A DNA stretch of 64,000 nucleotides, taken from the NCBI GenBank assembly GCA_034423135.1, contig DAOUJC010000006.1:65670-129669 (forward strand), written 5' to 3'. Positions 1 through 64,000 of this stretch are shown piece after piece. Below the pieces are notes generated by a model. That model did not search any database and was not told the DNA's origin. It saw only the letters and a list, made by a program, of their open reading frames with translations. The number at the start of each line of letters is the position of its first letter. Positions within the stretch are counted from its first letter, which is position 1. The stretch is from Dehalococcoidia bacterium. Lineage in GTDB: Bacteria > Chloroflexota > Dehalococcoidia > Lucifugimonadales > UBA2985. The translations under genes and the position numbers were made by a program.

Positions 1-2
1 AC

Positions 3-146
3 GGGGATGACCTGCTGGGAGCAACCGAGTCCGGCAGCTGGGTCAGCTACGTGCTGACGAACCCGGATCTCGGCACGGAGCGCAAGAAGCACACCTGGGC
101 CGTGAACCACGATGGCCTGATCTTCGCGTCCGGCTGGTACGAGTAG
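3..146 (+). CDS. 3' end of a gene cut by the window edge; peptide resembles the C-terminal end of a Cache/PDC-type extracytoplasmic sensor fold
   Basis: Frame is open from the window edge to TAG 144-146, with GC-rich third positions. Translation ...ESGSWVSYVLTNPDLGTERKKHTWAVNHDGLIFASGWYE* fits the sCache-like pattern (G..v.Y...P.....K..y......g.i.gsG.Y) by eye only. Confidence 0.35.
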   Translation, partial: GDDLLGATESGSWVSYVLTNPDLGTERKKHTWAVNHDGLIFASGWYE

Positions 147-194
147 CGCTTCACTTCACGCAGGGCATATGCGGGGCGCCGAGGCAACCTCCGG

Positions 195-659
195 TTATGA
201 GCCGAGGCCGGCAGCAACGCGCAGCGCCTCGATGTCGATCTTCTTCATAGTCAGAAGAGCATCCATCACGGCGCCGGAGTCGCCTGCAAGCAGTTCATCC
301 AGCATGGATGGAACGACCTGCCAGGTCACACCGAACCGGTCATCCAGCCAGCCGCAAGGGCCGGGCGTTCCTCCCTCAGAAAGTTTGCTCCAGTAGTAGT
401 CTATTTCCTCCTGCGAGTCACAGGAGATTACAAAGGAAATGGCAGGCGTGATCTTGTATGCCGGACCGCCGTCGAGCACAGTGAAGGGCTGGCCGTCCAA
501 CTCGAATTGCACAACGGCGCTACCCTCGCCCGGACCTGACGGCAGCGGGGACGAACTTACGACCCTTGAGTTCGGGAAAACAGAGACGTAGAGCTTGGCA
601 GCCTCCTCCGCCTGCCCGTCGAACCATATGAACGGGGATATTCTGTGTGTAGCGGTCAT
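195..659 (-). CDS. VOC/PhnB-like protein (3-demethylubiquinone-9 3-methyltransferase-domain family)
   Basis: Internal ATG at 659 gives MTATHRISPFIWFDGQAEEAAKLYVSVFPNSRV..., the typical N-terminus of this family. The longer track ORF (to 833) adds a low-complexity extension. Confidence 0.75.
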   Translation of the reverse strand: MTATHRISPFIWFDGQAEEAAKLYVSVFPNSRVVSSSPLPSGPGEGSAVVQFELDGQPFTVLDGGPAYKITPAISFVISCDSQEEIDYYWSKLSEGGTPGPCGWLDDRFGVTWQVVPSMLDELLAGDSGAVMDALLTMKKIDIEALRVAAGLGS

Positions 660-911
660 CCTGCACCAGCCTCGCGTTGAGATTGCCGTTCTGGGTGGCA
701 ACGATTCTAGCAGCCGCGGGGCATGATGCTCAACTGCCCGTGGGCCGCAACCGTGACAGACTCTCGGAAGGTGAAGCATAGCCCCATGCGGCAGAGCGGG
801 CGCGCGTACGTTGATCACGGGAGAGCGTTCCAATAGTCGATGCCCAGTGAGTCCTTATGCAGGCGGCCGGCCGCGACTCACTTCAATTCCTTCCCGAAAT
901 GGCCTGTCCGC

Positions 912-939
912 TTGACGCGCATATCGATTACATTAGAAT
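912..939 (+). promoter_or_regulatory. sigma70-like promoter candidate for the cytochrome c gene
   Basis: TTGACG (912-917), a 16-nt spacer, then TAGAAT (934-939), about 100 nt upstream of ATG 1042. Confidence 0.4.
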
Positions 940-1041
940 GTAGTCTGGACTCGGGCTGTCGGCTATGTTCAAGGCGCTCAGGCCCGGCGGCATGTGATCT
1001 TGATTCTGAGTGAGTGGAGAGCATCCCAAATCAGCAATTGC

Positions 1042-1554
1042 ATGAACGCCGTAGGTCGAGTGACCGGCACCTGGATTGCGCTGTTGGTCGTGATCGCAGG
1101 GCTTGCCGCGATGGCCGCCTGCAACTTCTCGCCTGCCCCCGTGCTGACGGCCACGCCCGTCGGGCCACCACCGGGTCAAGAGACTTTCGCAACGGTCTGC
1201 GCGGCGTGCCACGGAGCCGCCGGCGAGGGCCAGCCCGACTGGCACATTCGCAAGGAGGACGGGACGCTGCCTGCACCTCCATTGAATGGAACGGGTCATA
1301 CGTGGCACCACGCCGACGGCCTCCTCTATCGCATAGTGAGCAAGGGCAGCGAGCTTTGGGTGGATCCGAGCCTGCCCAATCTCAAGGGCGGCATGCCCGG
1401 CTTTGAGATGCAGCTTACCCGCGAGGAGATCATTGCCGTCATCGAGTACGTCAAGAGTCTCTGGGTGGACAGGCAGGCCCGCGGCGTATCAATCGTGGAG
1501 CACCAGTCCCGAATCAGCGAGGCGGACCCGTATCCGCCGCCCGAGGGTTCGTAG
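1042..1554 (+). CDS. mono-heme c-type cytochrome, probably membrane/lipid anchored
   Basis: CAACH heme-binding motif (CxxCH). N-terminal hydrophobic segment ends in AACN. Start placed at the internal ATG (MNAVGRVTGTWIALLVV...). Confidence 0.8.
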   Translation: MNAVGRVTGTWIALLVVIAGLAAMAACNFSPAPVLTATPVGPPPGQETFATVCAACHGAAGEGQPDWHIRKEDGTLPAPPLNGTGHTWHHADGLLYRIVSKGSELWVDPSLPNLKGGMPGFEMQLTREEIIAVIEYVKSLWVDRQARGVSIVEHQSRISEADPYPPPEGS

Positions 1555-1642
1555 CGACCCGGGCGGCAACCGGCGGCCTGCCATAATCGCGCCTGCCGCT
1601 GTCTGGAGGCACGCGTGCTGACTAGGACGCGGCGGAGGACAG

Positions 1643-2431
1643 GTGACGGATAGCAACATGCCGAAACAGCGCGGACTTGCCCGCAAGGGAACTCAGGCCG
1701 CTCCGAAGCTGCACTCCATTAGACTGGACGGCGCCGCCACCATCCTGTTTGAGCTGCGGCGCAGCGCCCGCCGCATCAGGACAATCAACATCCGCGTGGA
1801 GGACGACCGCGTTGTGCTCGCAGTGCCTCTACGCACGCCGCTGAGTGAGGTGCAGGACGTCATCCGCAGACGCGAGCGCTGGATCCTGGACCAGCTGGCC
1901 AGGAGGCCCGCTCAGCCGCCGCAGCTGCTGGTCGACGGCTGCGACGTTCTTCCGTTCATGGGTCGGAGCCTTCCCGTGATCGTCGAACGGGCGTCGGTGA
2001 AGTCGGGGTTGGCGCGGCTGGTCAATGACGTTCTGCGCGTCGAGGCGCCGGCAAGTCTTGATGATGGACAGAGCAAGGAGGTGGCGAGACGGTCGGTCGT
2101 CGAGTGGCTGCGAGGACAGGCCGCGGAACGGCTGCCGGTTGAAGTCGAGCGTTGGTGGCCCACGCTGGGCCGGGGCGACGGCGTGCGCGTTCGCATCGGC
2201 AACCAGCGCAGGCAGTGGGGAAACTGCTCAGTGGATGGCACTATACGCTTCAGCTGGCGATTGATGATGCTGGAGCCGGAGCTGATCGAGTACGTGGTGG
2301 TTCACGAGATGGCGCACCTCACGCGCATGGACCACTCGAAGGAGTTCTGGGCGCTCGTGGCGTGGGCGATGCCGGACGTTGCAGACCGCAGGCGGCGGCT
2401 TCGGGAGGTGCAGGACCAGCTGCCGCTGTGA
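1643..2431 (+). CDS. YgjP-like M48/DUF45 zinc metallohydrolase
   Basis: C-terminal VVHEMAHLTRMDHSKEFWALV (HExxH followed by H..eFW) is typical of the YgjP/DUF45 family. Confidence 0.75.
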   Translation: MTDSNMPKQRGLARKGTQAAPKLHSIRLDGAATILFELRRSARRIRTINIRVEDDRVVLAVPLRTPLSEVQDVIRRRERWILDQLARRPAQPPQLLVDGCDVLPFMGRSLPVIVERASVKSGLARLVNDVLRVEAPASLDDGQSKEVARRSVVEWLRGQAAERLPVEVERWWPTLGRGDGVRVRIGNQRRQWGNCSVDGTIRFSWRLMMLEPELIEYVVVHEMAHLTRMDHSKEFWALVAWAMPDVADRRRRLREVQDQLPL

Positions 2432-2445
2432 TGCGGCGACGATGG

Positions 2446-3237
2446 TCAGCCGCGGTCAGATGCCGCTTGCGGGACTGGCTCCCAGTACACCATCTCCATC
2501 CGCAAGCCTAGGGCGTCGCACGGCGGCTCGGCTGGTAGCGTAGCGATCTTGCTCCCGTCGGGCATGCCCAGCCAGCCTGTGACCGCAGCCGCCAGCGCGT
2601 CAATTATGTCGTCGTCGGCGACCTGGCTTGAGGGAAAGCCTCTGGCGAGTCCCTTGTAGATGCTAGGGGCTTGAGTCAAGTGGCACTTGAGCACGTCAAG
2701 GCGTTCCCGTTCTCCCTCGCGTATCTTCTTGTTGTGGCGCATGGCAGTTCGCTTCTTGGCGTCCGACGAACTCAGCGCCCAAAAGCATACCTCCGGGTGA
2801 GCCTCCCGCACCGGTGGCTGAGCGCCCGCGCCTCGCAAGTGCAAGGCACGGTCCACCTGTGCGATCTTGTGAGTGATGTTGAAAGTCTGCTTGCTAAGGC
2901 CCTTATTTGTGACCTCACATTGGACACCGGAAGTAACCTTATAGCTTTTTGACTTCACTACCGCCTGCACCGCCTGTCGCGTCGGCGTTCGAAAGACGCT
3001 TGACCGGCGGCCCTTTAGATTCTTCCGCTCCTGCGTGTCACACTCGCGCTCATCCTCGCCATCCGGCAGCCCTATGGGAATGTCCACAAGTATCAGGCTA
3101 GCGTCAGCATTGCAGGTCAGCAGCTTCTCGAAGGTGTCGTACACGCCGCACCGGGCGAGATTGCCGTCCGCGTCCAGTCCCACGCTGAACCAGCCGTAGC
3201 GGCAGCCGTCCACTCCTACGAACACACTCTTGGTCAT
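2446..3237 (-). CDS. DUF429-like protein (predicted RNase H-fold nuclease)
   Basis: N-terminus MTKSVFVGVDGCRYGWFSVGL matches the G(V/I)DGc..GW signature of DUF429 by eye. Confidence 0.6.
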   Translation of the reverse strand: MTKSVFVGVDGCRYGWFSVGLDADGNLARCGVYDTFEKLLTCNADASLILVDIPIGLPDGEDERECDTQERKNLKGRRSSVFRTPTRQAVQAVVKSKSYKVTSGVQCEVTNKGLSKQTFNITHKIAQVDRALHLRGAGAQPPVREAHPEVCFWALSSSDAKKRTAMRHNKKIREGERERLDVLKCHLTQAPSIYKGLARGFPSSQVADDDIIDALAAAVTGWLGMPDGSKIATLPAEPPCDALGLRMEMVYWEPVPQAASDRG

Positions 3238-3420
3238 GTAAACTCTCCTCCTGTTGCGTCGGATTGTCCGGCCTTGATGATCATATCACGATGGGAATTC
3301 GTCCTTATCAACCGCGAATTGACGGCGGCAGCCTGCGCCGTTACAATGATGTATCTCTCGTTGAACGGCTCGGCGCTGTGCCCGCACCAATCGCACTGCT
3401 GCCGAGGGAACGGTTGAGGA

Positions 3421-3978
3421 ATGCGAATAGGACTGATATCGGACACGCACACCCCGGGAACCGGCCAGGAACCGCCCCCGGAGGTGGCAGCAGCCTTCGA
3501 GGGCGTGGAGCACATCCTCCACGCCGGCGACATCTTCATCCCATCGTGCCTGGACTGGCTGGAGCGCATAGCCCCCGTGACCGCGGTTGAGCTTGGCTCC
3601 ACCGCCCACTTCGGCGACGACCCCCGAGTCGAAGAGAAGCGCGTGTTCCAGATGGGAGGCTACACTTTCGCAATGGTGCACGACCTCATCATCCCAGGCA
3701 TGGGCGGCGAGGTCATGCAGGGCACCATCCCGCGGCAGTTCACGGCGGAGGGCAGTTTGCCCAAGGCCCTTGAGGGTGTCTTCGGCGCACCCATCGACAT
3801 TGTGGTATTCGGCCACACGCACTACCACGTGGTGGAGAAGCACCAGGGAGTCCTGCTGGTCAATCCTGGCAGCCCCACGCTGCCAAAGCAGGTGCGCAGG
3901 TTGGGCGAAGTCGGAATCCTGGAACTTCTGCCGGAAGGGCCGGAGGCCACCATAGTGAATTTGTCGGACTACAGCTAG
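3421..3978 (+). CDS. YfcE/MJ0936-type metallophosphoesterase
   Basis: MRIGLISDTH...ILHAGDI...VFGHTH motifs (DxH, GD, GHTH). A paralog begins at 63756. Confidence 0.85.
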   Translation: MRIGLISDTHTPGTGQEPPPEVAAAFEGVEHILHAGDIFIPSCLDWLERIAPVTAVELGSTAHFGDDPRVEEKRVFQMGGYTFAMVHDLIIPGMGGEVMQGTIPRQFTAEGSLPKALEGVFGAPIDIVVFGHTHYHVVEKHQGVLLVNPGSPTLPKQVRRLGEVGILELLPEGPEATIVNLSDYS

Positions 3979-4109
3979 CATAGAGCACCGCAAGTGCCCG
4001 GCCGGCTCCACCACCCCCTCAGCAGCCGACCGGTTGCACGGTGAAGAATCGGCGAGACTCAGCCGCCAATCGATACCTGACATAGAACATCTCGACAGGA
4101 GGTGAGGGA

Positions 4110-6776
4110 ATGTTGGAGACCGAAACCAGGGTGGCAACCGCGCCAAGGGCGCTGGACGGCATCCGCGTCCTGGACTTCACGTGGGTCCGAGCGGGTCCTT
4201 GGTGCAACCGGTGGCTGGGCGCTCTTGGCGCCGAGGTCATCAAGGTGGAGTGGCCCCAGAGCCCCAACACCCGGGGCATCGGCGGGCAGCCCGTGCCAGG
4301 CTTCGAGCCGACTCTGAACACCTCCGGCCACTTCAGCGACACCAACGCAAACAAGCTCAGCATTACGCTGAACACCCGCACGCCCCGCGGCCAGGACCTG
4401 GTCCGGCAACTCGTGTCCGTGTCAGATATCGTGATCGAGAACTTTGCCTATGGCGTGCTCGACCGGTGGGGCCTGGGCTACGAGGAGATGAAGAAGCTGC
4501 GGCCCGACATCATCTACCTGTCGATGTCCGGCTTCGGACACACCGGCCGCGACCGGGACTATCAAACGATGGGCCCGATCGCGCAGGCGCTGTCCGGCCT
4601 GACGTACACCTCCGGCCTGCCGGGCGAGCAGCCCGCGGGCTGGGGCTGGTCGTACATGGACGATACCGGCGGCTACTTCGGCGCCATCTACGCGCTGAGC
4701 GCGCTGTACCACCGCAACGTGACGGGCGAGGGCCAGCACGTTGACCAGTCGCAGTGGATCACCGGCGTACCCTTGAACGGCGCAGTGTTCCTGGACATGC
4801 AGGCAAACGAGCGCTCCTCGATCCGGGAGGGCTACCCGCCCGGCAACCGCGCCCACTGGCCTGGGACGCCCCTGATGAACGCCTACCGGGAGCGCACGGT
4901 TGCGCCCCACAACGCCTATCGCACCAGCCCAGGCGGCTACAACGACTGGTGCACCATCGTGTGCGTGACAGACCGCGAGTGGCAGTGCCTGGTTGAGGTG
5001 ATGGGCTCGCCTCCGTGGGCCAAGGACTCGAAGTTCGACACGCTGTCGGGCAGGCTGGCAAACCAGGAAGAGCTGGACGCAGGCATCGAGGCATGGACGC
5101 AGACGCTGGACAAGTACGACATCATGGAGCGGTGCCAGAGGGCCGGCGTGCCCTCCATGCCGGTCCAGAGCAACGAGGACCGGTTCGAGAACGACCCGCA
5201 GCTTCAGGCACGCGAGATGTTCAAGGACATGACGCATCCCGTGCTGGGCACGTGGCCTCTGCAGAACTCGCCGTTCAAGATGTCTGAGACGCCCGTGTAC
5301 AACCATCAGACCGGGCCCCTGGTCGGACAGCACAACAAGGACGTGTTCGAAGGTCTGCTGGGCATAAGCCACGAGGAACTGGTGGACGGCTTTGGAGACG
5401 GCACCTTCTGGCCCAAGGACATGGATCGCTCTCCGTACCCGTACCTGCAGGAGATGATTGACGATGGGACGGCGCCTGAGTGGACGGGTCAACCCAAGGG
5501 CCCGATTGCAGCGCCCGCGCCTACACGCACGCCGGACGCGGAGACGGACGGGGCGTTCAGCGGCCTGCGAGTGCTGGAGCTCTCGGATGAGAAGGGGCAG
5601 TGGGCAGGCAAGCTCATGGGTGATCTGGGCGCCGACGTCATCAAGATCGAGCCTCCCGGAGGCCAGACCACGCGCACCATTGGGCCGTTCTACCAGGACA
5701 TGCCCGACCGCGAGAAGAGCCTCTACTTCTGGCACTACAACACCTCCAAGCGCGGCATCACGCTGGACCTGGAGACGGAGGACGGCCGATGTCTGTTCCG
5801 CAAGCTGGCGGAGGGCGCGGACGTGATACTGGAGACGTTCAACCCCGGCTACATGGCCTCGCTCGGCCTGGGCTACGACGACCTGAAGGAGTCCAACCCT
5901 GGCCTGATCATGTGCTCGCTGACCTCGTTCGGCCAGACCGGGCCGTGGAAGGACTACGTGGGCAACGACCTGCTGCACCTTGCTGCCGGCGGTCAGATGG
6001 CCTGCTGCGGCTACTCGGACGAGGACCTGCCGGGAGCGCCTCCAATCGCGCCGGGCGGTGGCCAAGCATGGCACACCGGCAGCCACTTCGCCTGCATCGG
6101 CATCATCTCCGCGCTGATGCACCGGACGCGCACGGGCAAGGGTCAGTACATCGACACCTCCGTGCATGAGTCGTGCGCACTGACCACGGAGATGCACGTC
6201 AACACCTGGATCTACGGCAAGCAGGTGGTGCAGCGCCAGACGGGTCGCCACGCTGCCGCACAGCCCAACCAGAAGTCCCAGCACATGTGCGGCGACGGCA
6301 AGTTCGTCAACGTGGGCGCGCAGATCGTCACGCGCATCACCGGCGAGCAGCTCAAGGTGCTGCGCGGCTGGTATGAGGAGCTTGGCCTGCCCGTCGACCT
6401 GATTGACGAGAAGGAGCGGGACCCGGAGGTCATCACCGACAACGAGCTGTTCATGATGCTGCTGGCCAGCGCCACCCGCGACCAGATCTACCACGGCGGG
6501 CAGAAGCGGGGCTTCAACCTGGGCGCAGTCCGCGCTCCCGACGAGGTGATGGAGGATCCGCACCTGGAGGATCGCGGATTCTGGACGGCCGTGGAGCAGC
6601 CGCAGGTGGGCAAGAGCTTCCTCCATCCCGGGCCCGCGGGCATCTTCAACGGTTCGCCGTGGCGCATCTCCCGGCGCGCTCCTATGGTCGGTGAGCACAA
6701 CGAAGAGGTGCTGTGCGGTGAGCTTGGCCTCAGCCGCGCTGAGCTGGCTGTCCTGGCCGAGAGCGGAGCGGTCTAG
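4110..6776 (+). CDS. tandem-fused family III (CaiB/BaiF) CoA-transferase, two complete modules in one 888-aa chain
   Basis: AGGAGG RBS lies upstream. Module 1 begins RVLDFTWVRAGPWCNRWLGALGAEVIKVE. Module 2 begins LRVLELSDEKGQWAGKLMGDLGADVIKIEPPGG. The two are joined by a Pro/Thr/Ala-rich linker. Confidence 0.85.
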   Translation: MLETETRVATAPRALDGIRVLDFTWVRAGPWCNRWLGALGAEVIKVEWPQSPNTRGIGGQPVPGFEPTLNTSGHFSDTNANKLSITLNTRTPRGQDLVRQLVSVSDIVIENFAYGVLDRWGLGYEEMKKLRPDIIYLSMSGFGHTGRDRDYQTMGPIAQALSGLTYTSGLPGEQPAGWGWSYMDDTGGYFGAIYALSALYHRNVTGEGQHVDQSQWITGVPLNGAVFLDMQANERSSIREGYPPGNRAHWPGTPLMNAYRERTVAPHNAYRTSPGGYNDWCTIVCVTDREWQCLVEVMGSPPWAKDSKFDTLSGRLANQEELDAGIEAWTQTLDKYDIMERCQRAGVPSMPVQSNEDRFENDPQLQAREMFKDMTHPVLGTWPLQNSPFKMSETPVYNHQTGPLVGQHNKDVFEGLLGISHEELVDGFGDGTFWPKDMDRSPYPYLQEMIDDGTAPEWTGQPKGPIAAPAPTRTPDAETDGAFSGLRVLELSDEKGQWAGKLMGDLGADVIKIEPPGGQTTRTIGPFYQDMPDREKSLYFWHYNTSKRGITLDLETEDGRCLFRKLAEGADVILETFNPGYMASLGLGYDDLKESNPGLIMCSLTSFGQTGPWKDYVGNDLLHLAAGGQMACCGYSDEDLPGAPPIAPGGGQAWHTGSHFACIGIISALMHRTRTGKGQYIDTSVHESCALTTEMHVNTWIYGKQVVQRQTGRHAAAQPNQKSQHMCGDGKFVNVGAQIVTRITGEQLKVLRGWYEELGLPVDLIDEKERDPEVITDNELFMMLLASATRDQIYHGGQKRGFNLGAVRAPDEVMEDPHLEDRGFWTAVEQPQVGKSFLHPGPAGIFNGSPWRISRRAPMVGEHNEEVLCGELGLSRAELAVLAESGAV

Positions 6777-6819
6777 GCAGCGACGCTCGCTCCATCGGAG
6801 CTTGGCATAGACTCGATGC

Positions 6820-6849
6820 GGCAGCCCCTCTCACGTGAGAGGGGCTGCC
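6820..6849 (+). terminator. GC-rich perfect palindrome downstream of the CoA-transferase gene
   Basis: GGCAGCCCCTCTCAC/GTGAGAGGGGCTGCC has 15-nt perfectly complementary arms. There is no clear T-tract. Confidence 0.45.
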
Positions 6850-6904
6850 CGCGCGATAGACGGGGTGTGACGCGCCGTCGATTGCGCCTTACAATGGCAG
6901 TGAC

Positions 6905-7906
6905 ATGGAGAGCGTGAACGTACTGGTTGGCTGGGCCTTGCCGCCGCCGCTGATGGAGCGCATCGCGGCCGCCGACCCTCGCGTGCGCCTACTCAACGAC
7001 CCGCACCTGGACGTCCCAAGGCCGCCGGTGTGGCCGCCATTCCCGTTCCCGGAGCAGCTTCTGCCGCTCTTTCCGAGCGCCAACGTGGTCTTCACGTCCA
7101 GGCTGCCGCCTAATGCGCTGAGCCTGGCGCCCGGCCTCCGCTGGATTCAGTTGCTCAGCGCAGGCGCGGACATGGCCATCAGCGACGATCCTGCGTGGGA
7201 CCGGATCGCGGTGACCACTGCCAGGGGTGTGCAGGCCGTGCCGCTGTCGGAATGGGTGGTGGGCGCGATGATCGCGCTGAGCAAGCAGTTCCCCGGCGCC
7301 ATCCGCGCCCAGGACCGCCGTGAGTTCTGGAAGATCATGGGCGGCGAGCTTGCCGGACGCACCGTTGGCGTTCTCGGCATGGGCAGCATCGGAAGCAGGG
7401 TGGCGCGCCTGTGCAGGGCGCTGGACATGCGCGTTCTGGGCATACGTCGCTCCGTGACCGCGGCGCAGGAGGGCCAGGGCGATGCCGACCTGATTCTGCC
7501 TCCTGGCGATCTGCCGTTGATGCTTCGCGAGAGCGACTTCCTGGTGCTCACCCTGCCTTTGACTCGCGAGACTGCGGGCCTGATAGGCGCGTCCGAGCTG
7601 CGTGAGATGAAGGAGGGGGCGTTCCTCATCAACGTGGCGCGTGGCGGGCTGGTGGACGAGGGCGCGCTGGTCGATGCCGTTCGAACTGGTCGGCTTGCGG
7701 GCGCGGCGCTCGACGTGTTCACACAGGAGCCGCTGCCGCCGGACAGCCCGCTCTGGGACGAGCCGCGCATTATGCTGACCGCCCACAACGCCGCGCACTC
7801 GTATGAGTACGAGGGGCGGGCCACCGAGCTGTTCATCGAGAACCTGCGCAGGTTCCTGGACGGCCGGGAGCTGCTCAACATACACGATCGCGAGCGTGGC
7901 TACTGA
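6905..7906 (+). CDS. D-isomer-specific 2-hydroxyacid dehydrogenase (NAD-binding)
   Basis: GRTVGVLGMGSIGSRVARL Rossmann motif, then ...NVARGGLVDEGALVDA... and TAHNA near the C-terminus. Confidence 0.85.
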   Translation: MESVNVLVGWALPPPLMERIAAADPRVRLLNDPHLDVPRPPVWPPFPFPEQLLPLFPSANVVFTSRLPPNALSLAPGLRWIQLLSAGADMAISDDPAWDRIAVTTARGVQAVPLSEWVVGAMIALSKQFPGAIRAQDRREFWKIMGGELAGRTVGVLGMGSIGSRVARLCRALDMRVLGIRRSVTAAQEGQGDADLILPPGDLPLMLRESDFLVLTLPLTRETAGLIGASELREMKEGAFLINVARGGLVDEGALVDAVRTGRLAGAALDVFTQEPLPPDSPLWDEPRIMLTAHNAAHSYEYEGRATELFIENLRRFLDGRELLNIHDRERGY

Positions 7907-7970
7907 CCACGGTTTCCGCATGCCAACCGGCCGTGCCAAGCACGAGGTTGCACCAGGGTGGCGTTAACTG

Positions 7971-8004
7971 ACAGGGCCGGTGAGCTTTTGCTCACCGGCC
8001 CTGT
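7971..8004. terminator. bidirectional stem-loop between convergent genes
   Basis: ACAGGGCCGGTGAGC-TTTT-GCTCACCGGCCCTGT forms a 15-bp stem. It lies between the stops at 7906 (+) and 8027 (-). Confidence 0.55.
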
Positions 8005-8026
8005 TCATTCCCTATCGCTCTTGGCG

Positions 8027-8917
8027 CTAGTTCTGCTGCCTGTTCTGCCTGATGTAGTAGCCACCGGCTGCCATCAGGACGAGGGCCACTGCCACCAGAC
8101 CGATCATCAGACCGGAGGTGGGGGCTACGTCGCCGACCACGGGAGGCAGAGGCGTGGGCGTGGCCGTGGGCGGGCGGGTTGCCGTCGGAGGCCGCGTCGC
8201 GGTCGGAGTGGGCGTTACCGTTGGGATACCTGGCAGAGGCGTGGCCGTCTGTGTAGGCGTGGGCGTGGGGGGAGCGGGGAAGCCCACTACTGCGAATGAG
8301 CCAAGCCTGCTCGCGGAGGTCGAAATCGTATCGTTGACCACGTCGACCTCGGTGGTGAGAAGCGACCAGGTCTCGAACGCGCTGTCGTACTTGTAGATGG
8401 TCAGTCTGGTGGGGTTGCCGTCTCCAGCCGAGAGGTCTGCATCGGAGTAGGCAATCGTGATGCCGGCGGCGCTATCGAGACTCAAGCTGGCCATGCTCTC
8501 GCCGGCCGCGTCGTAACCGGTCAGCTCGAAGAGCGTATCACCGAAGGAGCCGCCGTCCGGCGCCGGTGCAGGAGCGGCCCTGGTCCTCATCGGAGCATAC
8601 AGCAGGTAGCCTGCGGCCTTGGGGCCTGATGCAGGAACGGAGACTGTAACCTTGCCGTCAGGGGAGGTCAGGGTTGCGGCCATGCCGGGTGTGAGCTCAA
8701 CAATTGCTCCGCCTTCGGGCACGTCGATTTCCGGGGCTTCGGTGGGTTCGGCCTCTTCGGTGGCTTCTCCGTCCGTGGAAGTGGTGCCCGCATCCTGTGC
8801 GCTGGCACTCTGCGGGCTACCGGCCCAGGCGGTAAGGTAAAGCGATGCAACTAGTGCGAGGATCCCTACTACGATGAGGGTATAGAGCAACCCTTTCGAT
8901 TCCCTTAGTGCAGGCAT
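8027..8917 (-). CDS. hypothetical surface protein with an N-terminal signal-anchor, a PT-rich linker and a C-terminal transmembrane anchor
   Basis: N-terminal hydrophobic helix (LLYTLIVVGILALVASLYL). PT-rich linker with PTATRPPTATRPPTATPTP. C-terminal helix GLMIGLVAVALVLMAAGGYYIRQNRQQN. No family recognised. Confidence 0.55.
   Translation of the reverse strand: MPALRESKGLLYTLIVVGILALVASLYLTAWAGSPQSASAQDAGTTSTDGEATEEAEPTEAPEIDVPEGGAIVELTPGMAATLTSPDGKVTVSVPASGPKAAGYLLYAPMRTRAAPAPAPDGGSFGDTLFELTGYDAAGESMASLSLDSAAGITIAYSDADLSAGDGNPTRLTIYKYDSAFETWSLLTTEVDVVNDTISTSASRLGSFAVVGFPAPPTPTPTQTATPLPGIPTVTPTPTATRPPTATRPPTATPTPLPPVVGDVAPTSGLMIGLVAVALVLMAAGGYYIRQNRQQN
8131..8272 (-). repeat. Pro/Thr-rich low-complexity coding repeat
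   Basis: Encodes PAPPTPTPTQTATPLPGIPTVTPTPTATRPPTATRPPTATPTP. Coordinates are approximate, derived from residue positions. Confidence 0.5.
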
Positions 8918-9266
8918 TGTGCCCTCCTGGCGTCCATATCTGCTATCGACAACTCGAGTCCGTCACCGGCAGGGAAGGCTCGCAGGTGCGCGGTACAACC
9001 TCTCCGCCGTCACTCTGGCGAAAGCTAGCGGTAAGCCTACTACAAGACTGCGCCTTAGTCAAGACGTAAGAAGTGCATTTGTGCAGAGTATGCGAATCCG
9101 GTAGAGCAATTGAGGTTCATATATGCTCGCGGTTCGGCGGCCGCGCCGGTGCGCACCGTCGATATGTACGGCCGGCTGCCCCTGTGCTATGCTACGGCCC
9201 TGTCGCAGGCATGCGCAATCGGCGGCGGCTCTCCGGCCGCTCGACACCTGCCATTGTGAGACGAAA

Positions 9267-10199
9267 ATGACACCCACCAAGGTTCTGGTCACAGGGGGCG
9301 CGGGGTTCATCGGTTCCCACGTGGTGGACCGGCTGCTGGAGCTTGGCCATGAAGTCGCGGTCGTCGACGACCTCACCTCCGGTAGAGCGGCAAACCTCTC
9401 GCCTGCTGCCAAACTCTACGATACGGACATCGCCGGACCGGCCCTCGACGACGTGCTCCGCGCCGAGAGGCCGGAGGTGGTCTGCCACTACGCCGCCCAG
9501 ATCAGCGTGCCTCAGTCCATGCGCGATCCCGTCGCGGACGCCGGCATCAACATTCTCGGCTCGCTGAACCTGCTCCAGAGCTGCGTGCGAAACGGGGTGC
9601 GGAAGGTGGTCTACACGTCCAGTGGCGGGGCCATCTACGGCGAGCCCCAGTACCTGCCCTGCGACGAGGCGCACCCCGTGAACCCGCTGTCGTTCTACGG
9701 CGCGTCCAAGTACGCGGTTGAGAAGTACCTGTACGTCTACCGGCTGGAGCACGGGCTGGACTACACGGCGCTGCGGCTTGGCAACGTCTACGGCCCTCGG
9801 CAGGACCCCACGGGAGAGGCCGGAGTGGTCGCCATCTTCGCTCAGGCCATGCTGCAGGGCAGGCCCTTAACCATATATGGCACGGGCGAGCAGGAGCGGG
9901 ACTTCGTCTACGTGCGAGACGTGGTGGAGGCCAGTGTCGCAGCCATCGATCAGGGTGGCGGCGAGTCGTTCAACATCGCCACCGGCACGGGCACGTCGAT
10001 CAACCGCATCTACTCGCTGCTCAAGGAGGGCGCGGCGTACGCGGGCGAGGCGTCGTACGGCCCTGCGCGGCCCGGCGACGTGTTCAGGATCTACCTGGAC
10101 ATCGCGAAGGCGCGCGAGGGACTTGGGTGGGCGCCGCGGTACGCGCTGGAGGACGGGCTACGCGAGACGCTGCAGTGGTTTGGGAGTGGGGGCGGGTAG
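9267..10199 (+). CDS. NAD-dependent epimerase/dehydratase (UDP-glucose 4-epimerase-like)
   Basis: Internal ATG gives MTPTKVLVTGGAGFIGSHVVDRLLELGHEVAVVDDLTSG. YGASK catalytic motif is present. Confidence 0.85.
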   Translation: MTPTKVLVTGGAGFIGSHVVDRLLELGHEVAVVDDLTSGRAANLSPAAKLYDTDIAGPALDDVLRAERPEVVCHYAAQISVPQSMRDPVADAGINILGSLNLLQSCVRNGVRKVVYTSSGGAIYGEPQYLPCDEAHPVNPLSFYGASKYAVEKYLYVYRLEHGLDYTALRLGNVYGPRQDPTGEAGVVAIFAQAMLQGRPLTIYGTGEQERDFVYVRDVVEASVAAIDQGGGESFNIATGTGTSINRIYSLLKEGAAYAGEASYGPARPGDVFRIYLDIAKAREGLGWAPRYALEDGLRETLQWFGSGGG

Positions 10200-10240
10200 G
10201 CGACTCGGCAACCTAGGCCAACCCGATCTGGCCGGGGACA

Positions 10241-10570
10241 GTGATGGACGGAGAGATAAGCATGATTCCAGAGATTGAGGAGAGAGCTGACGAACTGAGG
10301 CGACTCTGCTCGGTGTACAGAGTTCAACGGCTTGACCTGTTCGGGTCGGCTTCAACGGGTCGGTACGATGCTGGGAGAAGTGACCTGGACTTCCTGGTTG
10401 AGTTTCAACCGGAGGCCCTCAGAGCATATGCCGACGCTTATTTTGGGCTGCTTGAGGCTCTCGAGGGGCTCTTCGGCCGGCGGGTAGACCTGGTGGTGGA
10501 GTCGGCAATCAAGAATCCTTACTTCCTGCAATCCGTAGAGCAGACGAGGACTCCTGTCTATGAAGCTTGA
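10241..10570 (+). CDS. mntA: MntA-type nucleotidyltransferase antitoxin
   Basis: LFGSASTGRYDAGRSDLDFLVEF (GS...DxD minimal nucleotidyltransferase motif). Overlaps the downstream HepT gene by 11 nt. Confidence 0.8.
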   Translation: MMDGEISMIPEIEERADELRRLCSVYRVQRLDLFGSASTGRYDAGRSDLDFLVEFQPEALRAYADAYFGLLEALEGLFGRRVDLVVESAIKNPYFLQSVEQTRTPVYEA

Positions 10571-10901
10571 GATTAGGAAGTACCTGCATGACATCAAGCG
10601 CGCTGCGGGACTGCTGGGAGATTTCACCGGCGAAAAGACATTTGCGGACTATAGAGGCGATGCCATGCTGCGGGCGGCCGTGGAGCGTCAATTCGAGATC
10701 ATTGGCGAGGCGATGGCACGGCTTGCCAGACTTGATGAGCAGGTGGCTGGCCGGATAAGCAACTATCAGCGCATCATCGCCTTCCGCAACGTGCTCATTC
10801 ATGGGTACGCCGACCTGGACGACCGGCTGGTATGGGATGTGATTGAGACTCACCTTCCGGTGCTGGTCAGCGATGTTGACGCAATTCTGAAGGACCTATG
10901 A
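10560..10901 (+). CDS. hepT: HepT (DUF86/HEPN) toxin
   Basis: FRNVLIHGY carries the Rx4H HEPN motif. About 113 aa, and paired with the nucleotidyltransferase gene. Confidence 0.8.
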   Translation: MKLEIRKYLHDIKRAAGLLGDFTGEKTFADYRGDAMLRAAVERQFEIIGEAMARLARLDEQVAGRISNYQRIIAFRNVLIHGYADLDDRLVWDVIETHLPVLVSDVDAILKDL

Positions 10902-11024
10902 TCGGGGCTCGAAGAGCTTCGTCCATTCCTGGGGAGGCAGGAATCCAGGCAGGGCTACAGCGACTGGCCCGCGCCTATCGGAGGATGACTGTGGTGGTAC
11001 GTTAAGGCTTGATACCCAACCCCT

Positions 11025-11059
11025 CCGTTGAACCTGCCTTCCCGGCTGTTGTAACATAG
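11025..11059 (+). repeat. left copy of a 35-bp perfect direct repeat carrying a promoter-like TTGAAC-18-TAACAT
   Basis: CCGTTGAACCTGCCTTCCCGGCTGTTGTAACATAG is identical to 11727-11761. Similarity continues imperfectly for about 15 nt downstream (ACCGATAGCCACTCT versus ACCGTTCGCTACCACTCT). Confidence 0.85.
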
Positions 11060-11068
11060 CACCGATAG

Positions 11069-11323
<255 letters not shown>

Positions 11324-11331
11324 GAGGCCGC

Positions 11332-11685
11332 ATGCGGGTCAAGTTGGACGAGAACCTGCCGATTCAACTCAAGCGCATATTCACTGAGTCCGGCCATGAC
11401 GCGGCCACGGTGGTTGACGAGGGTATCGGCGGGGCAACGGACGCAGAAGTGGCGTCGGCGTGCCTAGTCGAAGACCGCGTTCTTGTGACGCAAGATCTGG
11501 ACTTTGCCAACATCAAGACATATCCGCCATCGTTGTATCCGGGCATCATCGTCATCCGCTTGGGCAGCCAGAGTCGGGATAGTATTCTGGAGGCTGGCAA
11601 GACCCTGGTTGACGCGCTGGCGCAATCATCACCCCAAGGTCAGACTTGGATAGTAGAAGACGCTCGATTGCGCATCAGGGAGTGA
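11332..11685 (+). CDS. DUF5615-type PIN-like nuclease (toxin partner of DUF433)
   Basis: MRVKLDENLPIQLKRIFTESGHDAATV...RVLVTQDLDFANI matches the pattern of the Mut7-C/PIN-like partners of DUF433. It starts 8 nt after the DUF433 stop. Confidence 0.7.
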   Translation: MRVKLDENLPIQLKRIFTESGHDAATVVDEGIGGATDAEVASACLVEDRVLVTQDLDFANIKTYPPSLYPGIIVIRLGSQSRDSILEAGKTLVDALAQSSPQGQTWIVEDARLRIRE

Positions 11686-11726
11686 GCCAAGAGCACAATC
11701 ACGGAAGCCAACGTTGAGCAGACCCA

Positions 11727-11761
11727 CCGTTGAACCTGCCTTCCCGGCTGTTGTAACATAG
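11727..11761 (+). repeat. right copy of the 35-bp direct repeat/promoter, upstream of the VWA gene
   Basis: Identical 35-mer with TTGAAC 11730-11735 and TAACAT 11754-11759, 39 nt upstream of ATG 11800. Confidence 0.85.
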
Positions 11762-11799
11762 GACCGTTCGCTACCACTCTTTCTCTTCGGCAGGTCGCT

Positions 11800-13824
11800 A
11801 TGGACGACTTCAGGTACTCTCGCTGGGACGGAACACAGCAGGTCTTCGAGCCGTCGGAAGAGGACGTGATGGAGGAGATCGCCGACGACCTCATGGGCCA
11901 CGGCGACCTCATGCGCTCCCTTCGCAACCTGTTCCAGCGCGGCGTGCAGGACCCGTCCGGCCAGCGCATGCAGGGCCTCCGCGACATGCTCCAGCGCCTC
12001 CGCGAGCGGCGGCAGGAGCAGTTGGGACGCTACAACCTGGACTCCGTCCTAGACGACATCAAGGAACGCCTGAGCAACATCACTGACGCCGAGCGCCAGG
12101 GCATCGACCGGCGCCTGGACGAGGCCAGGCAGCAGCAGGCGCAGTCGCCGCCCGACGAGGCCGCCCAGCGCGAGCAGCTCATGCGCATGCTGGAGGAGCG
12201 CGCCGCCCGCAACCGAGAGCGCCTCGATAACCTGCCGGAAAGCCCCGCCGGCGCAATCCGCGAGCTCAATGACTACGAATTCATGGACCCGGAGGCGCAG
12301 CGCCAGTTCCAGGAGCTAATGGACCTGCTGAAGCAGCGCGTGCTGGAGAACACCTTCCAGGACATGCGGCAGCGCTTGCAGAACATGACGCCCGGGGACA
12401 TGGCCGCCATGCGCCAGATGCTCCGCGACCTGAACCAAATGCTGCAGGACCGGATGAGCGGGCAGGAGCCGGACTTTCAGGGCTTCATGGACCGGTACGG
12501 GAACCTGTTCGGAGACGAGCGGCCGCAGGACCTCGACGAGCTACTGGAGCAGCTGCAGAGTCGCATGGGCCAGGCCCAGTCGCTGATGAACAGCATGTCA
12601 TCGGAGATGCGGCAGGAGATCCAGCAGCTGATGGAGGAGGCCCTCGACGCGGAGACGATGAGCGAGATGGCGCAGCTGGCCGCGGCCATGAACCGCCTAT
12701 ACCCGCCGGACGAGATGGCCAACCGGTATCCGTTCCTCGGCGACGACTCGCTCACGTACGACGAGGCAATGGAGCTGATGGGCCAGCTTCAGAACATGGA
12801 TGAGCTTGAGGACCAGATACGCGAGGCCACCCGCAGGGGCAACCTCGAAGACCTGGACCTGGACGAGGTGCAGGAGCTTCTCGGCGACGACGCACGGCGC
12901 GACCTGGAGCAGCTTCAGCGCATCGCCAAAATGCTGGAGGAGGCCGGCTACGTCACGCAGCGAGGTAACCGGCTGGAGCTGACGCCCAAAGGCATCCGGC
13001 GCATCGGTCAGAAGGCCATGAAGGACATCTTCGCGCAGATAAAGCGCGACCGCATCGGCCAGCACCAGATGCACATGCGAGGCGCAGGCGGCGAACGCTA
13101 CGGCGACACGAAGCAGTACGAGTTTGGCGACCCGTTCGATCTGCACCTGGAGCGCACCATCAGGAACGCACTGCTCAACCGGGGTGGCGGCACGCCGGTG
13201 AGGATCGCGCCGCAGGACTTCGAGGTGCACGTGCCGGAGCACTCAGCGCAGGCGTCAACGGTGCTCCTGCTTGACCAGAGCCGCTCAATGGGCATGTACG
13301 GGAGCTTCGTCGCTGCCAAGAAGATGGCGATGGCCCTCTCGACCCTGATTCGCACGCAGTTCCCGCGTGACCGGCTCTACATCGTCGGATTCTCCGACTA
13401 CGCCATCGAGATCAGCGAAGACGAGCTAGCGCAGGTGACATGGAACGACTGGCAGTCCGGCACCAACATGCACCACGCGCTCATGCTGTCGCGCAAGCTG
13501 CTGGCCAAGGACAAGGGCGGAACCCGTCAGATCCTCATGGTCACGGACGGCGAGCCCACATGCCACCTGGAGGGCGACTACTCCTACTTCAGCTATCCGC
13601 CAAGCTACCAGACGATACGCGAGACGTTGAAAGAAGTGCGAAGATGCACGCAGGAAGGCATCACCATAAACACCTTCATGTTGGAGAGCAGCGCCTACCT
13701 GGTGGACTTTGTGGACAAGATGATGCGAATCAACCGCGGCCGCGCCTTCTATTCGGGTCCCGGTAGCCTGGGGCAGTACGTGCTTGTGGACTACATGTCG
13801 AACCGCAGGCGGCGCATCGCCTGA
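11800..13824 (+). CDS. von Willebrand factor A domain protein with a long Q/E/R/M-rich coiled-coil N-terminal region
   Basis: C-terminal VLLLDQSRSMGMYGSF (a DxSxS MIDAS-like motif) and ...ILMVTDGEPT. The N-terminal ~450 aa are low-complexity helical. No MoxR-type ATPase lies adjacent. Confidence 0.75.
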   Translation: MDDFRYSRWDGTQQVFEPSEEDVMEEIADDLMGHGDLMRSLRNLFQRGVQDPSGQRMQGLRDMLQRLRERRQEQLGRYNLDSVLDDIKERLSNITDAERQGIDRRLDEARQQQAQSPPDEAAQREQLMRMLEERAARNRERLDNLPESPAGAIRELNDYEFMDPEAQRQFQELMDLLKQRVLENTFQDMRQRLQNMTPGDMAAMRQMLRDLNQMLQDRMSGQEPDFQGFMDRYGNLFGDERPQDLDELLEQLQSRMGQAQSLMNSMSSEMRQEIQQLMEEALDAETMSEMAQLAAAMNRLYPPDEMANRYPFLGDDSLTYDEAMELMGQLQNMDELEDQIREATRRGNLEDLDLDEVQELLGDDARRDLEQLQRIAKMLEEAGYVTQRGNRLELTPKGIRRIGQKAMKDIFAQIKRDRIGQHQMHMRGAGGERYGDTKQYEFGDPFDLHLERTIRNALLNRGGGTPVRIAPQDFEVHVPEHSAQASTVLLLDQSRSMGMYGSFVAAKKMAMALSTLIRTQFPRDRLYIVGFSDYAIEISEDELAQVTWNDWQSGTNMHHALMLSRKLLAKDKGGTRQILMVTDGEPTCHLEGDYSYFSYPPSYQTIRETLKEVRRCTQEGITINTFMLESSAYLVDFVDKMMRINRGRAFYSGPGSLGQYVLVDYMSNRRRRIA

Positions 13825-13839
13825 GGCGGACCGCCTGAC

Positions 13840-14451
13840 CTACACCCTGGCCAGGAACTCCAGCGCCACGCGGTTGAACTCGTCCGGCTGCTCGTTGTTG
13901 ATGGTGTGGCCTCCCTCCAGCACAACCAGCTCTGCATTGGGCATCTCCGCCGCCATCTCCTCGCCGTGCTCCGGCGGGAAGATGTGGTCGTCGGTTGCCT
14001 GCACCACGAGCGCAGGCACCGTGATGGCCGAGAGCTCGCCGAGACGACGCGGGAAGTAGACCGATCCGGGGCGACCGCCGTCGCGCCCTCTGGCCGTTGC
14101 GCTGACGATGAGCGCCGCGCGGCACATGCCCTGGTACCGCATGAGGAACTCGATTAGCAGCATCCCGCCGTAGGACACACCACCGAGAAATGCCTGCTCA
14201 AGTCCCAAGCTGTCCATCAGCTGCTTCATGTCCTCCACCCACAGCTCCGACCTCTGCGGAACGTCAACGGGGGTAGAGCGGCCGCAGCCGCGGCGGTCGT
14301 AGCGTATCACGCGGTACTCGCGGGACAGTGCGTCGACCTGCGGGTCCCACTCCGTCACGTCGCTGAAGCCGCCGTGCCCAAGCAAGATCGGGTAGCCGTC
14401 GCCCGTCTCTTCGTAGTATAGCTCTACGTCCTTCAGCTTGGCGTATGGCAT
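13840..14451 (-). CDS. short alpha/beta-hydrolase
   Basis: HGGF oxyanion region, GVSYGG (GxSxG), and C-terminal LEGGHTINNE His. At 203 aa the cap region is very short. Confidence 0.7.
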   Translation of the reverse strand: MPYAKLKDVELYYEETGDGYPILLGHGGFSDVTEWDPQVDALSREYRVIRYDRRGCGRSTPVDVPQRSELWVEDMKQLMDSLGLEQAFLGGVSYGGMLLIEFLMRYQGMCRAALIVSATARGRDGGRPGSVYFPRRLGELSAITVPALVVQATDDHIFPPEHGEEMAAEMPNAELVVLEGGHTINNEQPDEFNRVALEFLARV

Positions 14452-14475
14452 GGCTACTCACTCCTGCGCCGGTCT

Positions 14476-15198
14476 CTACAGCCCGGCAGTGATGCTCCTC
14501 TGCAAGTCGATGTGTTCCCGTATGCCCTTCTCTGCAAGAGAGAGCAGCCCGTCCATTGCCTGCCTTGAGAAGGCGCTTCCCTCAGCCGTGCCCTGCACCT
14601 CGATGAAGTCGCCGTCGCCGGTCATGACCACGTTAAAGTCTACGTCCGCGCGATAGTCCTCGTCGTAGCACAGGTCCAGGATTGCCTCGCCATCCACCAG
14701 CCCAACGCTCGTGGCTGCCACCGCTGTGGTGAGAGGCACGGACGCGATGGCTCCGGTCTTGACCAGGTACGCCAGCGCCTGGTACAGAGCGATGTAAGCG
14801 CCGGTGATGGCGGCCGTCCGCGTACCGCCGTCGGCCTGCAGCACGTCGCAGTCGATTGTCAGCGTGCGCTCGCCGAGTGCCTTCATCTCGACCACGGCCC
14901 TGAGGGAGCGGCCGATCAGGCGCTGGATCTCCTGAGTGCGGCCGTCCACGCGGCCGGCCTCGCGCTCCCTTGCGCGCCTGGTGAGCGTGGAGCGAGGCAG
15001 CATACCGTACTCGGCGGTGACCCAGCCGCGGCCCTGGCCACGCAGGAAAGGAGGCACTCGCTCCTCCACGGAGGCGGTGCAGATTACGCGAGTCTCTCCA
15101 ACCTCGATGAGAGCGGAGCCTTCGGGAAACGCCAGGTAGGAAGGCGTAATTCTGACCTCGCGCGGCTGGTCGTTGGCCCTGCCGTCAACCCTGAACAT
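14476..15198 (-). CDS. rph: ribonuclease PH
   Basis: Internal ATG gives [46 protein letters not shown]...[14 protein letters not shown], the canonical RNase PH sequence. Confidence 0.9.
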
Positions 15199-15247
15199 GC
15201 GGTGGCGTCCTCCTTGCGACTGCCAAGTATAGCACACCGAGCCCCGC

Positions 15248-17692
15248 CTACCGCTCAGTATGGATGCTCAGGCTCGCCCCGTCCGACACGATCTCGACGC
15301 TGCCATGCTGGTAGGTCGCGAAGACGCGGTCGGCGCCGAGAGCCTCCGTTAGCGTCTCCACCACTTCAGGGTGAGGGTGCCCGAATCGGTTTTCGGCGCC
15401 GACCGATATGACGGCCACCTGCGGCGACACCTCCCGCAGGAAGTCCGGCGTGGTCGATGTGCGGCTGCCCTGGTGGCCCACCTTCAGCACCGTGCTGTCC
15501 AGGTGCAGGGAACGCCGCAGCAGGTAGTTCTCGGCGTCCCACTGGATATCGCCCGCCAGCAGGAACGATGTCTCGCCGTAGACAAGGCGGGTTACCACGG
15601 ACGAGTTGTTGAGGTCCGAGGATGTGCCCACCAGCAACTCACTTGGAGGGTACAGCACCTCCAGCACCAACCCGTGGTCCAGCTTGATGTGCTGACCGGG
15701 CAGAGCCTGCACCACCGGTCCATCTCTCGCGCTCAGCGCCGCCCGCCAGGACGCGTACTCGGACGACGTATGTTCCACCTCGCGCTCCAGCACAAGCGCC
15801 GCGTCGTACCGGCGCAGCGCGTCGACCAGTCCTGCAGTGTGGTCGGCGTGCGGGTGTGTGAGTACCACCAGATCCAAGCTGCGATCCCAGAACGGCATGC
15901 GCTCGCCGAGGAGGTTGAGCAGGAGTTTGGGGTCAGGCCCGCCGTCGACCAGCACCTGCCGACCTCCCGGCGTAACGATGAATATCGAGTCGCCCTGGCC
16001 CACGTCTAGGTACGTGACGTGCAGACGCCCGTCGGGACGTTCGAGGGCTGCGCCCCACGTGGCCGCGGTAGCCAGCATCGTCACCGCAATGATCGACCAG
16101 AGACCCAAGCCTCCAGACCGGCCACGTTCGCCCGCCGCCGCTCCCTGCATTGCCGGCGTCTCTGACCGAGATGGAGCCGCGCGTAGCATACCGGACAGCG
16201 GGCGCAGCATCATCGCGCCTGCCAGCGCCGCGTAGTAGGCCGCGACGAGGGGCGCGCCCATCCAGCCCACGCGGACGGCCGAGCCCGGTATGGCGTCGAA
16301 TAGCTCCACCACCTGCTTGAGGTATGACAGGCACAGCCACGCGATCCAGGCCGTCGGCCGCGCTGCGCTCGCGTCCAACATGCCAAGCGCCGACGTCAGA
16401 AGCGCGGAACCCAGGATGAGCGGCATCGCGGGCATGGCCAGCAGAGTGGCGGGAAGGCTCACCAGCGACACGTAGTTGAAGTAGTAGGCCACCAACGGTA
16501 GCGTTGCCAGAGTGGCCGCCACCGATGCCGCGACCCCAAAGGTGAGCTCGCGGCTCCACGGGCGCTCAGGGCCAGCGGGCAGCGCGAGCTGGAGCCGGCG
16601 CTCAATGGGCGGCGCGAGAAGCACAAGCCCGGCCATCGCGGCGAAGCTAAGCTGGAAGGAGACGCTGGTCAGAATCGCAGGGCTGAGGCCCACCATCACC
16701 GCGGCCGCCGCGGCGAGCGCGGGCATCCCGCTGTTCTGCCTGCCCAGGTACAGTCCGGCCAGGTAGACGCTGCCCATGATCGCCGCTCTCTGCACCGAGG
16801 GCGACATACCGGACAGTGCAGCGTACATCCACACTGCGGCGAGAGGCGCCAGCACGTAGATCTGGCCCCGCGCTCCGAACACCCATCTGCTGGCCGCCAG
16901 GGAGAGGGCAAGAAACACTCCAACGTGCAGGCCGGAGATGGCCAGGAGATGGGACGTGCCGGTCTCCCGAAATGCGCGGACGAGGTCTGAGGGCAACGCG
17001 CTTCTGATTCCCAGCAGGATTGCTTGCGACATTGCCCCCTGAGGCTCGGAGAGAGACTGCGACAGGTTCTGAGACAGCCTGTGCCGCAGGCGGTAGATGC
17101 CTCCAAGCTGTGGGTTGCCCTCACCCTCGCCTGCGAGCGCCAGCCTTGGATACAGCATCACCGAGTGGATGCCCTGACGTGCCAGGTAGTCACGATAGTC
17201 GAAGTCCTGGAAGGACTCCGGCTGCTCGACTTTCCCGGTCACGACCAGCCGGTCGCCGTAACGCAGGAGCGGGTCGCGGCCAGTCTCGACCATAGCGGCC
17301 GGCGGCCTCGCGGTCACGAGCAGCCCGCCCTGAGACTCTTGCCAGTCGTCTCCCAGCAGCACTCTTTCCACGGCGAGACGGAAGTGCCAGCCGGAGGAGC
17401 GGCGGTCCGGGTCGGCTACGATCACGCCCTGCACCGCGATGCTACCCTGGCCGTTGTAGGTCTGGATGGGTGGCGCCATCTCCTCACCCATTCCTGTGCT
17501 TGCTCTCAGCGCTCCAAGCGCAATGAGCGCTATCACCACGGCCGGCAGCACGGGCCGCGCCCGTAGCCTGAGCAGCAGAGCAAGCACGAGGGCCTCAACC
17601 AGCACCGCGATCATGCCGATCGCGGGGATGTCTACCAGCGTGGCCAGGTAGATTCCAGCGGTCCAGCCCGCCGCGAGCAGGACCAGCCGCAC
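15248..17692 (-). CDS. comEC: ComEC/Rec2 DNA internalisation channel with a C-terminal metallo-beta-lactamase domain
   Basis: 814-aa polytopic protein. Contains the competence-domain segment ([14 protein letters not shown]) and a C-terminal [15 protein letters not shown] motif. Confidence 0.85.
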
Positions 17693-17694
17693 GG

Positions 17695-18324
17695 CTACTC
17701 TACCGTCGCGAAGTCCAGAAGGCTGTCCACGGTCTTTGGGCCAAGGCCGGGCACCAGCAGCAGATCTTCTGCCCGGGAGAACGGGCCTACCGCAGTTCGG
17801 TACGCGATGATGTCGTCAGCCCTTCCAGGTCCGATACCGGGAAGCTCCTGCAGCTCCTCGGCCGTGGCAGTGTTGATGTTCACCGCGGCCCCTGCCGGCG
17901 ACGCATTGGGCGAATCGACCTCCTCCCCGATGCCGGGTATGTAGAAGTGGTCCTCGTCTCTGGCGCGCAGCGATGGGTTGACTCTCCGGGGGTCGGCGTC
18001 TCCTGTGAGGCCTCCTGCCATGACCAGCACATCCTCCAGCCTGGCGCCTGGCGGCACGACGTAGACTCCAGGCCGGTTCACCGCGCCGTTGACGTACACC
18101 TTGAGCTCAGGCTGCGGCGTGGCAGTGGGAAGCGTCACCACGATTGGGCCGGGAGAGGGCCGTAGCAACAGCACAGTAGCTCCCACTCCGAGGGCGGACA
18201 GGCATAGAAGCAGGAGGATGAGCTGAATCGAGGATTTCAATGGGGAGCTCACACGGAAGGCAGGGCCACTATAGGCGACGCATATATGGGTGTCAAGGAA
18301 GCCAGGACCGTCGCATGGACTCAC
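17695..18324 (-). CDS. comEA: ComEA-type DNA receptor (SLBB plus helix-hairpin-helix)
   Basis: NINTATAEELQELPGIGPGRADDIIAYR...LLLVPGLGPKTVDSL (tandem HhH) and VYVNGAVNRPGVY (SLBB). Start is uncertain, with an alternative GTG at 18252 just before the TM helix. Confidence 0.75.
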   Translation of the reverse strand: MSPCDGPGFLDTHICVAYSGPAFRVSSPLKSSIQLILLLLCLSALGVGATVLLLRPSPGPIVVTLPTATPQPELKVYVNGAVNRPGVYVVPPGARLEDVLVMAGGLTGDADPRRVNPSLRARDEDHFYIPGIGEEVDSPNASPAGAAVNINTATAEELQELPGIGPGRADDIIAYRTAVGPFSRAEDLLLVPGLGPKTVDSLLDFATVE

Positions 18325-18352
18325 ACAGGCAGGCGAAAGTGAGATATTACAA

Positions 18353-18382
18353 TTGACGCAAGCCTGAGTATTGTGCTATATT
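18353..18382 (+). promoter_or_regulatory. near-consensus extended -10 promoter of the infC-rpmI-rplT operon
   Basis: TTGACG (18353-18358), an 18-nt spacer ending in TGC, then TATATT (18377-18382). Confidence 0.55.
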
Positions 18383-18422
18383 CTGCGTCACTAATTCCAG
18401 AACCAACGGCGGGGGGAAGGGC

Positions 18423-19004
18423 ATACCAAGGGAGTACAGGACCAACCAGCGTATCAGAGTGCCTGAGGTGCTTGTCGTCGACGAGCAGGGCGAGCAGCTT
18501 GGCACTATGCCCACGCCTCAGGCCATTCAGCTTGCACAGGAGAGAGGCCTGGACCTGGTGGAGGTAGCCCCTGCGGCCCAACCGCCCGTGTGCCGCCTTC
18601 TCGACTATGGGAAGTTCCGCTACATCCAGACCAAGAAGGAGCGCGAGGGCCGCAAGACACAGAAGGTGAACCTGCTGCGCGAGGTCCGGTTCCGGCCCCG
18701 CATCGGCGAGCACGACATGGCGGCCAAGCGCCGGATAGTCAAGAAGCTGCTCGACGAAGGCTCCAAGGTCAAGCTGACCGTCATGTTCAGAGGCAGAGAG
18801 ATCACGCATCAGGACCTGGGAGTCGAGCTCCTGCGGAGGACGGCGGAGGCCTTCAAGGATGAGGCCAAGCTGGAGAAGGCGCCCACCATGGAGGGGCGCA
18901 GGCTGAGCATAGTGATAGCTCCGCTCGGCCAGCAGCGAGCCAAGGTCGAGAAGGAGCAGGACACCAAGGACCGGAGAGAACAGGAGGCGGTGGCGAATGC
19001 CTAA
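18423..19004 (+). CDS. infC: translation initiation factor IF-3, apparently starting at a non-canonical ATA codon
   Basis: The track ORF starts at GTG 18459. The in-frame upstream codons encode the conserved IF-3 N-terminus (I)[15 protein letters not shown]. No ATG, GTG, TTG or CTG occurs in frame between the stop at 18354 and 18459. A G-rich SD (GGGGGGAAGG, 18411-18420) precedes ATA 18423. Confidence 0.8.
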
Positions 19005-19194
19005 GCTCAAGACTCACAAGGGGGCAAAGGCCCGGTTTCACGTCACGGGCACCGGCAAGGTGCTGCGGATGAAGGGCCACAGAAGCCACCTGCGCCGGAA
19101 GAAGCCCGCTAGGGTGCACCGGCTGTATCACAAGAAGCACGAGGTCAGCTCCTCGGATCTGAACAGGATCCACAAGGTGCTGCCGTACCTGTAG
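18997..19194 (+). CDS. rpmI: 50S ribosomal protein L35
   Basis: [36 protein letters not shown]. Overlaps the infC stop. Confidence 0.9.
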
Positions 19195-19212
19195 ACCGCA
19201 CGGAGACCAATC

Positions 19213-19587
19213 GTGGCCAGAATCAAGCGCGGCGTTGCCGCAAGGCAACGGCACAAGAAGCTGCTGAAGATGACCAAGGGTCATCGGGGCGGCCGTCACA
19301 ACCTCTACCGGCAGGCCAAGGAGTCGATGCTGAGCGCGCTCAGTCACGCCTACAACCATCGCCGGGAGCGCAAGGGCGATATGCGGCGCCTGTGGATCAC
19401 GCGCATCAACGCCGCGGCTCGCGAGCATGGGCTGTCCTACAGCCGGCTGGTCCACGGGCTGGGCCAGGCGCAGGTTGCGGTTGATCGCAAGATGCTGGCC
19501 GACCTCGCAGTCAGGGATCCAGCTGCCTTCGCGCAGCTCGCAGCCATGGCCAAAGAGGCCGCGGCTCCGGCAGCCGCCTCCGCCTGA
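19213..19587 (+). CDS. rplT: 50S ribosomal protein L20
   Basis: (GTG)ARIKRGVAARQRHKKLLKMTKGHRGGRHNLYRQAKE. Confidence 0.9.
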   Translation: MARIKRGVAARQRHKKLLKMTKGHRGGRHNLYRQAKESMLSALSHAYNHRRERKGDMRRLWITRINAAAREHGLSYSRLVHGLGQAQVAVDRKMLADLAVRDPAAFAQLAAMAKEAAAPAAASA

Positions 19588-19737
19588 CGCCGGCACCGGC
19601 CTAGCTGCGGAATCGCGCCTCACCTTCCGGCACCTCAAGTATCGCCTCTGGCAAGCGCGCCGATCTTCGCTTCCTTCGCTCTATCGCGGCTACGCGCAGG
19701 TTGAGCGCGTCCTCGTGATGCCTTAAGCTGAGACCAG

Positions 19738-21000
19738 GTGATGCCCATGCGAGTAGCCAGGCCAGCGCTCCGCTACGCCATGTTTGCGCTTGTTGCGTTG
19801 CTGCTGCTCACCAGCAGGGGCACGCTGAACCTGTCGCCCGTTGGCGAGCTGGCCGCGCCCCACAGCTACTCCCTGGTTCAATGGGAGCTTGCCACCTTTC
19901 CTGAGAAGTGGCTGTACAGGCTCGGACTGGTTCTTCCCGGCAATGCGCTGGACAGGCATGCCGAAGAGGAGCTAGTTCGGGAGTTTTTCGAGCTGGCCGA
20001 CCGGCGGCGCAGCCTTGAAGCGGCGATCAGGGATGCAAGCGCAGGCGCCGGGACGGGCAGTCTCGAGTCTCTGCGGGCTGAGCTGGCGATGGTGGAGGCT
20101 GACCAGGCTGCCATTCGCAACAGGGCGGAGGAGATCATGGAGGGGGAGATCGACTCAATTGTGTACCGGGATGGGCTGCACGTGGGTGGGCCGCTCAGCG
20201 CGATCGGCGTTCACTTCCCGCCGGTCGACTTCCGGATCCAGGCATCACCACCCGTGACCGTGGTCTCTCCGCGCGACCGGATCGAGAGGCTCGAGGACGT
20301 GCTGCTCAGGCCGGAGACGCCAATCGAGAAACGGGAGGCGTTGGAGCAGGCGATTCTCGATGAGCGCAATCTGTCCGCGCTGGTGCAGCCAACCGGAGGA
20401 GTAGCCACCGTCCCCGCAGTGATCTCGCCCAACTTCTCCATGCACGGCACGCTGGTGACCGCAGCCCACGAGTGGATGCACCACTACCTCTTCTTCCATC
20501 CGCTGGGCCAAGGCTATGGCAGGACCGACGAGCTCACGACTCTCAATGAGACTGTGGCCAACATCGTCGGCGATGAGGTTGGTAACCTCGCGTATGAGCG
20601 GTTCAGGCCGCCGCAGGAGGCCACGCCTCCCACACCTGAGAGTACGCCGCCTCTGCCCGCGGAGGAGCCGTTCGATTATCGAGCGGAGATGCGCGCCACC
20701 AGGATCAGGACGGAGGAGCTGCTTGCGGAAGGTCGGATCGACGAGGCGGAGCGCTACATGGAGGAGCGCAGGCAGTTCCTGGCCGACAACGGGTACCACA
20801 TCCGCAAGCTGAACCAGGCGTACTTCGCGTTCCACGGCTCATACGCCGACAGCGCAGCGTCGGTCAGCCCGATCGACGGGCAGCTCAAGGCGGTGCGTGA
20901 GGCAAGCGACTCGCTCGGCGATTTCGTGCGGACTGTGGCGGCCGTCTCAAGCTACGACGAGTTCCTGGACCTGCTGGAAGAGCTTGGCATCGAGAGCTGA
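19738..21000 (+). CDS. membrane-anchored hypothetical protein with an HExxH zinc-peptidase motif
   Basis: N-terminal TM helix (AMFALVALLLLTS). Single TAAHEWMHHYLFFHP motif. No family recognised. Confidence 0.55.
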   Translation: MMPMRVARPALRYAMFALVALLLLTSRGTLNLSPVGELAAPHSYSLVQWELATFPEKWLYRLGLVLPGNALDRHAEEELVREFFELADRRRSLEAAIRDASAGAGTGSLESLRAELAMVEADQAAIRNRAEEIMEGEIDSIVYRDGLHVGGPLSAIGVHFPPVDFRIQASPPVTVVSPRDRIERLEDVLLRPETPIEKREALEQAILDERNLSALVQPTGGVATVPAVISPNFSMHGTLVTAAHEWMHHYLFFHPLGQGYGRTDELTTLNETVANIVGDEVGNLAYERFRPPQEATPPTPESTPPLPAEEPFDYRAEMRATRIRTEELLAEGRIDEAERYMEERRQFLADNGYHIRKLNQAYFAFHGSYADSAASVSPIDGQLKAVREASDSLGDFVRTVAAVSSYDEFLDLLEELGIES

Positions 21001-21050
21001 CGCGGTCGGTCGCCGAGCCAGGCGGGCATCAGGCCACGTACAACGCGCCC

Positions 21051-21854
21051 CTAGCCGGAGCTGTCCCGCTTGTCGCTGGTCTCATCCGCGGCTGGTGCAG
21101 TGCTCTCCGGCTCTCGCGACACCGGCTGGAGGTCGCCGTACCGGCCCCTGGCAGAATTCCATCTCACCGACAGCAAGTCCCTCAGCATCAGGAAGCTGTC
21201 CCTGACCGGCTTCACCTTGCTGCCCTCCCGGAAGTACCAGTCGATGGGCACCTCCTGGATGCGCATGCCCATTCTGCGCGCCAGGAAGAGCACCTCAACG
21301 TCGAAGCCGAACCCCAGCGCGCGCTGGAGCGGAAAAAGGGCCTCCGCCGCACCGGCGGCAAAGCACTTGAAGCCGCATTGCGTGTCTGAGAGGCCGGGCA
21401 CGGCGAGCAGTCGCACCATGCCGTTGTAGGCGCGGCCCATCGCGTGCCGCGAAGCGGGCTCGCCGATGCGCCTAGCGCCGGGCGCCTCCCGCGAGCCGAT
21501 AGCCACCTCGAAGTCAGTCATCCGCGGCGGCAGGAACCGCTCCACCTGTTCTATGGGCATCGACAGGTCGGCGTCGGCCAGGAACCGGAACTCGCCGCCG
21601 GCCTCCAGCATACCGGCTCGCACCGCCGAGCCCTTGCCGCCGTGGGGCAGTCGCACGAGTCGAATCTCGCCGTGCTCGCGGGCGGCGGCTTCGACCAAGG
21701 CCGCTGTGCCGTCCACACTGCCGTCGTCCGCGACAACCACCTCCCACGAGTAGTCCTGCGAGCCCGCGTAGGCGGCGACGGTGTCCAGGGTCTGGGCGAT
21801 CCGCGCCTCCTCGTTGTACGCAGGAATCACGATGGAGAGGAAGGGCTGCGCCAA
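21051..21854 (-). CDS. family 2 glycosyltransferase (dolichyl/polyprenyl-phosphate hexosyltransferase-like)
   Basis: LSIVIPAYNEEARI...VVVADDGSVDGT...FLADADL motifs. Confidence 0.8.
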   Translation of the reverse strand: MAQPFLSIVIPAYNEEARIAQTLDTVAAYAGSQDYSWEVVVADDGSVDGTAALVEAAAREHGEIRLVRLPHGGKGSAVRAGMLEAGGEFRFLADADLSMPIEQVERFLPPRMTDFEVAIGSREAPGARRIGEPASRHAMGRAYNGMVRLLAVPGLSDTQCGFKCFAAGAAEALFPLQRALGFGFDVEVLFLARRMGMRIQEVPIDWYFREGSKVKPVRDSFLMLRDLLSVRWNSARGRYGDLQPVSREPESTAPAADETSDKRDSSG

Positions 21855-21870
21855 GGAACCAACTCCCTGC

Positions 21871-22356
21871 TCAGTCCACCTGGTCCAGGCGGAAGGCCGC
21901 GTGCAGGGCGCGGACTGCGTCCTCCACCCTGTCTTCGGCCACGATGCAGGTGATGCGAATCTCCGAGGTGGTGATCATCTCGATGTTCACGTCAGCCTCG
22001 AACAGGGCGCGGAACATGCGCGCCGCGTATCCGGGGTTGTGCTGCATGCCCGTGCCCACGATGCTGACGTTGCCCAGGTTGGCGTCGCTGACGCAGCCGC
22101 GGGCGCCCATGCCCTCGGCCACGGGCTGCACGATCTCCATTGAGGCCGCCAGGTCGGCGCGTGCGACTGTGAAGGTGAGGTCGGTGATGCGCTCCACGCT
22201 GGCGTTCTGGACGATGGTGTCCACGCTGATTCCCTTCTCCGCAAGTGGCTCAAACAGGGAGGCCGAGATGCCTGGACGATCCGGCACCCCCAGCACGGTG
22301 ATCTTGGCCACGTTCTTGTTGTGGGCTATGCCGCTTACCCGGTTACGCGTCTCCAT
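21871..22356 (-). CDS. lysC: aspartokinase regulatory (ACT-ACT) polypeptide, equivalent to the beta subunit
   Basis: METRNRVSGIAHNKNVAKITVLGVPDRPGISASLFEPLAEKGISVDTIVQN...NIEMITTSEIRITCIV. In frame with the upstream catalytic ORF, separated from it by TGA plus three codons. Confidence 0.8.
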   Translation of the reverse strand: METRNRVSGIAHNKNVAKITVLGVPDRPGISASLFEPLAEKGISVDTIVQNASVERITDLTFTVARADLAASMEIVQPVAEGMGARGCVSDANLGNVSIVGTGMQHNPGYAARMFRALFEADVNIEMITTSEIRITCIVAEDRVEDAVRALHAAFRLDQVD

Positions 22357-22365
22357 AAGTTCCTC

Positions 22366-23091
22366 TCAGTGTATGAGTGTACCCGGCACGTCCTTGAAGC
22401 TGGACGTCACCAGGATGGGAATGTTGTACATGGCGCCAAGCTCTATCGAGCGGGGGTGCATCTTGGCGCCGTAGCTCGCCAGCTCTAGCATCTCCTCATA
22501 GGTGAGGCTCTCCAGGACTCTAGCGTCCGGCACCACCCTTGGGTCGGCGGTGAAGATGCCGTCCACGTCGGTGTAGATCTCGCAGACGCGCGCCTCAAGG
22601 GCTGCTGCCAGCGCCACGGCCGTGGTATCCGATGCTCCGCGGCCCAGGGTCGTGATCTCGCTGTCCTCAGTAGCGCCCTGGAAGCCGGCCACCACCACAA
22701 TCCGATCCTCGCGCAGCTCTGCGAGAATGCGGCTCGGATCGATGCCCACGATGCGGGCCCGAGTGTAGTCGGTGTCGGTTTGAATGCCCGCCTGGCCGCC
22801 GCTCAGCCCGATGGCAGAGTAGCCCAAGGCGCGCAGGGCCATCGTCACCAGCGTGCAGGACACGATCTCGCCGGTGGAGAGGAGCAGAGCAAGCTCCCGC
22901 GGGTCCGGGCTGTCGGTTACCGTGTGGGCCTGCTTGATGAGGTCGTCCGTCGTATCGCCCATCGCCGAGACCACGGCCACCACTTGGTTGCCGTCCTCCC
23001 TCGAGCGAGCGATGCGTCTGGCCGCCGACTTGATGCGGTCGGCATTCGCAAGCGAGCTTCCGCCGTACTTCTGGACAATGAGGCTGTTCAT
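22366..23091 (-). CDS. lysC: aspartokinase catalytic (amino-acid kinase) domain, terminated by an in-frame TGA
   Basis: MNSLIVQKYGGSSLANADRIKSAARRI...VVAVVSAMGDTTDDL...PILVTSSFKDVPGTLIH*. Confidence 0.85.
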   Translation of the reverse strand: MNSLIVQKYGGSSLANADRIKSAARRIARSREDGNQVVAVVSAMGDTTDDLIKQAHTVTDSPDPRELALLLSTGEIVSCTLVTMALRALGYSAIGLSGGQAGIQTDTDYTRARIVGIDPSRILAELREDRIVVVAGFQGATEDSEITTLGRGASDTTAVALAAALEARVCEIYTDVDGIFTADPRVVPDARVLESLTYEEMLELASYGAKMHPRSIELGAMYNIPILVTSSFKDVPGTLIH

Positions 23092-23110
23092 GGTTCGCTC
23101 CGTATCTCCG

Positions 23111-24058
23111 TCAGTTGCAGTTCACCACGTGCGCCCCCAGTGCCGAGGGCGTCGTGATCCTGATGCTTGCCTGGTACCCCAGTTTGTCGGCCGCGTCCGC
23201 CATCTCGAATCCGATGGTCATAAACCGGGATGCGGCTAGCGCCAGCACGCTCGATCCGCCGCCGGAAAGGAAGGCGCACAGCGCGCCGGCGCTCTCGGCG
23301 GCGCGTATGACGTACTTCATGGCCGGGAATATCTGGGCCCGAGCGGGCTGGTGCAGCCTGTCCTGCGTGGCCACGCGCAGGTTCTCACCGCGACCCTGCG
23401 CGAGTGCGTTCACCAGCAGCGCCACCCTGCCGATGTTGAACACAGCGTCCTCACGCGTAACCTCCGAGGGGAGCACGGCCCTCGCTTGCCGGGTGGGCAT
23501 TGGCACTTCCGGCACGAGGACTATGGCTCTGAGGTCTGGAGGTGTGGGCACTGCGTCCGCGACTATCGAGTCGCCGTTGCGCACCACGATGCGGCAGCCG
23601 CCGAGCAGGGCGGGAGCGACGTTGTCGGCGTGGCCCTCCATCCGCGCGGCCAACTGCAGAAGGCACGGCTCGTCGAGCGGACGCTCACAGAGTGCGTTCG
23701 CCGCGACCAGCCCGCCGACCAGCGCGGCGGCGCTGCTCCCCAAGCCGCGGGCCAGCGGTATGCGGTTCTCGCAGGTGACGGAAAGGTGCGGAGGCTCCTG
23801 TCCCGCCTCGCGGAAGAGGGCCTGCGCAGCGCGGTAGACCAGGTTGCCCTCCGAGGTGCTCAGAGTGTCTGCGCCCTCGCCGATGGCGCGCACGTGAGGC
23901 GTTGAGGAAAGCTCCACGTGCACGTCGTTCCACCAGTCAAGCGCCATGCCCAGGCAGTCGAAGCCGGGGCCCAGGTTGGCCGTGGTGGCGGGAACTCGCA
24001 CGCTGACGCTTCGTGAACGCATAGCACGAGTATACAGGGCGAAACGGCGCGGATTCAA
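23111..24058 (-). CDS. thrB: homoserine kinase
   Basis: VRVPATTANLGPGFDCLGMAL and GLGSSAA (GHMP kinase motifs). The start is TTG 24058 or ATG 24022. Confidence 0.85.
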   Translation of the reverse strand: MNPRRFALYTRAMRSRSVSVRVPATTANLGPGFDCLGMALDWWNDVHVELSSTPHVRAIGEGADTLSTSEGNLVYRAAQALFREAGQEPPHLSVTCENRIPLARGLGSSAAALVGGLVAANALCERPLDEPCLLQLAARMEGHADNVAPALLGGCRIVVRNGDSIVADAVPTPPDLRAIVLVPEVPMPTRQARAVLPSEVTREDAVFNIGRVALLVNALAQGRGENLRVATQDRLHQPARAQIFPAMKYVIRAAESAGALCAFLSGGGSSVLALAASRFMTIGFEMADAADKLGYQASIRITTPSALGAHVVNCN

Positions 24059-24195
24059 GGAAGCACGAGCGGGGAGCGCACAGCTTACGAATCTTACATT
24101 TTGCAGCGGGTACTACCACAACCCGGCTCACTGCGTTACAATGAACGGCGGAAGCGAACCAGGGGCACACATCCGGTGTCCCCAAGGAGGTGGAG

Positions 24196-24693
24196 ATGAC
24201 GACCTTCAGCAATACGGGTTCAGGTGCAGTATACGCGCCGCGAGGAGCGCAGAAGGCCCTTGAACAGGAGGTCATCGACCGCTTCCTTGCGAGGGCTTCG
24301 GCGCTGGGCATGACGCCCAAGCCGCTGAACATCAAGCTGCTCGGCGGGGGCCTGATGGGCCTCTGGGAGACGGCCGGCACCTATCGAGTGTCGTGGCGAG
24401 AGGCGGTGAGTGTGGGCATCCCGGGTGTCGCAAGCATCTCGATGCGCCTGCCCCGCAGCGGCGTGTTCACGAAGTACAACGCGGACAAGGTGCTGATGAG
24501 CGTGGAGGCGGAGGCCTACCGGCTGCCCTTGTCCACCCTCAACGAGATCGAGGAGACGGCGGTGCTGGCCGAGGAGGTCGACCCCATCCTGGCGGTGAGA
24601 GTGGCCGGTCGCTGGTTCGAGGTGTACCGCTGGCTCAAGCGTCCCTACGTGCTCTCGGACGACGAGGCGCGTCACATGGCTGCGATCAGGTAG
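24196..24693 (+). CDS. hypothetical protein
   Basis: AAGGAGG lies 5-6 nt upstream of ATG 24196, third positions are GC-rich, and a terminator hairpin follows. No family recognised. Confidence 0.55.
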   Translation: MTTFSNTGSGAVYAPRGAQKALEQEVIDRFLARASALGMTPKPLNIKLLGGGLMGLWETAGTYRVSWREAVSVGIPGVASISMRLPRSGVFTKYNADKVLMSVEAEAYRLPLSTLNEIEETAVLAEEVDPILAVRVAGRWFEVYRWLKRPYVLSDDEARHMAAIR

Positions 24694-24720
24694 CGGTACA
24701 TAGCACAGTGCGAATTGCGA

Positions 24721-24746
24721 AGAGGGCCGGCGCCAGCCGGCCCTCT
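24721..24746 (+). terminator. intrinsic-terminator-like hairpin
   Basis: AGAGGGCCGGC-GCCA-GCCGGCCCTCT forms an 11-bp stem and is followed by CTTGTTGTG. Confidence 0.55.
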
Positions 24747-24908
24747 CTTGTTGTGGGTGAGGTGGTGGCCCTTCCTCGCAATTGCAAGTGCAGTTAGGTT
24801 TCAACCGTCTGCCATCTTTCACCGACTGCTCTGACGCTCTGTTTGAAAGGAACTTCTCATTTCCTCTGCAAGCTTCTTACCCTTTTCGGCGTCGACTCTA
24901 GCTTACAT

Positions 24909-25208
24909 TTAATAAGACGGTGCCTCCTCGGCGTTCGTCCATCCCAGAACATATATCGGTCTCTGAGCAGGCCCGTGGTCACTGTCAATGCTATCTGAAT
25001 AGATGTGCAATAATATCCATCCTTCAGCGAGATACTCATTGACACCCATCTCTTGTCCGCTTCTGTAGTGGATGACGTCGCCACCAATCTCCATCACTCG
25101 TTGAACATTATGGATGCTCTTACCGGCCATATATCCTTTCCCTCCATATCGTGCAGCAACTTTCGTGGTCGTTGCTTTTCGCTTGCTGCCTATTAGAATC
25201 CTAGCCAC
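24909..25208 (-). CDS. small hypothetical protein (third gene of the MTase-HNH islet)
   Basis: GTG 25208 overlaps the upstream stop by 16 nt. An alternative ATG at 25130 is preceded by GGAGGGAAAGGA. The C-terminal part (...VNEYLAEGWILLHIYSD...PIYVLGW) faintly resembles DUF4177-type small proteins. Low GC. Confidence 0.45.
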   Translation of the reverse strand: MARILIGSKRKATTTKVAARYGGKGYMAGKSIHNVQRVMEIGGDVIHYRSGQEMGVNEYLAEGWILLHIYSDSIDSDHGPAQRPIYVLGWTNAEEAPSY

Positions 25209-25459
25209 TGCTGTAGCCGTGCTTTTCCCATCGGAGTTAGTTCAACGAGATGTAACTTCGGTACACTATCAAAGTCCACCGTTTCATGTTCGGAAATGTA
25301 GCGCGGTGCAGTCATAGTTATGCCCTGCGGCAATACGCGTTCAGCCAAGCCTTCGCTTACGCAGTACTCTATCTCCGCGTTCGTTGCATCCGATTGGTCT
25401 ACGGCCCCGGCTCGAATTCTAAGCAAGATTTCCAGCAATCTCTTGTCAGGCACATTCAT
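25193..25459 (-). CDS. small hypothetical protein (second gene of the MTase-HNH islet), possibly winged-helix-like
   Basis: Starts 4 nt after the MTase-HNH stop. MNVPDKRLLEILLRIRAG...LVELTPMGKARLQQWL looks wHTH-like by eye only. Confidence 0.5.
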   Translation of the reverse strand: MNVPDKRLLEILLRIRAGAVDQSDATNAEIEYCVSEGLAERVLPQGITMTAPRYISEHETVDFDSVPKLHLVELTPMGKARLQQWLGF

Positions 25460-25463
25460 TGCG

Positions 25464-26837
25464 CTACCGCCTTCTCCGGCGGGAGGCCCGCGCCCGGCCG
25501 TGCTGAATGTTCGCTTCGTTCTCCTGAGACAGGTACCTGAATCTCCGGTTGTGGTCCTGCAAGCCCGTCAAGGTCATCCTGTCACGCTTTTCCCTGTTGC
25601 ACGGGGGGCAAAGTAGAGTGAGGTTGTCGTAGGCGTCGCTCCCGCCGTCGGACTTTGGCCTGATGTGGTCAACCTCCAGCACTCTGACGTCAAAGCCGTA
25701 GTAACGCCCGCAACCCTGGCAATACGGTCCAATGTGCCCCAGCAGCTTCTCGTGCTGGGAGCGAGGTGGAGGGTAGCGTTTCGCGCGCGCCGTGGGCGTT
25801 TGCAGATACAATACGGCTTCCTCCCCGCCGTCCGTCCGCACTGGTGGTGTTGTGGAGTAGTGGACGGAGCCGAAGGTAATGAGATGGGTACTGTACCTAT
25901 CGTCGTCTTCGTACGGAACAGCCAGCCCCTCGCTCTCAAGTCGGTCTAGCACCATCTGGTATGCCTTATCCCATATATCCATGCCTACCCATTGCCTGCC
26001 TAGCCTTTCGGCGGCGACCGGGGTGGTTGCACATCCGCAAAAAGGGTCAAGGACCATGTCGCCCGGGTTGCTACTGGCCCGTATAATTCGCTCGTACAAG
26101 GCTAATGGCTTCTGAGTAGGGTACCCTGTCTTCTCTGTAGAGAAGCTCTTGATCATTATGGAGTCCAATACGTCTGCCGATGAGCAGTTCCAAGTATCCT
26201 CCATAGGTATGCCCTTGCCCGTCGGCCGCTTGCCGTCGCGTCTGACATAATCAGCTGTGTAGGGAATGTATTCTTTGTTGAATTGCTTTATGCCACTGGC
26301 CGTCTTAACATAGTAGAGAAGTGTCTCATGGTTCCTAATCCATCCGCGCTTCTGACTCTTGAAGCCGCTAATCCAGCCGATGCGCCATACGATTTCGTTC
26401 CTGAAGTTGGCCTTGCCAAACACGGCGTCCATCAACGCCTTAACCCAGGCGTGAGCCGTGTGGTCAATGTGGAGGTAGATGGAGCCGGTGGGTTTGAGTA
26501 CGCGGCGCATCTCTAGTAGGCGTACCCCCAGCCAGCAGATGAAGGCTCCCATATCATAGCCGTAGACATTCTTGGCGGCGTTGATTACGTGCCAAACCTC
26601 TGGGCTGTCCCGCTGAATCTTGATGAGCCAGTCGTCGTGAATGTCGTCTCGCCAACTCCATCGGTCCTGGAAGCTGGAGCCGGCAGCAAGAGAGTCAGGC
26701 GTGGCGTGGAAGTCCCTGCTCTTGTTGAATGGCGGGTCGGTGGCGATAAGATCAACGGTCTCGCTGTTCATCCCGCGCAAGAAGTCCAAGTTATCGCCGT
26801 GATAGAGGGAGCGGTTAGGAAAATTGGGTTCAGACAT
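25464..26837 (-). CDS. beta-class (N4/N6) DNA methyltransferase fused to a C-terminal HNH nuclease domain
   Basis: Motif IV DLIATDPPF near the N-terminus, motif I VLDPFCGCATTPVAAERLGR later. C-terminal CQGCG...EVDHIRPKSDGGSDAYDNLTLLCPPCN (HNH with two CxxC pairs) and an Arg-rich tail. Hand-sampled lines inside the gene are about 42% GC. Confidence 0.85.
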   Translation of the reverse strand: MSEPNFPNRSLYHGDNLDFLRGMNSETVDLIATDPPFNKSRDFHATPDSLAAGSSFQDRWSWRDDIHDDWLIKIQRDSPEVWHVINAAKNVYGYDMGAFICWLGVRLLEMRRVLKPTGSIYLHIDHTAHAWVKALMDAVFGKANFRNEIVWRIGWISGFKSQKRGWIRNHETLLYYVKTASGIKQFNKEYIPYTADYVRRDGKRPTGKGIPMEDTWNCSSADVLDSIMIKSFSTEKTGYPTQKPLALYERIIRASSNPGDMVLDPFCGCATTPVAAERLGRQWVGMDIWDKAYQMVLDRLESEGLAVPYEDDDRYSTHLITFGSVHYSTTPPVRTDGGEEAVLYLQTPTARAKRYPPPRSQHEKLLGHIGPYCQGCGRYYGFDVRVLEVDHIRPKSDGGSDAYDNLTLLCPPCNREKRDRMTLTGLQDHNRRFRYLSQENEANIQHGRARASRRRRR

Positions 26838-26945
26838 GATGTTGATTGAATGCGTAGATTAGTGCGCCATGATCAAAGGCTACATATGTTCTAACACGTT
26901 GGCGTAGCAATGTCAACGCCGGTATAAGCAAATTACCTTTTGGAC

Positions 26946-28142
26946 TCACTCCCCCAACCCCATCACCGTGTCCACGTCCTTGTCCCCGCGGCCGCTCAGG
27001 CACATCACCACCACCGCGTCCGCGGGCAGCGTCGGCGCCAGGCGACTCACGTAGTACACCGCGTGCGCAGGCTCCAGCGCCGGTATGATGCCCTCCGCCG
27101 TCGAGAGCAGGTGGAATCCCTCCAGCGCCTGCGAGTCGGTCACGGCGACGTACTCCGCCCGGCCCGTGTCCTTCAGATAGCTGTGCTCCGGCCCGACGCC
27201 CGGGTAGTCCAGACCCGCCGATATGCTGTGGGTCTCCCGCACCTGCCCGTGCTTGTCCTGCAGCAGGTACGACATGGCGCCGTGCAGCACGCCCGGCCTG
27301 CCCGCCACGAGCGTAGCAGCGTGCTTCGCCGACTCGGTGCCCTCGCCGCCGGCCTCCACGCCCACGAGCCTCACCGACTCGTCACCGAGCATCGGGTGGA
27401 ACAGGCCTATCGAGTTGCTGCCTCCGCCCACGCAGGCCACGGCGTAGTCCGGCAGTCGGCCCTCTGCCTCGATAGCCTGACTACGCGCCTCTTCGCCGAT
27501 GACCGACTGAAAGTCGCGTACCATCATGGGGTACGGATGCGGGCCCACGGCGCTTCCGAGCAGGTAGTAGGTGGTGCGCACGTTGGTCACCCAGTCCCGA
27601 ATGGCCTCGTTGATGGCGTCCTTAAGCGTGCGGCTGCCCGACGTCACGCCTCGCACCTCTGCGCCGAGAAGGCGCATCCGGTACACGTTTATGGCCTGCC
27701 GGCGCATGTCCTCCTCGCCCATGTACACTAGGCACTCCAGCCCCAGCATGGCGCATGCCGTGGCGGTTGCGACGCCGTGCTGTCCAGCGCCCGTCTCGGC
27801 TATGATGCGCTGTTTGCCCATGCGCACGGCGAGCAGCGCCTGTCCGAGCGCGCTGTTGATCTTGTGCGCGCCGGTGTGCGCCAGGTCCTCACGCTTCAGG
27901 TAGATGCGAGCGCCGCCCAGCCTGCGCGACAGGTTCTCGGCGAAGTACAGCGGCGTGGGCCGCCCCACGTACGATCTCAGGTAGTAGGACAGCTGCGCCC
28001 GATACACCGTGTCCTCAAGGGCGTCGCGGTACGCCGTCACCAGCTCCTCGAGCGCGGTCATCAGCGTCTCCGGCACATACCGCCCGCCGTGGTTGCCGTA
28101 GCGGCCCCAGGGGTCCGGCAGATTCAGGATGCTCTCGTTCAT
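26946..28142 (-). CDS. trpB: tryptophan synthase beta chain
   Basis: Internal ATG 28142 gives [28 protein letters not shown]...[20 protein letters not shown]. It forms an ATGA overlap with the trpF stop. Confidence 0.9.
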
Positions 28143-28828
28143 CCGGAGGCCTCGCCGCCGGGCGACAGCTCCCTGTCGGTGTGCTGCACCTGCTCGATGA
28201 ACCGCGCGATCTTCGCCGCATCCTTCCGGCCGTCCGTCTCCACGCCGCTGGACACGTCCAGGCCCCAAGGCCTCACGCGCTGCATCGCTTCCGCGACGTT
28301 CTCCGGGCTCAGGCCGCCGGCCAGCACGAACGGGTGGCTGAGCGCCAGCTCCCTGCCGACGTCCCAGTTGAACGCCTGTCCGGTGCCGCCCAGGACGCCC
28401 TCCTTGTAGGTGTCCAGCTGGACCGTGAATCCGCCATTGCGATAGGCGTTCACTGTATCCTGAATGTCTTTCAGCACGTCCGCCTGCGGGGCGTCGCTGC
28501 GCACGTGAACCACCTTGACGACGGGGCGGCAAACCTCCGCGCAGTAGTCCATCGACTCATGGCCGGACAGCTGGGCCACGTCCATGTCGCAGTGGACCAG
28601 CAGCCGGTTGACCTCCTCAAGAGGCTGGTTGGCGAACACGCCCACCCACTGCGGCGCGCTGCCCTGCCATCGCTCGCGGAACGCACGCACGAGGTCGCGT
28701 GCGTCGTCCTCGTCAAGGCGCCGCCGGCTGCGCGGCTCGAAGAGTATGCCCAGGTAGTCGGCGCCCGCCTCCGCCGCGGCCAGGGCGTCGTCCAGCTTGC
28801 TGAGGCCGCAAATCTTGACTCTGGTCAT
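28139..28828 (-). CDS. trpF: phosphoribosylanthranilate isomerase
   Basis: [30 protein letters not shown]...[11 protein letters not shown]. Confidence 0.85.
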
Positions 28829-28850
28829 GCCTGATCCTCGCTTTCGCCGG

Positions 28851-30317
28851 CTAGCCCAGGAAGTGGCGGAGCTGAGCGGCCTCCTCGACGTAGTTGAAGA
28901 CGTTGACGGCGGCGTCGCCCCTGTCCAGGCCGGCCCAGACTGCGCTGGTCAGCCCCTCGTGGACGCGGTCGATGTCGTTGGCAAACTGAGCCACCAGGCT
29001 AACGTACTTCTCGCCCAGCAGCTCGCGCACGCGCTGCTCGTTCGTGAAGCGCAGCGCGGCGCGGAGGTCGCCGTCCAGGCTGGGATACACCTCACGCACG
29101 AACTCCAAGTCGTTGGGGCTGAGGCCGGCCATGCCCAGCAGCTCCGGCGGAACTCCGATGGAGTAGAGCGCCGCGGAGAAGCCGATGGCCCTAGGGAGCG
29201 TGACGCCGCCGCCCAGCGTGCGTCCGTAGCCGAACAGCCCGACGTGCATCCTGCGCTCCCGGCGCCTGGGCACGTATGCGGCCACGTTCGATATGAAGCT
29301 GGCCAGCAGCTGCACCTGCGACTGGTACTCGGCCCTGGCCTTGTCGATCACCTCGCGGGCGCGTTGCTCGTCGATTGGCACCGGCTCGCTCTTATCGTGC
29401 GCCAGGATCTCGGCGATGCCGCGCTGGACTTCGTCCCTGGAGTAGTCGTACTTGAAGGCGGACTGGACTGTAAGCGTGTGCGCGCTGGGGTACTCGGTGA
29501 AGGCGCGGTCGACGTTGAGTGGAGTCAGGTGGCCGCGGAAGGGCACGCTGCCTGCGCCGATGATGGGGTAGATGCCGAGACCGATGCGCTGCTCCAGCCC
29601 GTGCAGTCGTTGCAGCGCCACCTTCAGCACAAGCTCTGCGGTTACCACGCCGTAGTTGAGGGCGGGATCGCTGCGGGCCAGGAACACTCGCTGGAACGGC
29701 AGATCCCGGTTGCGCACGTACTCCTCGACGATGCTGTCGCAGGTGAGCATGCTGTCCAGGTCCTCGACCAGCGGGACCACCCTGAGCTCCTTGGGGCAGA
29801 ACTCGCCGACCCAGTCCTTGACGATCTGGTCGCCAAGGAGCGCGCTCTCCTCCTGCTCCACTATAACCTTCCGGTAGTACGCCTCCACCATCGCCAGCTC
29901 CCACGCCGAGGTGGTCAGAGGCAGGATCACCTCCTGGATGGGAGCGTCGGCGCCCTCGCCGTAGAAGGTGGTGGCCGTGTCCCAGGCGGACGGAATGCTC
30001 TGCAGCGCCTCCACCATGGACTTGCGCATATTCCGCTCCACGCTTGGGTTGGGCACGCGCAGGGTCAGGGACACGTCCCGGCCCAGGCGCAGGCTGTCGA
30101 AGACGCGGGAGTAGCCGGTGAGGAGCTTGCGCACGACGTGGTTGTCGGCCTCCTTGCCCTCGGAGTCCCACATCTGCTCGTCGCAGCCCAGCGCGAAGAC
30201 GTCGACAGCCTCGTCGACCTCGCCCTCACCCTTCACGACGCCGTCGGCATCGGCGAAGGGCGCGGGCCTTGCGTTGTCCGGGTGCTGCGTGCTCATCACC
30301 TTTGGAATCAGTGCCAC
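28851..30317 (-). CDS. ppcA: archaeal-type phosphoenolpyruvate carboxylase
   Basis: The N-terminal IPKVMSTQHPDN signature is characteristic of PepcA-type enzymes. About 490 aa. Confidence 0.75.
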   Translation of the reverse strand: MALIPKVMSTQHPDNARPAPFADADGVVKGEGEVDEAVDVFALGCDEQMWDSEGKEADNHVVRKLLTGYSRVFDSLRLGRDVSLTLRVPNPSVERNMRKSMVEALQSIPSAWDTATTFYGEGADAPIQEVILPLTTSAWELAMVEAYYRKVIVEQEESALLGDQIVKDWVGEFCPKELRVVPLVEDLDSMLTCDSIVEEYVRNRDLPFQRVFLARSDPALNYGVVTAELVLKVALQRLHGLEQRIGLGIYPIIGAGSVPFRGHLTPLNVDRAFTEYPSAHTLTVQSAFKYDYSRDEVQRGIAEILAHDKSEPVPIDEQRAREVIDKARAEYQSQVQLLASFISNVAAYVPRRRERRMHVGLFGYGRTLGGGVTLPRAIGFSAALYSIGVPPELLGMAGLSPNDLEFVREVYPSLDGDLRAALRFTNEQRVRELLGEKYVSLVAQFANDIDRVHEGLTSAVWAGLDRGDAAVNVFNYVEEAAQLRHFLG

Positions 30318-30437
30318 TGCGAACCTCCCGCGGGGCCGGCGACATGGAATGCGGCCGCGGCCGCCGGTTCCGACCCTCGCCCCATTATACGCGAATGTTG
30401 CAAGTTGGCTGAACCCCTGCGGGGGAGAGGTTTCCCC

Positions 30438-30523
30438 GCCCGCTCGTGGTGAGCCTGTCGAACCATTTGAGCGGGCAGTCCTTCACCGACGTGCGCTCAC
30501 TTCCTTCGACGGGCTCAGTGTGA
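30438..30523. repeat. REP-like palindromic intergenic element, copy A
   Basis: Contains CGCTCGTGGTGAGCCTGTCGAACCATTTGAGCGGGC (35 of 36 identical to 34446-34481) plus an inverted partner, CCTTCGACGGGCTCAGTGTGA. Confidence 0.75.
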
Positions 30524-30697
30524 TCTGACTGCATGGGACGCACCCTGATACGGGACCGCAATCCAGCGGATAGGGATAGACCGCTGCCTACGCAGGGGTG
30601 GCCCGGTAGAGGCAGCCGTGGTGAACGCGGCCCGCAATGGCCGGGAGCCGTTTGGCGTTGCTCCGGCGGTCGTCGGGAGCCCCTAGGGCTTACGCGG

Positions 30698-32107
30698 CTA
30701 TTGGGTGCTCCGCGGTCGGTGTCTCGTAACACGGGACGCCTCCCAGGGCTGGCGAGTGAGGCCGCCTCCCATGCTCCGGTTGATCTCGCGCCACTTCGGC
30801 TCTTCATCCGGCGTGATGAACGTCACGGCCACACCGGCGCGGCCCATTCGCCCCGTCCGCCCTACCCTGTGTGTGAACAGCAGGTCGGAGTCCGGCAGGT
30901 CATAGTTGATTACCTGGCCAATGCCGTCGATGTCCAACCCGCGGGCTGCTACGTTGGTCGCCACGAGTATGGGTATGGCACCGGAGCGGAAGTCAGCCAT
31001 CACGCGCTCGCGTGCGTTCTGGCTGAGATTCCCCTGCAGTGCGCCGGCCGGGTATCCCTTCTCTCCCAGCTGTGAGGCCAGCTTCTTCACGCCTCGCTTG
31101 GTCTTGCCGAAGACGATGACAGCCTCGCCGTCACGCCGGTCCAGCAGAGTTCGGAGCGCACCCATCTTGTCGGACTTCTCGATGTTGTAGACCAGATGCT
31201 TCACTGCGGGCAGCGACTTCAAGTCTGCGTCCACCTCCACCGTGGCCGGGTCGCGCATGTACTTCGAGGCGGTCCTGGACACCCACTCCGGCATCGTCGC
31301 CGACAGGAGTGCTGTCTGCCGGCCGGAGGGCGTCCGGCTCAGGATGGCCTCGACGTCGTGCGCGAACCCCCTGTCCAGCATCTCATCCGCCTCGTCCAGC
31401 ACCATGAAGCGGACCGATTGCAGGTCAAGCGTGCCTTGCCGGATGTGGTCCAGTGTCCGGCCGGGGGTACCGATGATGATCTGGGCGCCGGTCTTCAGCG
31501 CGGTGTATTCCGGCCTGTACGACCGGCCGCCGTATAGCAGCGTGCAGCGCAGCGAGCGCGGCGACGCCATTGCCTCCGTTATTCCGGCCACCTGTATGGC
31601 CAGCTCGCGCGTCGGAACCAGCACCAGTGCCTGGACGCGCCGGTCGGATGGGTCGCACTGTTCTGCCAGTGGTATGGCGAATGCCAGGGTTTTTCCCGAC
31701 CCCGTACGTGCCTGCCCAATCACGTCCCGGCCCGCCAGAAGAAGGGGAATGGTCTTCTTCTGGATTGGCGTGGGTTCCGATATGTCCATGCGGGAAAGCG
31801 CCGCCCTCGTGGAGGCCTGCAGTGCCATTGCAGCAAACACCGGAGCGGAGGAGACGGAGGGGGCATCGCGCGAGGTTGGAGCCGCTTGGTCAAGCTGATC
31901 TGCGTCGAACGGCCCCTCGGGTCGTGAGACTGACCGTGTCGAGGAACTGCCGCGCTGCGTCTTGAAGCACGGAGAGCAGTAAACCGGGCGGTCCTGGCTT
32001 GGCCGGAACGGGACTGTGGTGGAAGTGCCGCAAACGGCGCATACGGCCTGATGACGGCGCCTGTAGCCGGCGTTAGCACGCCGGACAGTGGTGGACTGTA
32101 TTGCCAT
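30698..32107 (-). CDS. DEAD-box RNA helicase with an N-terminal CxxC...CxxC zinc-ribbon extension
   Basis: AQARTGSGKT, PTRELA, VLDEADEML, SAT and HRVGRTGR motifs. The N-terminus carries CAVCGTSTTVPFRPSQDRPVYCSPC. Confidence 0.9.
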   Translation of the reverse strand: MAIQSTTVRRANAGYRRRHQAVCAVCGTSTTVPFRPSQDRPVYCSPCFKTQRGSSSTRSVSRPEGPFDADQLDQAAPTSRDAPSVSSAPVFAAMALQASTRAALSRMDISEPTPIQKKTIPLLLAGRDVIGQARTGSGKTLAFAIPLAEQCDPSDRRVQALVLVPTRELAIQVAGITEAMASPRSLRCTLLYGGRSYRPEYTALKTGAQIIIGTPGRTLDHIRQGTLDLQSVRFMVLDEADEMLDRGFAHDVEAILSRTPSGRQTALLSATMPEWVSRTASKYMRDPATVEVDADLKSLPAVKHLVYNIEKSDKMGALRTLLDRRDGEAVIVFGKTKRGVKKLASQLGEKGYPAGALQGNLSQNARERVMADFRSGAIPILVATNVAARGLDIDGIGQVINYDLPDSDLLFTHRVGRTGRMGRAGVAVTFITPDEEPKWREINRSMGGGLTRQPWEASRVTRHRPRSTQ

Positions 32108-32229
32108 GAGGAAACGGACTCCTTATCCCAATGGGCCACAAAAGCGAAAGACGGGATCAGTCCGTTATCCTGTGTGTAGCCTTGGTGCGAAATTATGGTG
32201 TCGGCCCATTCTAACAGAAAACGGACAAG

Positions 32230-34356
32230 ATGGCTCCCTCTCGTCAGGGTAGACCTACGGAGCCTGCGAAATGGTCGCGCGCTCACCCCCGCATTGCGGG
32301 CGGTATGGTCGCGTGCTTTAATTGGGCCGCTGTGACCAATGCCTCGAACAGACTCTGGGGCGCCGCCGCGCTCGCCGCGCTGATGCTCCTCGCGGCGGCC
32401 GCGTGCGGGCACAGGATGGTCGAGCCGGAAGCCTCGCCGCAGCCCGCGGGTCCGCCGTGCGGTGAGCACGCCACAGTCGAACGCACACCCGTCGCGGATG
32501 GCGTGTACGCCTACCCCACGGAGGCGCTCGACCCGCCGTGGCTGGACGAGCGCAGGTCGGACCAGATTGCCGATGCTGACCGCCTCGACGTGTTCTGCGA
32601 CTTCCGCTTCGTCGACCTCGTGGAGGAGAGCGGCATCACCTTCCGGCACCGGCCGGTGGACGACGCGGCCCGCACCTACAAGGCCGTCCACTACGACCAT
32701 GGCAACGGCCTGGCCGTCGCTGACGTGGACGGCGACGGCCTCCACGACATCTACTTCGTGAACCAGATTGGCGCAAACCAGCTGTGGCGCAACCTGGGCG
32801 GCGGCCGGTTCGAGGACGTGACGGCGGCCGCGGGCGTGGCCGTCGACGACCGAGTGAGCGTGAGCGCGTCCTTCGCGGACATCGACAACGACGGCGACCC
32901 AGACCTGTACGTCACCGCCGTCCGCGCCGGCAACCTGCTGTTCGAGAACGACGGCGCGGGCAGGTTCCGCGACATTACGGCCGCCTCCGGCACGGGCTAC
33001 GCGGGCCACTCCTCCGGCGCCGTGTTCTTCGACTACGACGCGGACGGCCTGCTCGACCTGTACGTGACAAACGTGGGCCGCTACACGTCGGAGCAGCAGC
33101 GGCCGGTGTCGCGCGATGAGCCCCTCGCCGAGTACGAGTCGGGCAGCTACGAGTTTCTCAACGGCCTGGAGGACGCGTTCGAGGGTCATCTGTACCCGGA
33201 CCGCTCGGAGAGCAGCGTGCTGTACCACAACCTGGGCGGCGGCCGGTTCGCGGACGTCACGGAGGAGGCCGGCCTGGCGGATGCGGCTTGGTCCGGCGAC
33301 GCCACGCCCCTGGACGCAAACGGCGACGGTCTGCCGGACCTGTACGTGCTCAACATGCAGGGCCACGACCGGCTCTACTTGAACGCCGGAGGCCGCTTCG
33401 TGCTCAGCGAGGACGCATTCCCGCGCACGCCCTGGGGCGCGATGGGCGTCAAGGCGTTCGACTACGACAACGACGGCGACGTTGACATCTTTGTGACCGA
33501 CATGCACTCGGACATGAGCGAGGACATTGGGCCGGAGAGGGAGAAGGATAAATCCAGGATACAGTGGCCGGAGAGCTTCGTGCAGAGCAACGGCCGCAGC
33601 ATCTACGGCAACGCATTCTACGAGAACCAGGGCGACGGCACCTACCGGGAGATGTCCGACGAGCTGGGCGCGGAGACGTACTGGCCCTGGGGCCTCAGCG
33701 TGGGCGACCTCAACGCCGACGGCTACCAGGACGCGTTCGTCACGGGCAGCATGAGCTTCCCATTCCGCTACGCCGTCAACTCGCTGCTGCTCAACAACCG
33801 CGGCGAGGGCTTTGTGGACAGCGAGTTCATCCTGGGCGCGGAGCCGAGACGCGACAGGCGAACGGCCTCACCAGCGTTCGAGATCGACTGCGCGGGCGTC
33901 GACCGTCTACACCGCCTCTGCGAAGAGGAGGGCCTGAGCGGCCGCGTCGAGGTATGGGGCTCCATCGGCTCCCGCTCCTCCGCCGTGTTCGACATGGACG
34001 GCGACGGTGACCTGGACATCGTGACAAGCGACTTCAACGCGGGGCCGCAGCTGCTGGTGAGCAGCCTGGCAGAATCGCTGGACAGGCTCAGCTATGTGAA
34101 GGTGTCGCTGGAGGGCACCGAGTCCAACCGCGACGGGCTGGGCGCGACCGTGACCGTCCATGCTGGCGGCAACACGTACACCCGCGTCCACGACGGCAAG
34201 TCGGGATACCTGTCGCAGAGCCTGCTGCCGCTCTACCTCGGGCTGGGCGACTCGCCCTCAATCGAGAGCATTGAGGTGGCGTGGCCATCCGGGCGGCGGC
34301 AGAGCGTGTCAGGCCCGCTGGACGTGAACCAACTTGTGCACGTGCGGGAGGAGTAG
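32230..34356 (+). CDS. CRTAC1-like FG-GAP/VCBS repeat protein with an ASPIC/UnbV C-terminal domain (probable lipoprotein)
   Basis: Repeated DxDGDG(l)xDiyv segments. C-terminal NRDGLGATVTVHAGGNTYTRVHDGKSGYLSQS. Lipobox-like LLAAAACG. Start may be ATG 32305. Confidence 0.8.
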   Translation: MAPSRQGRPTEPAKWSRAHPRIAGGMVACFNWAAVTNASNRLWGAAALAALMLLAAAACGHRMVEPEASPQPAGPPCGEHATVERTPVADGVYAYPTEALDPPWLDERRSDQIADADRLDVFCDFRFVDLVEESGITFRHRPVDDAARTYKAVHYDHGNGLAVADVDGDGLHDIYFVNQIGANQLWRNLGGGRFEDVTAAAGVAVDDRVSVSASFADIDNDGDPDLYVTAVRAGNLLFENDGAGRFRDITAASGTGYAGHSSGAVFFDYDADGLLDLYVTNVGRYTSEQQRPVSRDEPLAEYESGSYEFLNGLEDAFEGHLYPDRSESSVLYHNLGGGRFADVTEEAGLADAAWSGDATPLDANGDGLPDLYVLNMQGHDRLYLNAGGRFVLSEDAFPRTPWGAMGVKAFDYDNDGDVDIFVTDMHSDMSEDIGPEREKDKSRIQWPESFVQSNGRSIYGNAFYENQGDGTYREMSDELGAETYWPWGLSVGDLNADGYQDAFVTGSMSFPFRYAVNSLLLNNRGEGFVDSEFILGAEPRRDRRTASPAFEIDCAGVDRLHRLCEEEGLSGRVEVWGSIGSRSSAVFDMDGDGDLDIVTSDFNAGPQLLVSSLAESLDRLSYVKVSLEGTESNRDGLGATVTVHAGGNTYTRVHDGKSGYLSQSLLPLYLGLGDSPSIESIEVAWPSGRRQSVSGPLDVNQLVHVREE

Positions 34357-34362
34357 GGCGGC

Positions 34363-34481
34363 GGAGGCTCAGCCTGTCGCGAGCCTCCGCGCGTAGTCCG
34401 CTCACGCCCTTCGACAGGCTCAGGGTGAGCGAACTCGCGATAGCCCGCTCATGGTGAGCCTGTCGAACCATTTGAGCGGGC
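34363..34481. repeat. REP-like palindromic intergenic element, copy B
   Basis: Hairpin GGAGGCTC...GAGCCTCC, then CTTCGACAGGCTCAGGGTGAGCG facing CGCTCATGGTGAGCCTGTCGAAC as an imperfect inverted repeat. Shares the 36-mer with copy A. Confidence 0.75.
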
Positions 34482-34545
34482 CTGAGTCCACGGGACACGG
34501 GCACCGCCCGTTGTCCGGCCTGCGGCAACCCGCTAGACTTGTGCC

Positions 34546-36018
34546 ATGATCCTGCTCACGCCGAGCCCGCGAATGACGTCCCTCGCCTTCATGAGGCGTG
34601 TGTTGCTGCCGGCTGTCGCGATGGCGGCCGTGGTACTGTCGGTCGTGGGCTGCGCGCCCGCAGAGCCTACAGTCCCTCCGACGCTTGAAGGCTTGCCGCC
34701 TGACGTCATCCTTCACGGCGGCCGCGTGATCACGATGGAGCCGGACATGACTCGCGCGGAGGCGATAGCTGTGCGCGGCGATGAGATCGTCGCCGTGGGC
34801 AGCAGTGACCAGCTGCTGGCGCTGGCGGGGCCGTCCACGCAGGTCGTCGACCTACAGGGCAGGGCGCTGCTGCCCGGCTTCATCGACGCCCACAACCACA
34901 TCTTCAGCGAGGCAATCCGCACGCGAAACCCGTCGCTTCAAGAGGCCCAGGACTACGCTCTGAGCTTGGGCATCACCGCAATGGCCGACATGTCCGTTGA
35001 GGCGCCCGTGCTCCTCGCACTGCGCAACTTCCACGATGCGGGCAGGCTGCGTGTCCGCACGAGCGTTTACCCGCCGTACAACCTCCACTGCGGCGAGTTG
35101 CTCGGTCACTGGTACGCTGAATTTCCGCCGGAACGCGACCCCGACGCCATGCTGCGAATTCTCGGCGCAAAGATCTTCCCCGACGGCTGGACGTGCGACC
35201 TGCTGCCGGCCTTCAGCTTTGAGCTGCGCGACGCCCCCGACGCGGAGAGCAGCCGCGGCCACCTGCTCGTCGGGCCGGACGAGCTTGCCCGCGTGCTCGC
35301 CGAGCTGGAGGCGATGGGCTATCAGGCGGCTGTGCACGCGCTCGGCGACCGCGCAGTCGAGAATGCGCTGGACGCCATCGAGAGCGTGCTCGCGGGCGCG
35401 CCGAACGACCTGCGCCATCGCATCGAACACAACATGTTCATCCGTCCTGACCTGATGGGCCGGTACGGAGAGACGGGCGCAGTGCCCGTAATCTGGGGCT
35501 CGGGGGCGTGCCACATCCGAAATACGTCGTGGCGCGACTCGGATGGCCGGCTGACGCATCGCTGGGGCGGGCCAGAGTCGCACCCGTGGATCAACCCCTG
35601 GCGTTCGCTTCTTGACGCCAATCCGGGGCTGCCCGTTGCATTCCACAGCGACATGTCGTGGGGCGAGCCGGGCCCTCTGGCCTATCTCTACAGCCTGGTC
35701 ACACGCAACGAGGTGTTTCTGGACGATTCGCCCATATGCGAGGCGCCGGAGTGGTTGAAGCACGAGGCCGTTGACGTCGAAGACGCGCTGCGCATGATGA
35801 CCACGGGCGCGGCCTACGCGCTGCTCATGGAGGAGAGGACCGGCTCGCTCAGGCCTGGCAAGCTCGCCGACCTGATCGTGCTGTCGGACGACCCGCTGGA
35901 GACCGACCCTGAGTCGCTGCACCGGCTGGAGGTGCTGGTGACGATGGTCGGCGGGCGCGTGGAGCACTGCGCAGCATCGGCTGAGTCGCTGTGCCCCGGA
36001 TACGCGGAGGGCGGCTAG
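34546..36018 (+). CDS. amidohydrolase-family metal-dependent hydrolase (probable lipoprotein)
   Basis: LLPGFIDAHNHIF metal-binding motif. N-terminal VVLSVVGCAPAE lipobox. Start is uncertain among three Met codons. Confidence 0.8.
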   Translation: MILLTPSPRMTSLAFMRRVLLPAVAMAAVVLSVVGCAPAEPTVPPTLEGLPPDVILHGGRVITMEPDMTRAEAIAVRGDEIVAVGSSDQLLALAGPSTQVVDLQGRALLPGFIDAHNHIFSEAIRTRNPSLQEAQDYALSLGITAMADMSVEAPVLLALRNFHDAGRLRVRTSVYPPYNLHCGELLGHWYAEFPPERDPDAMLRILGAKIFPDGWTCDLLPAFSFELRDAPDAESSRGHLLVGPDELARVLAELEAMGYQAAVHALGDRAVENALDAIESVLAGAPNDLRHRIEHNMFIRPDLMGRYGETGAVPVIWGSGACHIRNTSWRDSDGRLTHRWGGPESHPWINPWRSLLDANPGLPVAFHSDMSWGEPGPLAYLYSLVTRNEVFLDDSPICEAPEWLKHEAVDVEDALRMMTTGAAYALLMEERTGSLRPGKLADLIVLSDDPLETDPESLHRLEVLVTMVGGRVEHCAASAESLCPGYAEGG

Positions 36019-37229
36019 GCCTGCAGCGCGCGCGTGGCCCTGCGTCTGCCCTGGCTCCAGGTGATCATGAAGGCCATCACGCCCACGGCTATCACCAGTC
36101 CGGATGCGCGGAACACGTCCTCGATGCTGCCGCCGCTCTCGATGAGGCTGCCGCCCACAGAGCCGGTGAGCACGCCCATGATGAGGACGGCATTCGTGAA
36201 GCCGATCAGCGTGCCGTAGCCGTAGATCCTGCCCAGGTCCGTGGTGATGGCCAGCGAAGAGGGAAGAGCGGCGCTCTCCGATAGCCCCAGAATCAGGAAC
36301 AGCACCAGCAGCACCATGACGGTGCTGGCCAGAGGTAGCGCCTCCGTGCCGGCTGCCATCAGCAACCCTCCGCCGACGACCAGCAGGCTGCGCGGTACGT
36401 GGTCGGCCAGGCGCCCGAACAGCGGCTGGAATATGCTCGAAATGATTGCGCGCGAGCCGATCACCAGGCCAACAAGCGTCGCGCTGGCCAGAAGCGATTC
36501 GGTCATGAATATGGCAATGAAGGTGAATACGGACCCCATGCCCAGGCCAAAGGTGTAGTTGAAGATCATCAGTGACCACACGCGCAGGTCGCCGGCCATC
36601 TCGCGGAAGCTGGGCACCACCACATCATCCTCTCTTCTCCCGCCTGATGTATCCGGTAACAGGAACGTCACCATGAGCACCGCCACCACCGCGGCGGCGG
36701 CCAGTGTGAGGAACGTGGCGTCCACGCCGAAGTTGTCCTTGAGCACTCCGCCAACCAGCGGCCCGGCGCCGAACCCCGCCGTGAACGACACCATGAACAT
36801 GCCCATGTAGCGCCCCTCATGGCCCCTGGGCGAAAGCTCCCCGACCATCGCAAGCGCTGACGGGAACATGCAGGCTGCGCCGATACCCATACCCATGCGC
36901 AGCAGCGTGACGATCTGGTACGAGTCGGCCATGGACAGCCCGATGCCGATAAACACGTACACGGAGAGCCCGGCGAGGATGAAGCGACGCCTGCCCAGTC
37001 GATCGCCCAGCCTGCCGACGATTGGAGTGAGGGGCGTCTGCGTGATCGCAAAGCCTGAGAATGCGAGGCCCAGCCACACTCCCGATGCGCCCAAGTCTCG
37101 CACGAACACCGGCAGAATGGGCACCACCATGCCCAGCCCGCTGGCCATCACGAACATGGAGAACCACAAGATAGCAAAAGCCCGCCATCGGCGGGCCGTC
37201 GAGGTGGACTCTAGAGCCGGGGTGTTCAC
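36015..37229 (-). CDS. MFS transporter
   Basis: About 12 predicted hydrophobic helices. The GRLGDRLGRRR loop matches the MFS signature. Confidence 0.85.
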   Translation of the reverse strand: MNTPALESTSTARRWRAFAILWFSMFVMASGLGMVVPILPVFVRDLGASGVWLGLAFSGFAITQTPLTPIVGRLGDRLGRRRFILAGLSVYVFIGIGLSMADSYQIVTLLRMGMGIGAACMFPSALAMVGELSPRGHEGRYMGMFMVSFTAGFGAGPLVGGVLKDNFGVDATFLTLAAAAVVAVLMVTFLLPDTSGGRREDDVVVPSFREMAGDLRVWSLMIFNYTFGLGMGSVFTFIAIFMTESLLASATLVGLVIGSRAIISSIFQPLFGRLADHVPRSLLVVGGGLLMAAGTEALPLASTVMVLLVLFLILGLSESAALPSSLAITTDLGRIYGYGTLIGFTNAVLIMGVLTGSVGGSLIESGGSIEDVFRASGLVIAVGVMAFMITWSQGRRRATRALQA

Positions 37230-37475
37230 TTCAGGTGCCTGACCGCGATTGTATCACTCGGCACGCCTACCGCACAACAGGCAGGAATAGGTACGGCGGT
37301 GTGCTGGAGCTAACCGTTGACACCCCCACAGTGCGAAAGTATCCTGTACTTGAGCCGTTCGACTGTTGCAAGGCCGAAATCTTGCGAGAGAGGGGGCACA
37401 TTGCAGCAGTACGACCAGCATGAGTGCTACGGGTCCCTCATTCTCAGGCTGAAGGGCGTCAATTGCTTCTAGGTA

Positions 37476-38984
37476 GTGCGTAGGTCTCCAGCGACTTTGT
37501 ATTACTCCCTTATGAATGCGAACGAGCGACAGCAACCGCTTCCCGGCTTAACTCCCCGACTTTCGTACCCCTTTGGAACTGAGCACGCCCGCTCCTCGGG
37601 CGACCCATCGCCAAACGGTGGTGGCAACGCTGAGCGCCTTGCCCTATACCGGAGATTTGAGGATCGGCTCTCCACTGGCTCATTCCTGACTCGCAAAGTG
37701 GTGTCATACCAGGGAAACCGACGCGCACCGGGGTTTCGCTGGATGAAGTACAAGGAGGCATTCTCCGCAGCCTTGGTGGGCCACCTCATAGATGACGTCA
37801 AGCCCACCTCTGTCCTAGACCCATTCGCAGGCATCGGCACTACGCCCCTCTTGGCCGCCGGCCGTGGCCTATCAGCCACCGGCATCGAGATAATGCCCAT
37901 AGGGGTGTTGACTGGAAACGCGATTGCCCTCGCTGCCAACGGCCTGAGCTCGGCTGACTTTAGATGTGCTGCGTCTGCTATTCTTGACCACGGCCTGTCG
38001 GGCGCCGAACCTGGGCCAGAGTACGCGTTTCCCCATGTGCGAATTACGGCGTCGGCGTTCCCTCCTGAAACCGAGATAGAGATCGCGAAAGCGCGGGAGT
38101 TCCTGAATGCAGTGGACGACTCCGAAACCCGCGCCATACTCGACTTCGCCTGCATGAGCGTTCTGGAGGAAGCGAGCTACACTCGCAAGGACGGACAGTA
38201 CCTGCGATGGGACTACAGGTCTGGGCGGCCCCTGAGAGCACGCGTTCACAAAGGGCCGGTCCTGACTTTCGCAGCCGCTCTCGAGGCCCGCTTGGGCGAG
38301 ATGTCAGAGGATCTGGAACCATTGAAGCGGAGGTACGGTGGCGGCCGTCCGGAACTCGTCGAGGGCTCCAGCCTGGACCAACTAAGACGGCTGCCGGACG
38401 GCTCTTTCGATCTGGTTGTGACGTCGCCGCCTTACGCCAATCGCTACGACTACACGAGGACATACGCCTTAGAGCTTGCGTGGCTCGGATACAACGATCA
38501 AGCGTTCGGCATCCTTCGCCAGAGGTTGCTGTCCGCCACCGTTGAGAACAGGTCCAAGATGGGCTACCTGCAGAAACAGTACGGCGACTCGCCGCTACTA
38601 GCAGCCGCGATAGAAATGTACGAGGGTCAGGGCGCGCTGAACGAAGCACTCTCCATTCTCAGGGAACACGCTAGTGAGTTGAGCAACCCTCACGTGATAC
38701 GCTTGCTGGAAGGGTACTTCCTCGAAATGGCCTTGGTTGTTGCCGAACTGGGGCGCATTGTAGCGCCGGGAGGCGCCGTGTTCATGGTCAACGACAACGT
38801 GCAGTATCATGGCGAAGAGGTGCCGGTGGACCTGATCTTATCTGACTTCGCCGAGCAATCTGGATTCACTTGCGAGCACATCTGGGCGCTGCCGCGAGGA
38901 AAGGGGAACTCCAGCCAACAAATGGGGCGCTTTGGACGTCGAGAGCTTCGGAAGTGCGTGTACAAGTGGGTACGGTGTCAATGA
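37476..38984 (+). CDS. DNA methyltransferase with motif I preceding an SPPY motif IV (N4-C or N6-A)
   Basis: VLDPFAGIGTTPLLAAGRG (AdoMet motif I) lies about 190 aa upstream of DLVVTSPPYANRYDY. Alternative ATG start at 37512. Hand-sampled GC is lower, about 55%. Confidence 0.7.
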   Translation: MRRSPATLYYSLMNANERQQPLPGLTPRLSYPFGTEHARSSGDPSPNGGGNAERLALYRRFEDRLSTGSFLTRKVVSYQGNRRAPGFRWMKYKEAFSAALVGHLIDDVKPTSVLDPFAGIGTTPLLAAGRGLSATGIEIMPIGVLTGNAIALAANGLSSADFRCAASAILDHGLSGAEPGPEYAFPHVRITASAFPPETEIEIAKAREFLNAVDDSETRAILDFACMSVLEEASYTRKDGQYLRWDYRSGRPLRARVHKGPVLTFAAALEARLGEMSEDLEPLKRRYGGGRPELVEGSSLDQLRRLPDGSFDLVVTSPPYANRYDYTRTYALELAWLGYNDQAFGILRQRLLSATVENRSKMGYLQKQYGDSPLLAAAIEMYEGQGALNEALSILREHASELSNPHVIRLLEGYFLEMALVVAELGRIVAPGGAVFMVNDNVQYHGEEVPVDLILSDFAEQSGFTCEHIWALPRGKGNSSQQMGRFGRRELRKCVYKWVRCQ

Positions 38985-39925
38985 ACAAGCAGGAAGACGC
39001 AAAGAGGCGTTCGTCAGTCATCGCCCAGCGAATCCAAGAGAGGACGGATATCGCTCTACGCCAGATCATCGATGAATTCTCTGATGAGTTGACGTTCACA
39101 CCTCTGGACGGACTGATGATAAGCCAGGCAGCGTGGGCTCACGTTGCCGCCTCCGGCTTCAACCCCAAACTCGTATTTGCCCATCCCGACTTGCTAAGGA
39201 AACACCCGCGCATCTCCACGTACTATCGCGGTATTGCTTTGCTTCCGCGGAAGCGCGTCAGTGAATTGGCATCTCCAGTCGACTCCTGGGAGGAGGGCAG
39301 ACGCGCAAGCGAGATCCAGGAAGCGCAGGCCCTGCGCGTAGCGCGACTGTACAATGCCGTCATTTCGTCCATTATCGAGGGCTCCACGGGATGGACGCTG
39401 GAGAACGGTTACAGGAACATCATCGCCAACATGGGCATCGGTTTGGACGGGACCGTGCGCAATCTAATCGGCCAGGACGCGGAGCAGCTCATCAAGACCA
39501 GAATCAGGGATTGGCTTGACAGCCGACAGCTTATAGCAGGTCGGAACGAAGACCAGACCAGGTTCGAGCTGCCCAGCGGCTACGCGATGCGCTTTGGATC
39601 AGAGCCGGACATCGAGTTTAGCCGGATTGTCTCCGGTGAAGCTAGGGTTGTTGCCACGATAGAGATTAAGGGAGGGAAGGATCGCGCCGGCGCGCTGGAG
39701 AGACTGGGAGCTGTCCAGAAGAGCTTTCAGGCAACTCCCCCCGGTTGCATGAACATTCTCATCGCAGGTGTCGTAACAAGAGAAATGGAGAGCCGTCTTG
39801 CTGAGATGGGTGTTGGCCGCGTATTCATGCTTGACGAACTCGCCAACGATGGTGATTCCTGGCTAGGCTTCCTGAACGAGGTCTTCCACTACACGGTGCG
39901 AATCACGCAGGCGGTCATCACTTAG
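38981..39925 (+). CDS. candidate type II restriction endonuclease (PD-(D/E)xK)
   Basis: ATG 38981 overlaps the methyltransferase TGA (ATGA). GSEPDIEF...VATIEIKGG fits a PD...ExK catalytic core. The family could be XcyI/Cfr9I-like, but that was not verified. Confidence 0.55.
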   Translation: MNKQEDAKRRSSVIAQRIQERTDIALRQIIDEFSDELTFTPLDGLMISQAAWAHVAASGFNPKLVFAHPDLLRKHPRISTYYRGIALLPRKRVSELASPVDSWEEGRRASEIQEAQALRVARLYNAVISSIIEGSTGWTLENGYRNIIANMGIGLDGTVRNLIGQDAEQLIKTRIRDWLDSRQLIAGRNEDQTRFELPSGYAMRFGSEPDIEFSRIVSGEARVVATIEIKGGKDRAGALERLGAVQKSFQATPPGCMNILIAGVVTREMESRLAEMGVGRVFMLDELANDGDSWLGFLNEVFHYTVRITQAVIT

Positions 39926-40045
39926 AAACCGTATAGGCCGGGTTGGCGCTCCCTGAGCTCAGCCCCGTGTGAGTGGCCAGCAGGCGCCCAACGTGGTAGA
40001 AAGTCGCCAAGTCAGAGAATCTCGGCCGTGGCGGAAGCCAGCCCC

Positions 40046-40873
40046 CTAGACTGCTCTGCGCACCGTACGGCCGCGCGTCAGCAACGCCGCAGCAGCGAAC
40101 AGCGTCGTGGCCACCAGCGCCATCGCCGGCCCGGACGGCAGGTCGACGTAGTACGACAAGTATAGGCCGGTCACCGCCGACGTGGCTCCAAGAAACGCAC
40201 CTAACGCCATGACCTCCACGAACCTCTTCACGAGCAGGTAGGCGGTGGCCGCGGGTGTTATCAACATCGCCATGACCAGTACAATGCCCGCCGCCTGTAT
40301 GCCAATGACGATAACCAGCGCGAGAAGAGCGAGCAGCACGTACTCCAACAGACTCGTGTTGATACCGACTACGGATGCGCCAACTTCGTCGAACGTCGTG
40401 TATACAAGCTGGCGGTGAAAGCCGTAGAGCCCAGCCAGTACTACGGCCGTCATACCAAGGGAAACGAATACGTCTGTCTGCGATACGCCCAGCACCTGCC
40501 CGAGCAGCAGGTCCTCTATGTCCACGCTGATACCGTCGGCCCTGGACAGCAACACGAGGCCCAGAGCAAACGTGCCGGCGAAGATGATGCCAATGGACGT
40601 ATCCTCGCTGATGCCCGTTCGCCTGCTAACTAGGCCTATTAGCACTGCAACCGCTATTCCTGCGGGAACCGCGGCGAAGAACGGGCTTACGCCCAGCAGG
40701 AATGCCACTACCATGCCCGGCAGGACGGCATGAGCAAGAGCGTCGCCCATGAAGGCGCGCCCGCGGGTGATGACGTATGCGCCCACCAGAGGACACATCA
40801 CGCCGACCAGCACGGAGACGATCATGGCCCGCACCATGAAGCTGTACTGGAAAGGGTCCAGAACGTAGTCCAC
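40046..40873 (-). CDS. ABC-3 family metal (Mn/Zn) transporter permease
   Basis: About 8 hydrophobic helices with ZnuB/MntB-like composition. One-nt overlap with the upstream ATPase gene. Confidence 0.8.
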   Translation of the reverse strand: MDYVLDPFQYSFMVRAMIVSVLVGVMCPLVGAYVITRGRAFMGDALAHAVLPGMVVAFLLGVSPFFAAVPAGIAVAVLIGLVSRRTGISEDTSIGIIFAGTFALGLVLLSRADGISVDIEDLLLGQVLGVSQTDVFVSLGMTAVVLAGLYGFHRQLVYTTFDEVGASVVGINTSLLEYVLLALLALVIVIGIQAAGIVLVMAMLITPAATAYLLVKRFVEVMALGAFLGATSAVTGLYLSYYVDLPSGPAMALVATTLFAAAALLTRGRTVRRAV

Positions 40874-41637
40874 TATGCAGTCCCGCTCCCGGAGGTGAAG
40901 TGGCCCGGGGCAAACTCAATGCTGTGGGAGCCGTACAACTCCTCCAGCACCTCCGTCGTGAATGCCTCGCTAGGGGGGCCGTAGGCGCAAACGTGGTGGT
41001 TGATGCACAGCACCAGGTCGAATCGCTGCGACAGGTTCGTTAGGTCGTGCGTTGCCAGCAGTACGATCTTGCCTTCGTCACGAAGCGTCTGCAGCACCTC
41101 AACGATGCCCTCCTGGCCGCTCACGTCCACTCCGCTGAATGCCTCGTCAAGGAGCACGCAGCAGGCCTCCTGCGCCAGAGCACGAGCGATGAACACGCGT
41201 TGGCGCTGCCCGCCGGAGAGCTCCGTTATCAGGGAAGAGCGCTGCTCCCACATCTCCACGCGCTCCAGGCAATTCCTCACCGCATCGCGGTCTCGGCGGC
41301 CGAGCTGCCGGAACAGGCCCAGTTTCCAGGTGCGTCCCATTGTGACCACGTCGGTCACAGTGGCGGGAAAAGCCCAGTTGATGCTGTCTCGCTGTGGCAC
41401 GTAAGCCAAGGCGCCCCTCGCGGACGCCGCCCCCAGCAGCTTTATGTTGCCCTGCGCCACGGGTAGCGTTCCAGCAATGGCGCCGAATAGCGTGCTCTTG
41501 CCGGCTCCGTTGGGTCCCAGGACGCCCGTAAGGGTGCCGGGCCCCACAGAGAATGAAACATCGGCTATAGCGGTGTGCCCGCCGCGAACAACGCAGAGAC
41601 CCTCGCAGACAATTCCGGGATCGACAGTCTCCCTCAT
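40873..41637 (-). CDS. metal ABC transporter ATP-binding protein (ZnuC/MntB-like)
   Basis: GPNGAGKST Walker A, LSGGQRQR signature, LLDEAFSGVD Walker B. Confidence 0.85.
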   Translation of the reverse strand: MRETVDPGIVCEGLCVVRGGHTAIADVSFSVGPGTLTGVLGPNGAGKSTLFGAIAGTLPVAQGNIKLLGAASARGALAYVPQRDSINWAFPATVTDVVTMGRTWKLGLFRQLGRRDRDAVRNCLERVEMWEQRSSLITELSGGQRQRVFIARALAQEACCVLLDEAFSGVDVSGQEGIVEVLQTLRDEGKIVLLATHDLTNLSQRFDLVLCINHHVCAYGPPSEAFTTEVLEELYGSHSIEFAPGHFTSGSGTA

Positions 41638-41975
41638 TTCGCTTCTCCACGTTCGACTGAGGCGCGTGGTCTTCCTCGCGCCCGGCGGGTTTCCCTGAAG
41701 TGGCTGAAACCTGGTATCAATACCTCAGTTGGACTGGGGTCATTCCGCTGAAGCATGGATTCTGAGCCAACCCCGAATGGGTATTGCGCAGGTATGCGCT
41801 CATGAGTGACCATCTGGTAGAATAGCATATCCGATGCGGCACATCAAGCGGAAGGACGCTCCACTGGATGTCCCGGACCCGCTCAACGAGGGCGGTGCGA
41901 TTCGGACCGGCAACTGCCTGGAGTTCTCAATGATCTCGGGCCATCGACTGCGAGACCTGAGACCGGAGGTCAGAA

Positions 41976-42122
41976 ATGGCGCCGTCGGTTAGAGCTTTCC
42001 TCAGGAACCTGAGAGTGCCTATGCCGTGGCGGCTCCGGTCCAAGCTGGCTGCGCTCAACAACATCAGGAAGGTGACGAGAGCGCGGTGGTGCTGCGGCAA
42101 TACGGGCCAACCTGGCTGTTGA
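41976..42122 (+). CDS. 48-aa basic small protein with a Cys-rich C-terminus (below the track length cutoff)
   Basis: GGAGGT lies 6 nt upstream of ATG 41976. Translation is MAPSVRAFLRNLRVPMPWRLRSKLAALNNIRKVTRARWCCGNTGQPGC*. 37 of 48 third positions are G/C, consistent with local coding bias. Confidence 0.35.
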   Translation: MAPSVRAFLRNLRVPMPWRLRSKLAALNNIRKVTRARWCCGNTGQPGC

Positions 42123-42186
42123 GAGTGAGTGGAGGCTCCCGGAGGGAGTCACACGAAAGCAGGTTTCCCAGGATTCTGAGTCGCCG

Positions 42187-44721
42187 CTAGAGAGCCCGGA
42201 CGGCCTCCTCAATGGCGTTAGTGGCTTCCTGGTAGGCAGTTCTCGGTGGAAACACCAGCGGCTCTCCGAAGTGGACCTCCACCGAACCGCGCCTCAAGAT
42301 TGGGTACTTGGCCGGGCTGCCAAATCGTTTGATCTGCAGCTTCATGGGCACAACCGGCAGGCGTCCCTCCACGGCAACGAGACCGGTGCCGTTCTTGAAC
42401 GGCAGGATCGGGCCGCCGACAGTCAGCTTACCCTCGGGGTAGATCAGCACCGACCAGCCGCTGTCCAGTATTTTGCCCATGTTTTCGAGGCTGGGGCGTA
42501 TTGGGCCATCCTGCGCCAGTGGAAAGCCGTTGCCCAGAAGAGGGTTGAGCACCGAGCGTACAGGGTTTCGCCACAGCTTCGCGGCGGCAGCAATGGCCAA
42601 CCGGCGTCGCCACGTCTGCGGAATGGCCTTGATGATGAGCGGGTTGTCCAAGCCAAGGTGATGGTTTGACGCGAACAACACCGGGCCTTGAATGCCCTGG
42701 AGCCTGTCCTGTCCATGCACACTCAGGCTATAGGGCGCCAGCACGACCGGGAACAACATGGTGCGCTGCAGGAAGCCCCGCGCCATCCGGCACCACCAGC
42801 GCATTCCCCACGCGGGGAACCGGTTCGTAACAGGATTGGCCGCGCTTTCATCAAGCATCCGCTGGAGCCGGCCCACGGTCGTTTCCTCGTCAACTTGGCT
42901 CTCGTCGAGGTAGACGCCCAGGTTTGATTCCACGGCGGACAGCAGCTCGACTCTCCCAAGGGAGTCCAGACCCAGGTCGTTTCCGAGGGTCATGGCGTGG
43001 GTCACTTCCTTCGCATCCACCGGCGCCACCTCGGCGATGATCTCCGCGAGGCTCGGCGCGCCGTCTCGCCGACGTGCTGATGTCGCATCTGGCCGACTCG
43101 GCGCAGCCGACGGCGTTCTCATCGGTCCGCTTTCGGCTATGCCGGTCAGAGTCTCGATCAGGGCAGGCTTCTTCACCTTTAGCGTGTGGGTACGCGGAAA
43201 GTCCTCCTCTGGCCACACGGTGAAGCCTCGTACGTGCTGCTGTTCCGCAAGCTGCGCGTTTGCCCACGAGACGATAGCTTCGGGATCGTGGTCGTCCGCG
43301 AGAATGAGCGCCGCATGGACCTCAACGCTCCCATTGCGCGGCAGGCCGACCACCGACGAATCAGTCACGCCAGGGTGCCGGTTTAGCACCGCTTGTATGT
43401 CGTCGGGGTAGACGTTCTGGCCGCTGGGCAGGACTATCATGTCCTTCAAGCGTCCGCGTATGTGCAGGAAACCCTGCTGGTCAAAGTGGCCCAGATCACC
43501 GGTCCTGTACCAGCCGTCCACGAATGCTGCCGCCGTCTGATCCGGTGCGTTGTAGTAGCCGGGGGAGATGCTCTCTCCGCGCACCAGGATTTCGCCCTCG
43601 CTGCTGATTGCCACTTCTACGTTGGGCAGCGGACGCCCCACGGAGCCCGGTCTGCGGTCCTCCAGCGTGTGGTTGCTTATGACGGGAGATGCCTCCGTAG
43701 CGCCGTAGCCCTGAACGATCTTTACACCCATCAGCTCCCACTTCCGGCCCAGATCCGGGTCCAGCGCAGCGCCGCCGGAGACGATGAAGTCCAGCTTGCC
43801 TCCAAACTGCCGGTGGACACGCCCGAACAGGCGCCTCCGCAGACGGAACGGAGTCTTTTCCGCCAGCTTCATCAGCTTGCCCCAAAGCGCCTCCTTGCCC
43901 TGCAGACGCACCTGCCGCTCGATGCCGTTCATCAGCAGTTCAAGTCCTTGGGGCACCAGCAGCAGCGTGGTTACGCGGCGCTCGCGCATCGTGCGGGCAA
44001 GCACTGCCGGCTGACGGCTGGTGGGGTATGTTACGCTGGCGCCAAAATGGAGCACAGCCAGCAGGCCGCCCATCTGCTCGTACATGTGGCTCAGGGGAAG
44101 GATTGACAGGAGCCGGCTGGAGGTATCGCAGGTTATGTACTGCGTAATGCCCTCGATATTGGCGGTCAGATTGCGATGGGTCAGCATCACGCCCTTGGGG
44201 TCTCCCGTTGTGCCTGAGGTGAACATGATTTCCACAAGGTCGTCGGGATGGATGTCCACTGGTTGCGGCTCCGGCAGTTCGTAGATGACGCTCTCCATCT
44301 CCTCGAAAGTGATTTCCGGCACTCCGAGGTCAGCGTCGCCTTTGGGCGTATAGCGGGAGGTGAAGGCCAGCCTCGGCGAGGTGTGGGCTATCACTCGGCT
44401 CACGTAGTCTGGGGCGCTGCGAAGGTCCAGGGGTATTACCACCGCACCTGCTCTCACACATCCCAGGAACGCCAGCACCCACTGCGGGGAGTTCGGTCCC
44501 CACAGCACCACCTGGTCGCCCTTGGACAGCCCGCGGGACTGGAGCAACGAGGCCACCTGGCCGGACTCGCTCCAGAGCCTGCTGTAGCTCCAACGCAGGT
44601 ACCGGAAGCCGGGCTTGAACAGCAGGGCGTCGCGCGAGCCATAGCGGCGCGCTCTGCTCTGCAGGAAGTCAACCAGCGTTCTCTCCATGGCGGAGTCAGT
44701 TCTATAGGCCGCTTGATCCAT
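42187..44721 (-). CDS. tri-domain enzyme: ANL-superfamily fatty-acyl adenylating ligase, phosphopantetheine carrier domain and PlsC-type acyltransferase
   Basis: Start placed at ATG 44721, preceded by GGGAGGA. FTSGTTGDPKGV, GYGATE and YRTGDLG (adenylation). LGLDSLGRVEL (carrier Ser). FASNHHLGLD (Hx4D) and IYPEGK (acyltransferase). Confidence 0.8.
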   Translation of the reverse strand: MDQAAYRTDSAMERTLVDFLQSRARRYGSRDALLFKPGFRYLRWSYSRLWSESGQVASLLQSRGLSKGDQVVLWGPNSPQWVLAFLGCVRAGAVVIPLDLRSAPDYVSRVIAHTSPRLAFTSRYTPKGDADLGVPEITFEEMESVIYELPEPQPVDIHPDDLVEIMFTSGTTGDPKGVMLTHRNLTANIEGITQYITCDTSSRLLSILPLSHMYEQMGGLLAVLHFGASVTYPTSRQPAVLARTMRERRVTTLLLVPQGLELLMNGIERQVRLQGKEALWGKLMKLAEKTPFRLRRRLFGRVHRQFGGKLDFIVSGGAALDPDLGRKWELMGVKIVQGYGATEASPVISNHTLEDRRPGSVGRPLPNVEVAISSEGEILVRGESISPGYYNAPDQTAAAFVDGWYRTGDLGHFDQQGFLHIRGRLKDMIVLPSGQNVYPDDIQAVLNRHPGVTDSSVVGLPRNGSVEVHAALILADDHDPEAIVSWANAQLAEQQHVRGFTVWPEEDFPRTHTLKVKKPALIETLTGIAESGPMRTPSAAPSRPDATSARRRDGAPSLAEIIAEVAPVDAKEVTHAMTLGNDLGLDSLGRVELLSAVESNLGVYLDESQVDEETTVGRLQRMLDESAANPVTNRFPAWGMRWWCRMARGFLQRTMLFPVVLAPYSLSVHGQDRLQGIQGPVLFASNHHLGLDNPLIIKAIPQTWRRRLAIAAAAKLWRNPVRSVLNPLLGNGFPLAQDGPIRPSLENMGKILDSGWSVLIYPEGKLTVGGPILPFKNGTGLVAVEGRLPVVPMKLQIKRFGSPAKYPILRRGSVEVHFGEPLVFPPRTAYQEATNAIEEAVRAL

Positions 44722-45493
44722 CCAGTCCTCCCGTCGGCAACTCGACGGCGCGCGAGTATGACATGTGCTCGTCCAGCATCGCCCGCAGCGCGGCTTTTGC
44801 GCCGGTACGCATTGGAGGAAAGTGAGCGAAGCAGATGGCATCGAAATCAATGCGCAGCAGCTTCTCCAGGGAGGCCAAGGCCTGCACAGGATCCTCGCTG
44901 ACTGCTGCTGCCGGCGGGCTGAGCCGCCAGCCCATTCTGTACTGTAGCGAGTCCCCAGTGATGACGAGGCGACGGTCCGGCACGTATAGCGCAATGCTGC
45001 CGGCGGTGTGCCCTGGCAGGTGCACCGCACGCACCGGCAGGGTGAACGGCACCTCGTCTCCGTCCTCCAGCTCCACGTCCACTGGGATAGGCCCTCCGCT
45101 AATCCTGTGAAGAACGGGCGGGGCAAAGCGCGCAACCAGCGGCCCGCGGATTGGGCTGGACTGAACGTACCGACCGGTCAGTACGGCTGAATCCAGGCGG
45201 TGAGCCATCACCGAGATGCTCCTTCCCGCCACCAGTTCCGTGACGCCGGATGCGTGGTCAGGATGGTGGTGAGTGAGTACGAGTGAGCGAACCGCGTCGA
45301 GGGAGATGCCAAGGGCATCCAGGCCGCTGGTGATGATGCCTGAGCTCCCGCGCATTCCCGCGTCGACGAGGAGGGCTTGGCCGTCCGCGAGGAGCAGCGT
45401 GACCCTCGCACCAAGGGCGCGAATTTGGTACACGCCATCAGCAACCCAAATGGGATTGCCCAGCTTCACCTGCCAGCCTCCATTGGGCAACAC
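44702..45493 (-). CDS. MBL-fold metallohydrolase
   Basis: LTHHHPDHASG motif. Start chosen at GTG 45493, which has GGAGGGG upstream. The track ORF extends to TTG 45562 through a lower-GC3 stretch. The 3' end overlaps the downstream tri-domain gene by 20 nt. Confidence 0.7.
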   Translation of the reverse strand: MLPNGGWQVKLGNPIWVADGVYQIRALGARVTLLLADGQALLVDAGMRGSSGIITSGLDALGISLDAVRSLVLTHHHPDHASGVTELVAGRSISVMAHRLDSAVLTGRYVQSSPIRGPLVARFAPPVLHRISGGPIPVDVELEDGDEVPFTLPVRAVHLPGHTAGSIALYVPDRRLVITGDSLQYRMGWRLSPPAAAVSEDPVQALASLEKLLRIDFDAICFAHFPPMRTGAKAALRAMLDEHMSYSRAVELPTGGLDGSSGL

Positions 45494-45636
45494 ATAGTTC
45501 AGCCCCTCCGTTGACCTTGGGCTCCAGAGGCAAAGTATGCCATTTGCCTCCAGCCAAATCAAGACGGCCCTGCATTCGATGACCGAAGCTCATTCGAGCC
45601 TAATGCGCCTCGTCTCACCGAATTTGGCGCGCGGTA

Positions 45637-45666
45637 TTGACGTATGCCGTATGAGTACGATATACT
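45637..45666 (+). promoter_or_regulatory. promoter candidate placing the transcription start at or near the vapB ATG (leaderless)
   Basis: TTGACG (45637-45642), an 18-nt spacer, TATACT (45661-45666), 6 nt, then ATG 45673. The same TATACT-6nt-ATG geometry recurs at 45862-45876. Confidence 0.45.
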
Positions 45667-45672
45667 ACGGAC

Positions 45673-46119
45673 ATGACAAAGCGACTACAGGTAATGCTGA
45701 ACCATGAGGAATACGGCGAGATAGAGACCTACGCCCGGGGCAGTAGAATGACCGTAGCGGAGTGGGTACGGCAAGCACTGCGCAGAGCCAGACAGGGCGC
45801 AGCTGGAAGCTCAGTGAGGGAAAGTTCGGCCACATACTTTACTCAGAGAGGATTAGTATACTATACTACTGCCATGACAAAGCGACTGCAAGTGCTGCTG
45901 GATGAGGAAGAACTCGGAGAGATTCAGGACGTGGCACGCGGGCAACGCCTGACTGTCGCCGAGTGGGTGCGCCAGTCCCTGCGTCAGGCCCGGCGGGAAT
46001 TGCCCGGCGCTCCGGACGTAAAGCTACGCGCCATCGCCGAGGCATATCGCCACTCCTATCCAACCGGTGACATAGGCGCCATGCTGGATGAGATTGAAGC
46101 CGGCCGGCAGCTGCAGTGA
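45673..46119 (+). CDS. vapB: tandem-duplicated ribbon-helix-helix antitoxin (VapB-VapB fusion); a second in-frame start at 45874 would give a conventional 81-aa VapB
   Basis: MTKRLQVMLNHEEYGEIETYARGSRMTVAEWVRQALRRAR is repeated as MTKRLQVLLDEEELGEIQDVARGQRLTVAEWVRQSLRQAR 67 aa later. Confidence 0.65.
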   Translation: MTKRLQVMLNHEEYGEIETYARGSRMTVAEWVRQALRRARQGAAGSSVRESSATYFTQRGLVYYTTAMTKRLQVLLDEEELGEIQDVARGQRLTVAEWVRQSLRQARRELPGAPDVKLRAIAEAYRHSYPTGDIGAMLDEIEAGRQLQ

Positions 46120-46511
46120 TCTTCATAGACTCCAACATACCCATGTACCTTGTTGGCGCACCTCACGCCAACAAAGACCGCACCCTGGCGCTTCTCACCA
46201 AGCTGATTGGGGACGGAGAACGTCTGGTCACAAGCGTGGAGGTGTACCAGGAGATAATTCACAGGTACATTGGGCTCAAGCGTCCGGATGCAATTGACCC
46301 AGCGTTCCGAGCGCTCGACGACGTAGCCGACGAAGTGCTGTCGTTCGGTATGCCTGAGGTGCGCGCCGCCAGGGAGCTGATTCGAGCGGGTGGCGGACTG
46401 TCCTCGCGTGACGCGCTCCACGTGGCCGTGATGCGCAGCGCCGGCACCAACCGCATTCTAAGCTTCGACGCGGGATTCGACGAGTGCCCGGGCATAGAGC
46501 GCCTGGCGTAA
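46116..46511 (+). CDS. vapC: PIN-domain toxin VapC
   Basis: The GTG start overlaps the vapB stop (GTGA). MIFIDSNIPMYLVG...SRDALHVAVM carries acidic PIN residues. Confidence 0.8.
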   Translation: MIFIDSNIPMYLVGAPHANKDRTLALLTKLIGDGERLVTSVEVYQEIIHRYIGLKRPDAIDPAFRALDDVADEVLSFGMPEVRAARELIRAGGGLSSRDALHVAVMRSAGTNRILSFDAGFDECPGIERLA

Positions 46512-46536
46512 GCCGCCCAGGCCCGCAGCCTCGTCG

Positions 46537-47796
46537 CTATTCGGAGACGCCTGACAAGGCGGACGCAGCGCCCTCCAGCGGCACCTCTCGCTGCTCGGCG
46601 TGGGACATGTCGCGGAGCACGACCACGCCGCGGCTGAGTTCGTCATCGCCAAGGATCAGCGCGTAGGGGATGTCCATGGCGTTGGCATAACGCAATTGTG
46701 CCCTCAGGCTGCGACCGGCCGGGGCGAGGATTGCTCCTATACCGACGCTCCTCAGCTCCGATGCCAGAGCCACCGCCCGATTGGTGGCCGAGTCTCCCAG
46801 GTGGACCACCACTACTCTAAGCGATTCTCGGCCGGGGACCGGCACGCCCTGCCGCTTCAGGTTGAGGATTATGCGCTCCAGGCCTGCCCCAAACCCTATG
46901 CCGGGTGTGGGCGGGCCATCCAGTTGCTCCATCAGCCCGTCGTAGCGGCCACCGCCGCAGATGTTGGTCTGCCCGCCTTCCTCCGGCGGCTGAATTTCGA
47001 AGACCGTCCTTGAGTAGTAGTCCAGGCCGCGCACCAACCGCGGTTCCACCCGGAAGGGAATGCCCAGCGCGCTCAGGTATCCCAGCAGCCGCTCCCAGTG
47101 CTCACGACTGTCCGGGCAGAGGTGCTCGTCAGTGCGCGGCGCTTCGAGAGCCATTTCGATACAGACCGGCTGCTTGCAGTCCAGCAGGCGGAGTGGATTG
47201 CGATCAAACCTCACCTTGCAGTCGTTGCAGAGGTGTTCGCTGTGGGGGGCGAAGTGTTCGCGAAGTCGCTGGAGGTAGGCCGGCCTGCTGTCGGAGTCGC
47301 CGATTGAGTTCACGAGCAGAGAGAGGTTCCTGAGGCCGAGCTCACTCATGAAGCTCCATGCCAGCTCTATGACCTCGGCGTCCACGGACGGGTCGGCGTC
47401 GCCTATGGCCTCCACCCCGAACTGGTGGTGCTGGCGGTACCGTCCTGCCTGCGGACGATCGTAGCGGAATATGGGGCAGAAGTAGAAGAGACGCACCGGC
47501 TGGGGAAGGTTGCGCATCCCATGCTCCAGGTATGCGCGACAGACGGGGGCTGTGCCCTCAGGTCGAAGGGCGATGTGGTCACCGCCGCGGTCTTCGAAGG
47601 TGTACATCTCTTTCTCGACGATGTCGGTGACCTGGCCTACGCCGCGCACGAAGAGGCCGCTGCTCTCGAACACAGGCGTGTCCAATTGGCCATAGCCGAA
47701 GCGGCGCGCGATGTCGCGTGCAACGCCTTCCACGTAGCGCCAGTAAGGCTGGTCCTGGGGCAGGATGTCCGCCGTGCCTCTTGGGGCGCGATACAA
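46537..47796 (-). CDS. hisS: histidine--tRNA ligase
   Basis: (TTG)YRAPRGTADILP...FRYDRPQAGRYRQHHQFGVE...GGGRYDGL class II motifs. GGGAGGG lies 5 nt upstream of the TTG. Confidence 0.9.
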   Translation of the reverse strand: MYRAPRGTADILPQDQPYWRYVEGVARDIARRFGYGQLDTPVFESSGLFVRGVGQVTDIVEKEMYTFEDRGGDHIALRPEGTAPVCRAYLEHGMRNLPQPVRLFYFCPIFRYDRPQAGRYRQHHQFGVEAIGDADPSVDAEVIELAWSFMSELGLRNLSLLVNSIGDSDSRPAYLQRLREHFAPHSEHLCNDCKVRFDRNPLRLLDCKQPVCIEMALEAPRTDEHLCPDSREHWERLLGYLSALGIPFRVEPRLVRGLDYYSRTVFEIQPPEEGGQTNICGGGRYDGLMEQLDGPPTPGIGFGAGLERIILNLKRQGVPVPGRESLRVVVVHLGDSATNRAVALASELRSVGIGAILAPAGRSLRAQLRYANAMDIPYALILGDDELSRGVVVLRDMSHAEQREVPLEGAASALSGVSE

Positions 47797-48051
47797 TTGA
47801 GCCCTCCCAAATGTTGAATTCGGCAGATTGAAGGATAGTGCAATAGACGGGGTTTGCCAAGGTGGAAGCCGATTGTATCTCAGTCTGAATCGGGGGCTCG
47901 AACCGAGACCTTCGTCTCAGTCACGGCGAGGGCCTTCCCGTTCGCAGAACGCAGGAACTTTAGTTGACCGTGTACTTGTCCAAGCCCAAGTGGTGTAACC
48001 GCTCCCATTTCATCCTGAACAACTGGTGAAGGGGCGGCAATACATTCACCT

Positions 48052-49338
48052 CTATCGTCTGCGTCGCCTCACCCGGCGTTGAGCTACCCGCCCAATGCGT
48101 AGGTTACCTTCGTTCTTCATGTAACCATTGGTGCGATTGCGGTCCTGAAGGGCCGAGAGCGTGTAGTAGTCTCGCTTCTCTTTGTTGCACGGAGGACAAA
48201 GCAGTGTGAGGTTATCGTAGGCGTTGCTTCCACCGTCGGATCGTGGGCGAATGTGGTCTACCTCCAGTACACGAGCGTCAAAAGTGTAGTCGGCGCCACA
48301 GCCCTGGCACAGCGGACCTATGTCCTCTACCAGCTTCCCGTGCTGGGTGCGCGGTGCCGGGTGGCGTTCCCGCGCACGTCCCAGGGGCGTCCGAAACACC
48401 ACGGCCGCCATTTCTCCAGCATCTGTCCTAGCGGGCGGTGTTGTGGAGAAGAGAACTTGAGGGTTGGCATCAACGAGCAACTGCTTGTTGGCCTCTAGCC
48501 GACTCCGTACTAAGTCAAGAGCACCCTTCCAGATGTCTATTCCGACCCACTTACGCCCAAGCCGTTCAGCCGCGATGCAAGTTGTTGCACAGCCCGCAAA
48601 TGGATCAAGAACCATGTCACCTGGGTTGCTGCTTACTTGGATGAGTCGTTCATAAAGGGCTAGGGGCTTCTGAGTAGGGTAGCCCGCGGCCTTCTTTTCT
48701 GGATCTGTAGGGCTGGTAATCTTCGGTACGTCTGTCCACCAGTCATTGATTGGCGTCCCTTCATTCCGCAGGCCTTGGTCAAAATACTTGCCCTTGATAG
48801 CTGTTCGGCCACGCTGCAGTGTACCGTCCGAGTAGTCGCGGTAGATCGTGTTAAACACGCACTCCGCCGACTTGGTATAGCGGAGCAGAGTGTCGTGCTT
48901 CCTGGGGAAGTCATGTCTAGGAACACCGCCACCTGCGTAGCACCACACTATTTCGTTCCTGAAATTCTCCCGCCCAAATATAGCGTCTAGGAGGCACTTC
49001 ACCCATGCGTGCGCAGTGTGGTCAATGTGAAGGTACAGGCTTCCATTGTCTGCAAGAACACGATGCATTTCCAGCAGCCGGACGCCCAGCCAACAGAGGA
49101 AGGCGCCCATGGCCTCACTGTGGACAGCCTTGGCGGCAGATATGACCTGCCAGACCTCCGGCTCGTCACGCTGTAGAGTTTCCAGCCACTCATCATGTAC
49201 ATCGTCCCGCCAGCGCCAGCGGTCCTGAAAGCTCGCTCCTGAGGCCAAACTGTCCGGCGTGGCGTGGAAGTCACGGCTCTTGTTGAAGGGCGGGTCAGTA
49301 GCGATGAGATCGACGGTCCCACTGTTCATGCCCCGCAA
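48052..49338 (-). CDS. second beta-class DNA methyltransferase-HNH fusion (paralog of 25464..26837), N-terminally truncated by an upstream in-frame TAA
   Basis: DLIATDPPF, GYPTQKPLALYER, VLDPFAGCATT and EVDHIRPRSDGGSNAYDNLTLLCPPCN. Homology continues in frame upstream to GTG 49395 but is interrupted by TAA at 49375-49377. Confidence 0.7.
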   Translation of the reverse strand: MRGMNSGTVDLIATDPPFNKSRDFHATPDSLASGASFQDRWRWRDDVHDEWLETLQRDEPEVWQVISAAKAVHSEAMGAFLCWLGVRLLEMHRVLADNGSLYLHIDHTAHAWVKCLLDAIFGRENFRNEIVWCYAGGGVPRHDFPRKHDTLLRYTKSAECVFNTIYRDYSDGTLQRGRTAIKGKYFDQGLRNEGTPINDWWTDVPKITSPTDPEKKAAGYPTQKPLALYERLIQVSSNPGDMVLDPFAGCATTCIAAERLGRKWVGIDIWKGALDLVRSRLEANKQLLVDANPQVLFSTTPPARTDAGEMAAVVFRTPLGRARERHPAPRTQHGKLVEDIGPLCQGCGADYTFDARVLEVDHIRPRSDGGSNAYDNLTLLCPPCNKEKRDYYTLSALQDRNRTNGYMKNEGNLRIGRVAQRRVRRRRR

Positions 49339-49620
49339 GAAGTCGAGGTTGTCTCCGTGAAAGAGTGTGCGGTTTTAGAAGTTGCGCTGGGCCACGGTGA
49401 TCCTCCTGGGCGTTAGGTGAAGCGCGTCACGCCTAGCTTGCCAAGGCAATCTACAACGGGTAGAATTGTAGCACACTGTGCCAGCGGCGCACTCAAATTC
49501 TGTGTGTGCAACAGTGGACTCGCCACCGCACACTTGGAATACAATGGGTGCAGCCATCTCCCCCAAGCCAATCGCGGTTGGGAGAACGGCGAATTCCGCC
49601 ACTTGGCGGTCGTTCACAAT

Positions 49621-49695
49621 GCGCTTGTAGCTCAGATTGGATAGAGCGCAGCCCTGCGAAGGCTGAGGCCGTGGGTTCAAGTCCCGCCAAGCGCA
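49621..49695 (+). tRNA. tRNA-Arg, anticodon GCG
   Basis: Hand-folded cloverleaf. Acceptor GCGCTTG/CAAGCGC, D arm GCTC/GAGC, anticodon stem CAGCC/GGCTG with loop CTGCGAA, T arm GTGGG-TTCAAGT-CCCGC, discriminator A. No encoded CCA. Confidence 0.85.
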
Positions 49696-49780
49696 CTATC
49701 TCCGTTCGACTGCGGTCGGGTCTGGCCGATCAACCGGCGCCCGCCGCATGGCCCGAATCGCTTCACGCTAAGGAGGAACG

Positions 49781-52066
49781 ATGACGACCACGGAGAATCG
49801 CCCCACCGACTACAAGGTCATTGGTACACGTCCCATCCGGCACGACGGCGTGGACAAGGTCACAGGTCGTGCCAAGTACGGCGCCGACATGATCATGCCC
49901 GGCCTGCTTTACGGCAAGGTGCTCCGCAGCCCTCATGCCCACGCGCGCATCCTGAGTGTGGACACGAGCCGCGCTGAGGCCCTGCCCGGCGTCAAGGCAG
50001 TGGTAACCGGACAGGATATGCCTCGCATCAGCGGCAGGGTGTCTATCGCCGGCGGCGAGGGCGGCGCCATCAACCTGGACTACTACCGCGAAATGATCCT
50101 GGCCTCCGAAAAGACGCTCTTCAAGGGCCATCCGGTCGCAGTTGTGGCCGCCGAAAGCCGGCACGTGGCTGAGGAGGCGCTCTCACTCATCGACGTCCAG
50201 TACGAGGTGCTGCCCTACGTGCTCACCGCGCCTGAGGCTATGGCGGAGGGCGCGCCTGTGATCCTGGAAGACCTGAGGACGCGTTCGATGGGCCGCGTCA
50301 CGGAAAACGTGGGAAACGTGGCCACATATGACAAGTACGCGCTCGGCGACTCGGAGGAAGGGTTCCGGAATGCGGACATAGTGGTGGAGCGCGAGTTCAC
50401 CACGTCCACCGTCCATCAGGGCTACATTGAGCCGACGAACTCCACGGTGCTCTGGAACCCCGACGACGAGGTCACCGTGTGGACCAGCAACCAAGGCCCG
50501 TTCTACGTGCGCCGCGCCACCGCCGCGCTCCTTGGCCTCTCGGAGTCCCAGGTACGGGTCATGCCAATGGAGATTGGCGGCGGGTTTGGGGGCAAGATTC
50601 TCTGCTATCTTGAGGCGCCTGCCGCGCTGCTCTCGCGCAAGACCGGCCGCCCCGTCGAGATTGTGATGAGCAGGGCGGAGGTGCTGGAGGCCACCGGGCC
50701 AACGTCCGGCTCGTACATGCGCGTGAAGATCGGCGCAACCAAGGACGGAAAGATCACCGCTGCGGAGGCGTACCTGGCCTTCGAGGCGGGAGCCTATCCA
50801 GGCTCGCCCGTTGCGGGCGCCGCCCGGTGCATGTTCTCGCCGTACGCCATCGAGAACGTCACGATCGATACCTATGACGTCATAGTCAACAAGCCTAAGA
50901 CAGGCGCGTACCGGGCGCCGGGTGCGACGCACGGCTCCTTCGCCGTCGAGACCATCGTAGACGAGATATGCCGCTCGCTCGACATCGACCCGATGGAGTT
51001 CAGGATCCGAAACGCCTCCGCAGAAGGAGACCGCCGGTCCGACGGCGTCGTGCACCCACGCGTTGGGAACCTGGAGACCCTGCATGAGGTCGTCGCCAGC
51101 GACCACTGGAACACGCCGCTTGAAGGCCCGAACCGAGGGCGGGGTATCGCGAGCGGCTACTGGGGCAATGGCGGGCTGGAGTCCAGCGCCACGCTGAGCG
51201 TCAACTCCGACGGCAGCGTGAGCCAGGTTACCGGCTCCGTGGACATCGGCGGTACGCGGGCCTCCACGGCCATGCACGCTGCGGAGGTGCTGGGCATCCG
51301 CGCGGAGGACGTGCACCCCATCGTCGGCGATACGGGCGCCATCGGCTACACCGCCGTCACCGGCGGCAGCCGCACCGCCTTCGCGACCGGCTGGGCCACC
51401 TACGAGGCGGCGCATGACGTGGTCAGGAAGATGAAGGAGCGCGCCGCCCTGATCTGGGAAACCTCGGCTGAGCAAGTCGACTTTGCCGATGGCGCATTCA
51501 GTCACAGGGCGAACCCGGAGCAACAGATGACGTTCAAGGAGCTGGCGGCGAGGCTCATGGACACGGGCGGCCCGGAGATTGGCAGCGCCACAGTCAGCCC
51601 CAAGGGCGTGGGCCCGTCCTTCTCAACCCACCTGGTTGACGTGGAGGTGGACCCGGAGACGGGCAAGGTGGACATTCTGCGCTACACGACCTTCACCGAC
51701 GTGGGCAAGGCCATTCACCCAAGCTACGTGGAGGGCCAGATTCAGGGCGGCGTCGTGCAGGGCATAGGCTGGGCTCTCAATGAGGAGTACTACTACGACG
51801 CAGTCGGGCGGATGGCGAACTCCAGCCTGCTGGACTACCGGATGCCCACCTCGCTTGACCTGCCGATGATCGATGCGGTGCTGGTTGAGGTGCCGAATCC
51901 CGGCCATCCGTACGGCGCCCGTGGTGTCGGTGAGATTCCGCTGGTGCCGCCCGTGGCCGCCATTGCGAACGCCATCTACGACGCCGTAGGCGTGCGGATG
52001 CAGCAGACTCCAATGTCGCCCGGCCGCGTCCTGGAGGCACTCTGGGACAGCGAGCGGGAGGCCTAG
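49781..52066 (+). CDS. xanthine dehydrogenase/aldehyde oxidase family molybdopterin-binding large subunit
   Basis: AAGGAGG RBS. 761 aa containing KVTGRAKYGADM, GGGFGGK and ...GVGEIPLVP.. motifs. No FeS or FAD subunit genes lie adjacent. Confidence 0.85.
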   Translation: MTTTENRPTDYKVIGTRPIRHDGVDKVTGRAKYGADMIMPGLLYGKVLRSPHAHARILSVDTSRAEALPGVKAVVTGQDMPRISGRVSIAGGEGGAINLDYYREMILASEKTLFKGHPVAVVAAESRHVAEEALSLIDVQYEVLPYVLTAPEAMAEGAPVILEDLRTRSMGRVTENVGNVATYDKYALGDSEEGFRNADIVVEREFTTSTVHQGYIEPTNSTVLWNPDDEVTVWTSNQGPFYVRRATAALLGLSESQVRVMPMEIGGGFGGKILCYLEAPAALLSRKTGRPVEIVMSRAEVLEATGPTSGSYMRVKIGATKDGKITAAEAYLAFEAGAYPGSPVAGAARCMFSPYAIENVTIDTYDVIVNKPKTGAYRAPGATHGSFAVETIVDEICRSLDIDPMEFRIRNASAEGDRRSDGVVHPRVGNLETLHEVVASDHWNTPLEGPNRGRGIASGYWGNGGLESSATLSVNSDGSVSQVTGSVDIGGTRASTAMHAAEVLGIRAEDVHPIVGDTGAIGYTAVTGGSRTAFATGWATYEAAHDVVRKMKERAALIWETSAEQVDFADGAFSHRANPEQQMTFKELAARLMDTGGPEIGSATVSPKGVGPSFSTHLVDVEVDPETGKVDILRYTTFTDVGKAIHPSYVEGQIQGGVVQGIGWALNEEYYYDAVGRMANSSLLDYRMPTSLDLPMIDAVLVEVPNPGHPYGARGVGEIPLVPPVAAIANAIYDAVGVRMQQTPMSPGRVLEALWDSEREA

Positions 52067-52176
52067 GGCAACTCAGCTACTCGGCACTTGCTGCTGCTCG
52101 TACATCAAGTACGGAATGTTGACGGCTCAAAACGAAACGCGTGACTCGGAGCTCCCTCAGCAACAGGAGGAATGAG

Positions 52177-54876
52177 ATGGTACAGGTACAGGCGGAGAGG
52201 GCCACCAGGCCGCAGTCCTTGGCGGGCATACGTGTGCTGGACTTCACTTGGGTGCGCGCTGGCCCGTGGGGTTGCCGGTGGCTGGGAACGCTCGGCGCGG
52301 AGGTCATCAAGATCGAGTGGCCGCAGAACCCGGACATGATTCGCAATCCCGGTCTCATGAGCCTGCCTGGCATTGAGCCGAGCCTCAACTCCAACTACAT
52401 GTTCAACGACACGAACGCCAACAAGATGGGCGTGACGCTCAACGTACGCTCGGAGAAGGGCATGGGCTTGCTCAAGCGGCTAATCGAAGTCTCGGACGTC
52501 ATCGTCGAGAACTACAGCTCCCGCGTGCTGCAGAGCTGGGGCCTCCCATTCGAGGAGCTGAACAAGATCAAGCCCGGCATAATCTACGTCTCGCAGGCCG
52601 GTTTCGGCCACACGGGGCGAAATCACACCTACCAGACGATGGGCCCCGTCGCTCAGGCATTGTCCGGCATGACCCACCTCTCAGGGCTGCCGGGCGAGGA
52701 GCCGTCAGGCTGGGGCTGGTCGTACCTGGACGATACGGGCGGCATGTACACCGCAATGGGCGCGCTGACCGCTCTCAACCATCGCAACATGACCGGTCAG
52801 GGGCAGCACGTCGACCTTTCACAGATGATCATTGGCATACCGCTCAACGGCCCGGCGCTGCTTGACCTCACGATCAACGGCAGGAGCGTGCGGCGTGAGG
52901 GTTTCCCGCCCGGCAACCGCGCCCACTGGCCCGGCACGCCTCTGGTGCACAACTACCGCGGCCCCGTCGTCGCGCCGCACAACGCCTATCGAACAAAGGG
53001 CGGCGGCTATTACGACTGGTGTACCATCGCATGCTTCTCCGACGCCGAGTGGTGCAGCCTGGTAGAGGTGATGGGCTCGCCCGAGTGGGCCTGCTCGGAG
53101 CGGTTCGCCACGCTGCGAGGCCGCCTGGAGAATCAGGAGGAGCTTGACCAGCTCATCGAGTCCTGGACGCTGACGGTTGAGCGATACGAGATCATGGAGC
53201 GCTGCCAGGCTGCCGGGGTCCGCTCCATGCCCGTGCAGAGCAACAGGGACCGGGTGGCCAACGACCCTCAGCTGCGTCACCGAGAGATGTACAAGGAGAT
53301 GGAGCATCCCCTGCTCGGCACGCACCTCTTCCAGAACGCACCCTTCAAGATGTCGGATTCGCCTGCCTTCAACCACAGGCCGGCGCCGATGATCGGCCAG
53401 CACAACCGGCTGGTCTTCGAGGGCCTGCTGGGGATGTCACACGAGGAGCTGGTAGAGTGCTACGAGGACGGCACGTTCTGGCCCACCTCAGTGGACCGCT
53501 ACCCATACGTGGATGAGCTGATTCAGGCGGGCCAGGTGACCCCTGAGGAGTCGGCGGAGCTGGCCGAGACCAGGCCCCTCCACGATGCGGACGGTTCGCG
53601 GAGGAATGGTGCTGAGACTGTTGATCACGGCCCACTGCACGGCCTTCGCGTGCTGGAGCTCTCGGACGAGAAGGCGCAGTGGGCGGGCAAGCTAATGGCC
53701 GACTTCGGCGCGGACGTCATCAAGATCGAGCCGCCCGGAGGCCAGTCTACGCGCACCGTCGGCCCGTTCTACCAGGACCTGCCTGACCGCGAGCGCAGCC
53801 TCTACTTCTGGCACTACAACACGTCCAAGCGCGGCATTACTCTGGACCTGGAGTCAGAGGACGGCCGGGGCCTGTTCCGCAGGCTGGCGGCGGGCGCGGA
53901 CGTGATTCTGGAGACGTTCAAGCCTGGCTATCTGCCCTCGCTCGGCCTGGGGTATGACGACCTGAAGGATGACAACCCCGGCCTGATCATGTGCTCGCTG
54001 ACGCCGTTCGGTCAGAGCGGCCCGTGGAGCCAGTTCGCAACGAGCGACCTCATCCAGCTGTCGGCCGGCGGCCAGATGGGCTGCTGCGGCTACAACGAGG
54101 AGGACGTGGATGATCCTCCGCCCATCGCAGGCGGCGGAGGACAGTCGTGGCACATGGGCAGCCACTACGCCTACATCGCCATGATGGCGGCGCTCAATCA
54201 GCGGGCAGTCACTGGACGCGGCCAGTACATCGACTCTGCCGTTCACGACGCCTGCGCTCTCACCACCGAGATGCACGTGCTCACGTACATCTACACCGGC
54301 GAGGAGGTCCGCCGCAACACCGGCAGGCACGCCTCGTCGCCCACAGGCTTCTCACAGCCCAAGAGCCAGCTGCGGTGCAGCGACGGCAAGTACGTGAACG
54401 CGTCGCTGCCTCCGCTGCGCCTGACGCCGGCGCAGGTGAAGACGCTTGCGGAGTGGATGGACAGCTACGGCATGGCCGGCGACCTGATGGACGAGAAGTA
54501 CCAGAACCCGGAGGTCATCCGTGAGAACGGCGCGCACATCCACGGCCTTTTCGTGAAGTTCGTGGGGAGCCGGACGCAGGACGAGGTGTACCACGGCGGA
54601 CAGGAGCGGGGCTTCACGTGGGGCGCAATTCGAGCGCCGGACGACCTGGTGGAAGACGGCCACCTGAACGACCGCGGCTTCTGGACGCCGGTTGAGCACC
54701 CGGAGCTTGGCGCGACCTTCACGTATCCCGGCCCTGCGGGCATCTACAACGGCTCGCCGTGGCGCATCTCCCGGAGGGCGCCGCTGATCGGCGAGCACAA
54801 CGCCGAGGTGCTCTGCGGAGAACTGGGCCTGAGCAAGGCGGAGCTGTCGGTACTGGCAGAGAGCGGAGTGGTTTAA
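52177..54876 (+). CDS. tandem-fused family III (CaiB/BaiF) CoA-transferase, paralog of 4110..6776
   Basis: Start placed at ATG 52177, 6 nt after AGGAGG. Same two-module architecture. Long identical runs with the first copy, for example RVLDFTWVRAGPW, SLYFWHYNTSKRGITLDLE and NGSPWRISRRAP. Confidence 0.85.
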   Translation: MVQVQAERATRPQSLAGIRVLDFTWVRAGPWGCRWLGTLGAEVIKIEWPQNPDMIRNPGLMSLPGIEPSLNSNYMFNDTNANKMGVTLNVRSEKGMGLLKRLIEVSDVIVENYSSRVLQSWGLPFEELNKIKPGIIYVSQAGFGHTGRNHTYQTMGPVAQALSGMTHLSGLPGEEPSGWGWSYLDDTGGMYTAMGALTALNHRNMTGQGQHVDLSQMIIGIPLNGPALLDLTINGRSVRREGFPPGNRAHWPGTPLVHNYRGPVVAPHNAYRTKGGGYYDWCTIACFSDAEWCSLVEVMGSPEWACSERFATLRGRLENQEELDQLIESWTLTVERYEIMERCQAAGVRSMPVQSNRDRVANDPQLRHREMYKEMEHPLLGTHLFQNAPFKMSDSPAFNHRPAPMIGQHNRLVFEGLLGMSHEELVECYEDGTFWPTSVDRYPYVDELIQAGQVTPEESAELAETRPLHDADGSRRNGAETVDHGPLHGLRVLELSDEKAQWAGKLMADFGADVIKIEPPGGQSTRTVGPFYQDLPDRERSLYFWHYNTSKRGITLDLESEDGRGLFRRLAAGADVILETFKPGYLPSLGLGYDDLKDDNPGLIMCSLTPFGQSGPWSQFATSDLIQLSAGGQMGCCGYNEEDVDDPPPIAGGGGQSWHMGSHYAYIAMMAALNQRAVTGRGQYIDSAVHDACALTTEMHVLTYIYTGEEVRRNTGRHASSPTGFSQPKSQLRCSDGKYVNASLPPLRLTPAQVKTLAEWMDSYGMAGDLMDEKYQNPEVIRENGAHIHGLFVKFVGSRTQDEVYHGGQERGFTWGAIRAPDDLVEDGHLNDRGFWTPVEHPELGATFTYPGPAGIYNGSPWRISRRAPLIGEHNAEVLCGELGLSKAELSVLAESGVV

Positions 54877-54892
54877 ATCGGAGACACGTAAC

Positions 54893-56497
54893 GTGCGGGC
54901 GCCTGCGGTCGCTGTCGTCGCTGCACTGACAGTTGTCCTGGCAGGCGCCTGCAACGCGCCGGATCCTACGCCGACGCAGGCCCCTACGTCCACGCCTGCC
55001 CCGGAGGCCACGGCCTCTGAGCCTGTCGGGGTGACCTTCGCGGACCGGAACCTGGAGAGGGCCGTCAGGGACGCTCTAGGGCTGTCCCGAACTGCGGCGA
55101 TCACCGAGGATGACCTGTCCAGGCTCACTAGCCTCGATTTGACCGCGCACGACATCTACGTGCTCGACGGCATACAAGGGCTGAGTGGCCTCACCGAACT
55201 CTACCTTCACTTCAATCACGTCAACGACCTCTCGCCGCTGTCCACGCTGACCAGCCTGAAGCGGCTTGACCTCAGGACCAACGCCGTCAGCGACCTTTCG
55301 CCACTCGCATCACTCACAAACCTGGCGGAGCTGAGCCTCCGCTCCAACGAGGTCAGGGACGTATCGCAATTGGCTGGGCTGACCGGGCTGAAGGCTCTGG
55401 ACCTGGGCACCAACAAGATCGTGGACATTTCGCCCCTGTCGTCGCTAACCGGCCTCACCTGGCTCAACCTGGAGGAGAACCGCATCGAGGACGCGTCGCC
55501 ACTGGAGTCTCTCACCGGCCTTACGCAGCTTTACCTCCACTGGAACAAGATCGGCGACCTTACGCCCCTGAGCTCCCTGACGAGGCTCAAAGCCCTTGGC
55601 CTGGGTGCCAATGGGATAGATGACCTGTCGCCGCTGGCGCCGCTTGTGGAGCTGGAGCTGCTCCACCTGTGGGGCAACGACGTGAGCGACATATCGCCGC
55701 TGGCCGGCATGACGGGCCTCAGAGAACTGCATCTGTGGCGCAACCGGGTGAGCGACATTTCGCCGCTGGCCGGGATGACGGCTCTCACCAAGCTGGAGCT
55801 GTGGGAGAACGAGGTGAGCGATATTTCGCCGCTGGCTTCATTGACCTCCCTCACCGATCTCAATCTCTGGTTGAACGACGTGAGCGACATATCGGCGCTT
55901 GCGTCCACCAGGAACCTCGTTCACGCGCACCTGGACGAGAACAGCATATCCGACCTGTCGCCGCTGGCGTCACTGCCGGTTCTCGCTACACTCGACGTAA
56001 CCGAGAACCAGGTGGTGGACGTGTCTCCCCTCCGCACCATGAACAGCCTGACGGTGCTGAACCTCAGCGGGAACTTGGTTGTCGACGTGTCTCCCCTGGC
56101 GTCCCTGGCCAACCTGGTCTCACTGAACGTGGGCGACAACGAGATCGAGGACTTCGAGCCACTCTCGGCGCTGACCGGTCTGACCAGCCTGTCCTTGGAC
56201 AGGAACGAGATTGTGGACATCTCGCCGCTGGCCTCGCTCACGGGGCTTACGCTGCTCGACCTGAGTCACAATGATATCGAGGACGTGTCCATCCTGGCGA
56301 CCCTGACCAACCTGGACGAGCTTCACATACATTCCAACTGGATAGCAGACATATCGCCGCTGGTTGAAAACCCCGGGTTGGACTGGGGGGACCTGGTGCA
56401 ACTCAGGTACAATAAGCTGGACTATAGTGATGGGTCAGAGGACCGGCAGGACATAGAAGCGCTCTGGGGGCGCGGAATAGACGTGCGCCTCAAATAG
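54893..56497 (+). CDS. leucine-rich-repeat lipoprotein (about 20 tandem 22-aa LRRs)
   Basis: Lipobox VVLAGAC followed by a PT-rich linker. Then repeats of the form L..L..L..L.L..N.(V/I).D(I/L)SPLA. Confidence 0.8.
   Translation: MRAPAVAVVAALTVVLAGACNAPDPTPTQAPTSTPAPEATASEPVGVTFADRNLERAVRDALGLSRTAAITEDDLSRLTSLDLTAHDIYVLDGIQGLSGLTELYLHFNHVNDLSPLSTLTSLKRLDLRTNAVSDLSPLASLTNLAELSLRSNEVRDVSQLAGLTGLKALDLGTNKIVDISPLSSLTGLTWLNLEENRIEDASPLESLTGLTQLYLHWNKIGDLTPLSSLTRLKALGLGANGIDDLSPLAPLVELELLHLWGNDVSDISPLAGMTGLRELHLWRNRVSDISPLAGMTALTKLELWENEVSDISPLASLTSLTDLNLWLNDVSDISALASTRNLVHAHLDENSISDLSPLASLPVLATLDVTENQVVDVSPLRTMNSLTVLNLSGNLVVDVSPLASLANLVSLNVGDNEIEDFEPLSALTGLTSLSLDRNEIVDISPLASLTGLTLLDLSHNDIEDVSILATLTNLDELHIHSNWIADISPLVENPGLDWGDLVQLRYNKLDYSDGSEDRQDIEALWGRGIDVRLK
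55130..56390 (+). repeat. 66-nt periodic coding repeats (LRR units)
   Basis: Recurrent ...GACATTTCGCCGCTGGC... / ...CTGACC(G/A)GCCT... blocks every 66 nt. Boundaries are approximate. Confidence 0.6.
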
Positions 56498-56525
56498 AAT
56501 CGGCGGGCTATAACGCTCGTGCGCG

Positions 56526-56554
56526 TTGACAATGGAGAGGGCTAGTGCTAATCT
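56526..56554 (+). promoter_or_regulatory. near-consensus extended -10 promoter of the ABC importer operon
   Basis: TTGACA (56526-56531), a 17-nt spacer ending in TGC, then TAATCT (56549-56554). A GGAGGG RBS lies before ATG 56582. Confidence 0.5.
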
Positions 56555-56581
56555 TGTGCCAACTTCCTCAGGAGGGCAGAT

Positions 56582-58537
56582 ATGACGTTACGATATTCGC
56601 GCCTTGCTAGCAGGATGGTGATTACGATATTCGCAGCGGCTGTCATGGTGGTGGCAGTTGCCTGCGGGGAGGACCCAACTGCCACTCCTGTTCCCACGGA
56701 CACACCAGTTCCTACGGCTACGGCCCCCGAGGCCACGCCTACCGCCGAAATGATGGAGCCCACGGCCACCGCCGTGCCGGACGCCATGACGGACGAGTTT
56801 CGGGAGGACTGGGCCAACTATCTGAAGACTCACCCTGGCTATCAGGCGGAGTGGGGAGAGCCCCAGTACGGGGGCATTGTCAGATTGAGCGGTCCCGCCA
56901 ATCCCACCCGCTCGCAGATCACGCTGGGCTGGAGCGCCTTCATCAACCTGTCCTTCGAGGCGCACAACAGCCTGCTGATGTTCGACCCCTGGCTGGAGCA
57001 GGACGACGGAGTATTCTGCGACCTGTGCGAGACCTGGGAAGTGTCGGATGACGGCAAGACCTACACCTTCCGGCTCAGGGACAACGTGCAGTTCCACTCC
57101 GAAGGATACGCCAAGGACATGGGCGCGCCCGGCTTCGGGAGCGAGCTTGTGTGCGAGGACGTGAAGCACAGCATGGAGTGGTTCGCTGCGCCTCCGGAAG
57201 GAACGGTTGCCAGCACCGCTGCAGCCGGCAAGGAAAAGATGGGGCATCTGGACGAAATCACCTGCCCGGACGGTCCGGACGGCAAGACGGTGGTGCTGAA
57301 CTTCTCCATGTTCAGGAATCCCACAACCGGCTGGCTGGCCTCCGGCATCGCGATCTGGGACAAGGAGTACAGGGAGTGGATGGATGCGGAGCACCCGAAC
57401 ATCCAGTCCACCGGTGAAGAGCTGGGCTACCTCCTGGACATGGGCACCGGGCCGCAGATACCCGTTTCCTGGGATCCGGAAGTAGTGCTGAAGACCCGCA
57501 CCAATCCAGACTACTGGATAAAGGGCGCGCCCCTGGTGGACGGCTTCGAGTTCTACCCCATCCTGGACTACAACACCAAGTTCACGTCCTTCATCACGGG
57601 GAAGATCGACCACGCCGGCCACGGCAGCAGCGGCCTGACCAAGGCCCAGGTCGTTCAGATTCAGGAGAGCTACCCCGACTACACGGTGCATGAGGTGCAG
57701 TACAACCACATCTCCCAGCTGCCCATGAACCCCTTCAGGCCTCCCTTTGACGACTGGAAGGTCCGCTGGGCCATCCACCTTGCTCTTGACAGGCAGGCCT
57801 GGCTGGAGTTCAACAAGGCGGGCACCCTCAACATGGCGGCCCACAACTACTACCTCCACAGGGCCAGCCCCTGGTCATGGCCGGAGGAGGAGTTCCTGAA
57901 GTTCCCCGGCTGGAGGGCCGACCAGAAGGACGCGGACATAGCCGAGGCCAACCGCATCCTTGACGAGGTCTTCGGACCCGGTGAACGTCCCACGGACACT
58001 GAGATGACCATATGGACGCTGCTCAGCCGACGTGAGATTGGCGTGTGGGCTCTGGACCAGTTCAGAGAGTCGCTGGGCTGGGAGCTTGACGCCAGGTTCG
58101 TGGAGGTGGGTGAGTGGATCCAGAAGCGCCAGGAGGGTACCTTCGTCCTCCAGCCTGACGCAGCGCCTATGCACGGCATGGGGTACATCCCGGACCCCAG
58201 CGACGGCTTCTTCGGCGCTCACTCCAAGACGGGCACTCGACCGGACGCCTACATCCGGGCCTGGAAGGGGGAGAATGAAGGGATGGAACTCCAGCCCGAG
58301 CTGGACAGAATAGACGCCCTCATCGAGGAGCAGGACGTGGAAACTGACATGGCCAAGCGCCTTGATATGGTCAGAGACCTGTCCAAGTACATGATCGAGG
58401 AGCGCACCACCGGCGTGTTCCTGGGCGCAATGAACGTTGCCTGGGGCACGGCGCCAAGACTGAGGGGCACCCACTTCTACAGGCTGGGGACCTACTCTCA
58501 GCAGCGTCTCTATGACCGGTGGTGGATCACCGAGTAG
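56582..58537 (+). CDS. ABC transporter substrate-binding lipoprotein, family 5 (peptide/nickel type)
   Basis: Lipobox VAVACG plus a PT-rich linker. About 650 aa with SBP_bac_5-like composition. Followed by two DppB/C-type permease genes. Confidence 0.8.
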   Translation: MTLRYSRLASRMVITIFAAAVMVVAVACGEDPTATPVPTDTPVPTATAPEATPTAEMMEPTATAVPDAMTDEFREDWANYLKTHPGYQAEWGEPQYGGIVRLSGPANPTRSQITLGWSAFINLSFEAHNSLLMFDPWLEQDDGVFCDLCETWEVSDDGKTYTFRLRDNVQFHSEGYAKDMGAPGFGSELVCEDVKHSMEWFAAPPEGTVASTAAAGKEKMGHLDEITCPDGPDGKTVVLNFSMFRNPTTGWLASGIAIWDKEYREWMDAEHPNIQSTGEELGYLLDMGTGPQIPVSWDPEVVLKTRTNPDYWIKGAPLVDGFEFYPILDYNTKFTSFITGKIDHAGHGSSGLTKAQVVQIQESYPDYTVHEVQYNHISQLPMNPFRPPFDDWKVRWAIHLALDRQAWLEFNKAGTLNMAAHNYYLHRASPWSWPEEEFLKFPGWRADQKDADIAEANRILDEVFGPGERPTDTEMTIWTLLSRREIGVWALDQFRESLGWELDARFVEVGEWIQKRQEGTFVLQPDAAPMHGMGYIPDPSDGFFGAHSKTGTRPDAYIRAWKGENEGMELQPELDRIDALIEEQDVETDMAKRLDMVRDLSKYMIEERTTGVFLGAMNVAWGTAPRLRGTHFYRLGTYSQQRLYDRWWITE

Positions 58538-58592
58538 CGCGCTAGACCAACGATAGCGCAGCTCTGCGTCCGCGGAGCCTGTGATATGATGA

Positions 58593-58629
58593 GGCCAATT
58601 CTGGGGCAAGACCCGCCCCAGAATTGGCC
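58593..58629 (+). terminator. intercistronic 15-bp stem-loop after the binding-protein gene (attenuator/mRNA stabiliser)
   Basis: GGCCAATTCTGGGGC-AAGACCC-GCCCCAGAATTGGCC. Confidence 0.45.
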
Positions 58630-58741
58630 CTTGACCCAGGCATGAGCGGGGCGCTCCCAAGCCCGTCGTGATGCCGATTGAACGTAGGCGTACGACGCGG
58701 CAAGGCACACCGCCCGATCGGCTCAGAGATCAGGAGGCAAT

Positions 58742-59695
58742 ATGACCGAGTACATCCTTCGCAGATTGCTGCTGGGGGTACTGACCGCGTTCCTGGTGTC
58801 CATTCTGGTCTTCACCCTCCTCCGCATCGCCCCCGGGGACGTGGTGGACGCCATCCTGGGAGGCGAAGGTGAGGTCTACTCCGATGAGGTGAGGGAGGCG
58901 CTCCGCGAGCAGCTGGGCCTGAACAGGCCTCTCCCGGTTCAATACTTGACATTCATGCGGGACTTCGTGACCCTGCAGTGGGGCGAGTCCCTTCGAAACA
59001 ACACGGAGATCTGGCCGCAGATCCAGAAGAAGCTGCCCATCACACTGGAGCTCTCCGTGATGACGCTGCTCATCTCCGTGTTCATGGGAATACCCATTGG
59101 TACGCTGATGGCACTATACCGAGACTCGTGGGTGGACTACTTACTCCGCGTGTTCTCTCTGGCGGGCCTGTCCATACCAAACTTCTGGTCCGCCACCATG
59201 ATCGTCCTTGGAGGCGCCTTCTTCCTCAACTGGAGCCCGCGGCTGGAGTACATCTCCCCCCTGGAGGACCCGCGGGCGAACTTCATCATGTTCTTCTGGC
59301 CTGCCCTGGCTGCAGGATGGGTTGGGCAGGCCACCCAGGCCAGAATGATGCGCTCGACAATGCTGGAGGTGCTGCGCCAGGACTACATTCGCACTGCCCA
59401 CGCCAAGGGACTGCAGTATTACGTGGTCGTCTACCGCCACGCCCTGAAGAACGCCCTTCTGCCGGTCATCACCATCATCGGCATTACCGTGGCGTTGATA
59501 CTGGGCGGGACGGTCATCATCGAGACCATCTTCCAGCTGCCGGGGCTGTCGCGGTACCTTGTTCAGAGCCTTCAGAACTGGGACTACACCGTGGTGCAGA
59601 CCGTGGTGCTGTTCCTTTCGATATGGATCGTGCTGTCCAACCTTGTTGTTGATCTGGCCTACGGCTGGCTGGACCCAAGAATACGATACGACTAG
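58742..59695 (+). CDS. ABC transporter permease (DppB/OppB-like)
   Basis: AGGAGG RBS. MTEYILRRLLLGVLTAFLVSILVF... N-terminus and ...YIRTAHAKGL... EAA-loop region. Confidence 0.85.
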   Translation: MTEYILRRLLLGVLTAFLVSILVFTLLRIAPGDVVDAILGGEGEVYSDEVREALREQLGLNRPLPVQYLTFMRDFVTLQWGESLRNNTEIWPQIQKKLPITLELSVMTLLISVFMGIPIGTLMALYRDSWVDYLLRVFSLAGLSIPNFWSATMIVLGGAFFLNWSPRLEYISPLEDPRANFIMFFWPALAAGWVGQATQARMMRSTMLEVLRQDYIRTAHAKGLQYYVVVYRHALKNALLPVITIIGITVALILGGTVIIETIFQLPGLSRYLVQSLQNWDYTVVQTVVLFLSIWIVLSNLVVDLAYGWLDPRIRYD

Positions 59696-59743
59696 GCCGG
59701 CACGGACGAAGCCGCCTCATGGAGGTGGCGTCAAGGAGGCGCA

Positions 59744-60646
59744 ATGGCGACTCGGGAAGAGATACTGGAACCACTGGCAACCCGTACTAGGGCGCCACTG
59801 CCGGTTCGCCTACTGAAGGGAACGACCAACTTCATGGTCAGGAAGCCGCTGGGGGCTTTCGGGGCAGCCATCATTCTCGCTATGGTATTCATGGCGCTGG
59901 CCGCTCCCTGGATCTCCGGCGATCCCAACAAGTGGCACATTTCCGAGACAATGTACGGCCCCTCATGGAAGTTCTGGCTTGGGACCAACGACCTGGGCCA
60001 GGACATGTGGGCAATGATTGTGAGAGGAGCCAGGGTGTCCCTTTACGTGGGGTTCCTGGCCGTGGCCCTGGGCTCCTGCACCGGCGGGGTTATCGGGTTG
60101 GTTAGCGCCTACTACGGCGGGAAGGTGGACATGAGCATTCAGAGGCTTATGGACGCTCTCATGGCCATACCCACACTGATCCTGGCTCTGGCCATCATGG
60201 CCGCGCTGGGCCAGTCCCTCAACAACGTGGTACTGGCAATCGGCATAGTGCAGATTCCCAGGGCAAACCGCATAGTTCGCTCACAGGCCCTTTCCGTGAA
60301 GGAGTCGGAGTTCGCCCTGGCGGCTCGCTCGATCGGTGCGGGTGACTTTCGCATCATGGTGTACCACATACTCCCGCAGTGCATGGCTCCCTGGCTCATC
60401 ATCGCCTCAGCGGCCTTGGGTACGGCCATCATATCGGAGGCGTCACTGAGTTTCTTGGGCATGGGAGTGCCTCCCACGGTACCCACGTGGGGAGGAATGC
60501 TCTCCACCAGAGGAAGGGAATTCTTCATACAGAACCCCTGGATGGCTATATGGCCGGGCGTGGCCATATCGCTCGCCGTCTACGGCTTCAACCTCTTTGG
60601 GGACGCTCTGCGGGACGTGCTGGACCCTCGGTTGCGCGGGCTGTAG
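59744..60646 (+). CDS. ABC transporter permease (DppC/OppC-like)
   Basis: Six hydrophobic segments. ...EFALAARSIGAG... EAA-loop region. C-terminal GDALRDVLDPRLR. Confidence 0.85.
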   Translation: MATREEILEPLATRTRAPLPVRLLKGTTNFMVRKPLGAFGAAIILAMVFMALAAPWISGDPNKWHISETMYGPSWKFWLGTNDLGQDMWAMIVRGARVSLYVGFLAVALGSCTGGVIGLVSAYYGGKVDMSIQRLMDALMAIPTLILALAIMAALGQSLNNVVLAIGIVQIPRANRIVRSQALSVKESEFALAARSIGAGDFRIMVYHILPQCMAPWLIIASAALGTAIISEASLSFLGMGVPPTVPTWGGMLSTRGREFFIQNPWMAIWPGVAISLAVYGFNLFGDALRDVLDPRLRGL

Positions 60647-60727
60647 GCGCGGCGCTACACGGCGCAGGTCTGTAGAGCGGGAAGGACTGTCCTTCGGGGA
60701 TACCGCGGCCGCCAGGATTTTGGCGGG

Positions 60728-61150
60728 CTACTCAGACTTTCTGAGCGCCACAATGGTCAGGTGGTTCTGCTCGTTCTCACGCTTGTAGTGCATCTGGTCC
60801 ATGAGGGTCTTCACCAGGTGCACGCCCAGCCCACCGATCCGGCGCTCTTGCACCGCCGCTTCCAGGTCGGGTTCCGGTGCGTCGCTGAGCGGGTCGAACG
60901 GCCGGCCGCTGTCCACGATCTCGATGGTGATGGCGTCCAGGTCGGACGAGATGTTGATCTCAATGTCCTGCTGTTTGTCGTCGTATCCGTAGTCCATGAC
61001 GTTGAGCACCAGTTCCTCCAGCGCCAGGTGCACCCGATAGGAGAAACCCGGATCCCACTCCTCGCGCTCGGCCATGCCCTCCACGGCTTCGATGACCTGC
61101 TCCAGCTCGGCGCGGTCGCTCTTGACCTTTAGGGAAAGTGTTTCACTCAC
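60728..61150 (-). CDS. RsbW/SpoIIAB-like anti-sigma factor serine kinase (GHKL ATPase)
   Basis: ALEELVLNVMDYGY (N-box) and GGLGVHLVKTLMD (G-box). Start chosen at GTG 61150, giving a GTGA overlap with the upstream stop. The track ORF extends to 61183. Confidence 0.7.
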   Translation of the reverse strand: MSETLSLKVKSDRAELEQVIEAVEGMAEREEWDPGFSYRVHLALEELVLNVMDYGYDDKQQDIEINISSDLDAITIEIVDSGRPFDPLSDAPEPDLEAAVQERRIGGLGVHLVKTLMDQMHYKRENEQNHLTIVALRKSE

Positions 61151-62325
61151 TGTCCATACTCGCCTGTGCTGAGGATTAGGCACGTAATGTCGTCGGACTG
61201 AGGCGTTCCGTCGGCGAAGTTGCGCACCGCCTCGAACACGGCGTCGCTGGCCTGCTGCGCTGTTGTCGGAGGTCCGCCAGAGAAGATGTTCAGCAGCCGC
61301 TCGTTCCCGAACTCCTCGTCACCGCTGTTCATTGCCTCCGTGACGCCGTCCGTATAAAGCACCACTGTCTCGCCCGGCTCGAGTCTGGTGACGACCTCCT
61401 CATACTCGAAGTCCGGGAGAAGCCCCAGAGCAAGCCCTGAGCTAAGGGTCAGCAGCTCAGAACTGCCGTCCTTGCGGATTACGAGCGGGGGATTGTGGCC
61501 CCCGTTGGCAATGGTCAATGTTCCGCTATCCGGGTTGTAGACGGCGTAGAGAACGGTTACGAACATAGAAGTCTCGTTGTCTTCATGTAGAAGGTTGTTG
61601 ACCTCAGTAAGTACGCTCTTGGGTTCGAGGGTGCCGATTGCCGCGCCCTTGAGCAGGGTTCTTGCGGACATCATGAACAGCGCCGCAGGCACGCCCTTGC
61701 CGGAGACGTCTGCAATTGCCAGGCCGATGCGGCCATTGTCCAGTCGAATAACGTCAAAAAAGTCACCGCCCACGCTGCGCGCGGGATCCATGTTGGCATA
61801 GACCTGGTAGCTGCGGCCTGAAGGGAACTGGACCGGAAGGATGGACTGCTGCATCTCAGACGCGACATCCAGCTCATTCTGGATCGCGACCAGCTTGTCG
61901 CGGGAGGCGAGAGCCTCTCTCCACTGCACGATGTTGGCCAGCGTTCGCTCGATTGTGACTTCCAGGTCCTCGAAGTCAATGGGCTTGGTGACGAAGTCGA
62001 ATGCGCCGCGGTTCATGGCGGTGCGAATGTTCTTCATGTCGCCGTATGCGGAGATGATGACGGCACGGAGTTCCGGGTCCAGCTTGGAGATCTGCTCAAG
62101 AAGCGTCAGTCCGTCCATCTGGGGCATGTTGATGTCGGACAGGACCATGTCGATATCTGAGTCCTCGCGCAGCCTTGCCAGGGCTTCCAGGCCGTTCTGA
62201 GCGAACACGAATGAGTACTTGCCGGCGCGAATCTGCCGACGCATTCGCTGCAGGACCAGCGGCTCGACGTCCGGTTCGTCGTCGACCACCAGGATCTTGT
62301 AGGGTTGCTGATCTTCAGTAGTCAT
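61147..62325 (-). CDS. response-regulator receiver domain fused to a PP2C/SpoIIE phosphatase (RsbU-like)
   Basis: ILVVDDEPD...MVLSDINMPQMDG (receiver domain). GGDFFDV...ADVSGKG...YTDGVTEA (PP2C). Confidence 0.85.
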   Translation of the reverse strand: MTTEDQQPYKILVVDDEPDVEPLVLQRMRRQIRAGKYSFVFAQNGLEALARLREDSDIDMVLSDINMPQMDGLTLLEQISKLDPELRAVIISAYGDMKNIRTAMNRGAFDFVTKPIDFEDLEVTIERTLANIVQWREALASRDKLVAIQNELDVASEMQQSILPVQFPSGRSYQVYANMDPARSVGGDFFDVIRLDNGRIGLAIADVSGKGVPAALFMMSARTLLKGAAIGTLEPKSVLTEVNNLLHEDNETSMFVTVLYAVYNPDSGTLTIANGGHNPPLVIRKDGSSELLTLSSGLALGLLPDFEYEEVVTRLEPGETVVLYTDGVTEAMNSGDEEFGNERLLNIFSGGPPTTAQQASDAVFEAVRNFADGTPQSDDITCLILSTGEYGQ

Positions 62326-62436
62326 TTCTGGCGATTCCGGCTAATCTATAGGGCAGGCGCAACCTGGCGCTTGGCACTTCGGGCGCGGGAGCACGCTTCA
62401 CGAGATGGCAAGTGACCCTCCGCGGAGAGGCGATTG

Positions 62437-62823
62437 CTACCGAGCAATGGCCGAGAGCGCGTCTGACTGAGCGGCGTGGGTGGGAATGATCTTGTCGAAT
62501 CCACTGATCTGGAACACCTCGCTGATGGCGCTGGAAAGCGAGCATACGCCGAACTTGGCGCCCTTGCCCTGCAGCTGCTTGGAGATTAGTAGAATGACCC
62601 GGAGGCCGGCGCTGCTGATGTACGAGAGATTCTCCAAGTCCAGGATCATTGCGTTGGCGTTGTCCTTGAGGAGCGTCTCCAAGGCATCCTGGAATTCTCT
62701 GGCGTTGGCTCCGTCGACGCGGCCTGCCGTGTTGGCAATTAGCACGCCGCCTTTGATTTCTCCCTGCACGGTAAGGTTCTTAGTATCGGCAACAGTCCAG
62801 GTGGCTCCGCTTTCCTGAGTCAT
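62437..62823 (-). CDS. STAS-domain anti-sigma factor antagonist (RsbV/SpoIIAA-like)
   Basis: LENLSYISSAGLRVILL carries the phosphorylatable Ser context. AAAGGAG RBS. Confidence 0.85.
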   Translation of the reverse strand: MTQESGATWTVADTKNLTVQGEIKGGVLIANTAGRVDGANAREFQDALETLLKDNANAMILDLENLSYISSAGLRVILLISKQLQGKGAKFGVCSLSSAISEVFQISGFDKIIPTHAAQSDALSAIAR

Positions 62824-63093
62824 TGGCGAATGCTCCTTTAAGGTGGATAGCCGTTGGTTGCTCTATCTCTATTGGTCGGCAGACCGCCTGCCTTCCAAGT
62901 TCGGTGATACGCAGCGTCCAGTGGTTTGGCAGCCGCTATCCGCTCCATAGGCCGAAATTCAACACACACATAGGGCCAGGCGGCCCACTGGCGTCCTGCG
63001 CAATTATAAGGCTCTCAGGATGGTCGGTCAATACTCTGTACTCTGCGTGGGGAAACAGCACTCCCGGCCTCTCTCAGGGCGCGTTTCGTCCTA

Positions 63094-63136
63094 TTGACAT
63101 CAACAGGCAGTCGCAATAGACTCACTATCATTGCGA
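63094..63136 (+). promoter_or_regulatory. promoter with overlapping inverted-repeat operator upstream of the Fur-family gene
   Basis: TTGACA (63094-63099), a 17-nt spacer, TAGACT (63117-63122). Inverted repeat TCGCAAT (63111-63117) ... ATTGCGA (63130-63136). Confidence 0.45.
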
Positions 63137-63183
63137 CTGACCGCCCATCGCTTGGATTCCCGACCAAATCGATACTGAATACC

Positions 63184-63609
63184 ATGAACCAGTTGCAGGC
63201 CCAACGTCCAGACCTGATCGCAGCCCTGGAAGACCAGGGATACAGAATCACTGCCCCGCGCCAGGCCATCGCTCACATGCTTGAGCACAAACAAGATGGC
63301 TTCACCGCGGAGGAGATCATCGCAGAGCTGCCCGCCGTCGGCAGGGCAACCGTCTACAGGACCATCAAGTTGCTTCTGAGGGCTGGCGCTGTATGCAAGC
63401 TCGCCACAATGGAAGGCGCACCTATGTACAGCCTCTCCCGCACCGACCACCATCACCACACAGTCTGCGTTTCATGCGGCGCCGTGGGCGAATTCCGAGC
63501 AGTGACCGTCGAGCGTCTCCTGCGCAGCCTCGGCGGGGACATTCCCGGCCAGGTCCTTGGCCATCGCATTGAGTTCTACATCAACTGCGACACCTGCCGG
63601 CTTGCTTAA
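63184..63609 (+). CDS. Fur-family metalloregulator (Fur/Zur/PerR class not resolved)
   Basis: Internal ATG gives MNQLQAQRPDLIAALEDQGYRITAPRQAIAHML...GRATVYRTIKLL...HHHHTVCVSCG...CDTC (wHTH plus two CxxC pairs). Confidence 0.85.
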   Translation: MNQLQAQRPDLIAALEDQGYRITAPRQAIAHMLEHKQDGFTAEEIIAELPAVGRATVYRTIKLLLRAGAVCKLATMEGAPMYSLSRTDHHHHTVCVSCGAVGEFRAVTVERLLRSLGGDIPGQVLGHRIEFYINCDTCRLA

Positions 63610-63755
63610 ACCGGCTAACCGATTCCCGCCGGCAACGACAAACCGGATGAGCGGCGCCGGCGCGCTGCGCGATTGACGGCGCGTAGTGGCGACACTACAA
63701 TCGCTCCAGCCCGCACCACCGCAACCTCTGCCGCCGCGGAGAAAGGACGTCCCGC

Positions 63756-64000
63756 ATGAAGATAGGCCTCATCTCGGACACTCAGGTGCCTTCGGCAGAG
63801 CTTTCGCCAAACTTGAGGAAGGCCTTCGAGGGGGTCGATCTCATTCTCCACGCCGGTGACATCCTGATTCCGGCGTGCCTGGACCACCTGGAGGAGATTG
63901 CCCCGGTGATGGCGGTGGAGACGGGTGCAGAGCGACAGTTCTCCGGCGATACCCGAGTGGCGGAGCACCACCGCGTGGTGGAGGCTGAGGGCCACTCCAT
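63756..64000 (+). CDS. 5' part of a second YfcE/MJ0936-type metallophosphoesterase (runs off the window)
   Basis: GGAGAAAGGA RBS. MKIGLISDTQVPSAELSPNLRKAFEGVDLILHAGDILIPACLDHLEEIAPV aligns with the protein at 3421..3978. Confidence 0.7.
   Translation, partial: MKIGLISDTQVPSAELSPNLRKAFEGVDLILHAGDILIPACLDHLEEIAPVMAVETGAERQFSGDTRVAEHHRVVEAEGHS

Follow-up and report, generated by a model that had tools for sequence, protein, structure and literature searches.

The window, i.e., the whole stretch of 64,000 nucleotides that was analysed, contains a low-GC islet in the convergent spacer between trpB and its neighbour g0. Three minus-strand genes lie within this islet: gene 1, which encodes a DNA methyltransferase (MTase) fused to an HNH nuclease domain, and two small genes, g2 and g3. 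The ORF coordinates and the spacing of the three genes in the first-pass annotation were correct. The features of the locus are listed below, with the evidence for each in brackets.

24721..24746, unstranded: bidirectional terminator hairpin, common to g0 and the islet operon (11-bp stem)
24760..26944, unstranded: inserted low-GC islet in the convergent trpB|g0 spacer (empty-site blastn, GC)
24909..25130, minus strand: g3, 73-aa beta-rich protein, most likely optional cargo (homolog alignment, dN/dS)
25193..25459, minus strand: g2, 88 aa, family without a match, most likely optional cargo (clusters, dN/dS)
25464..26837, minus strand: gene 1, MTase-HNH fusion, 457 aa (Pfam and conserved architecture)
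25467..25562, minus strand: basic tail ending RRRRR, aa 426-457 (Arg-rich end in homologs)
25563..25802, minus strand: HNH nuclease domain, aa 346-425, CxxC...DH...N...CxxCN (conserved residues)
25938..26129, minus strand: constant C-terminal MTase part, aa 237-300, with GYPTQKP and the AdoMet motif DPFCGCATT (column conservation 0.85)
26130..26390, minus strand: hypervariable target-recognition domain (TRD), aa ~150-236, TRD type 2 (TRD variability)
26409..26837, minus strand: constant N-terminal MTase part, aa 1-143, with DPPF at aa 34-37 (mean column conservation 0.78)
26888..26916, minus strand: likely own promoter of gene 1, TTGACA (26911-26916), 17 nt, TAGAAC (26888-26893), with TGT before TAGAAC (conservation upstream)

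Insertion of the islet

The islet had been described as low in GC and horizontally acquired, and both descriptions hold. In 300-nt windows, GC content is 0.48-0.59 in the islet versus 0.65-0.71 in the flanks, and the acquisition is directly evident from the closest relatives, from which the islet is absent. These relatives are represented by L096 and L100, the closest species with an empty site, the former with amino acid identities to the window of 96% for g0, 95% for trpB and 94% for thrB. In the empty sites ~100 nt, terminator included, separate g0 from the trpB stop, and blastn homology to the window ends at ~24759 and resumes at 26945 (the trpB stop), therefore the inserted segment was placed at ~24760-26944. 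The terminator already recognised at 24721-24746 is a genuine hairpin which is also present in L096 and L100; it is core sequence, outside the insertion.

Direct or inverted repeats were looked for in the islet flanks and none were found. The islet lacks a transposase and terminal repeats and, as had been observed before, encodes neither a separate restriction enzyme nor an integrase or phage structural protein. An 11-nt likeness at 26849 to the inverted repeat of L007 does not extend and has no partner, and was treated as chance. The islet more probably came in by recombination via the conserved flanking genes, trpB and g0, than by IS1595.

Upstream of their same-locus fusion copies, L082, L083 and L091 keep the block TTGACA-N17-TGTTAGAACATATGTAG amid divergent sequence, and L081 has a weaker TTGACA...TAGAAC match. 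A consensus scan missed this likely promoter, since its hexamer ends in a base other than T. A possible operator is the palindrome ACATATGT, which overlaps the conserved promoter.

Gene 1 and its family

Gene 1 matches PF01555 (N6_N4_Mtase) over residues 28-295 (E 5e-42; 144.9 bits against a cut-off of 26.7) and PF01844 (HNH) over residues 373-420 (E 5e-13; 49.5 bits against a cut-off of 21.4), with no match to PF02384 or PF07669 in the Pfam scan. Its motif order is that of the beta class, i.e., DPPF (34-37), a variable segment and then DPFCGCATT (264-272; FCGCATT 266-272), and with the Pfam matches this bears out the beta-class MTase-HNH fusion first proposed; the predicted active sites are intact. 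The best solved-structure matches to residues ~100-300 are beta-class MTases (E 6e-18 to 2e-14), while the nearest solved or curated relatives of the HNH are the HNH domains of Cas9/IscB and McrA. Judging from DPPF and the best-matching N6A enzymes, the methylated base is probably N6-adenine. The TRD segment is the part of gene 1 with the lowest GC, and most of the homologs listed share the Arg-rich end of the basic tail.

The MTase-HNH architecture is common to all of the best 120 database clusters and occurs in more than 120 in all, and the family is large, nearly all of it from Chloroflexota MAGs with several paralogs per genome. Residue conservation was counted over 199 distinct members: DPPF is found in 198-199, and F266, G268, T271 and T272 in 198. 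The HNH catalytic residues D390, H391, N405 and N414 are kept in 198, 197, 197 and 196 members, respectively, and the zinc cysteines Cys373/376/410/413 in 198/197/197/193. Both active sites are kept in 193-199 of the 199, therefore both predicted activities appear to be under selection.

Comparison of family members shows that the predicted central recognition domain has been replaced wholesale. The 84 proteins compared fall into at least 23 TRD types, where a type was defined by ≥45% identity over ≥80% length (looser thresholds merged all into one group), and backbone identity is equal whether the TRD types match (0.68) or not (0.66). In L039 the TRDs of tandem paralogs are unrelated, with 98% identity over the rest of the protein. 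Among the five proteins compared from the same trpB locus (the window's own and P0002-P0005) the conserved domains are 85-100% identical, the basic tail 66-84% and the TRD 12-21%; the N-terminal MTase part of gene 1 is 87-89% identical to that of the same-locus copies. Within genomes, a TRD type is shared by 1 of 30 paralog pairs versus 3.8 expected. No silent cassette, invertase or inverted-repeat shufflon was seen near the window gene.

The neighbours of the fusion in 80 related loci are housekeeping genes, with no conserved partner. L082 holds a related MTase chassis (38-46% identity) with a C-terminal Mrr_cat instead of HNH, which suggests that the C-terminal module serves to cleave DNA. 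In L007, L077 and L105 the fusion lies with an IS1595 (ISXO2-like) transposase inside perfect 19-24-nt inverted repeats, and in L090 an integrase and ParA are near it. In L085-87 the fusion is internally deleted and dead.

Two further methylase loci, neither of which appeared in the first-pass annotation, lie in the window.

37476..39925, plus strand: classical type II restriction-modification (R-M) pair, MTase and XcyI-like restriction endonuclease (REase) (10.6 kb from gene 1)
48052..49395, minus strand: second MTase-HNH paralog with a different TRD and a TAA stop at codon 7, 49375-49377 (tblastn)

The second paralog is 58% identical to gene 1 and 21 kb away from it. It starts with AGGAGG-GTG (translation VAQRNF*NRTLFHGDN) and lies between hisS and tRNA-Arg, with no small ORFs downstream. 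The nonsense codon in this copy and the deletion in L085-87 are decay typical of defence genes.

Proposed function of the fusion

The reading that we favour, at somewhat better than even confidence, is that gene 1 encodes a self-contained single-polypeptide R-M enzyme. The beta-class MTase core would read a DNA motif via the TRD, which sits between motifs IV-VIII and X-I, and would methylate host DNA at that motif, while the C-terminal Cys4-zinc HNH would nick or cut DNA carrying the same motif unmethylated. We infer both that the nuclease is aimed at the unmethylated target and that methylation protects the host. Recombination in the highly conserved flanking coding sequence would replace the TRD cassette whole and so confer a new specificity, therefore an arsenal of paralogs with different specificities would be possible in one genome. 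Gene 1 would spread as a solitary cassette, here in the trpB|g0 hotspot, and elsewhere the fusion is an IS1595 passenger or lies on integrative elements. In the first-pass annotation a single-chain R-M enzyme had been coupled to controller or accessory proteins; the single-chain idea is strengthened, whereas neither the controller and accessory part nor the modification-dependent system offered with it has gained support.

As in type IIG enzymes, restriction and modification domains are in one ORF with no separate REase gene, but the architecture of gene 1 is not that of type IIG, since the nuclease is a C-terminal HNH and the methylase is a PF01555 domain with an internal TRD. Known single-chain R-M enzymes (type IIG) combine an N-terminal PD-(D/E)xK nuclease with a gamma-class MTase, and in PADLOC only generic MTase models match gene 1, both of which count against the R-M reading. 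Because one HNH site cuts just a single strand, two sites or a dimer would be required to break both strands, which is a further point against it. The model leaves the escape of newly replicated DNA from cleavage unaccounted for, and TRD diversity alone fits equally well with solitary methylases that counter other restriction systems.

It is also conceivable, although in our view unlikely, that the fusion is an orphan methylase whose HNH serves its own spread or recombination. By cutting naive DNA it would promote gene conversion of the cassette, the TRD or the 3' cargo, and the whole would behave as a methylation-marked homing or addiction element. Such an element could explain why many paralogs per genome occupy unrelated housekeeping sites, why their constant regions are homogenised (up to 98% in L039) and why the site is filled or empty among closely related genomes. 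Furthermore, the window and L084 are homologous from a point within the 3' end of the fusion gene onwards into g2-g3, which suggests that cargo is exchanged by recombination in the gene. However, no conserved target sequence or junction was seen at the insertion sites, and IS1595 with its inverted repeats provides a separate mobility route. For homing there is no need to keep dozens of TRD types distinct in each genome, and the module that replaces HNH on the related chassis, Mrr_cat, is typical of restriction nucleases.

More doubtful still is an HNH that is inactive or a mere zinc-finger DNA clamp, which would make the protein an ordinary MTase that protects, e.g., against other restriction systems. 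Other R-M systems abound in the genome context (the MTase with its XcyI-like REase at a distance of 10.6 kb and, in L082, the MTase-Mrr fusion), and a purely protective set of methylases would also gain from multiple specificities, but 196-198 of 199 members keep, beyond the zinc cysteines, the catalytic D-H, N and N residues, which a structural role would not call for.

The small genes g2 and g3

The start of g2 lies 4 nt past the stop of gene 1. For g3, either an overlap of 16 nt with g2 or an ATG had been left open as the start; the ATG at 25130, preceded by a GGAGGG ribosome-binding site, is where the homologs start, therefore the 73-aa form (24909-25130) is the real one, rather than the overlapping form within the longer ORF of 99 aa (24909-25208, minus strand). 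Database homologs of g2 form three 90%-identity clusters only, the window's own and two at 77-81% identity, and uncalled copies are present in L085-87, whereas g3 has 15 clusters at 42-80% identity and lacks a C-terminal helix present in its closest homologs. Both are real genes, because their dN/dS values are 0.10-0.13 (g2) and 0.24 (g3).

Scans of g2 and g3 with Pfam, NCBIfam, PADLOC and PHROGs gave no usable family match, and for g2 no helix-turn-helix (HTH) family was matched in Pfam, PADLOC or NCBIfam. The structural model of g2 was too poor for a fold search (pLDDT 44), and the AF2 model of g3 (pLDDT 79) had no fold match in the PDB at E<0.5. The guess that g3 belongs to DUF4177 (PF13783) was not upheld, as the window protein had no match at E≤10 and one of 15 homologs had a match, at best faint, at E 0.03.

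Neither g2 nor g3 is found in the 80 related fusion loci (0/80). At the trpB locus itself, the fusion copies in L081, L082 and L083 come without either gene and the one in L091 with g3 alone. The two genes occur together in L084 and L085-87, downstream of the fusion or what is left of it, and in L085-87 they persist beside the dead fusion. On its own, g3 adjoins or is near a fusion in L090, L091 and L092, and it is also found with no fusion nearby, behind AAA+S8-peptidase genes and close to a type IIG enzyme. The small ORFs that accompany g3 elsewhere are mutually unrelated, therefore there is no recurrent two-gene unit or clear toxin-antitoxin pairing. From this distribution, g2 and g3 are most likely separate optional cargo at the 3' end of some copies, not subunits. 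Functional coupling of the fusion to the two small proteins, as first proposed, is not supported, given their absence from the 80 loci, their partial or complete absence at the same locus and the occurrence of g3 without a fusion; conservation of the fusion does not extend to the two small ORFs, an outcome which the first-pass annotation had itself named as refuting its proposal.

We therefore regard as very improbable a three-component restriction-like or defence system of gene 1, g2 as a winged-HTH controller and g3 as an accessory protein, despite the tight same-orientation packing, the 4-nt gap between gene 1 and g2, the ribosome-binding site before g3, the recurrence of g2-g3 in L084 and L085-87 and of g3 alone in L090, L091 and L092, and the palindrome ACATATGT over the conserved promoter as a candidate operator. 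The same promoter block is still present in L081, L082 and L083, which lack both small genes, and in L091, which lacks g2; the second paralog in the window has neither; g2-g3 are under purifying selection beside a dead fusion; and g3 occurs after AAA+S8-peptidase genes and in a mobile element without a fusion. Moreover, g2 does not qualify as a C protein, having no HTH match and being absent from the 80 loci and from L081, L082, L083 and L091.

The weakest alternative, a phage or prophage HNH that aids terminase in DNA packaging and is fused to a phage methylase, can be set aside almost with certainty, for although the MTase domain has many phage relatives (30-43% identity) and a single IMG/VR contig bears a relative of the fusion, none of 50,697 phage records has a match covering ≥80% of the gene 1 protein, no PHROGs family spans both domains, that sole viral locus is IS1595 cargo beside tail (tape-measure) genes and not terminase, and the neighbours in the 80 genome loci are housekeeping genes. 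Prophage association next to terminase had been named beforehand as grounds for refutation, and the phage, plasmid and IMG/VR data gave no such refutation; among 72,556 plasmids there was no full-length match to gene 1, so a plasmid origin is unsupported.

Comparison with known systems

The self-contained R-M enzyme that we favour resembles the type IIG/IIC enzymes (MmeI, BpuSI, Eco57I family) in having nuclease, MTase and target recognition in one chain without a partner, in shifting specificity via an altered or swapped recognition domain, and in occurring as solitary genes in variable regions. However, those enzymes are ~900-1300 aa long, with an N-terminal PD-(D/E)xK, a gamma-class N6_Mtase/Eco57I-type methylase and a C-terminal TRD, whereas the gene 1 family, at ~440-550 aa, has a beta-class PF01555 domain with an internal TRD followed by a C-terminal HNH, for which cleavage is only predicted. 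The beta-class type II and orphan methylases M.RsrI, M.MboIIA, CcrM and DpnA, the solved-structure matches mentioned above, have the same order as gene 1, with DPPx first, the TRD in the middle and the AdoMet motif last, but they have no nuclease domain, and the NCBIfam scores of gene 1 are far under the equivalog cut-offs (PRK11524, 103 versus 292; CcrM, 80 versus 830).

A beta-beta-alpha-metal fold with Cys4 zinc is shared with several HNH nucleases (type II KpnI/MnlI/Hpy99I; type IV McrA, TagI, wH-HNH; Cas9/IscB), in which, however, the HNH is joined to a DNA- or modification-reading domain or an RNA-guided scaffold and never to a cognate methylase. Type IV enzymes cut modified DNA, so that joining one to a methylase would be self-destructive. 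As in type I hsdS and in type IIG/III shuffling, a conserved frame surrounds a recognition module exchanged by recombination, but in the fusion family this module is inside the catalytic methylase itself. IS1595 transposons with passengers are seen for L007, L077 and L105, from which the window islet differs in having no transposase or terminal repeats.

We put forward tentatively, at a little under even confidence, that the beta-MTase-HNH fusions are a previously uncharacterised, compact class of single-chain R-M enzymes of ~450-530 aa. Its members would exchange an internal TRD, would form non-overlapping arsenals of multiple paralogs in Chloroflexota (many apparently host-associated), would spread by IS1595 and through hotspots, and would have an Mrr-type sister form. 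We did not find this fusion chassis described in the literature searched, and the publications searched contained no description of a beta-class MTase-HNH fusion restriction enzyme.

If the fusion restricts DNA, it would represent a new single-chain R-M architecture of beta-class methylase, internal recognition module and C-terminal HNH, and the dozens of natural recognition cassettes on a near-constant frame would be a source for new specificities and for retargetable nickases or cutters. Sponge-associated bacteria are reported to be enriched in R-M functions (PMC5099237, PMC5649159), and a restricting fusion family would be a concrete gene family behind this enrichment. Even if it does not restrict DNA, there remains a large family whose methylase is accompanied by a conserved nuclease active site, for a reason as yet unexplained.

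The trpB|g0 spacer in other species

In other species the trpB|g0 spacer holds an HD/dGTPase-like protein and a DarG-C-like protein (L097, L101 and L103), PDC-S11 (E 1e-63) and HicAB (L102), or a protein without a known family and HicB (L104). In L098 it holds an 88-aa ORF, which was compared with g2 and is unrelated. Scans of g0 itself with Pfam, NCBIfam, PADLOC and PHROGs gave nothing usable. The spacer is a hotspot for defence and toxin-antitoxin cargo, being empty in close relatives and holding other defence or toxin-antitoxin genes in others, and the fact that close genomes show it empty, filled or decayed makes it a clear natural case of a defence hotspot.

Gene content of the islet

The islet between trpB and the conserved gene g0 (~24760-26944) holds three genes:

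25464-26837, minus strand: gene 1, the MTase-HNH fusion (457 aa)
25193-25459, minus strand: g2 (88 aa), starting 4 nt past the gene 1 stop
24909-25130, minus strand: g3 (73 aa), ATG at 25130
24190-24693, plus strand: g0 (167 aa), neighbouring the islet

The first-pass annotation had described a low-GC, minus-strand islet of three genes; its ORFs, spacing and composition were every one found, confirming the observation as a whole. GC content is 0.48-0.59 in the islet versus 0.65-0.71 in both flanks. A GGAGGG ribosome-binding site precedes the ATG at 25130 and, as all g3 homologs in the alignment start at this codon, the 73-aa protein is the real form of g3.

The gene 1 protein is a member of PF01555 (N6_N4_Mtase; E 5e-42, residues 28-295) and PF01844 (HNH; E 5e-13, residues 373-420), and because DPPF lies ahead of the AdoMet motif it has the beta-class order. 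Among solved structures, the methylase part is closest to CcrM, M.MboIIA, M.RsrI and DpnA; the nuclease part is most closely related to the HNH domains of Cas9, IscB and McrA. No family was found for g2, g3 or g0 in Pfam, NCBIfam or PADLOC, nor for g2 and g3 in PHROGs. Upstream of the fusion, the window (26881-26916, minus strand) and the trpB-locus copies at L082, L083 and L091 (L-numbers denote other genome or contig loci) have in common a promoter-like block, TTGACA-N17-TGTTAGAACATATGTAG. Inside this block, directly downstream of the -10 region, lies the palindrome ACATATGT, which could be an operator.

Spread and diversification of the fusion family

The two-domain architecture is kept in the best 120 of at least 8000 candidate database clusters (53-81% identity). 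Relatives are encoded on 190 stretches of the genome collection, nearly all from Chloroflexota MAGs (Dehalococcoidia, Phototrophicaceae, Aggregatilineales). A genome usually has more than one paralog, often several, and OZ241910.1 has at least five. The window itself has a second:

48052-49395, minus strand: MTase-HNH paralog, 58% identical, with a different target-recognition domain (TRD), between hisS and tRNA-Arg

Its AGGAGG ribosome-binding site is good and its start codon is GTG, yet codon 7 is TAA (49375-49377); the copy is possibly a pseudogene, or translation may resume at an ATG further on. Some database proteins of 339-546 aa (P0163, P0164, P0167, P0168, P0173) carry the same HNH module N-terminally, followed by 250-440 residues; these could represent further fusions or result from erroneous gene calls.

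Segments of the fusion and their column conservation, from an alignment of 84 relatives
Residues 1-143: constant N-terminal part, 0.78
Residues ~150-236 (64-148 aa elsewhere): hypervariable middle, the TRD, 0.42 (aa 144-236)
Residues 237-300: constant methylase C part, 0.85
Residues 301-345: linker, 0.44
Residues 346-425: HNH, 0.60
Residues 426-457: Arg-rich tail, 0.50

At least 23 unrelated TRD types occur among the 84 relatives, and backbone identity is equal whether the type is the same (0.68) or different (0.66). Tandem paralogs at L039 are 98% identical outside the TRD and differ in TRD type, while the trpB-locus copies P0002-P0005 match the window protein at 85-100% in the conserved domains, 66-84% in the basic tail and 12-21% in the TRD. 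Only one of 30 within-genome paralog pairs has a TRD type in common (expected, 3.8).

The nuclease end also varies. A 594-aa protein (L082, 362-2146, minus strand), whose gene is 4 kb away from the fusion at the trpB locus, shares this type of methylase chassis (38-46% identity across the constant parts) and has Mrr_cat/NA-iREase1 in place of HNH at its C-terminus, which suggests that nuclease modules are swapped on one methylase frame.

The trpB|g0 hotspot and mobility

Species-representative genomes were searched with g0 to survey the trpB|g0 spacer. The thrB-g0 ... trpB arrangement is the same in nine Dehalococcoidia/Chloroflexota MAGs; g0 is 62-96% identical among related Dehalococcoidia and in every case lies between thrB and the hotspot. 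At the empty sites L096 and L100 the gap from g0 to the trpB stop is only ~100 nt and contains the same terminator hairpin, L096 being 96%, 95% and 94% identical to the window at the amino acid level in g0, trpB and thrB, respectively. Homology between the window and these sites ends at ~24759 and resumes at 26945, which sets the limits of the insertion; a search of its flanks found no target duplication or terminal repeat. Other species fill the spacer with low-GC cargo of other kinds:

L097 (5619-7461), L101, L103: 430-aa HD-domain dGTPase-like protein and 180-194-aa protein resembling the DarG C-terminal part
L102: PDC-S11 (PADLOC E 1e-63), HicA/HicB and aspartyl protease
L104: 657-aa protein of no named family and HicB
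L098: single 88-aa ORF

The first of these pairs corresponds to no named system in PADLOC and probably has a defence or toxin-antitoxin role. The same spacer harbours the genes most closely related to gene 1 (L081, L082 (=L099), L083, L091). As L081, with an intact fusion, and L086/L087, with a dead one, are contigs of one sample, the locus seems to differ between closely related genomes there.

The fusion is immediately preceded by an ISXO2-like IS1595 transposase in L007, L015, L028, L077 and the IMG/VR contig L105, and perfect inverted repeats of 19-24 nt surround transposase and fusion in L077 (4947-7829), L105 (4943-7735) and L007 (5043-7597). These hallmarks were looked for in the window islet and are absent.

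Interpretation of the fusion

On balance, we favour the reading that the fusion is a self-contained restriction-modification (R-M) enzyme whose specificity is altered by cassette replacement. Both active sites are conserved, with methylase motifs, HNH catalytic residues and zinc ligands kept in 193-199 of 199 distinct members, and the recognition module is strongly diversified and distinct among paralogs. This reading is further favoured because the fusion has no partner gene (clustering all ORFs of 81 loci gave no conserved neighbour, the flanks being transporters, dehydrogenases and further housekeeping genes), resides in a defence/toxin-antitoxin hotspot, is carried by transposons, has interchangeable nuclease modules and often decays. 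The comparative evidence is strong, and beyond conservation of the nuclease domain we infer the steps towards an R-M enzyme.

The fusion could also be a solitary methylase whose HNH domain promotes its own recombination or spread; we regard this as rather unlikely. Unlikelier still is a methylase with a non-catalytic HNH, since the catalytic residues are retained. In its proposed working, the fusion comes closest to the type IIG/IIC single-chain enzymes, yet it falls outside their architectural definition, differing in nuclease fold, methylase class and domain order. The passages searched in a 2025 review of R-M biology, in a 2017 classification of His-Me finger nucleases and in a recent classification of methyltransferases make no mention of a beta-MTase-HNH fusion.

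The small genes and the phage context

The first-pass annotation had joined g2 and g3 to gene 1 in a three-gene module, an interpretation borne out only in part. The small genes are real, and dN/dS values of 0.10-0.13 (g2) and 0.24 (g3) indicate purifying selection; their partnership with the fusion does not hold, since tblastn detects neither of them in 80 related loci or in the trpB-locus copies L081, L082 and L083. A three-gene system is accordingly improbable, although some loci do combine the parts: L091 has the fusion then g3 without g2, and L084 has another fusion (41% identical) followed by a 92-aa ORF, g2 and g3, with DNA homology to the window setting in within the final ~90 nt of the fusion gene. 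In L085-87 (L085, 5287-6330) an internal deletion has left only the first ~30 and last ~105 codons of the fusion at the trpB|g0 site, with g2 and g3 intact after it. Relatives of g3 are found in further settings: in L090 close to a fusion within an integrase/ParA element, in L092 following a fusion at a different site, in L093-95 and L111 behind AAA+S8-peptidase genes without a fusion, and in L088/89 as part of a fusion-free element that also holds HicA, a transposase, a KAP NTPase and an Eco57I-like enzyme. We read g2 and g3 as optional passengers of defence or mobile regions that often attach themselves to the conserved 3' ends of fusion genes. The g3 protein is predicted, with moderate confidence, to form a small beta-rich domain, and its model has no match in the PDB.

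One g3 setting recurs as a unit (L093, 2533-6507; L111, 64-4437) of AAA ATPase, 882-aa S8 peptidase (Y4kK_N), g3 homolog and 101-aa ORF. Its context is mobile: the related contig L094 has a resolvase, and L111 a Uma2-family gene.

A phage packaging enzyme can be practically dismissed: L105 is a prophage fragment, but there the transposase and fusion adjoin tape-measure genes in the tail-gene region and not terminase, and 50,697 phage records and 72,556 plasmids contain no full-length match.

Other systems in the window

A slightly low-GC stretch at 37476-39925 (plus strand) encodes a classical type II R-M pair: the gene for a 502-aa methylase (weak PF01555 match) overlaps that for a 351-aa restriction endonuclease of the XcyI family (E 3e-20). 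Beside hisS, a 131-aa ORF (46116-46511, plus strand) resembles, by eye, a PIN/VapC-type toxin (MIFIDSNIPMYLVG...).

Follow-up and report, generated by a model that had tools for sequence, protein, structure and literature searches.

Introduction

Restriction-modification (R-M) systems of Types I, III and IIG are well known to exchange their recognition modules, and swapping of the central recognition region between phase-variable mod alleles is established. Type III Mod proteins (EcoP15I, 4ZCF; Mbo45V, 7DSU; H. pylori Mod, 6K0W) are beta-class methyltransferases (MTases) with conserved ends and an exchanged central region. Known single-chain R-M enzymes combine gamma-class MTases with N-terminal PD-(D/E)XK nucleases. 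Those of the Type IIC/IIG/IIL kind (Eco57I, MmeI, BpuSI type) join both activities in one polypeptide of about 900-1100 aa, encoded by solitary genes with diversified specificity modules.

Here we analyze two genes in one window (the whole 64,000-nucleotide stretch of DNA), each predicted to encode a beta-class MTase followed by an HNH nuclease. They share fold and motif order (DPPF, a variable region, xPTQKP and the DPFxG AdoMet loop) with the solved beta-class enzymes CcrM (6PBD), M.BceJIV (8URK), M.MboIIA (1G60) and M.RsrI (1EG2), at Foldseek E values of 2e-15 to 1e-12 and phmmer E values reaching 6e-18. Unlike these enzymes, they add a helical insert after DPPF, end in an HNH nuclease at the position taken in CcrM by a non-specific DNA-binding domain, have GCATT in the AdoMet loop instead of the GSGTT of many relatives, and show no linkage to a separate restriction gene. 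PADLOC MTase_III models match at E 1e-30, but the Res helicase-nuclease gene of Type III systems is absent beside both copies and in 80 family loci, the HNH is fused in cis, and there is no repeat tract suggesting phase variation. Compared with Type IIC/IIG/IIL enzymes, the window family is smaller (430-530 aa), with a beta-class MTase and the HNH at the C-terminus.

The nuclease has the CxxC...DH...N...CxxCN zinc-finger HNH pattern of beta-beta-alpha-Me nucleases such as McrA, Cas9/IscB HNH and the HNH Type II restriction enzymes KpnI, Hpy99I and PacI, and its matches include the NCBIfam IscB/Cas9 HNH and, in the PDB, McrA and Cas9. In contrast to those proteins, it lies downstream of a methyltransferase, connected to it by a linker with the conserved sequence TTPPxRTDxGE, and has a poly-arginine tail at its end. 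Elsewhere, the same HNH module occurs mostly with PF01555 and sometimes N-terminally in proteins of unknown type. A literature search found no paper on a beta-class MTase-HNH fusion, and we know of no close precedent for reading such a protein as a single-chain R-M enzyme.

Results

Comparison of the two MTase-HNH genes

The two minus-strand open reading frames (ORFs) from which the original prediction started, 48052..49338 and 25464..26837, are both present and have the following features:

25464..26837, minus strand: copy 1, intact MTase-HNH gene used as comparator (457 aa; AF2 mean pLDDT 83.8)
48052..49338, minus strand: longest intact ORF of copy 2 (428 aa from TTG)
48511..49314, minus strand: N6_N4 DNA methyltransferase domain of copy 2 (PF01555, 143 bits, residues 9-276 of the 428-aa ORF)
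48685..48942, minus strand: variable central (target-recognition-like) segment of copy 2 (86 codons between NFRNEIVW and GYPTQKP)
48172..48309, minus strand: HNH nuclease core of copy 2, CQGC...DH...N...CPPCN (PF01844, 48.8 bits, residues 344-389)

In both copies, PF01555 (143.3 and 144.9 bits; cut-off 26.7) lies N-terminal to PF01844 (48.8 and 49.5 bits; cut-off 21.4). The top Foldseek matches of the AF2 model of copy 1 are CcrM, M.MboIIA, M.BceJIV, M.RsrI and Type III Mod, with E values down to 2e-15 (CcrM) and a target-normalised TM of 0.77 for M.BceJIV. Motifs follow the order DPPF (34-37), NEIVW (147-151), GYPTQKP (238-244) and LDPFCGCATT (263-272) in copy 1; copy 2 has the same beta-class arrangement, with DPPF first and DPFAGCATT last. 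Family invariants include DPPF, DPF.GCATT and C..C/DH/N/C..CN. Within the HNH, C373, D390, H391, N405, C410 and N414 are invariant in 90 sequences, C376 and C413 are nearly so, and all family-invariant HNH residues are kept in copy 2. The aspartate in place of serine in motif IV and the m6A specificity of the nearest solved relatives suggest N6-adenine as the target.

BLASTP aligns the two proteins at 58% identity (E 3e-175), rising to 77-83% in the conserved blocks, and all six identical runs quoted earlier were found in the pair. Within these blocks, differences amount to 0.48-0.66 at third positions against 0.15-0.18 at first and second positions, so the description of the DNA as differing mostly at third positions, with its codon example, is correct. 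Synonymous sites are saturated (pS 0.70-0.86), in agreement with an old divergence. The dN/dS per block, about 0.07 where dS is computable, bears out purifying selection in the past but, given a stop at codon 7, not for copy 2 today.

Both central segments are 86 residues long; their alignment covers 77 positions at 29% identity and has 18 gaps. BLASTN matches nt 22-456 and 712-1227 of the two genes and nothing between. Calling these segments essentially unrelated thus holds for the DNA but is slightly overstated for the proteins, whose first ~30 residues share the core HxTLLxYxK. The MTase-HNH linker differs as well, as had been noted (38% identity, 11 gaps). We found no recent gene conversion between the copies; their longest common exact run is 17 nt.

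The original prediction also called the genes paralogs, in the sense of an in-genome duplication. This part did not hold, as each copy is closer to genes of other genomes than to its counterpart in the window: copy 1 is closest to P0122 (87/91/96% identity per block) and copy 2 to P0002 (83/81/77%). Judged from these sequence relationships, the copies are separate acquisitions and not in-genome duplicates. They would have been acquired at different times, because the insertion carrying copy 2 is missing in relatives with 84-90% identical hisS while copy 1 has an occupied locus in other related genomes.

Exchange of the central segment

Comparison of the copy 1 locus with that of relatives defined the following features:

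26127..26415, minus strand: central segment of copy 1, delimited by recombination breakpoints against the orthologous genes of L173 and L174
24694..26945, minus strand: cassette 1 (copy 1 and a variable downstream stretch), between trpB and a conserved unknown gene (24190..24693)
25193..25459 and 24909..25208: two unconserved small ORFs in cassette 1 (88 and 99 aa)

Positions 29500..26416 of the window are 90.7% identical to L173 and positions 26126..25448 are 86.6% identical; the stretch separating the two shows no similarity. The central 289 bp of copy 1 face 448 bp (L173) or 483 bp of non-homologous DNA in the relatives at the same trpB|thrB locus, while flanks and both gene ends remain 80-91% identical DNA. 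Copy 1 and its orthologues show a dN/dS of 0.05-0.08. In another relative (L094), 11 nt stand in place of cassette 1 and the order is trpB, orf167, thrB; in two more (L095 and L096), trpB adjoins thrB directly. Neither small ORF matches anything in Pfam, NCBIfam, PADLOC or PHROG, and homologues are missing from 81 family loci as well as from L173 and L174. We therefore rejected them as conserved partner genes of copy 1; they are variable cargo or spurious.

The original prediction of a replaceable, target-recognition-like module is supported by the whole family, in which scaffold and central-segment similarity are decoupled. The 183 proteins compared fall into 36-59 central-segment clusters. 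The scaffolds nearest to copy 1 (87/91/96% per block) have central segments of 139-175 aa that are 14-19% identical to its own, and the proteins with the nearest central segments (72-79%) have scaffold C-termini only 31-42% identical. Likewise, the central segments nearest to that of copy 2 (67-73%; P0085, P0037, P0087, P0082 and P0063) sit in proteins whose C-termini are 35-41% identical to copy 2. The strongest evidence for module swapping is not the copy 1/copy 2 pair but copy 1 against the same-locus genes of relatives, where the breakpoints around the replaced central block are sharp at the DNA level.

In CcrM, part of DNA recognition comes from Loop-2B, after DPPY. Since the equivalent region is conserved between copies 1 and 2, their specificities may differ just in part. 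Loop-45 (119-133) and Loop-6E (172-194) of CcrM make base and phosphate contacts (PMC6787082), and sequence homology places them at either end of the variable segment. By this alignment, the segment is at the usual target-recognition position of beta-class enzymes, and we infer that this central cassette sets the methylated sequence.

Insertion site of copy 2

Copy 2 is a solitary gene lying between hisS (46537..47796) and tRNA-Arg, in a patch of lower GC (mostly 51-58%, against about 63-67% in the flanks), as had been predicted; short stretches in the gene interior reach 63.5%. The site has the following features:

47876..49523, minus strand: insertion cassette carrying copy 2 (1,648 bp; BLASTN against related genomes)
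49621..49696, plus strand: tRNA-Arg(GCG), a landmark also present at empty sites
47852..47866, minus strand: TCCACCTTGGCAAAC in flanking DNA, about 10 nt outside the boundary derived from L090

The cassette has a GC content of 0.57, against 0.633 for the window. In BLASTN against L090, window positions 52500..49524 align with 2942..5918 of that locus and 47875..46003 with 5923..7803, leaving 4 nt instead of 1,648 bp; L089 has 18 nt at this site. Together with L091, these are three relatives with an empty site between hisS (84-90% identical) and tRNA-Arg. A fourth, L092, has an unrelated Eco57I-like gene at the identical spot.

The insertion point lies about 98 bp upstream of the tRNA-Arg 5' end and not at its 3' end. 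TCCACCTTGGCAAAC overlaps a promoter-like site of hisS (47860..47832) at the -35 hexamer. With 11 of 15 positions matching, it forms an imperfect direct repeat with TCCACTGTTGCACAC (49504..49518), which lies just within the opposite cassette end. This repeat is weakly significant and may have arisen by chance. No integrase or transposase was found within the cassette. With an insertion 5' of the tRNA, no integrase and just this weak repeat, we rejected a tRNA-targeting integrative element, and tRNA targeting was not found as a trait across the family loci. An inverted match of 23 nt to the 3' end of the tRNA and a 9-nt CCTTGGCAA match are both at chance level. Rfam matched the tRNA alone and no non-coding RNA in the cassette. 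Neither the two cassettes nor the family loci share non-coding ends or inverted repeats.

Premature stop in copy 2

The original prediction extended copy 2 over 49339..49395, a stretch that contains a stop codon in the ancestral frame, which the prediction did not mention:

49393..49395, minus strand: ancestral GTG start of copy 2, whose frame (MAQRNF, a stop, then NRTLFHGDNLDFL) fits the family N-terminus MxExNFxNRTLYHGDNLDFL
49402..49407, minus strand: AGGAGG Shine-Dalgarno-like motif, seen in the sequence 6 nt upstream of the ancestral GTG
49375..49377, minus strand: in-frame TAA, a premature stop at codon 7 of the ancestral frame

The public annotation starts copy 2 at ATG 49329 (425 aa). 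About 75 relatives read through the TAA position, with E, K, Q, A, P and others, and none of them has a late start like that of truncated copy 2. The lesion is a substitution, not an indel, and leaves the frame unchanged. The same TAA base is found in a separate Logan assembly of SRR13587050, identical over 418 aligned bases, although both assemblies may derive from the same reads.

The longest ORF lacks residues 1-19 and with them strand 10-13, leaving the N-terminal core incomplete. The lost residues include the nearly invariant N5, F6, N8, R9, L11, H13, G14, D15, N16 and F19 and the invariant L17; in the AF2 model they cover the strand at 10-13 (pLDDT 93-95) and part of the helix at 16-22. 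Because the nonsense codon removes this nearly invariant strand and helix, copy 2 is most likely an inactivated gene. In the rest of copy 2, 7 of 155 strongly conserved positions deviate, against a family median of 5; this undegraded state points to a recent event. A shortened protein from TTG 49338 or ATG 49329, past the stop, might retain some activity.

Distribution of the family

Each homologue search returned roughly 8,000 matches to such methyltransferases, and nearly all the best-scoring ones are HNH fusions. They come mostly from metagenome-assembled genomes of sponge symbionts in several phyla, and several related genomes contain more than one copy. In 80 family loci, we found no recurrent neighbours except an IS1595-like transposase (9/80) and a luciferase-like oxidoreductase. 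The recurrence of the latter is probably due to chance, on the assumption that its family is common in these genomes.

In the cultured phage and plasmid collections searched, no record covers at least 80% of the protein and only the MTase part is matched; a phage or plasmid origin was therefore rejected. IMG/VR has two contigs with distant full-length relatives (38-40% identity).

Discussion

Taken as a whole, our results are best explained, and we think this likely, by two separately acquired members of a mosaic family of solitary MTase-HNH genes, of which copy 2 was recently inactivated. The genes of this very large family combine a beta-class methyltransferase (motif IV DPPF, probably N6-adenine) and, C-terminally, a zinc-finger HNH nuclease. 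Their exchangeable target-recognition cassette would be the stretch from motif VIII (NEIVW) to motif X (GYPTQKP), 86 residues long in both copies; copies 1 and 2 carry different types of it, and different MTase-HNH linker types as well. A 1.65-kb insertion with no other gene brought copy 2 into the spacer that separates tRNA-Arg from the hisS promoter, and the nonsense codon at position 7 was gained afterwards.

An ancient duplication within the genome, with both paralogs kept by purifying selection and one of them given a new specificity domain, would account for the common architecture at 58-63% identity, for a dN/dS of about 0.07 in the conserved blocks where it can be computed, and for the two or more copies in several related genomes. 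We nevertheless consider it improbable: each copy is far closer to genes elsewhere, the identity ranking indicates that their scaffolds are not sisters, the presence of one insertion and the absence of the other in relatives imply different arrival times, and the stop at codon 7 conflicts with both copies being kept. We give even less credence to rapid divergence of the central segments in place, without recombination. Their equal length (86 aa) and weak common skeleton at 29% identity would fit such divergence, but it is contradicted by the decoupling of segment and scaffold, as discrete segment types 67-79% identical recur in proteins that are otherwise far more diverged and are missing from the closest scaffolds. 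The copy 1 locus contradicts it as well, with blocks of 289 versus 448 or 483 bp at sharp breakpoints in 86-91% identical DNA. A homing-type selfish element, in which the HNH cuts empty targets, the MTase part serves recognition or self-protection, and mobility rather than defence is the outcome, is unlikely but less so than these two. It agrees with the presence/absence polymorphism, the near-precise boundaries of a cassette without integrase or transposase, the solitary state of the gene at most loci and the imperfect 15-bp direct repeat at or near the two ends. Against it, family members occupy many different sites without common flanks or conserved ends. Moreover, since an unrelated Eco57I-like gene fills the very same spot in L092, this spot would be a permissive hotspot and not a site chosen by the nuclease.

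The state of copy 2 leaves two further readings. The gene could still function if translation, after a leader of six codons, restarts at TTG 49338 or ATG 49329 and yields a shortened active enzyme or a low expression that limits toxicity. Its 428-codon frame is intact, every family-invariant residue in it is kept, conserved positions show no excess of substitutions, and the restart codons lie just 36-45 nt past the stop. However, the 19-22 residues lost are nearly invariant and make up a strand and part of a helix that the model predicts with confidence, no relative among about 75 has such a late start, and neither TTG nor ATG is preceded by a good Shine-Dalgarno sequence (GGAG lies 14 nt upstream of TTG). 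We regard continued function as a minority possibility, somewhat ahead of homing. The TAA could instead be a sequencing or assembly error in an ordinary, intact gene, as the source is a metagenome-assembled genome and the codon adjoins an A-run (TTCTAAAACC). This appears very improbable for a substitution with the same frame on both sides that recurs, within 418 identical aligned bases, in the separate assembly. On the preferred reading of a recently inactivated gene, the stop at codon 7 means that copy 2 is not to be assumed a working second specificity.

Intact family members are probably single-chain R-M enzymes, whose HNH would cut sites recognised, but left unmethylated, by the MTase part. 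More tentatively, they may form a self-contained one-polypeptide R-M or selfish R-M-like system whose HNH is steered by the exchangeable cassette, a system spread over unrelated sponge-symbiont phyla with cassette exchange at fixed loci, and with copy 2 as a member freshly silenced in a hotspot. The swap principle is not new; less ordinary is its compact vehicle, a beta-class methyltransferase plus HNH of about 450 aa. Should the protein work as a single-chain R-M enzyme, its cassette and its small size would suit the study of how specificity is coupled to cleavage, and this coupling might be re-targetable. For the uncultured symbiont itself, the loci make up a series in defence-gene turnover: a site that is empty in some genomes and occupied by one or the other of two unrelated R-M genes in others, an older locus where a module was replaced in place, and a newly silenced copy.

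Domain organization and comparison of the two copies

The two genes compared here encode proteins in which the N6_N4_Mtase domain PF01555 (143-145 bits) precedes the HNH domain PF01844 (around 49 bits):

25464..26837, minus strand, ORF of 457 codons (copy 1)
48052..49338, minus strand, ORF of 428 codons (copy 2)

PADLOC calls the first part of both proteins a Type II/III methyltransferase, and similarity in NCBIfam is only generic (adenine-methyltransferase and Cas9/IscB-type HNH). By sequence, the nearest solved structures are CcrM, M.MboIIA, M.BceJIV, M.RsrI and Type III Mod subunits. A Foldseek search with the AlphaFold model of copy 1 retrieved the same beta-class enzymes (CcrM, E 2e-15; M.BceJIV, target-normalised TM 0.77); mean pLDDT was 83.8 for copy 1 and 77.9 for copy 2.

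The proteins are 58% identical by BLASTP, and all the identical runs listed in the original prediction are present in the alignment. As it also claimed, the central segment between motifs VIII and X is unlike in the two copies: a BLASTN comparison of the genes covers nt 22-456 and 712-1227 but leaves the interval blank. Over the conserved blocks, a codon-wise comparison gave a saturated pS of 0.70-0.86 and, where computable, a dN/dS of about 0.07. The longest exact run common to both genes is only 17 nt, which rules out recent gene conversion between them.

Amino-acid identity between copy 1 and copy 2
Motif IV-VIII block: 79% (codon-wise comparison)
Motif X-I block: 77% (codon-wise comparison)
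HNH core: 83% (codon-wise comparison)
Central 86 residues: 29% (18 gaps)
MTase-HNH linker: 38% (11 gaps)

Genomic loci of the two copies

The genes of homologues P0122 and P0123 lie at the place of copy 1, directly after trpF-trpB. Locus L173 of a relative is 90.7% identical to the window over 29500..26416 and 86.6% over 26126..25448, but between these blocks the 289 bp of copy 1 have no counterpart: L173 has 448 unrelated bp at this point and L174 has 483 bp. The orthologous loci also differ after the gene, where the stretch with two small ORFs is replaced. Between copy 1 and its orthologues, scaffold dN/dS is 0.05-0.08 at an unsaturated dS of 0.7-1.3. More distant relatives have no methyltransferase at this locus, where trpB stands beside thrB or the order is trpB, orf167, thrB. 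As the orthologous locus is occupied, with its central block replaced, this comparison indicates that copy 1 is the older resident and that its cassette was exchanged in place.

The 167-aa ORF at 24190..24693 (plus strand) is a genuine gene and is conserved in relatives, with 92% identity to its counterpart in L174 and 66% to that in L094, always between the trpB side and thrB; it has no match in Pfam, NCBIfam, PADLOC or PHROG. L174, from a genome with a copy 1 orthologue, also carries at 1..1146 (minus strand) a predicted gene, at least 594 aa long, that extends past the locus end. Its precomputed Pfam domains (N6_N4 methyltransferase, Mrr_cat, NA-iREase1) would make it another methyltransferase-nuclease fusion; a scan of 382 residues confirmed the methyltransferase part alone.

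For copy 2, relatives with a hisS 84-90% identical were traced to their contigs. In L089, L090 and L091, a molybdopterin dehydrogenase gene, tRNA-Arg(GCG) and hisS are contiguous, and the 1,648 bp of window 47876..49523 correspond to 4-18 nt. In L092, a 967-aa Eco57I-like gene (PF07669; 2912..5815, minus strand) of the single-chain restriction-modification type occupies the same point; the tRNA-Arg|hisS spacer acts like a hotspot where solitary restriction-modification genes insert. The insertion lies around 98 bp upstream of tRNA-Arg, with its other boundary just upstream of the hisS promoter-like site TTGGCA-17-TATCCT (47860..47832). GC content is 57% in the cassette versus 63% in the window, and GC3 is 0.63 versus 0.79-0.89 in neighbouring genes. 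The cassette contains no integrase, transposase or conserved ends; a direct repeat (11/15) at or near both ends is weak evidence.

The empty or otherwise filled sites here, set against the occupied copy 1 locus, thus mark the two copies as independent acquisitions rather than in-genome duplicates, copy 2 being the later insertion. The original prediction called the copies paralogs and took the replaced middle segment as the pattern expected for specificity-domain shuffling. The evidence favours the module idea, with the orthologous loci carrying more weight than the pair itself, and does not support the paralog framing.

Inside the cassette, a promoter-like TTGCCA-17-TAGAAT (49438..49466, plus strand; 10/12 matches) is directed outward to tRNA-Arg, and the insertion may have changed what drives this tRNA gene. 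A NikA-like/PIN toxin-antitoxin-type pair (45673..46119 and 46116..46511, both plus strand) adjoins hisS; it is kept at the same place in L090-L092 and is therefore not part of the insertion.

A premature stop in copy 2

Beyond the TTG (49338), the copy 2 frame extends upstream to a GTG (49395) located 6 nt after AGGAGG, and from there it reads MAQRNF*NRTLFHGDNLDFLRGMNSG. Homologues start with MxExNFxNRTLYHGDNLDFLRGMNS, and none of the approximately 75 relatives in genome loci has a stop within this conserved N-terminus. The TAA (49377..49375) falls at a variable position (E, K, Q, A, P and others in relatives), so that one base change would be enough to create it, and 418 aligned bases around it are identical in a separate Logan assembly of run SRR13587050. 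This stop is missing from the original prediction.

The residues lost from copy 2 are nearly invariant across the family (L17 is invariant) and form, in the copy 1 model, a strand (10-13, pLDDT 93-95) and part of a helix (16-22). Outside this region, copy 2 retains every invariant residue of the family and departs at 7 of 155 strongly conserved positions (family median 5); 24 of 80 relatives depart as much or more. A truncated product may be made from the TTG or an ATG. These data are most simply explained by a mutation that inactivated the gene recently; copy 2 has probably been silenced not long ago.

Mosaicism across the family

Each homologue search gave around 8,000 matches, and both domains are present in nearly all of the 120 top-ranked proteins of each; the methyltransferase and nuclease domains are both conserved family-wide. 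When 183 relatives were split at the two motif boundaries, scaffold and central-segment similarity were decoupled for both copies. The scaffolds closest to copy 1 (P0122-P0125; N 86-88%, X-I 89-97%, C-terminal 84-96%) carry central segments of 139-175 aa only 14-19% identical to its own, while the closest central segments (72-79%; P0132 and ten others) come with C-termini 31-42% identical. The copy 2 scaffold is nearest to P0002 (83/81/77%; central 34%) and its central segment to P0085, P0037, P0087, P0082 and P0063 (67-73%; C-termini 35-41%). Clustering of the central segments gave 36 groups at 50% identity and 59 at 60%. This recognition-like cassette is exchanged, and both the linker and the LHIDHTAHAWVK / LHCDPTASHYLK stretch are additional modules with two states. 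P0026 is a double methyltransferase without HNH, whose short central segment looks related to that of copy 2.

Locus L054 carries two MTase-HNH genes (2174.. and 7528..) 5.3 kb apart, with 90-97% identity in the first 60 residues and a mosaic pattern in the remainder, which suggests recombination between co-resident copies; their central segments and HNH subtypes differ. In L021, the N-terminal coding part of a family gene occurs twice (~5956 and ~6258), around 300 bp apart, as a tandem partial duplication.

The central segment as a putative recognition module

In beta-class enzymes the variable region lies between motifs VIII and X, as does the central segment of this family. In the structure of CcrM with DNA, bases and phosphates are contacted by Loop-2B (31-61), Loop-3C, Loop-45 (119-133) and Loop-6E (172-194) (PMC6787082). 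We placed these loops on copy 1 by sequence alignment, correcting for 8 extra residues in the PDB chain. Loop-45 and Loop-6E map to the two ends of the variable segment, supporting a DNA-reading role for it; HETLLYYVK, in its middle, is a conserved core strand. The Loop-2B counterpart is conserved between the copies, so the recognition surface may be partly common to both.

Distribution and possible function

Genome matches are mostly Dehalococcoidia; other carriers include Poribacteria, Acidimicrobiales ('Poriferisodalis'), 'Porisulfidus', Caldilineaceae, and Alpha- and Gammaproteobacteria. From the record titles, we infer a sponge-symbiont assemblage. Several genomes hold two or more copies. 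The gene is solitary and horizontally mobile. In 80 loci, the only recurrent neighbour is an IS1595-like transposase (9/80), and tRNA adjacency is not typical. This putative zinc-ribbon/DDE transposase ORF, assigned by our own reading of the sequences and not from a profile library, adjoins the family gene in L003, L025, L034, L048, L052, L080 and others; it is a possible vehicle for some members, not for the window copies. The methyltransferase part alone occurs in cultured phages and PLSDB plasmids, and IMG/VR holds two distant full-length relatives. The HNH module is mostly found with PF01555, occasionally N-terminal in otherwise unassigned proteins. A third restriction-modification-type island in the window (37476..39925, plus strand, 58-59% GC) encodes a 502-aa ORF (borderline PF01555) and, overlapping or following it, a 351-aa XcyI-family restriction endonuclease (PF09571, 73 bits).

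That methyltransferases exchange modules is already known. The beta-class MTase-HNH fusion, as a solitary unit of wide distribution, seems not to have been characterised in the literature searched. The main alternative for its function, a homing-type selfish role of the HNH domain, is weakened by the varied insertion sites across the family, as well as by L092, where an unrelated gene occupies the insertion point of copy 2. A single-chain restriction-modification enzyme would fit the diversifying cassette, the presence of more than one copy in a genome, the setting rich in defence genes and the hotspot common with an Eco57I-like enzyme, although the architecture differs from that of known single-chain enzymes. 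The D of motif IV, together with the closest relatives of solved structure, suggests N6-adenine specificity, and the central cassette would set the methylated motif. We tentatively propose, at somewhat below even odds, that intact family members would act as single-chain restriction-modification enzymes.
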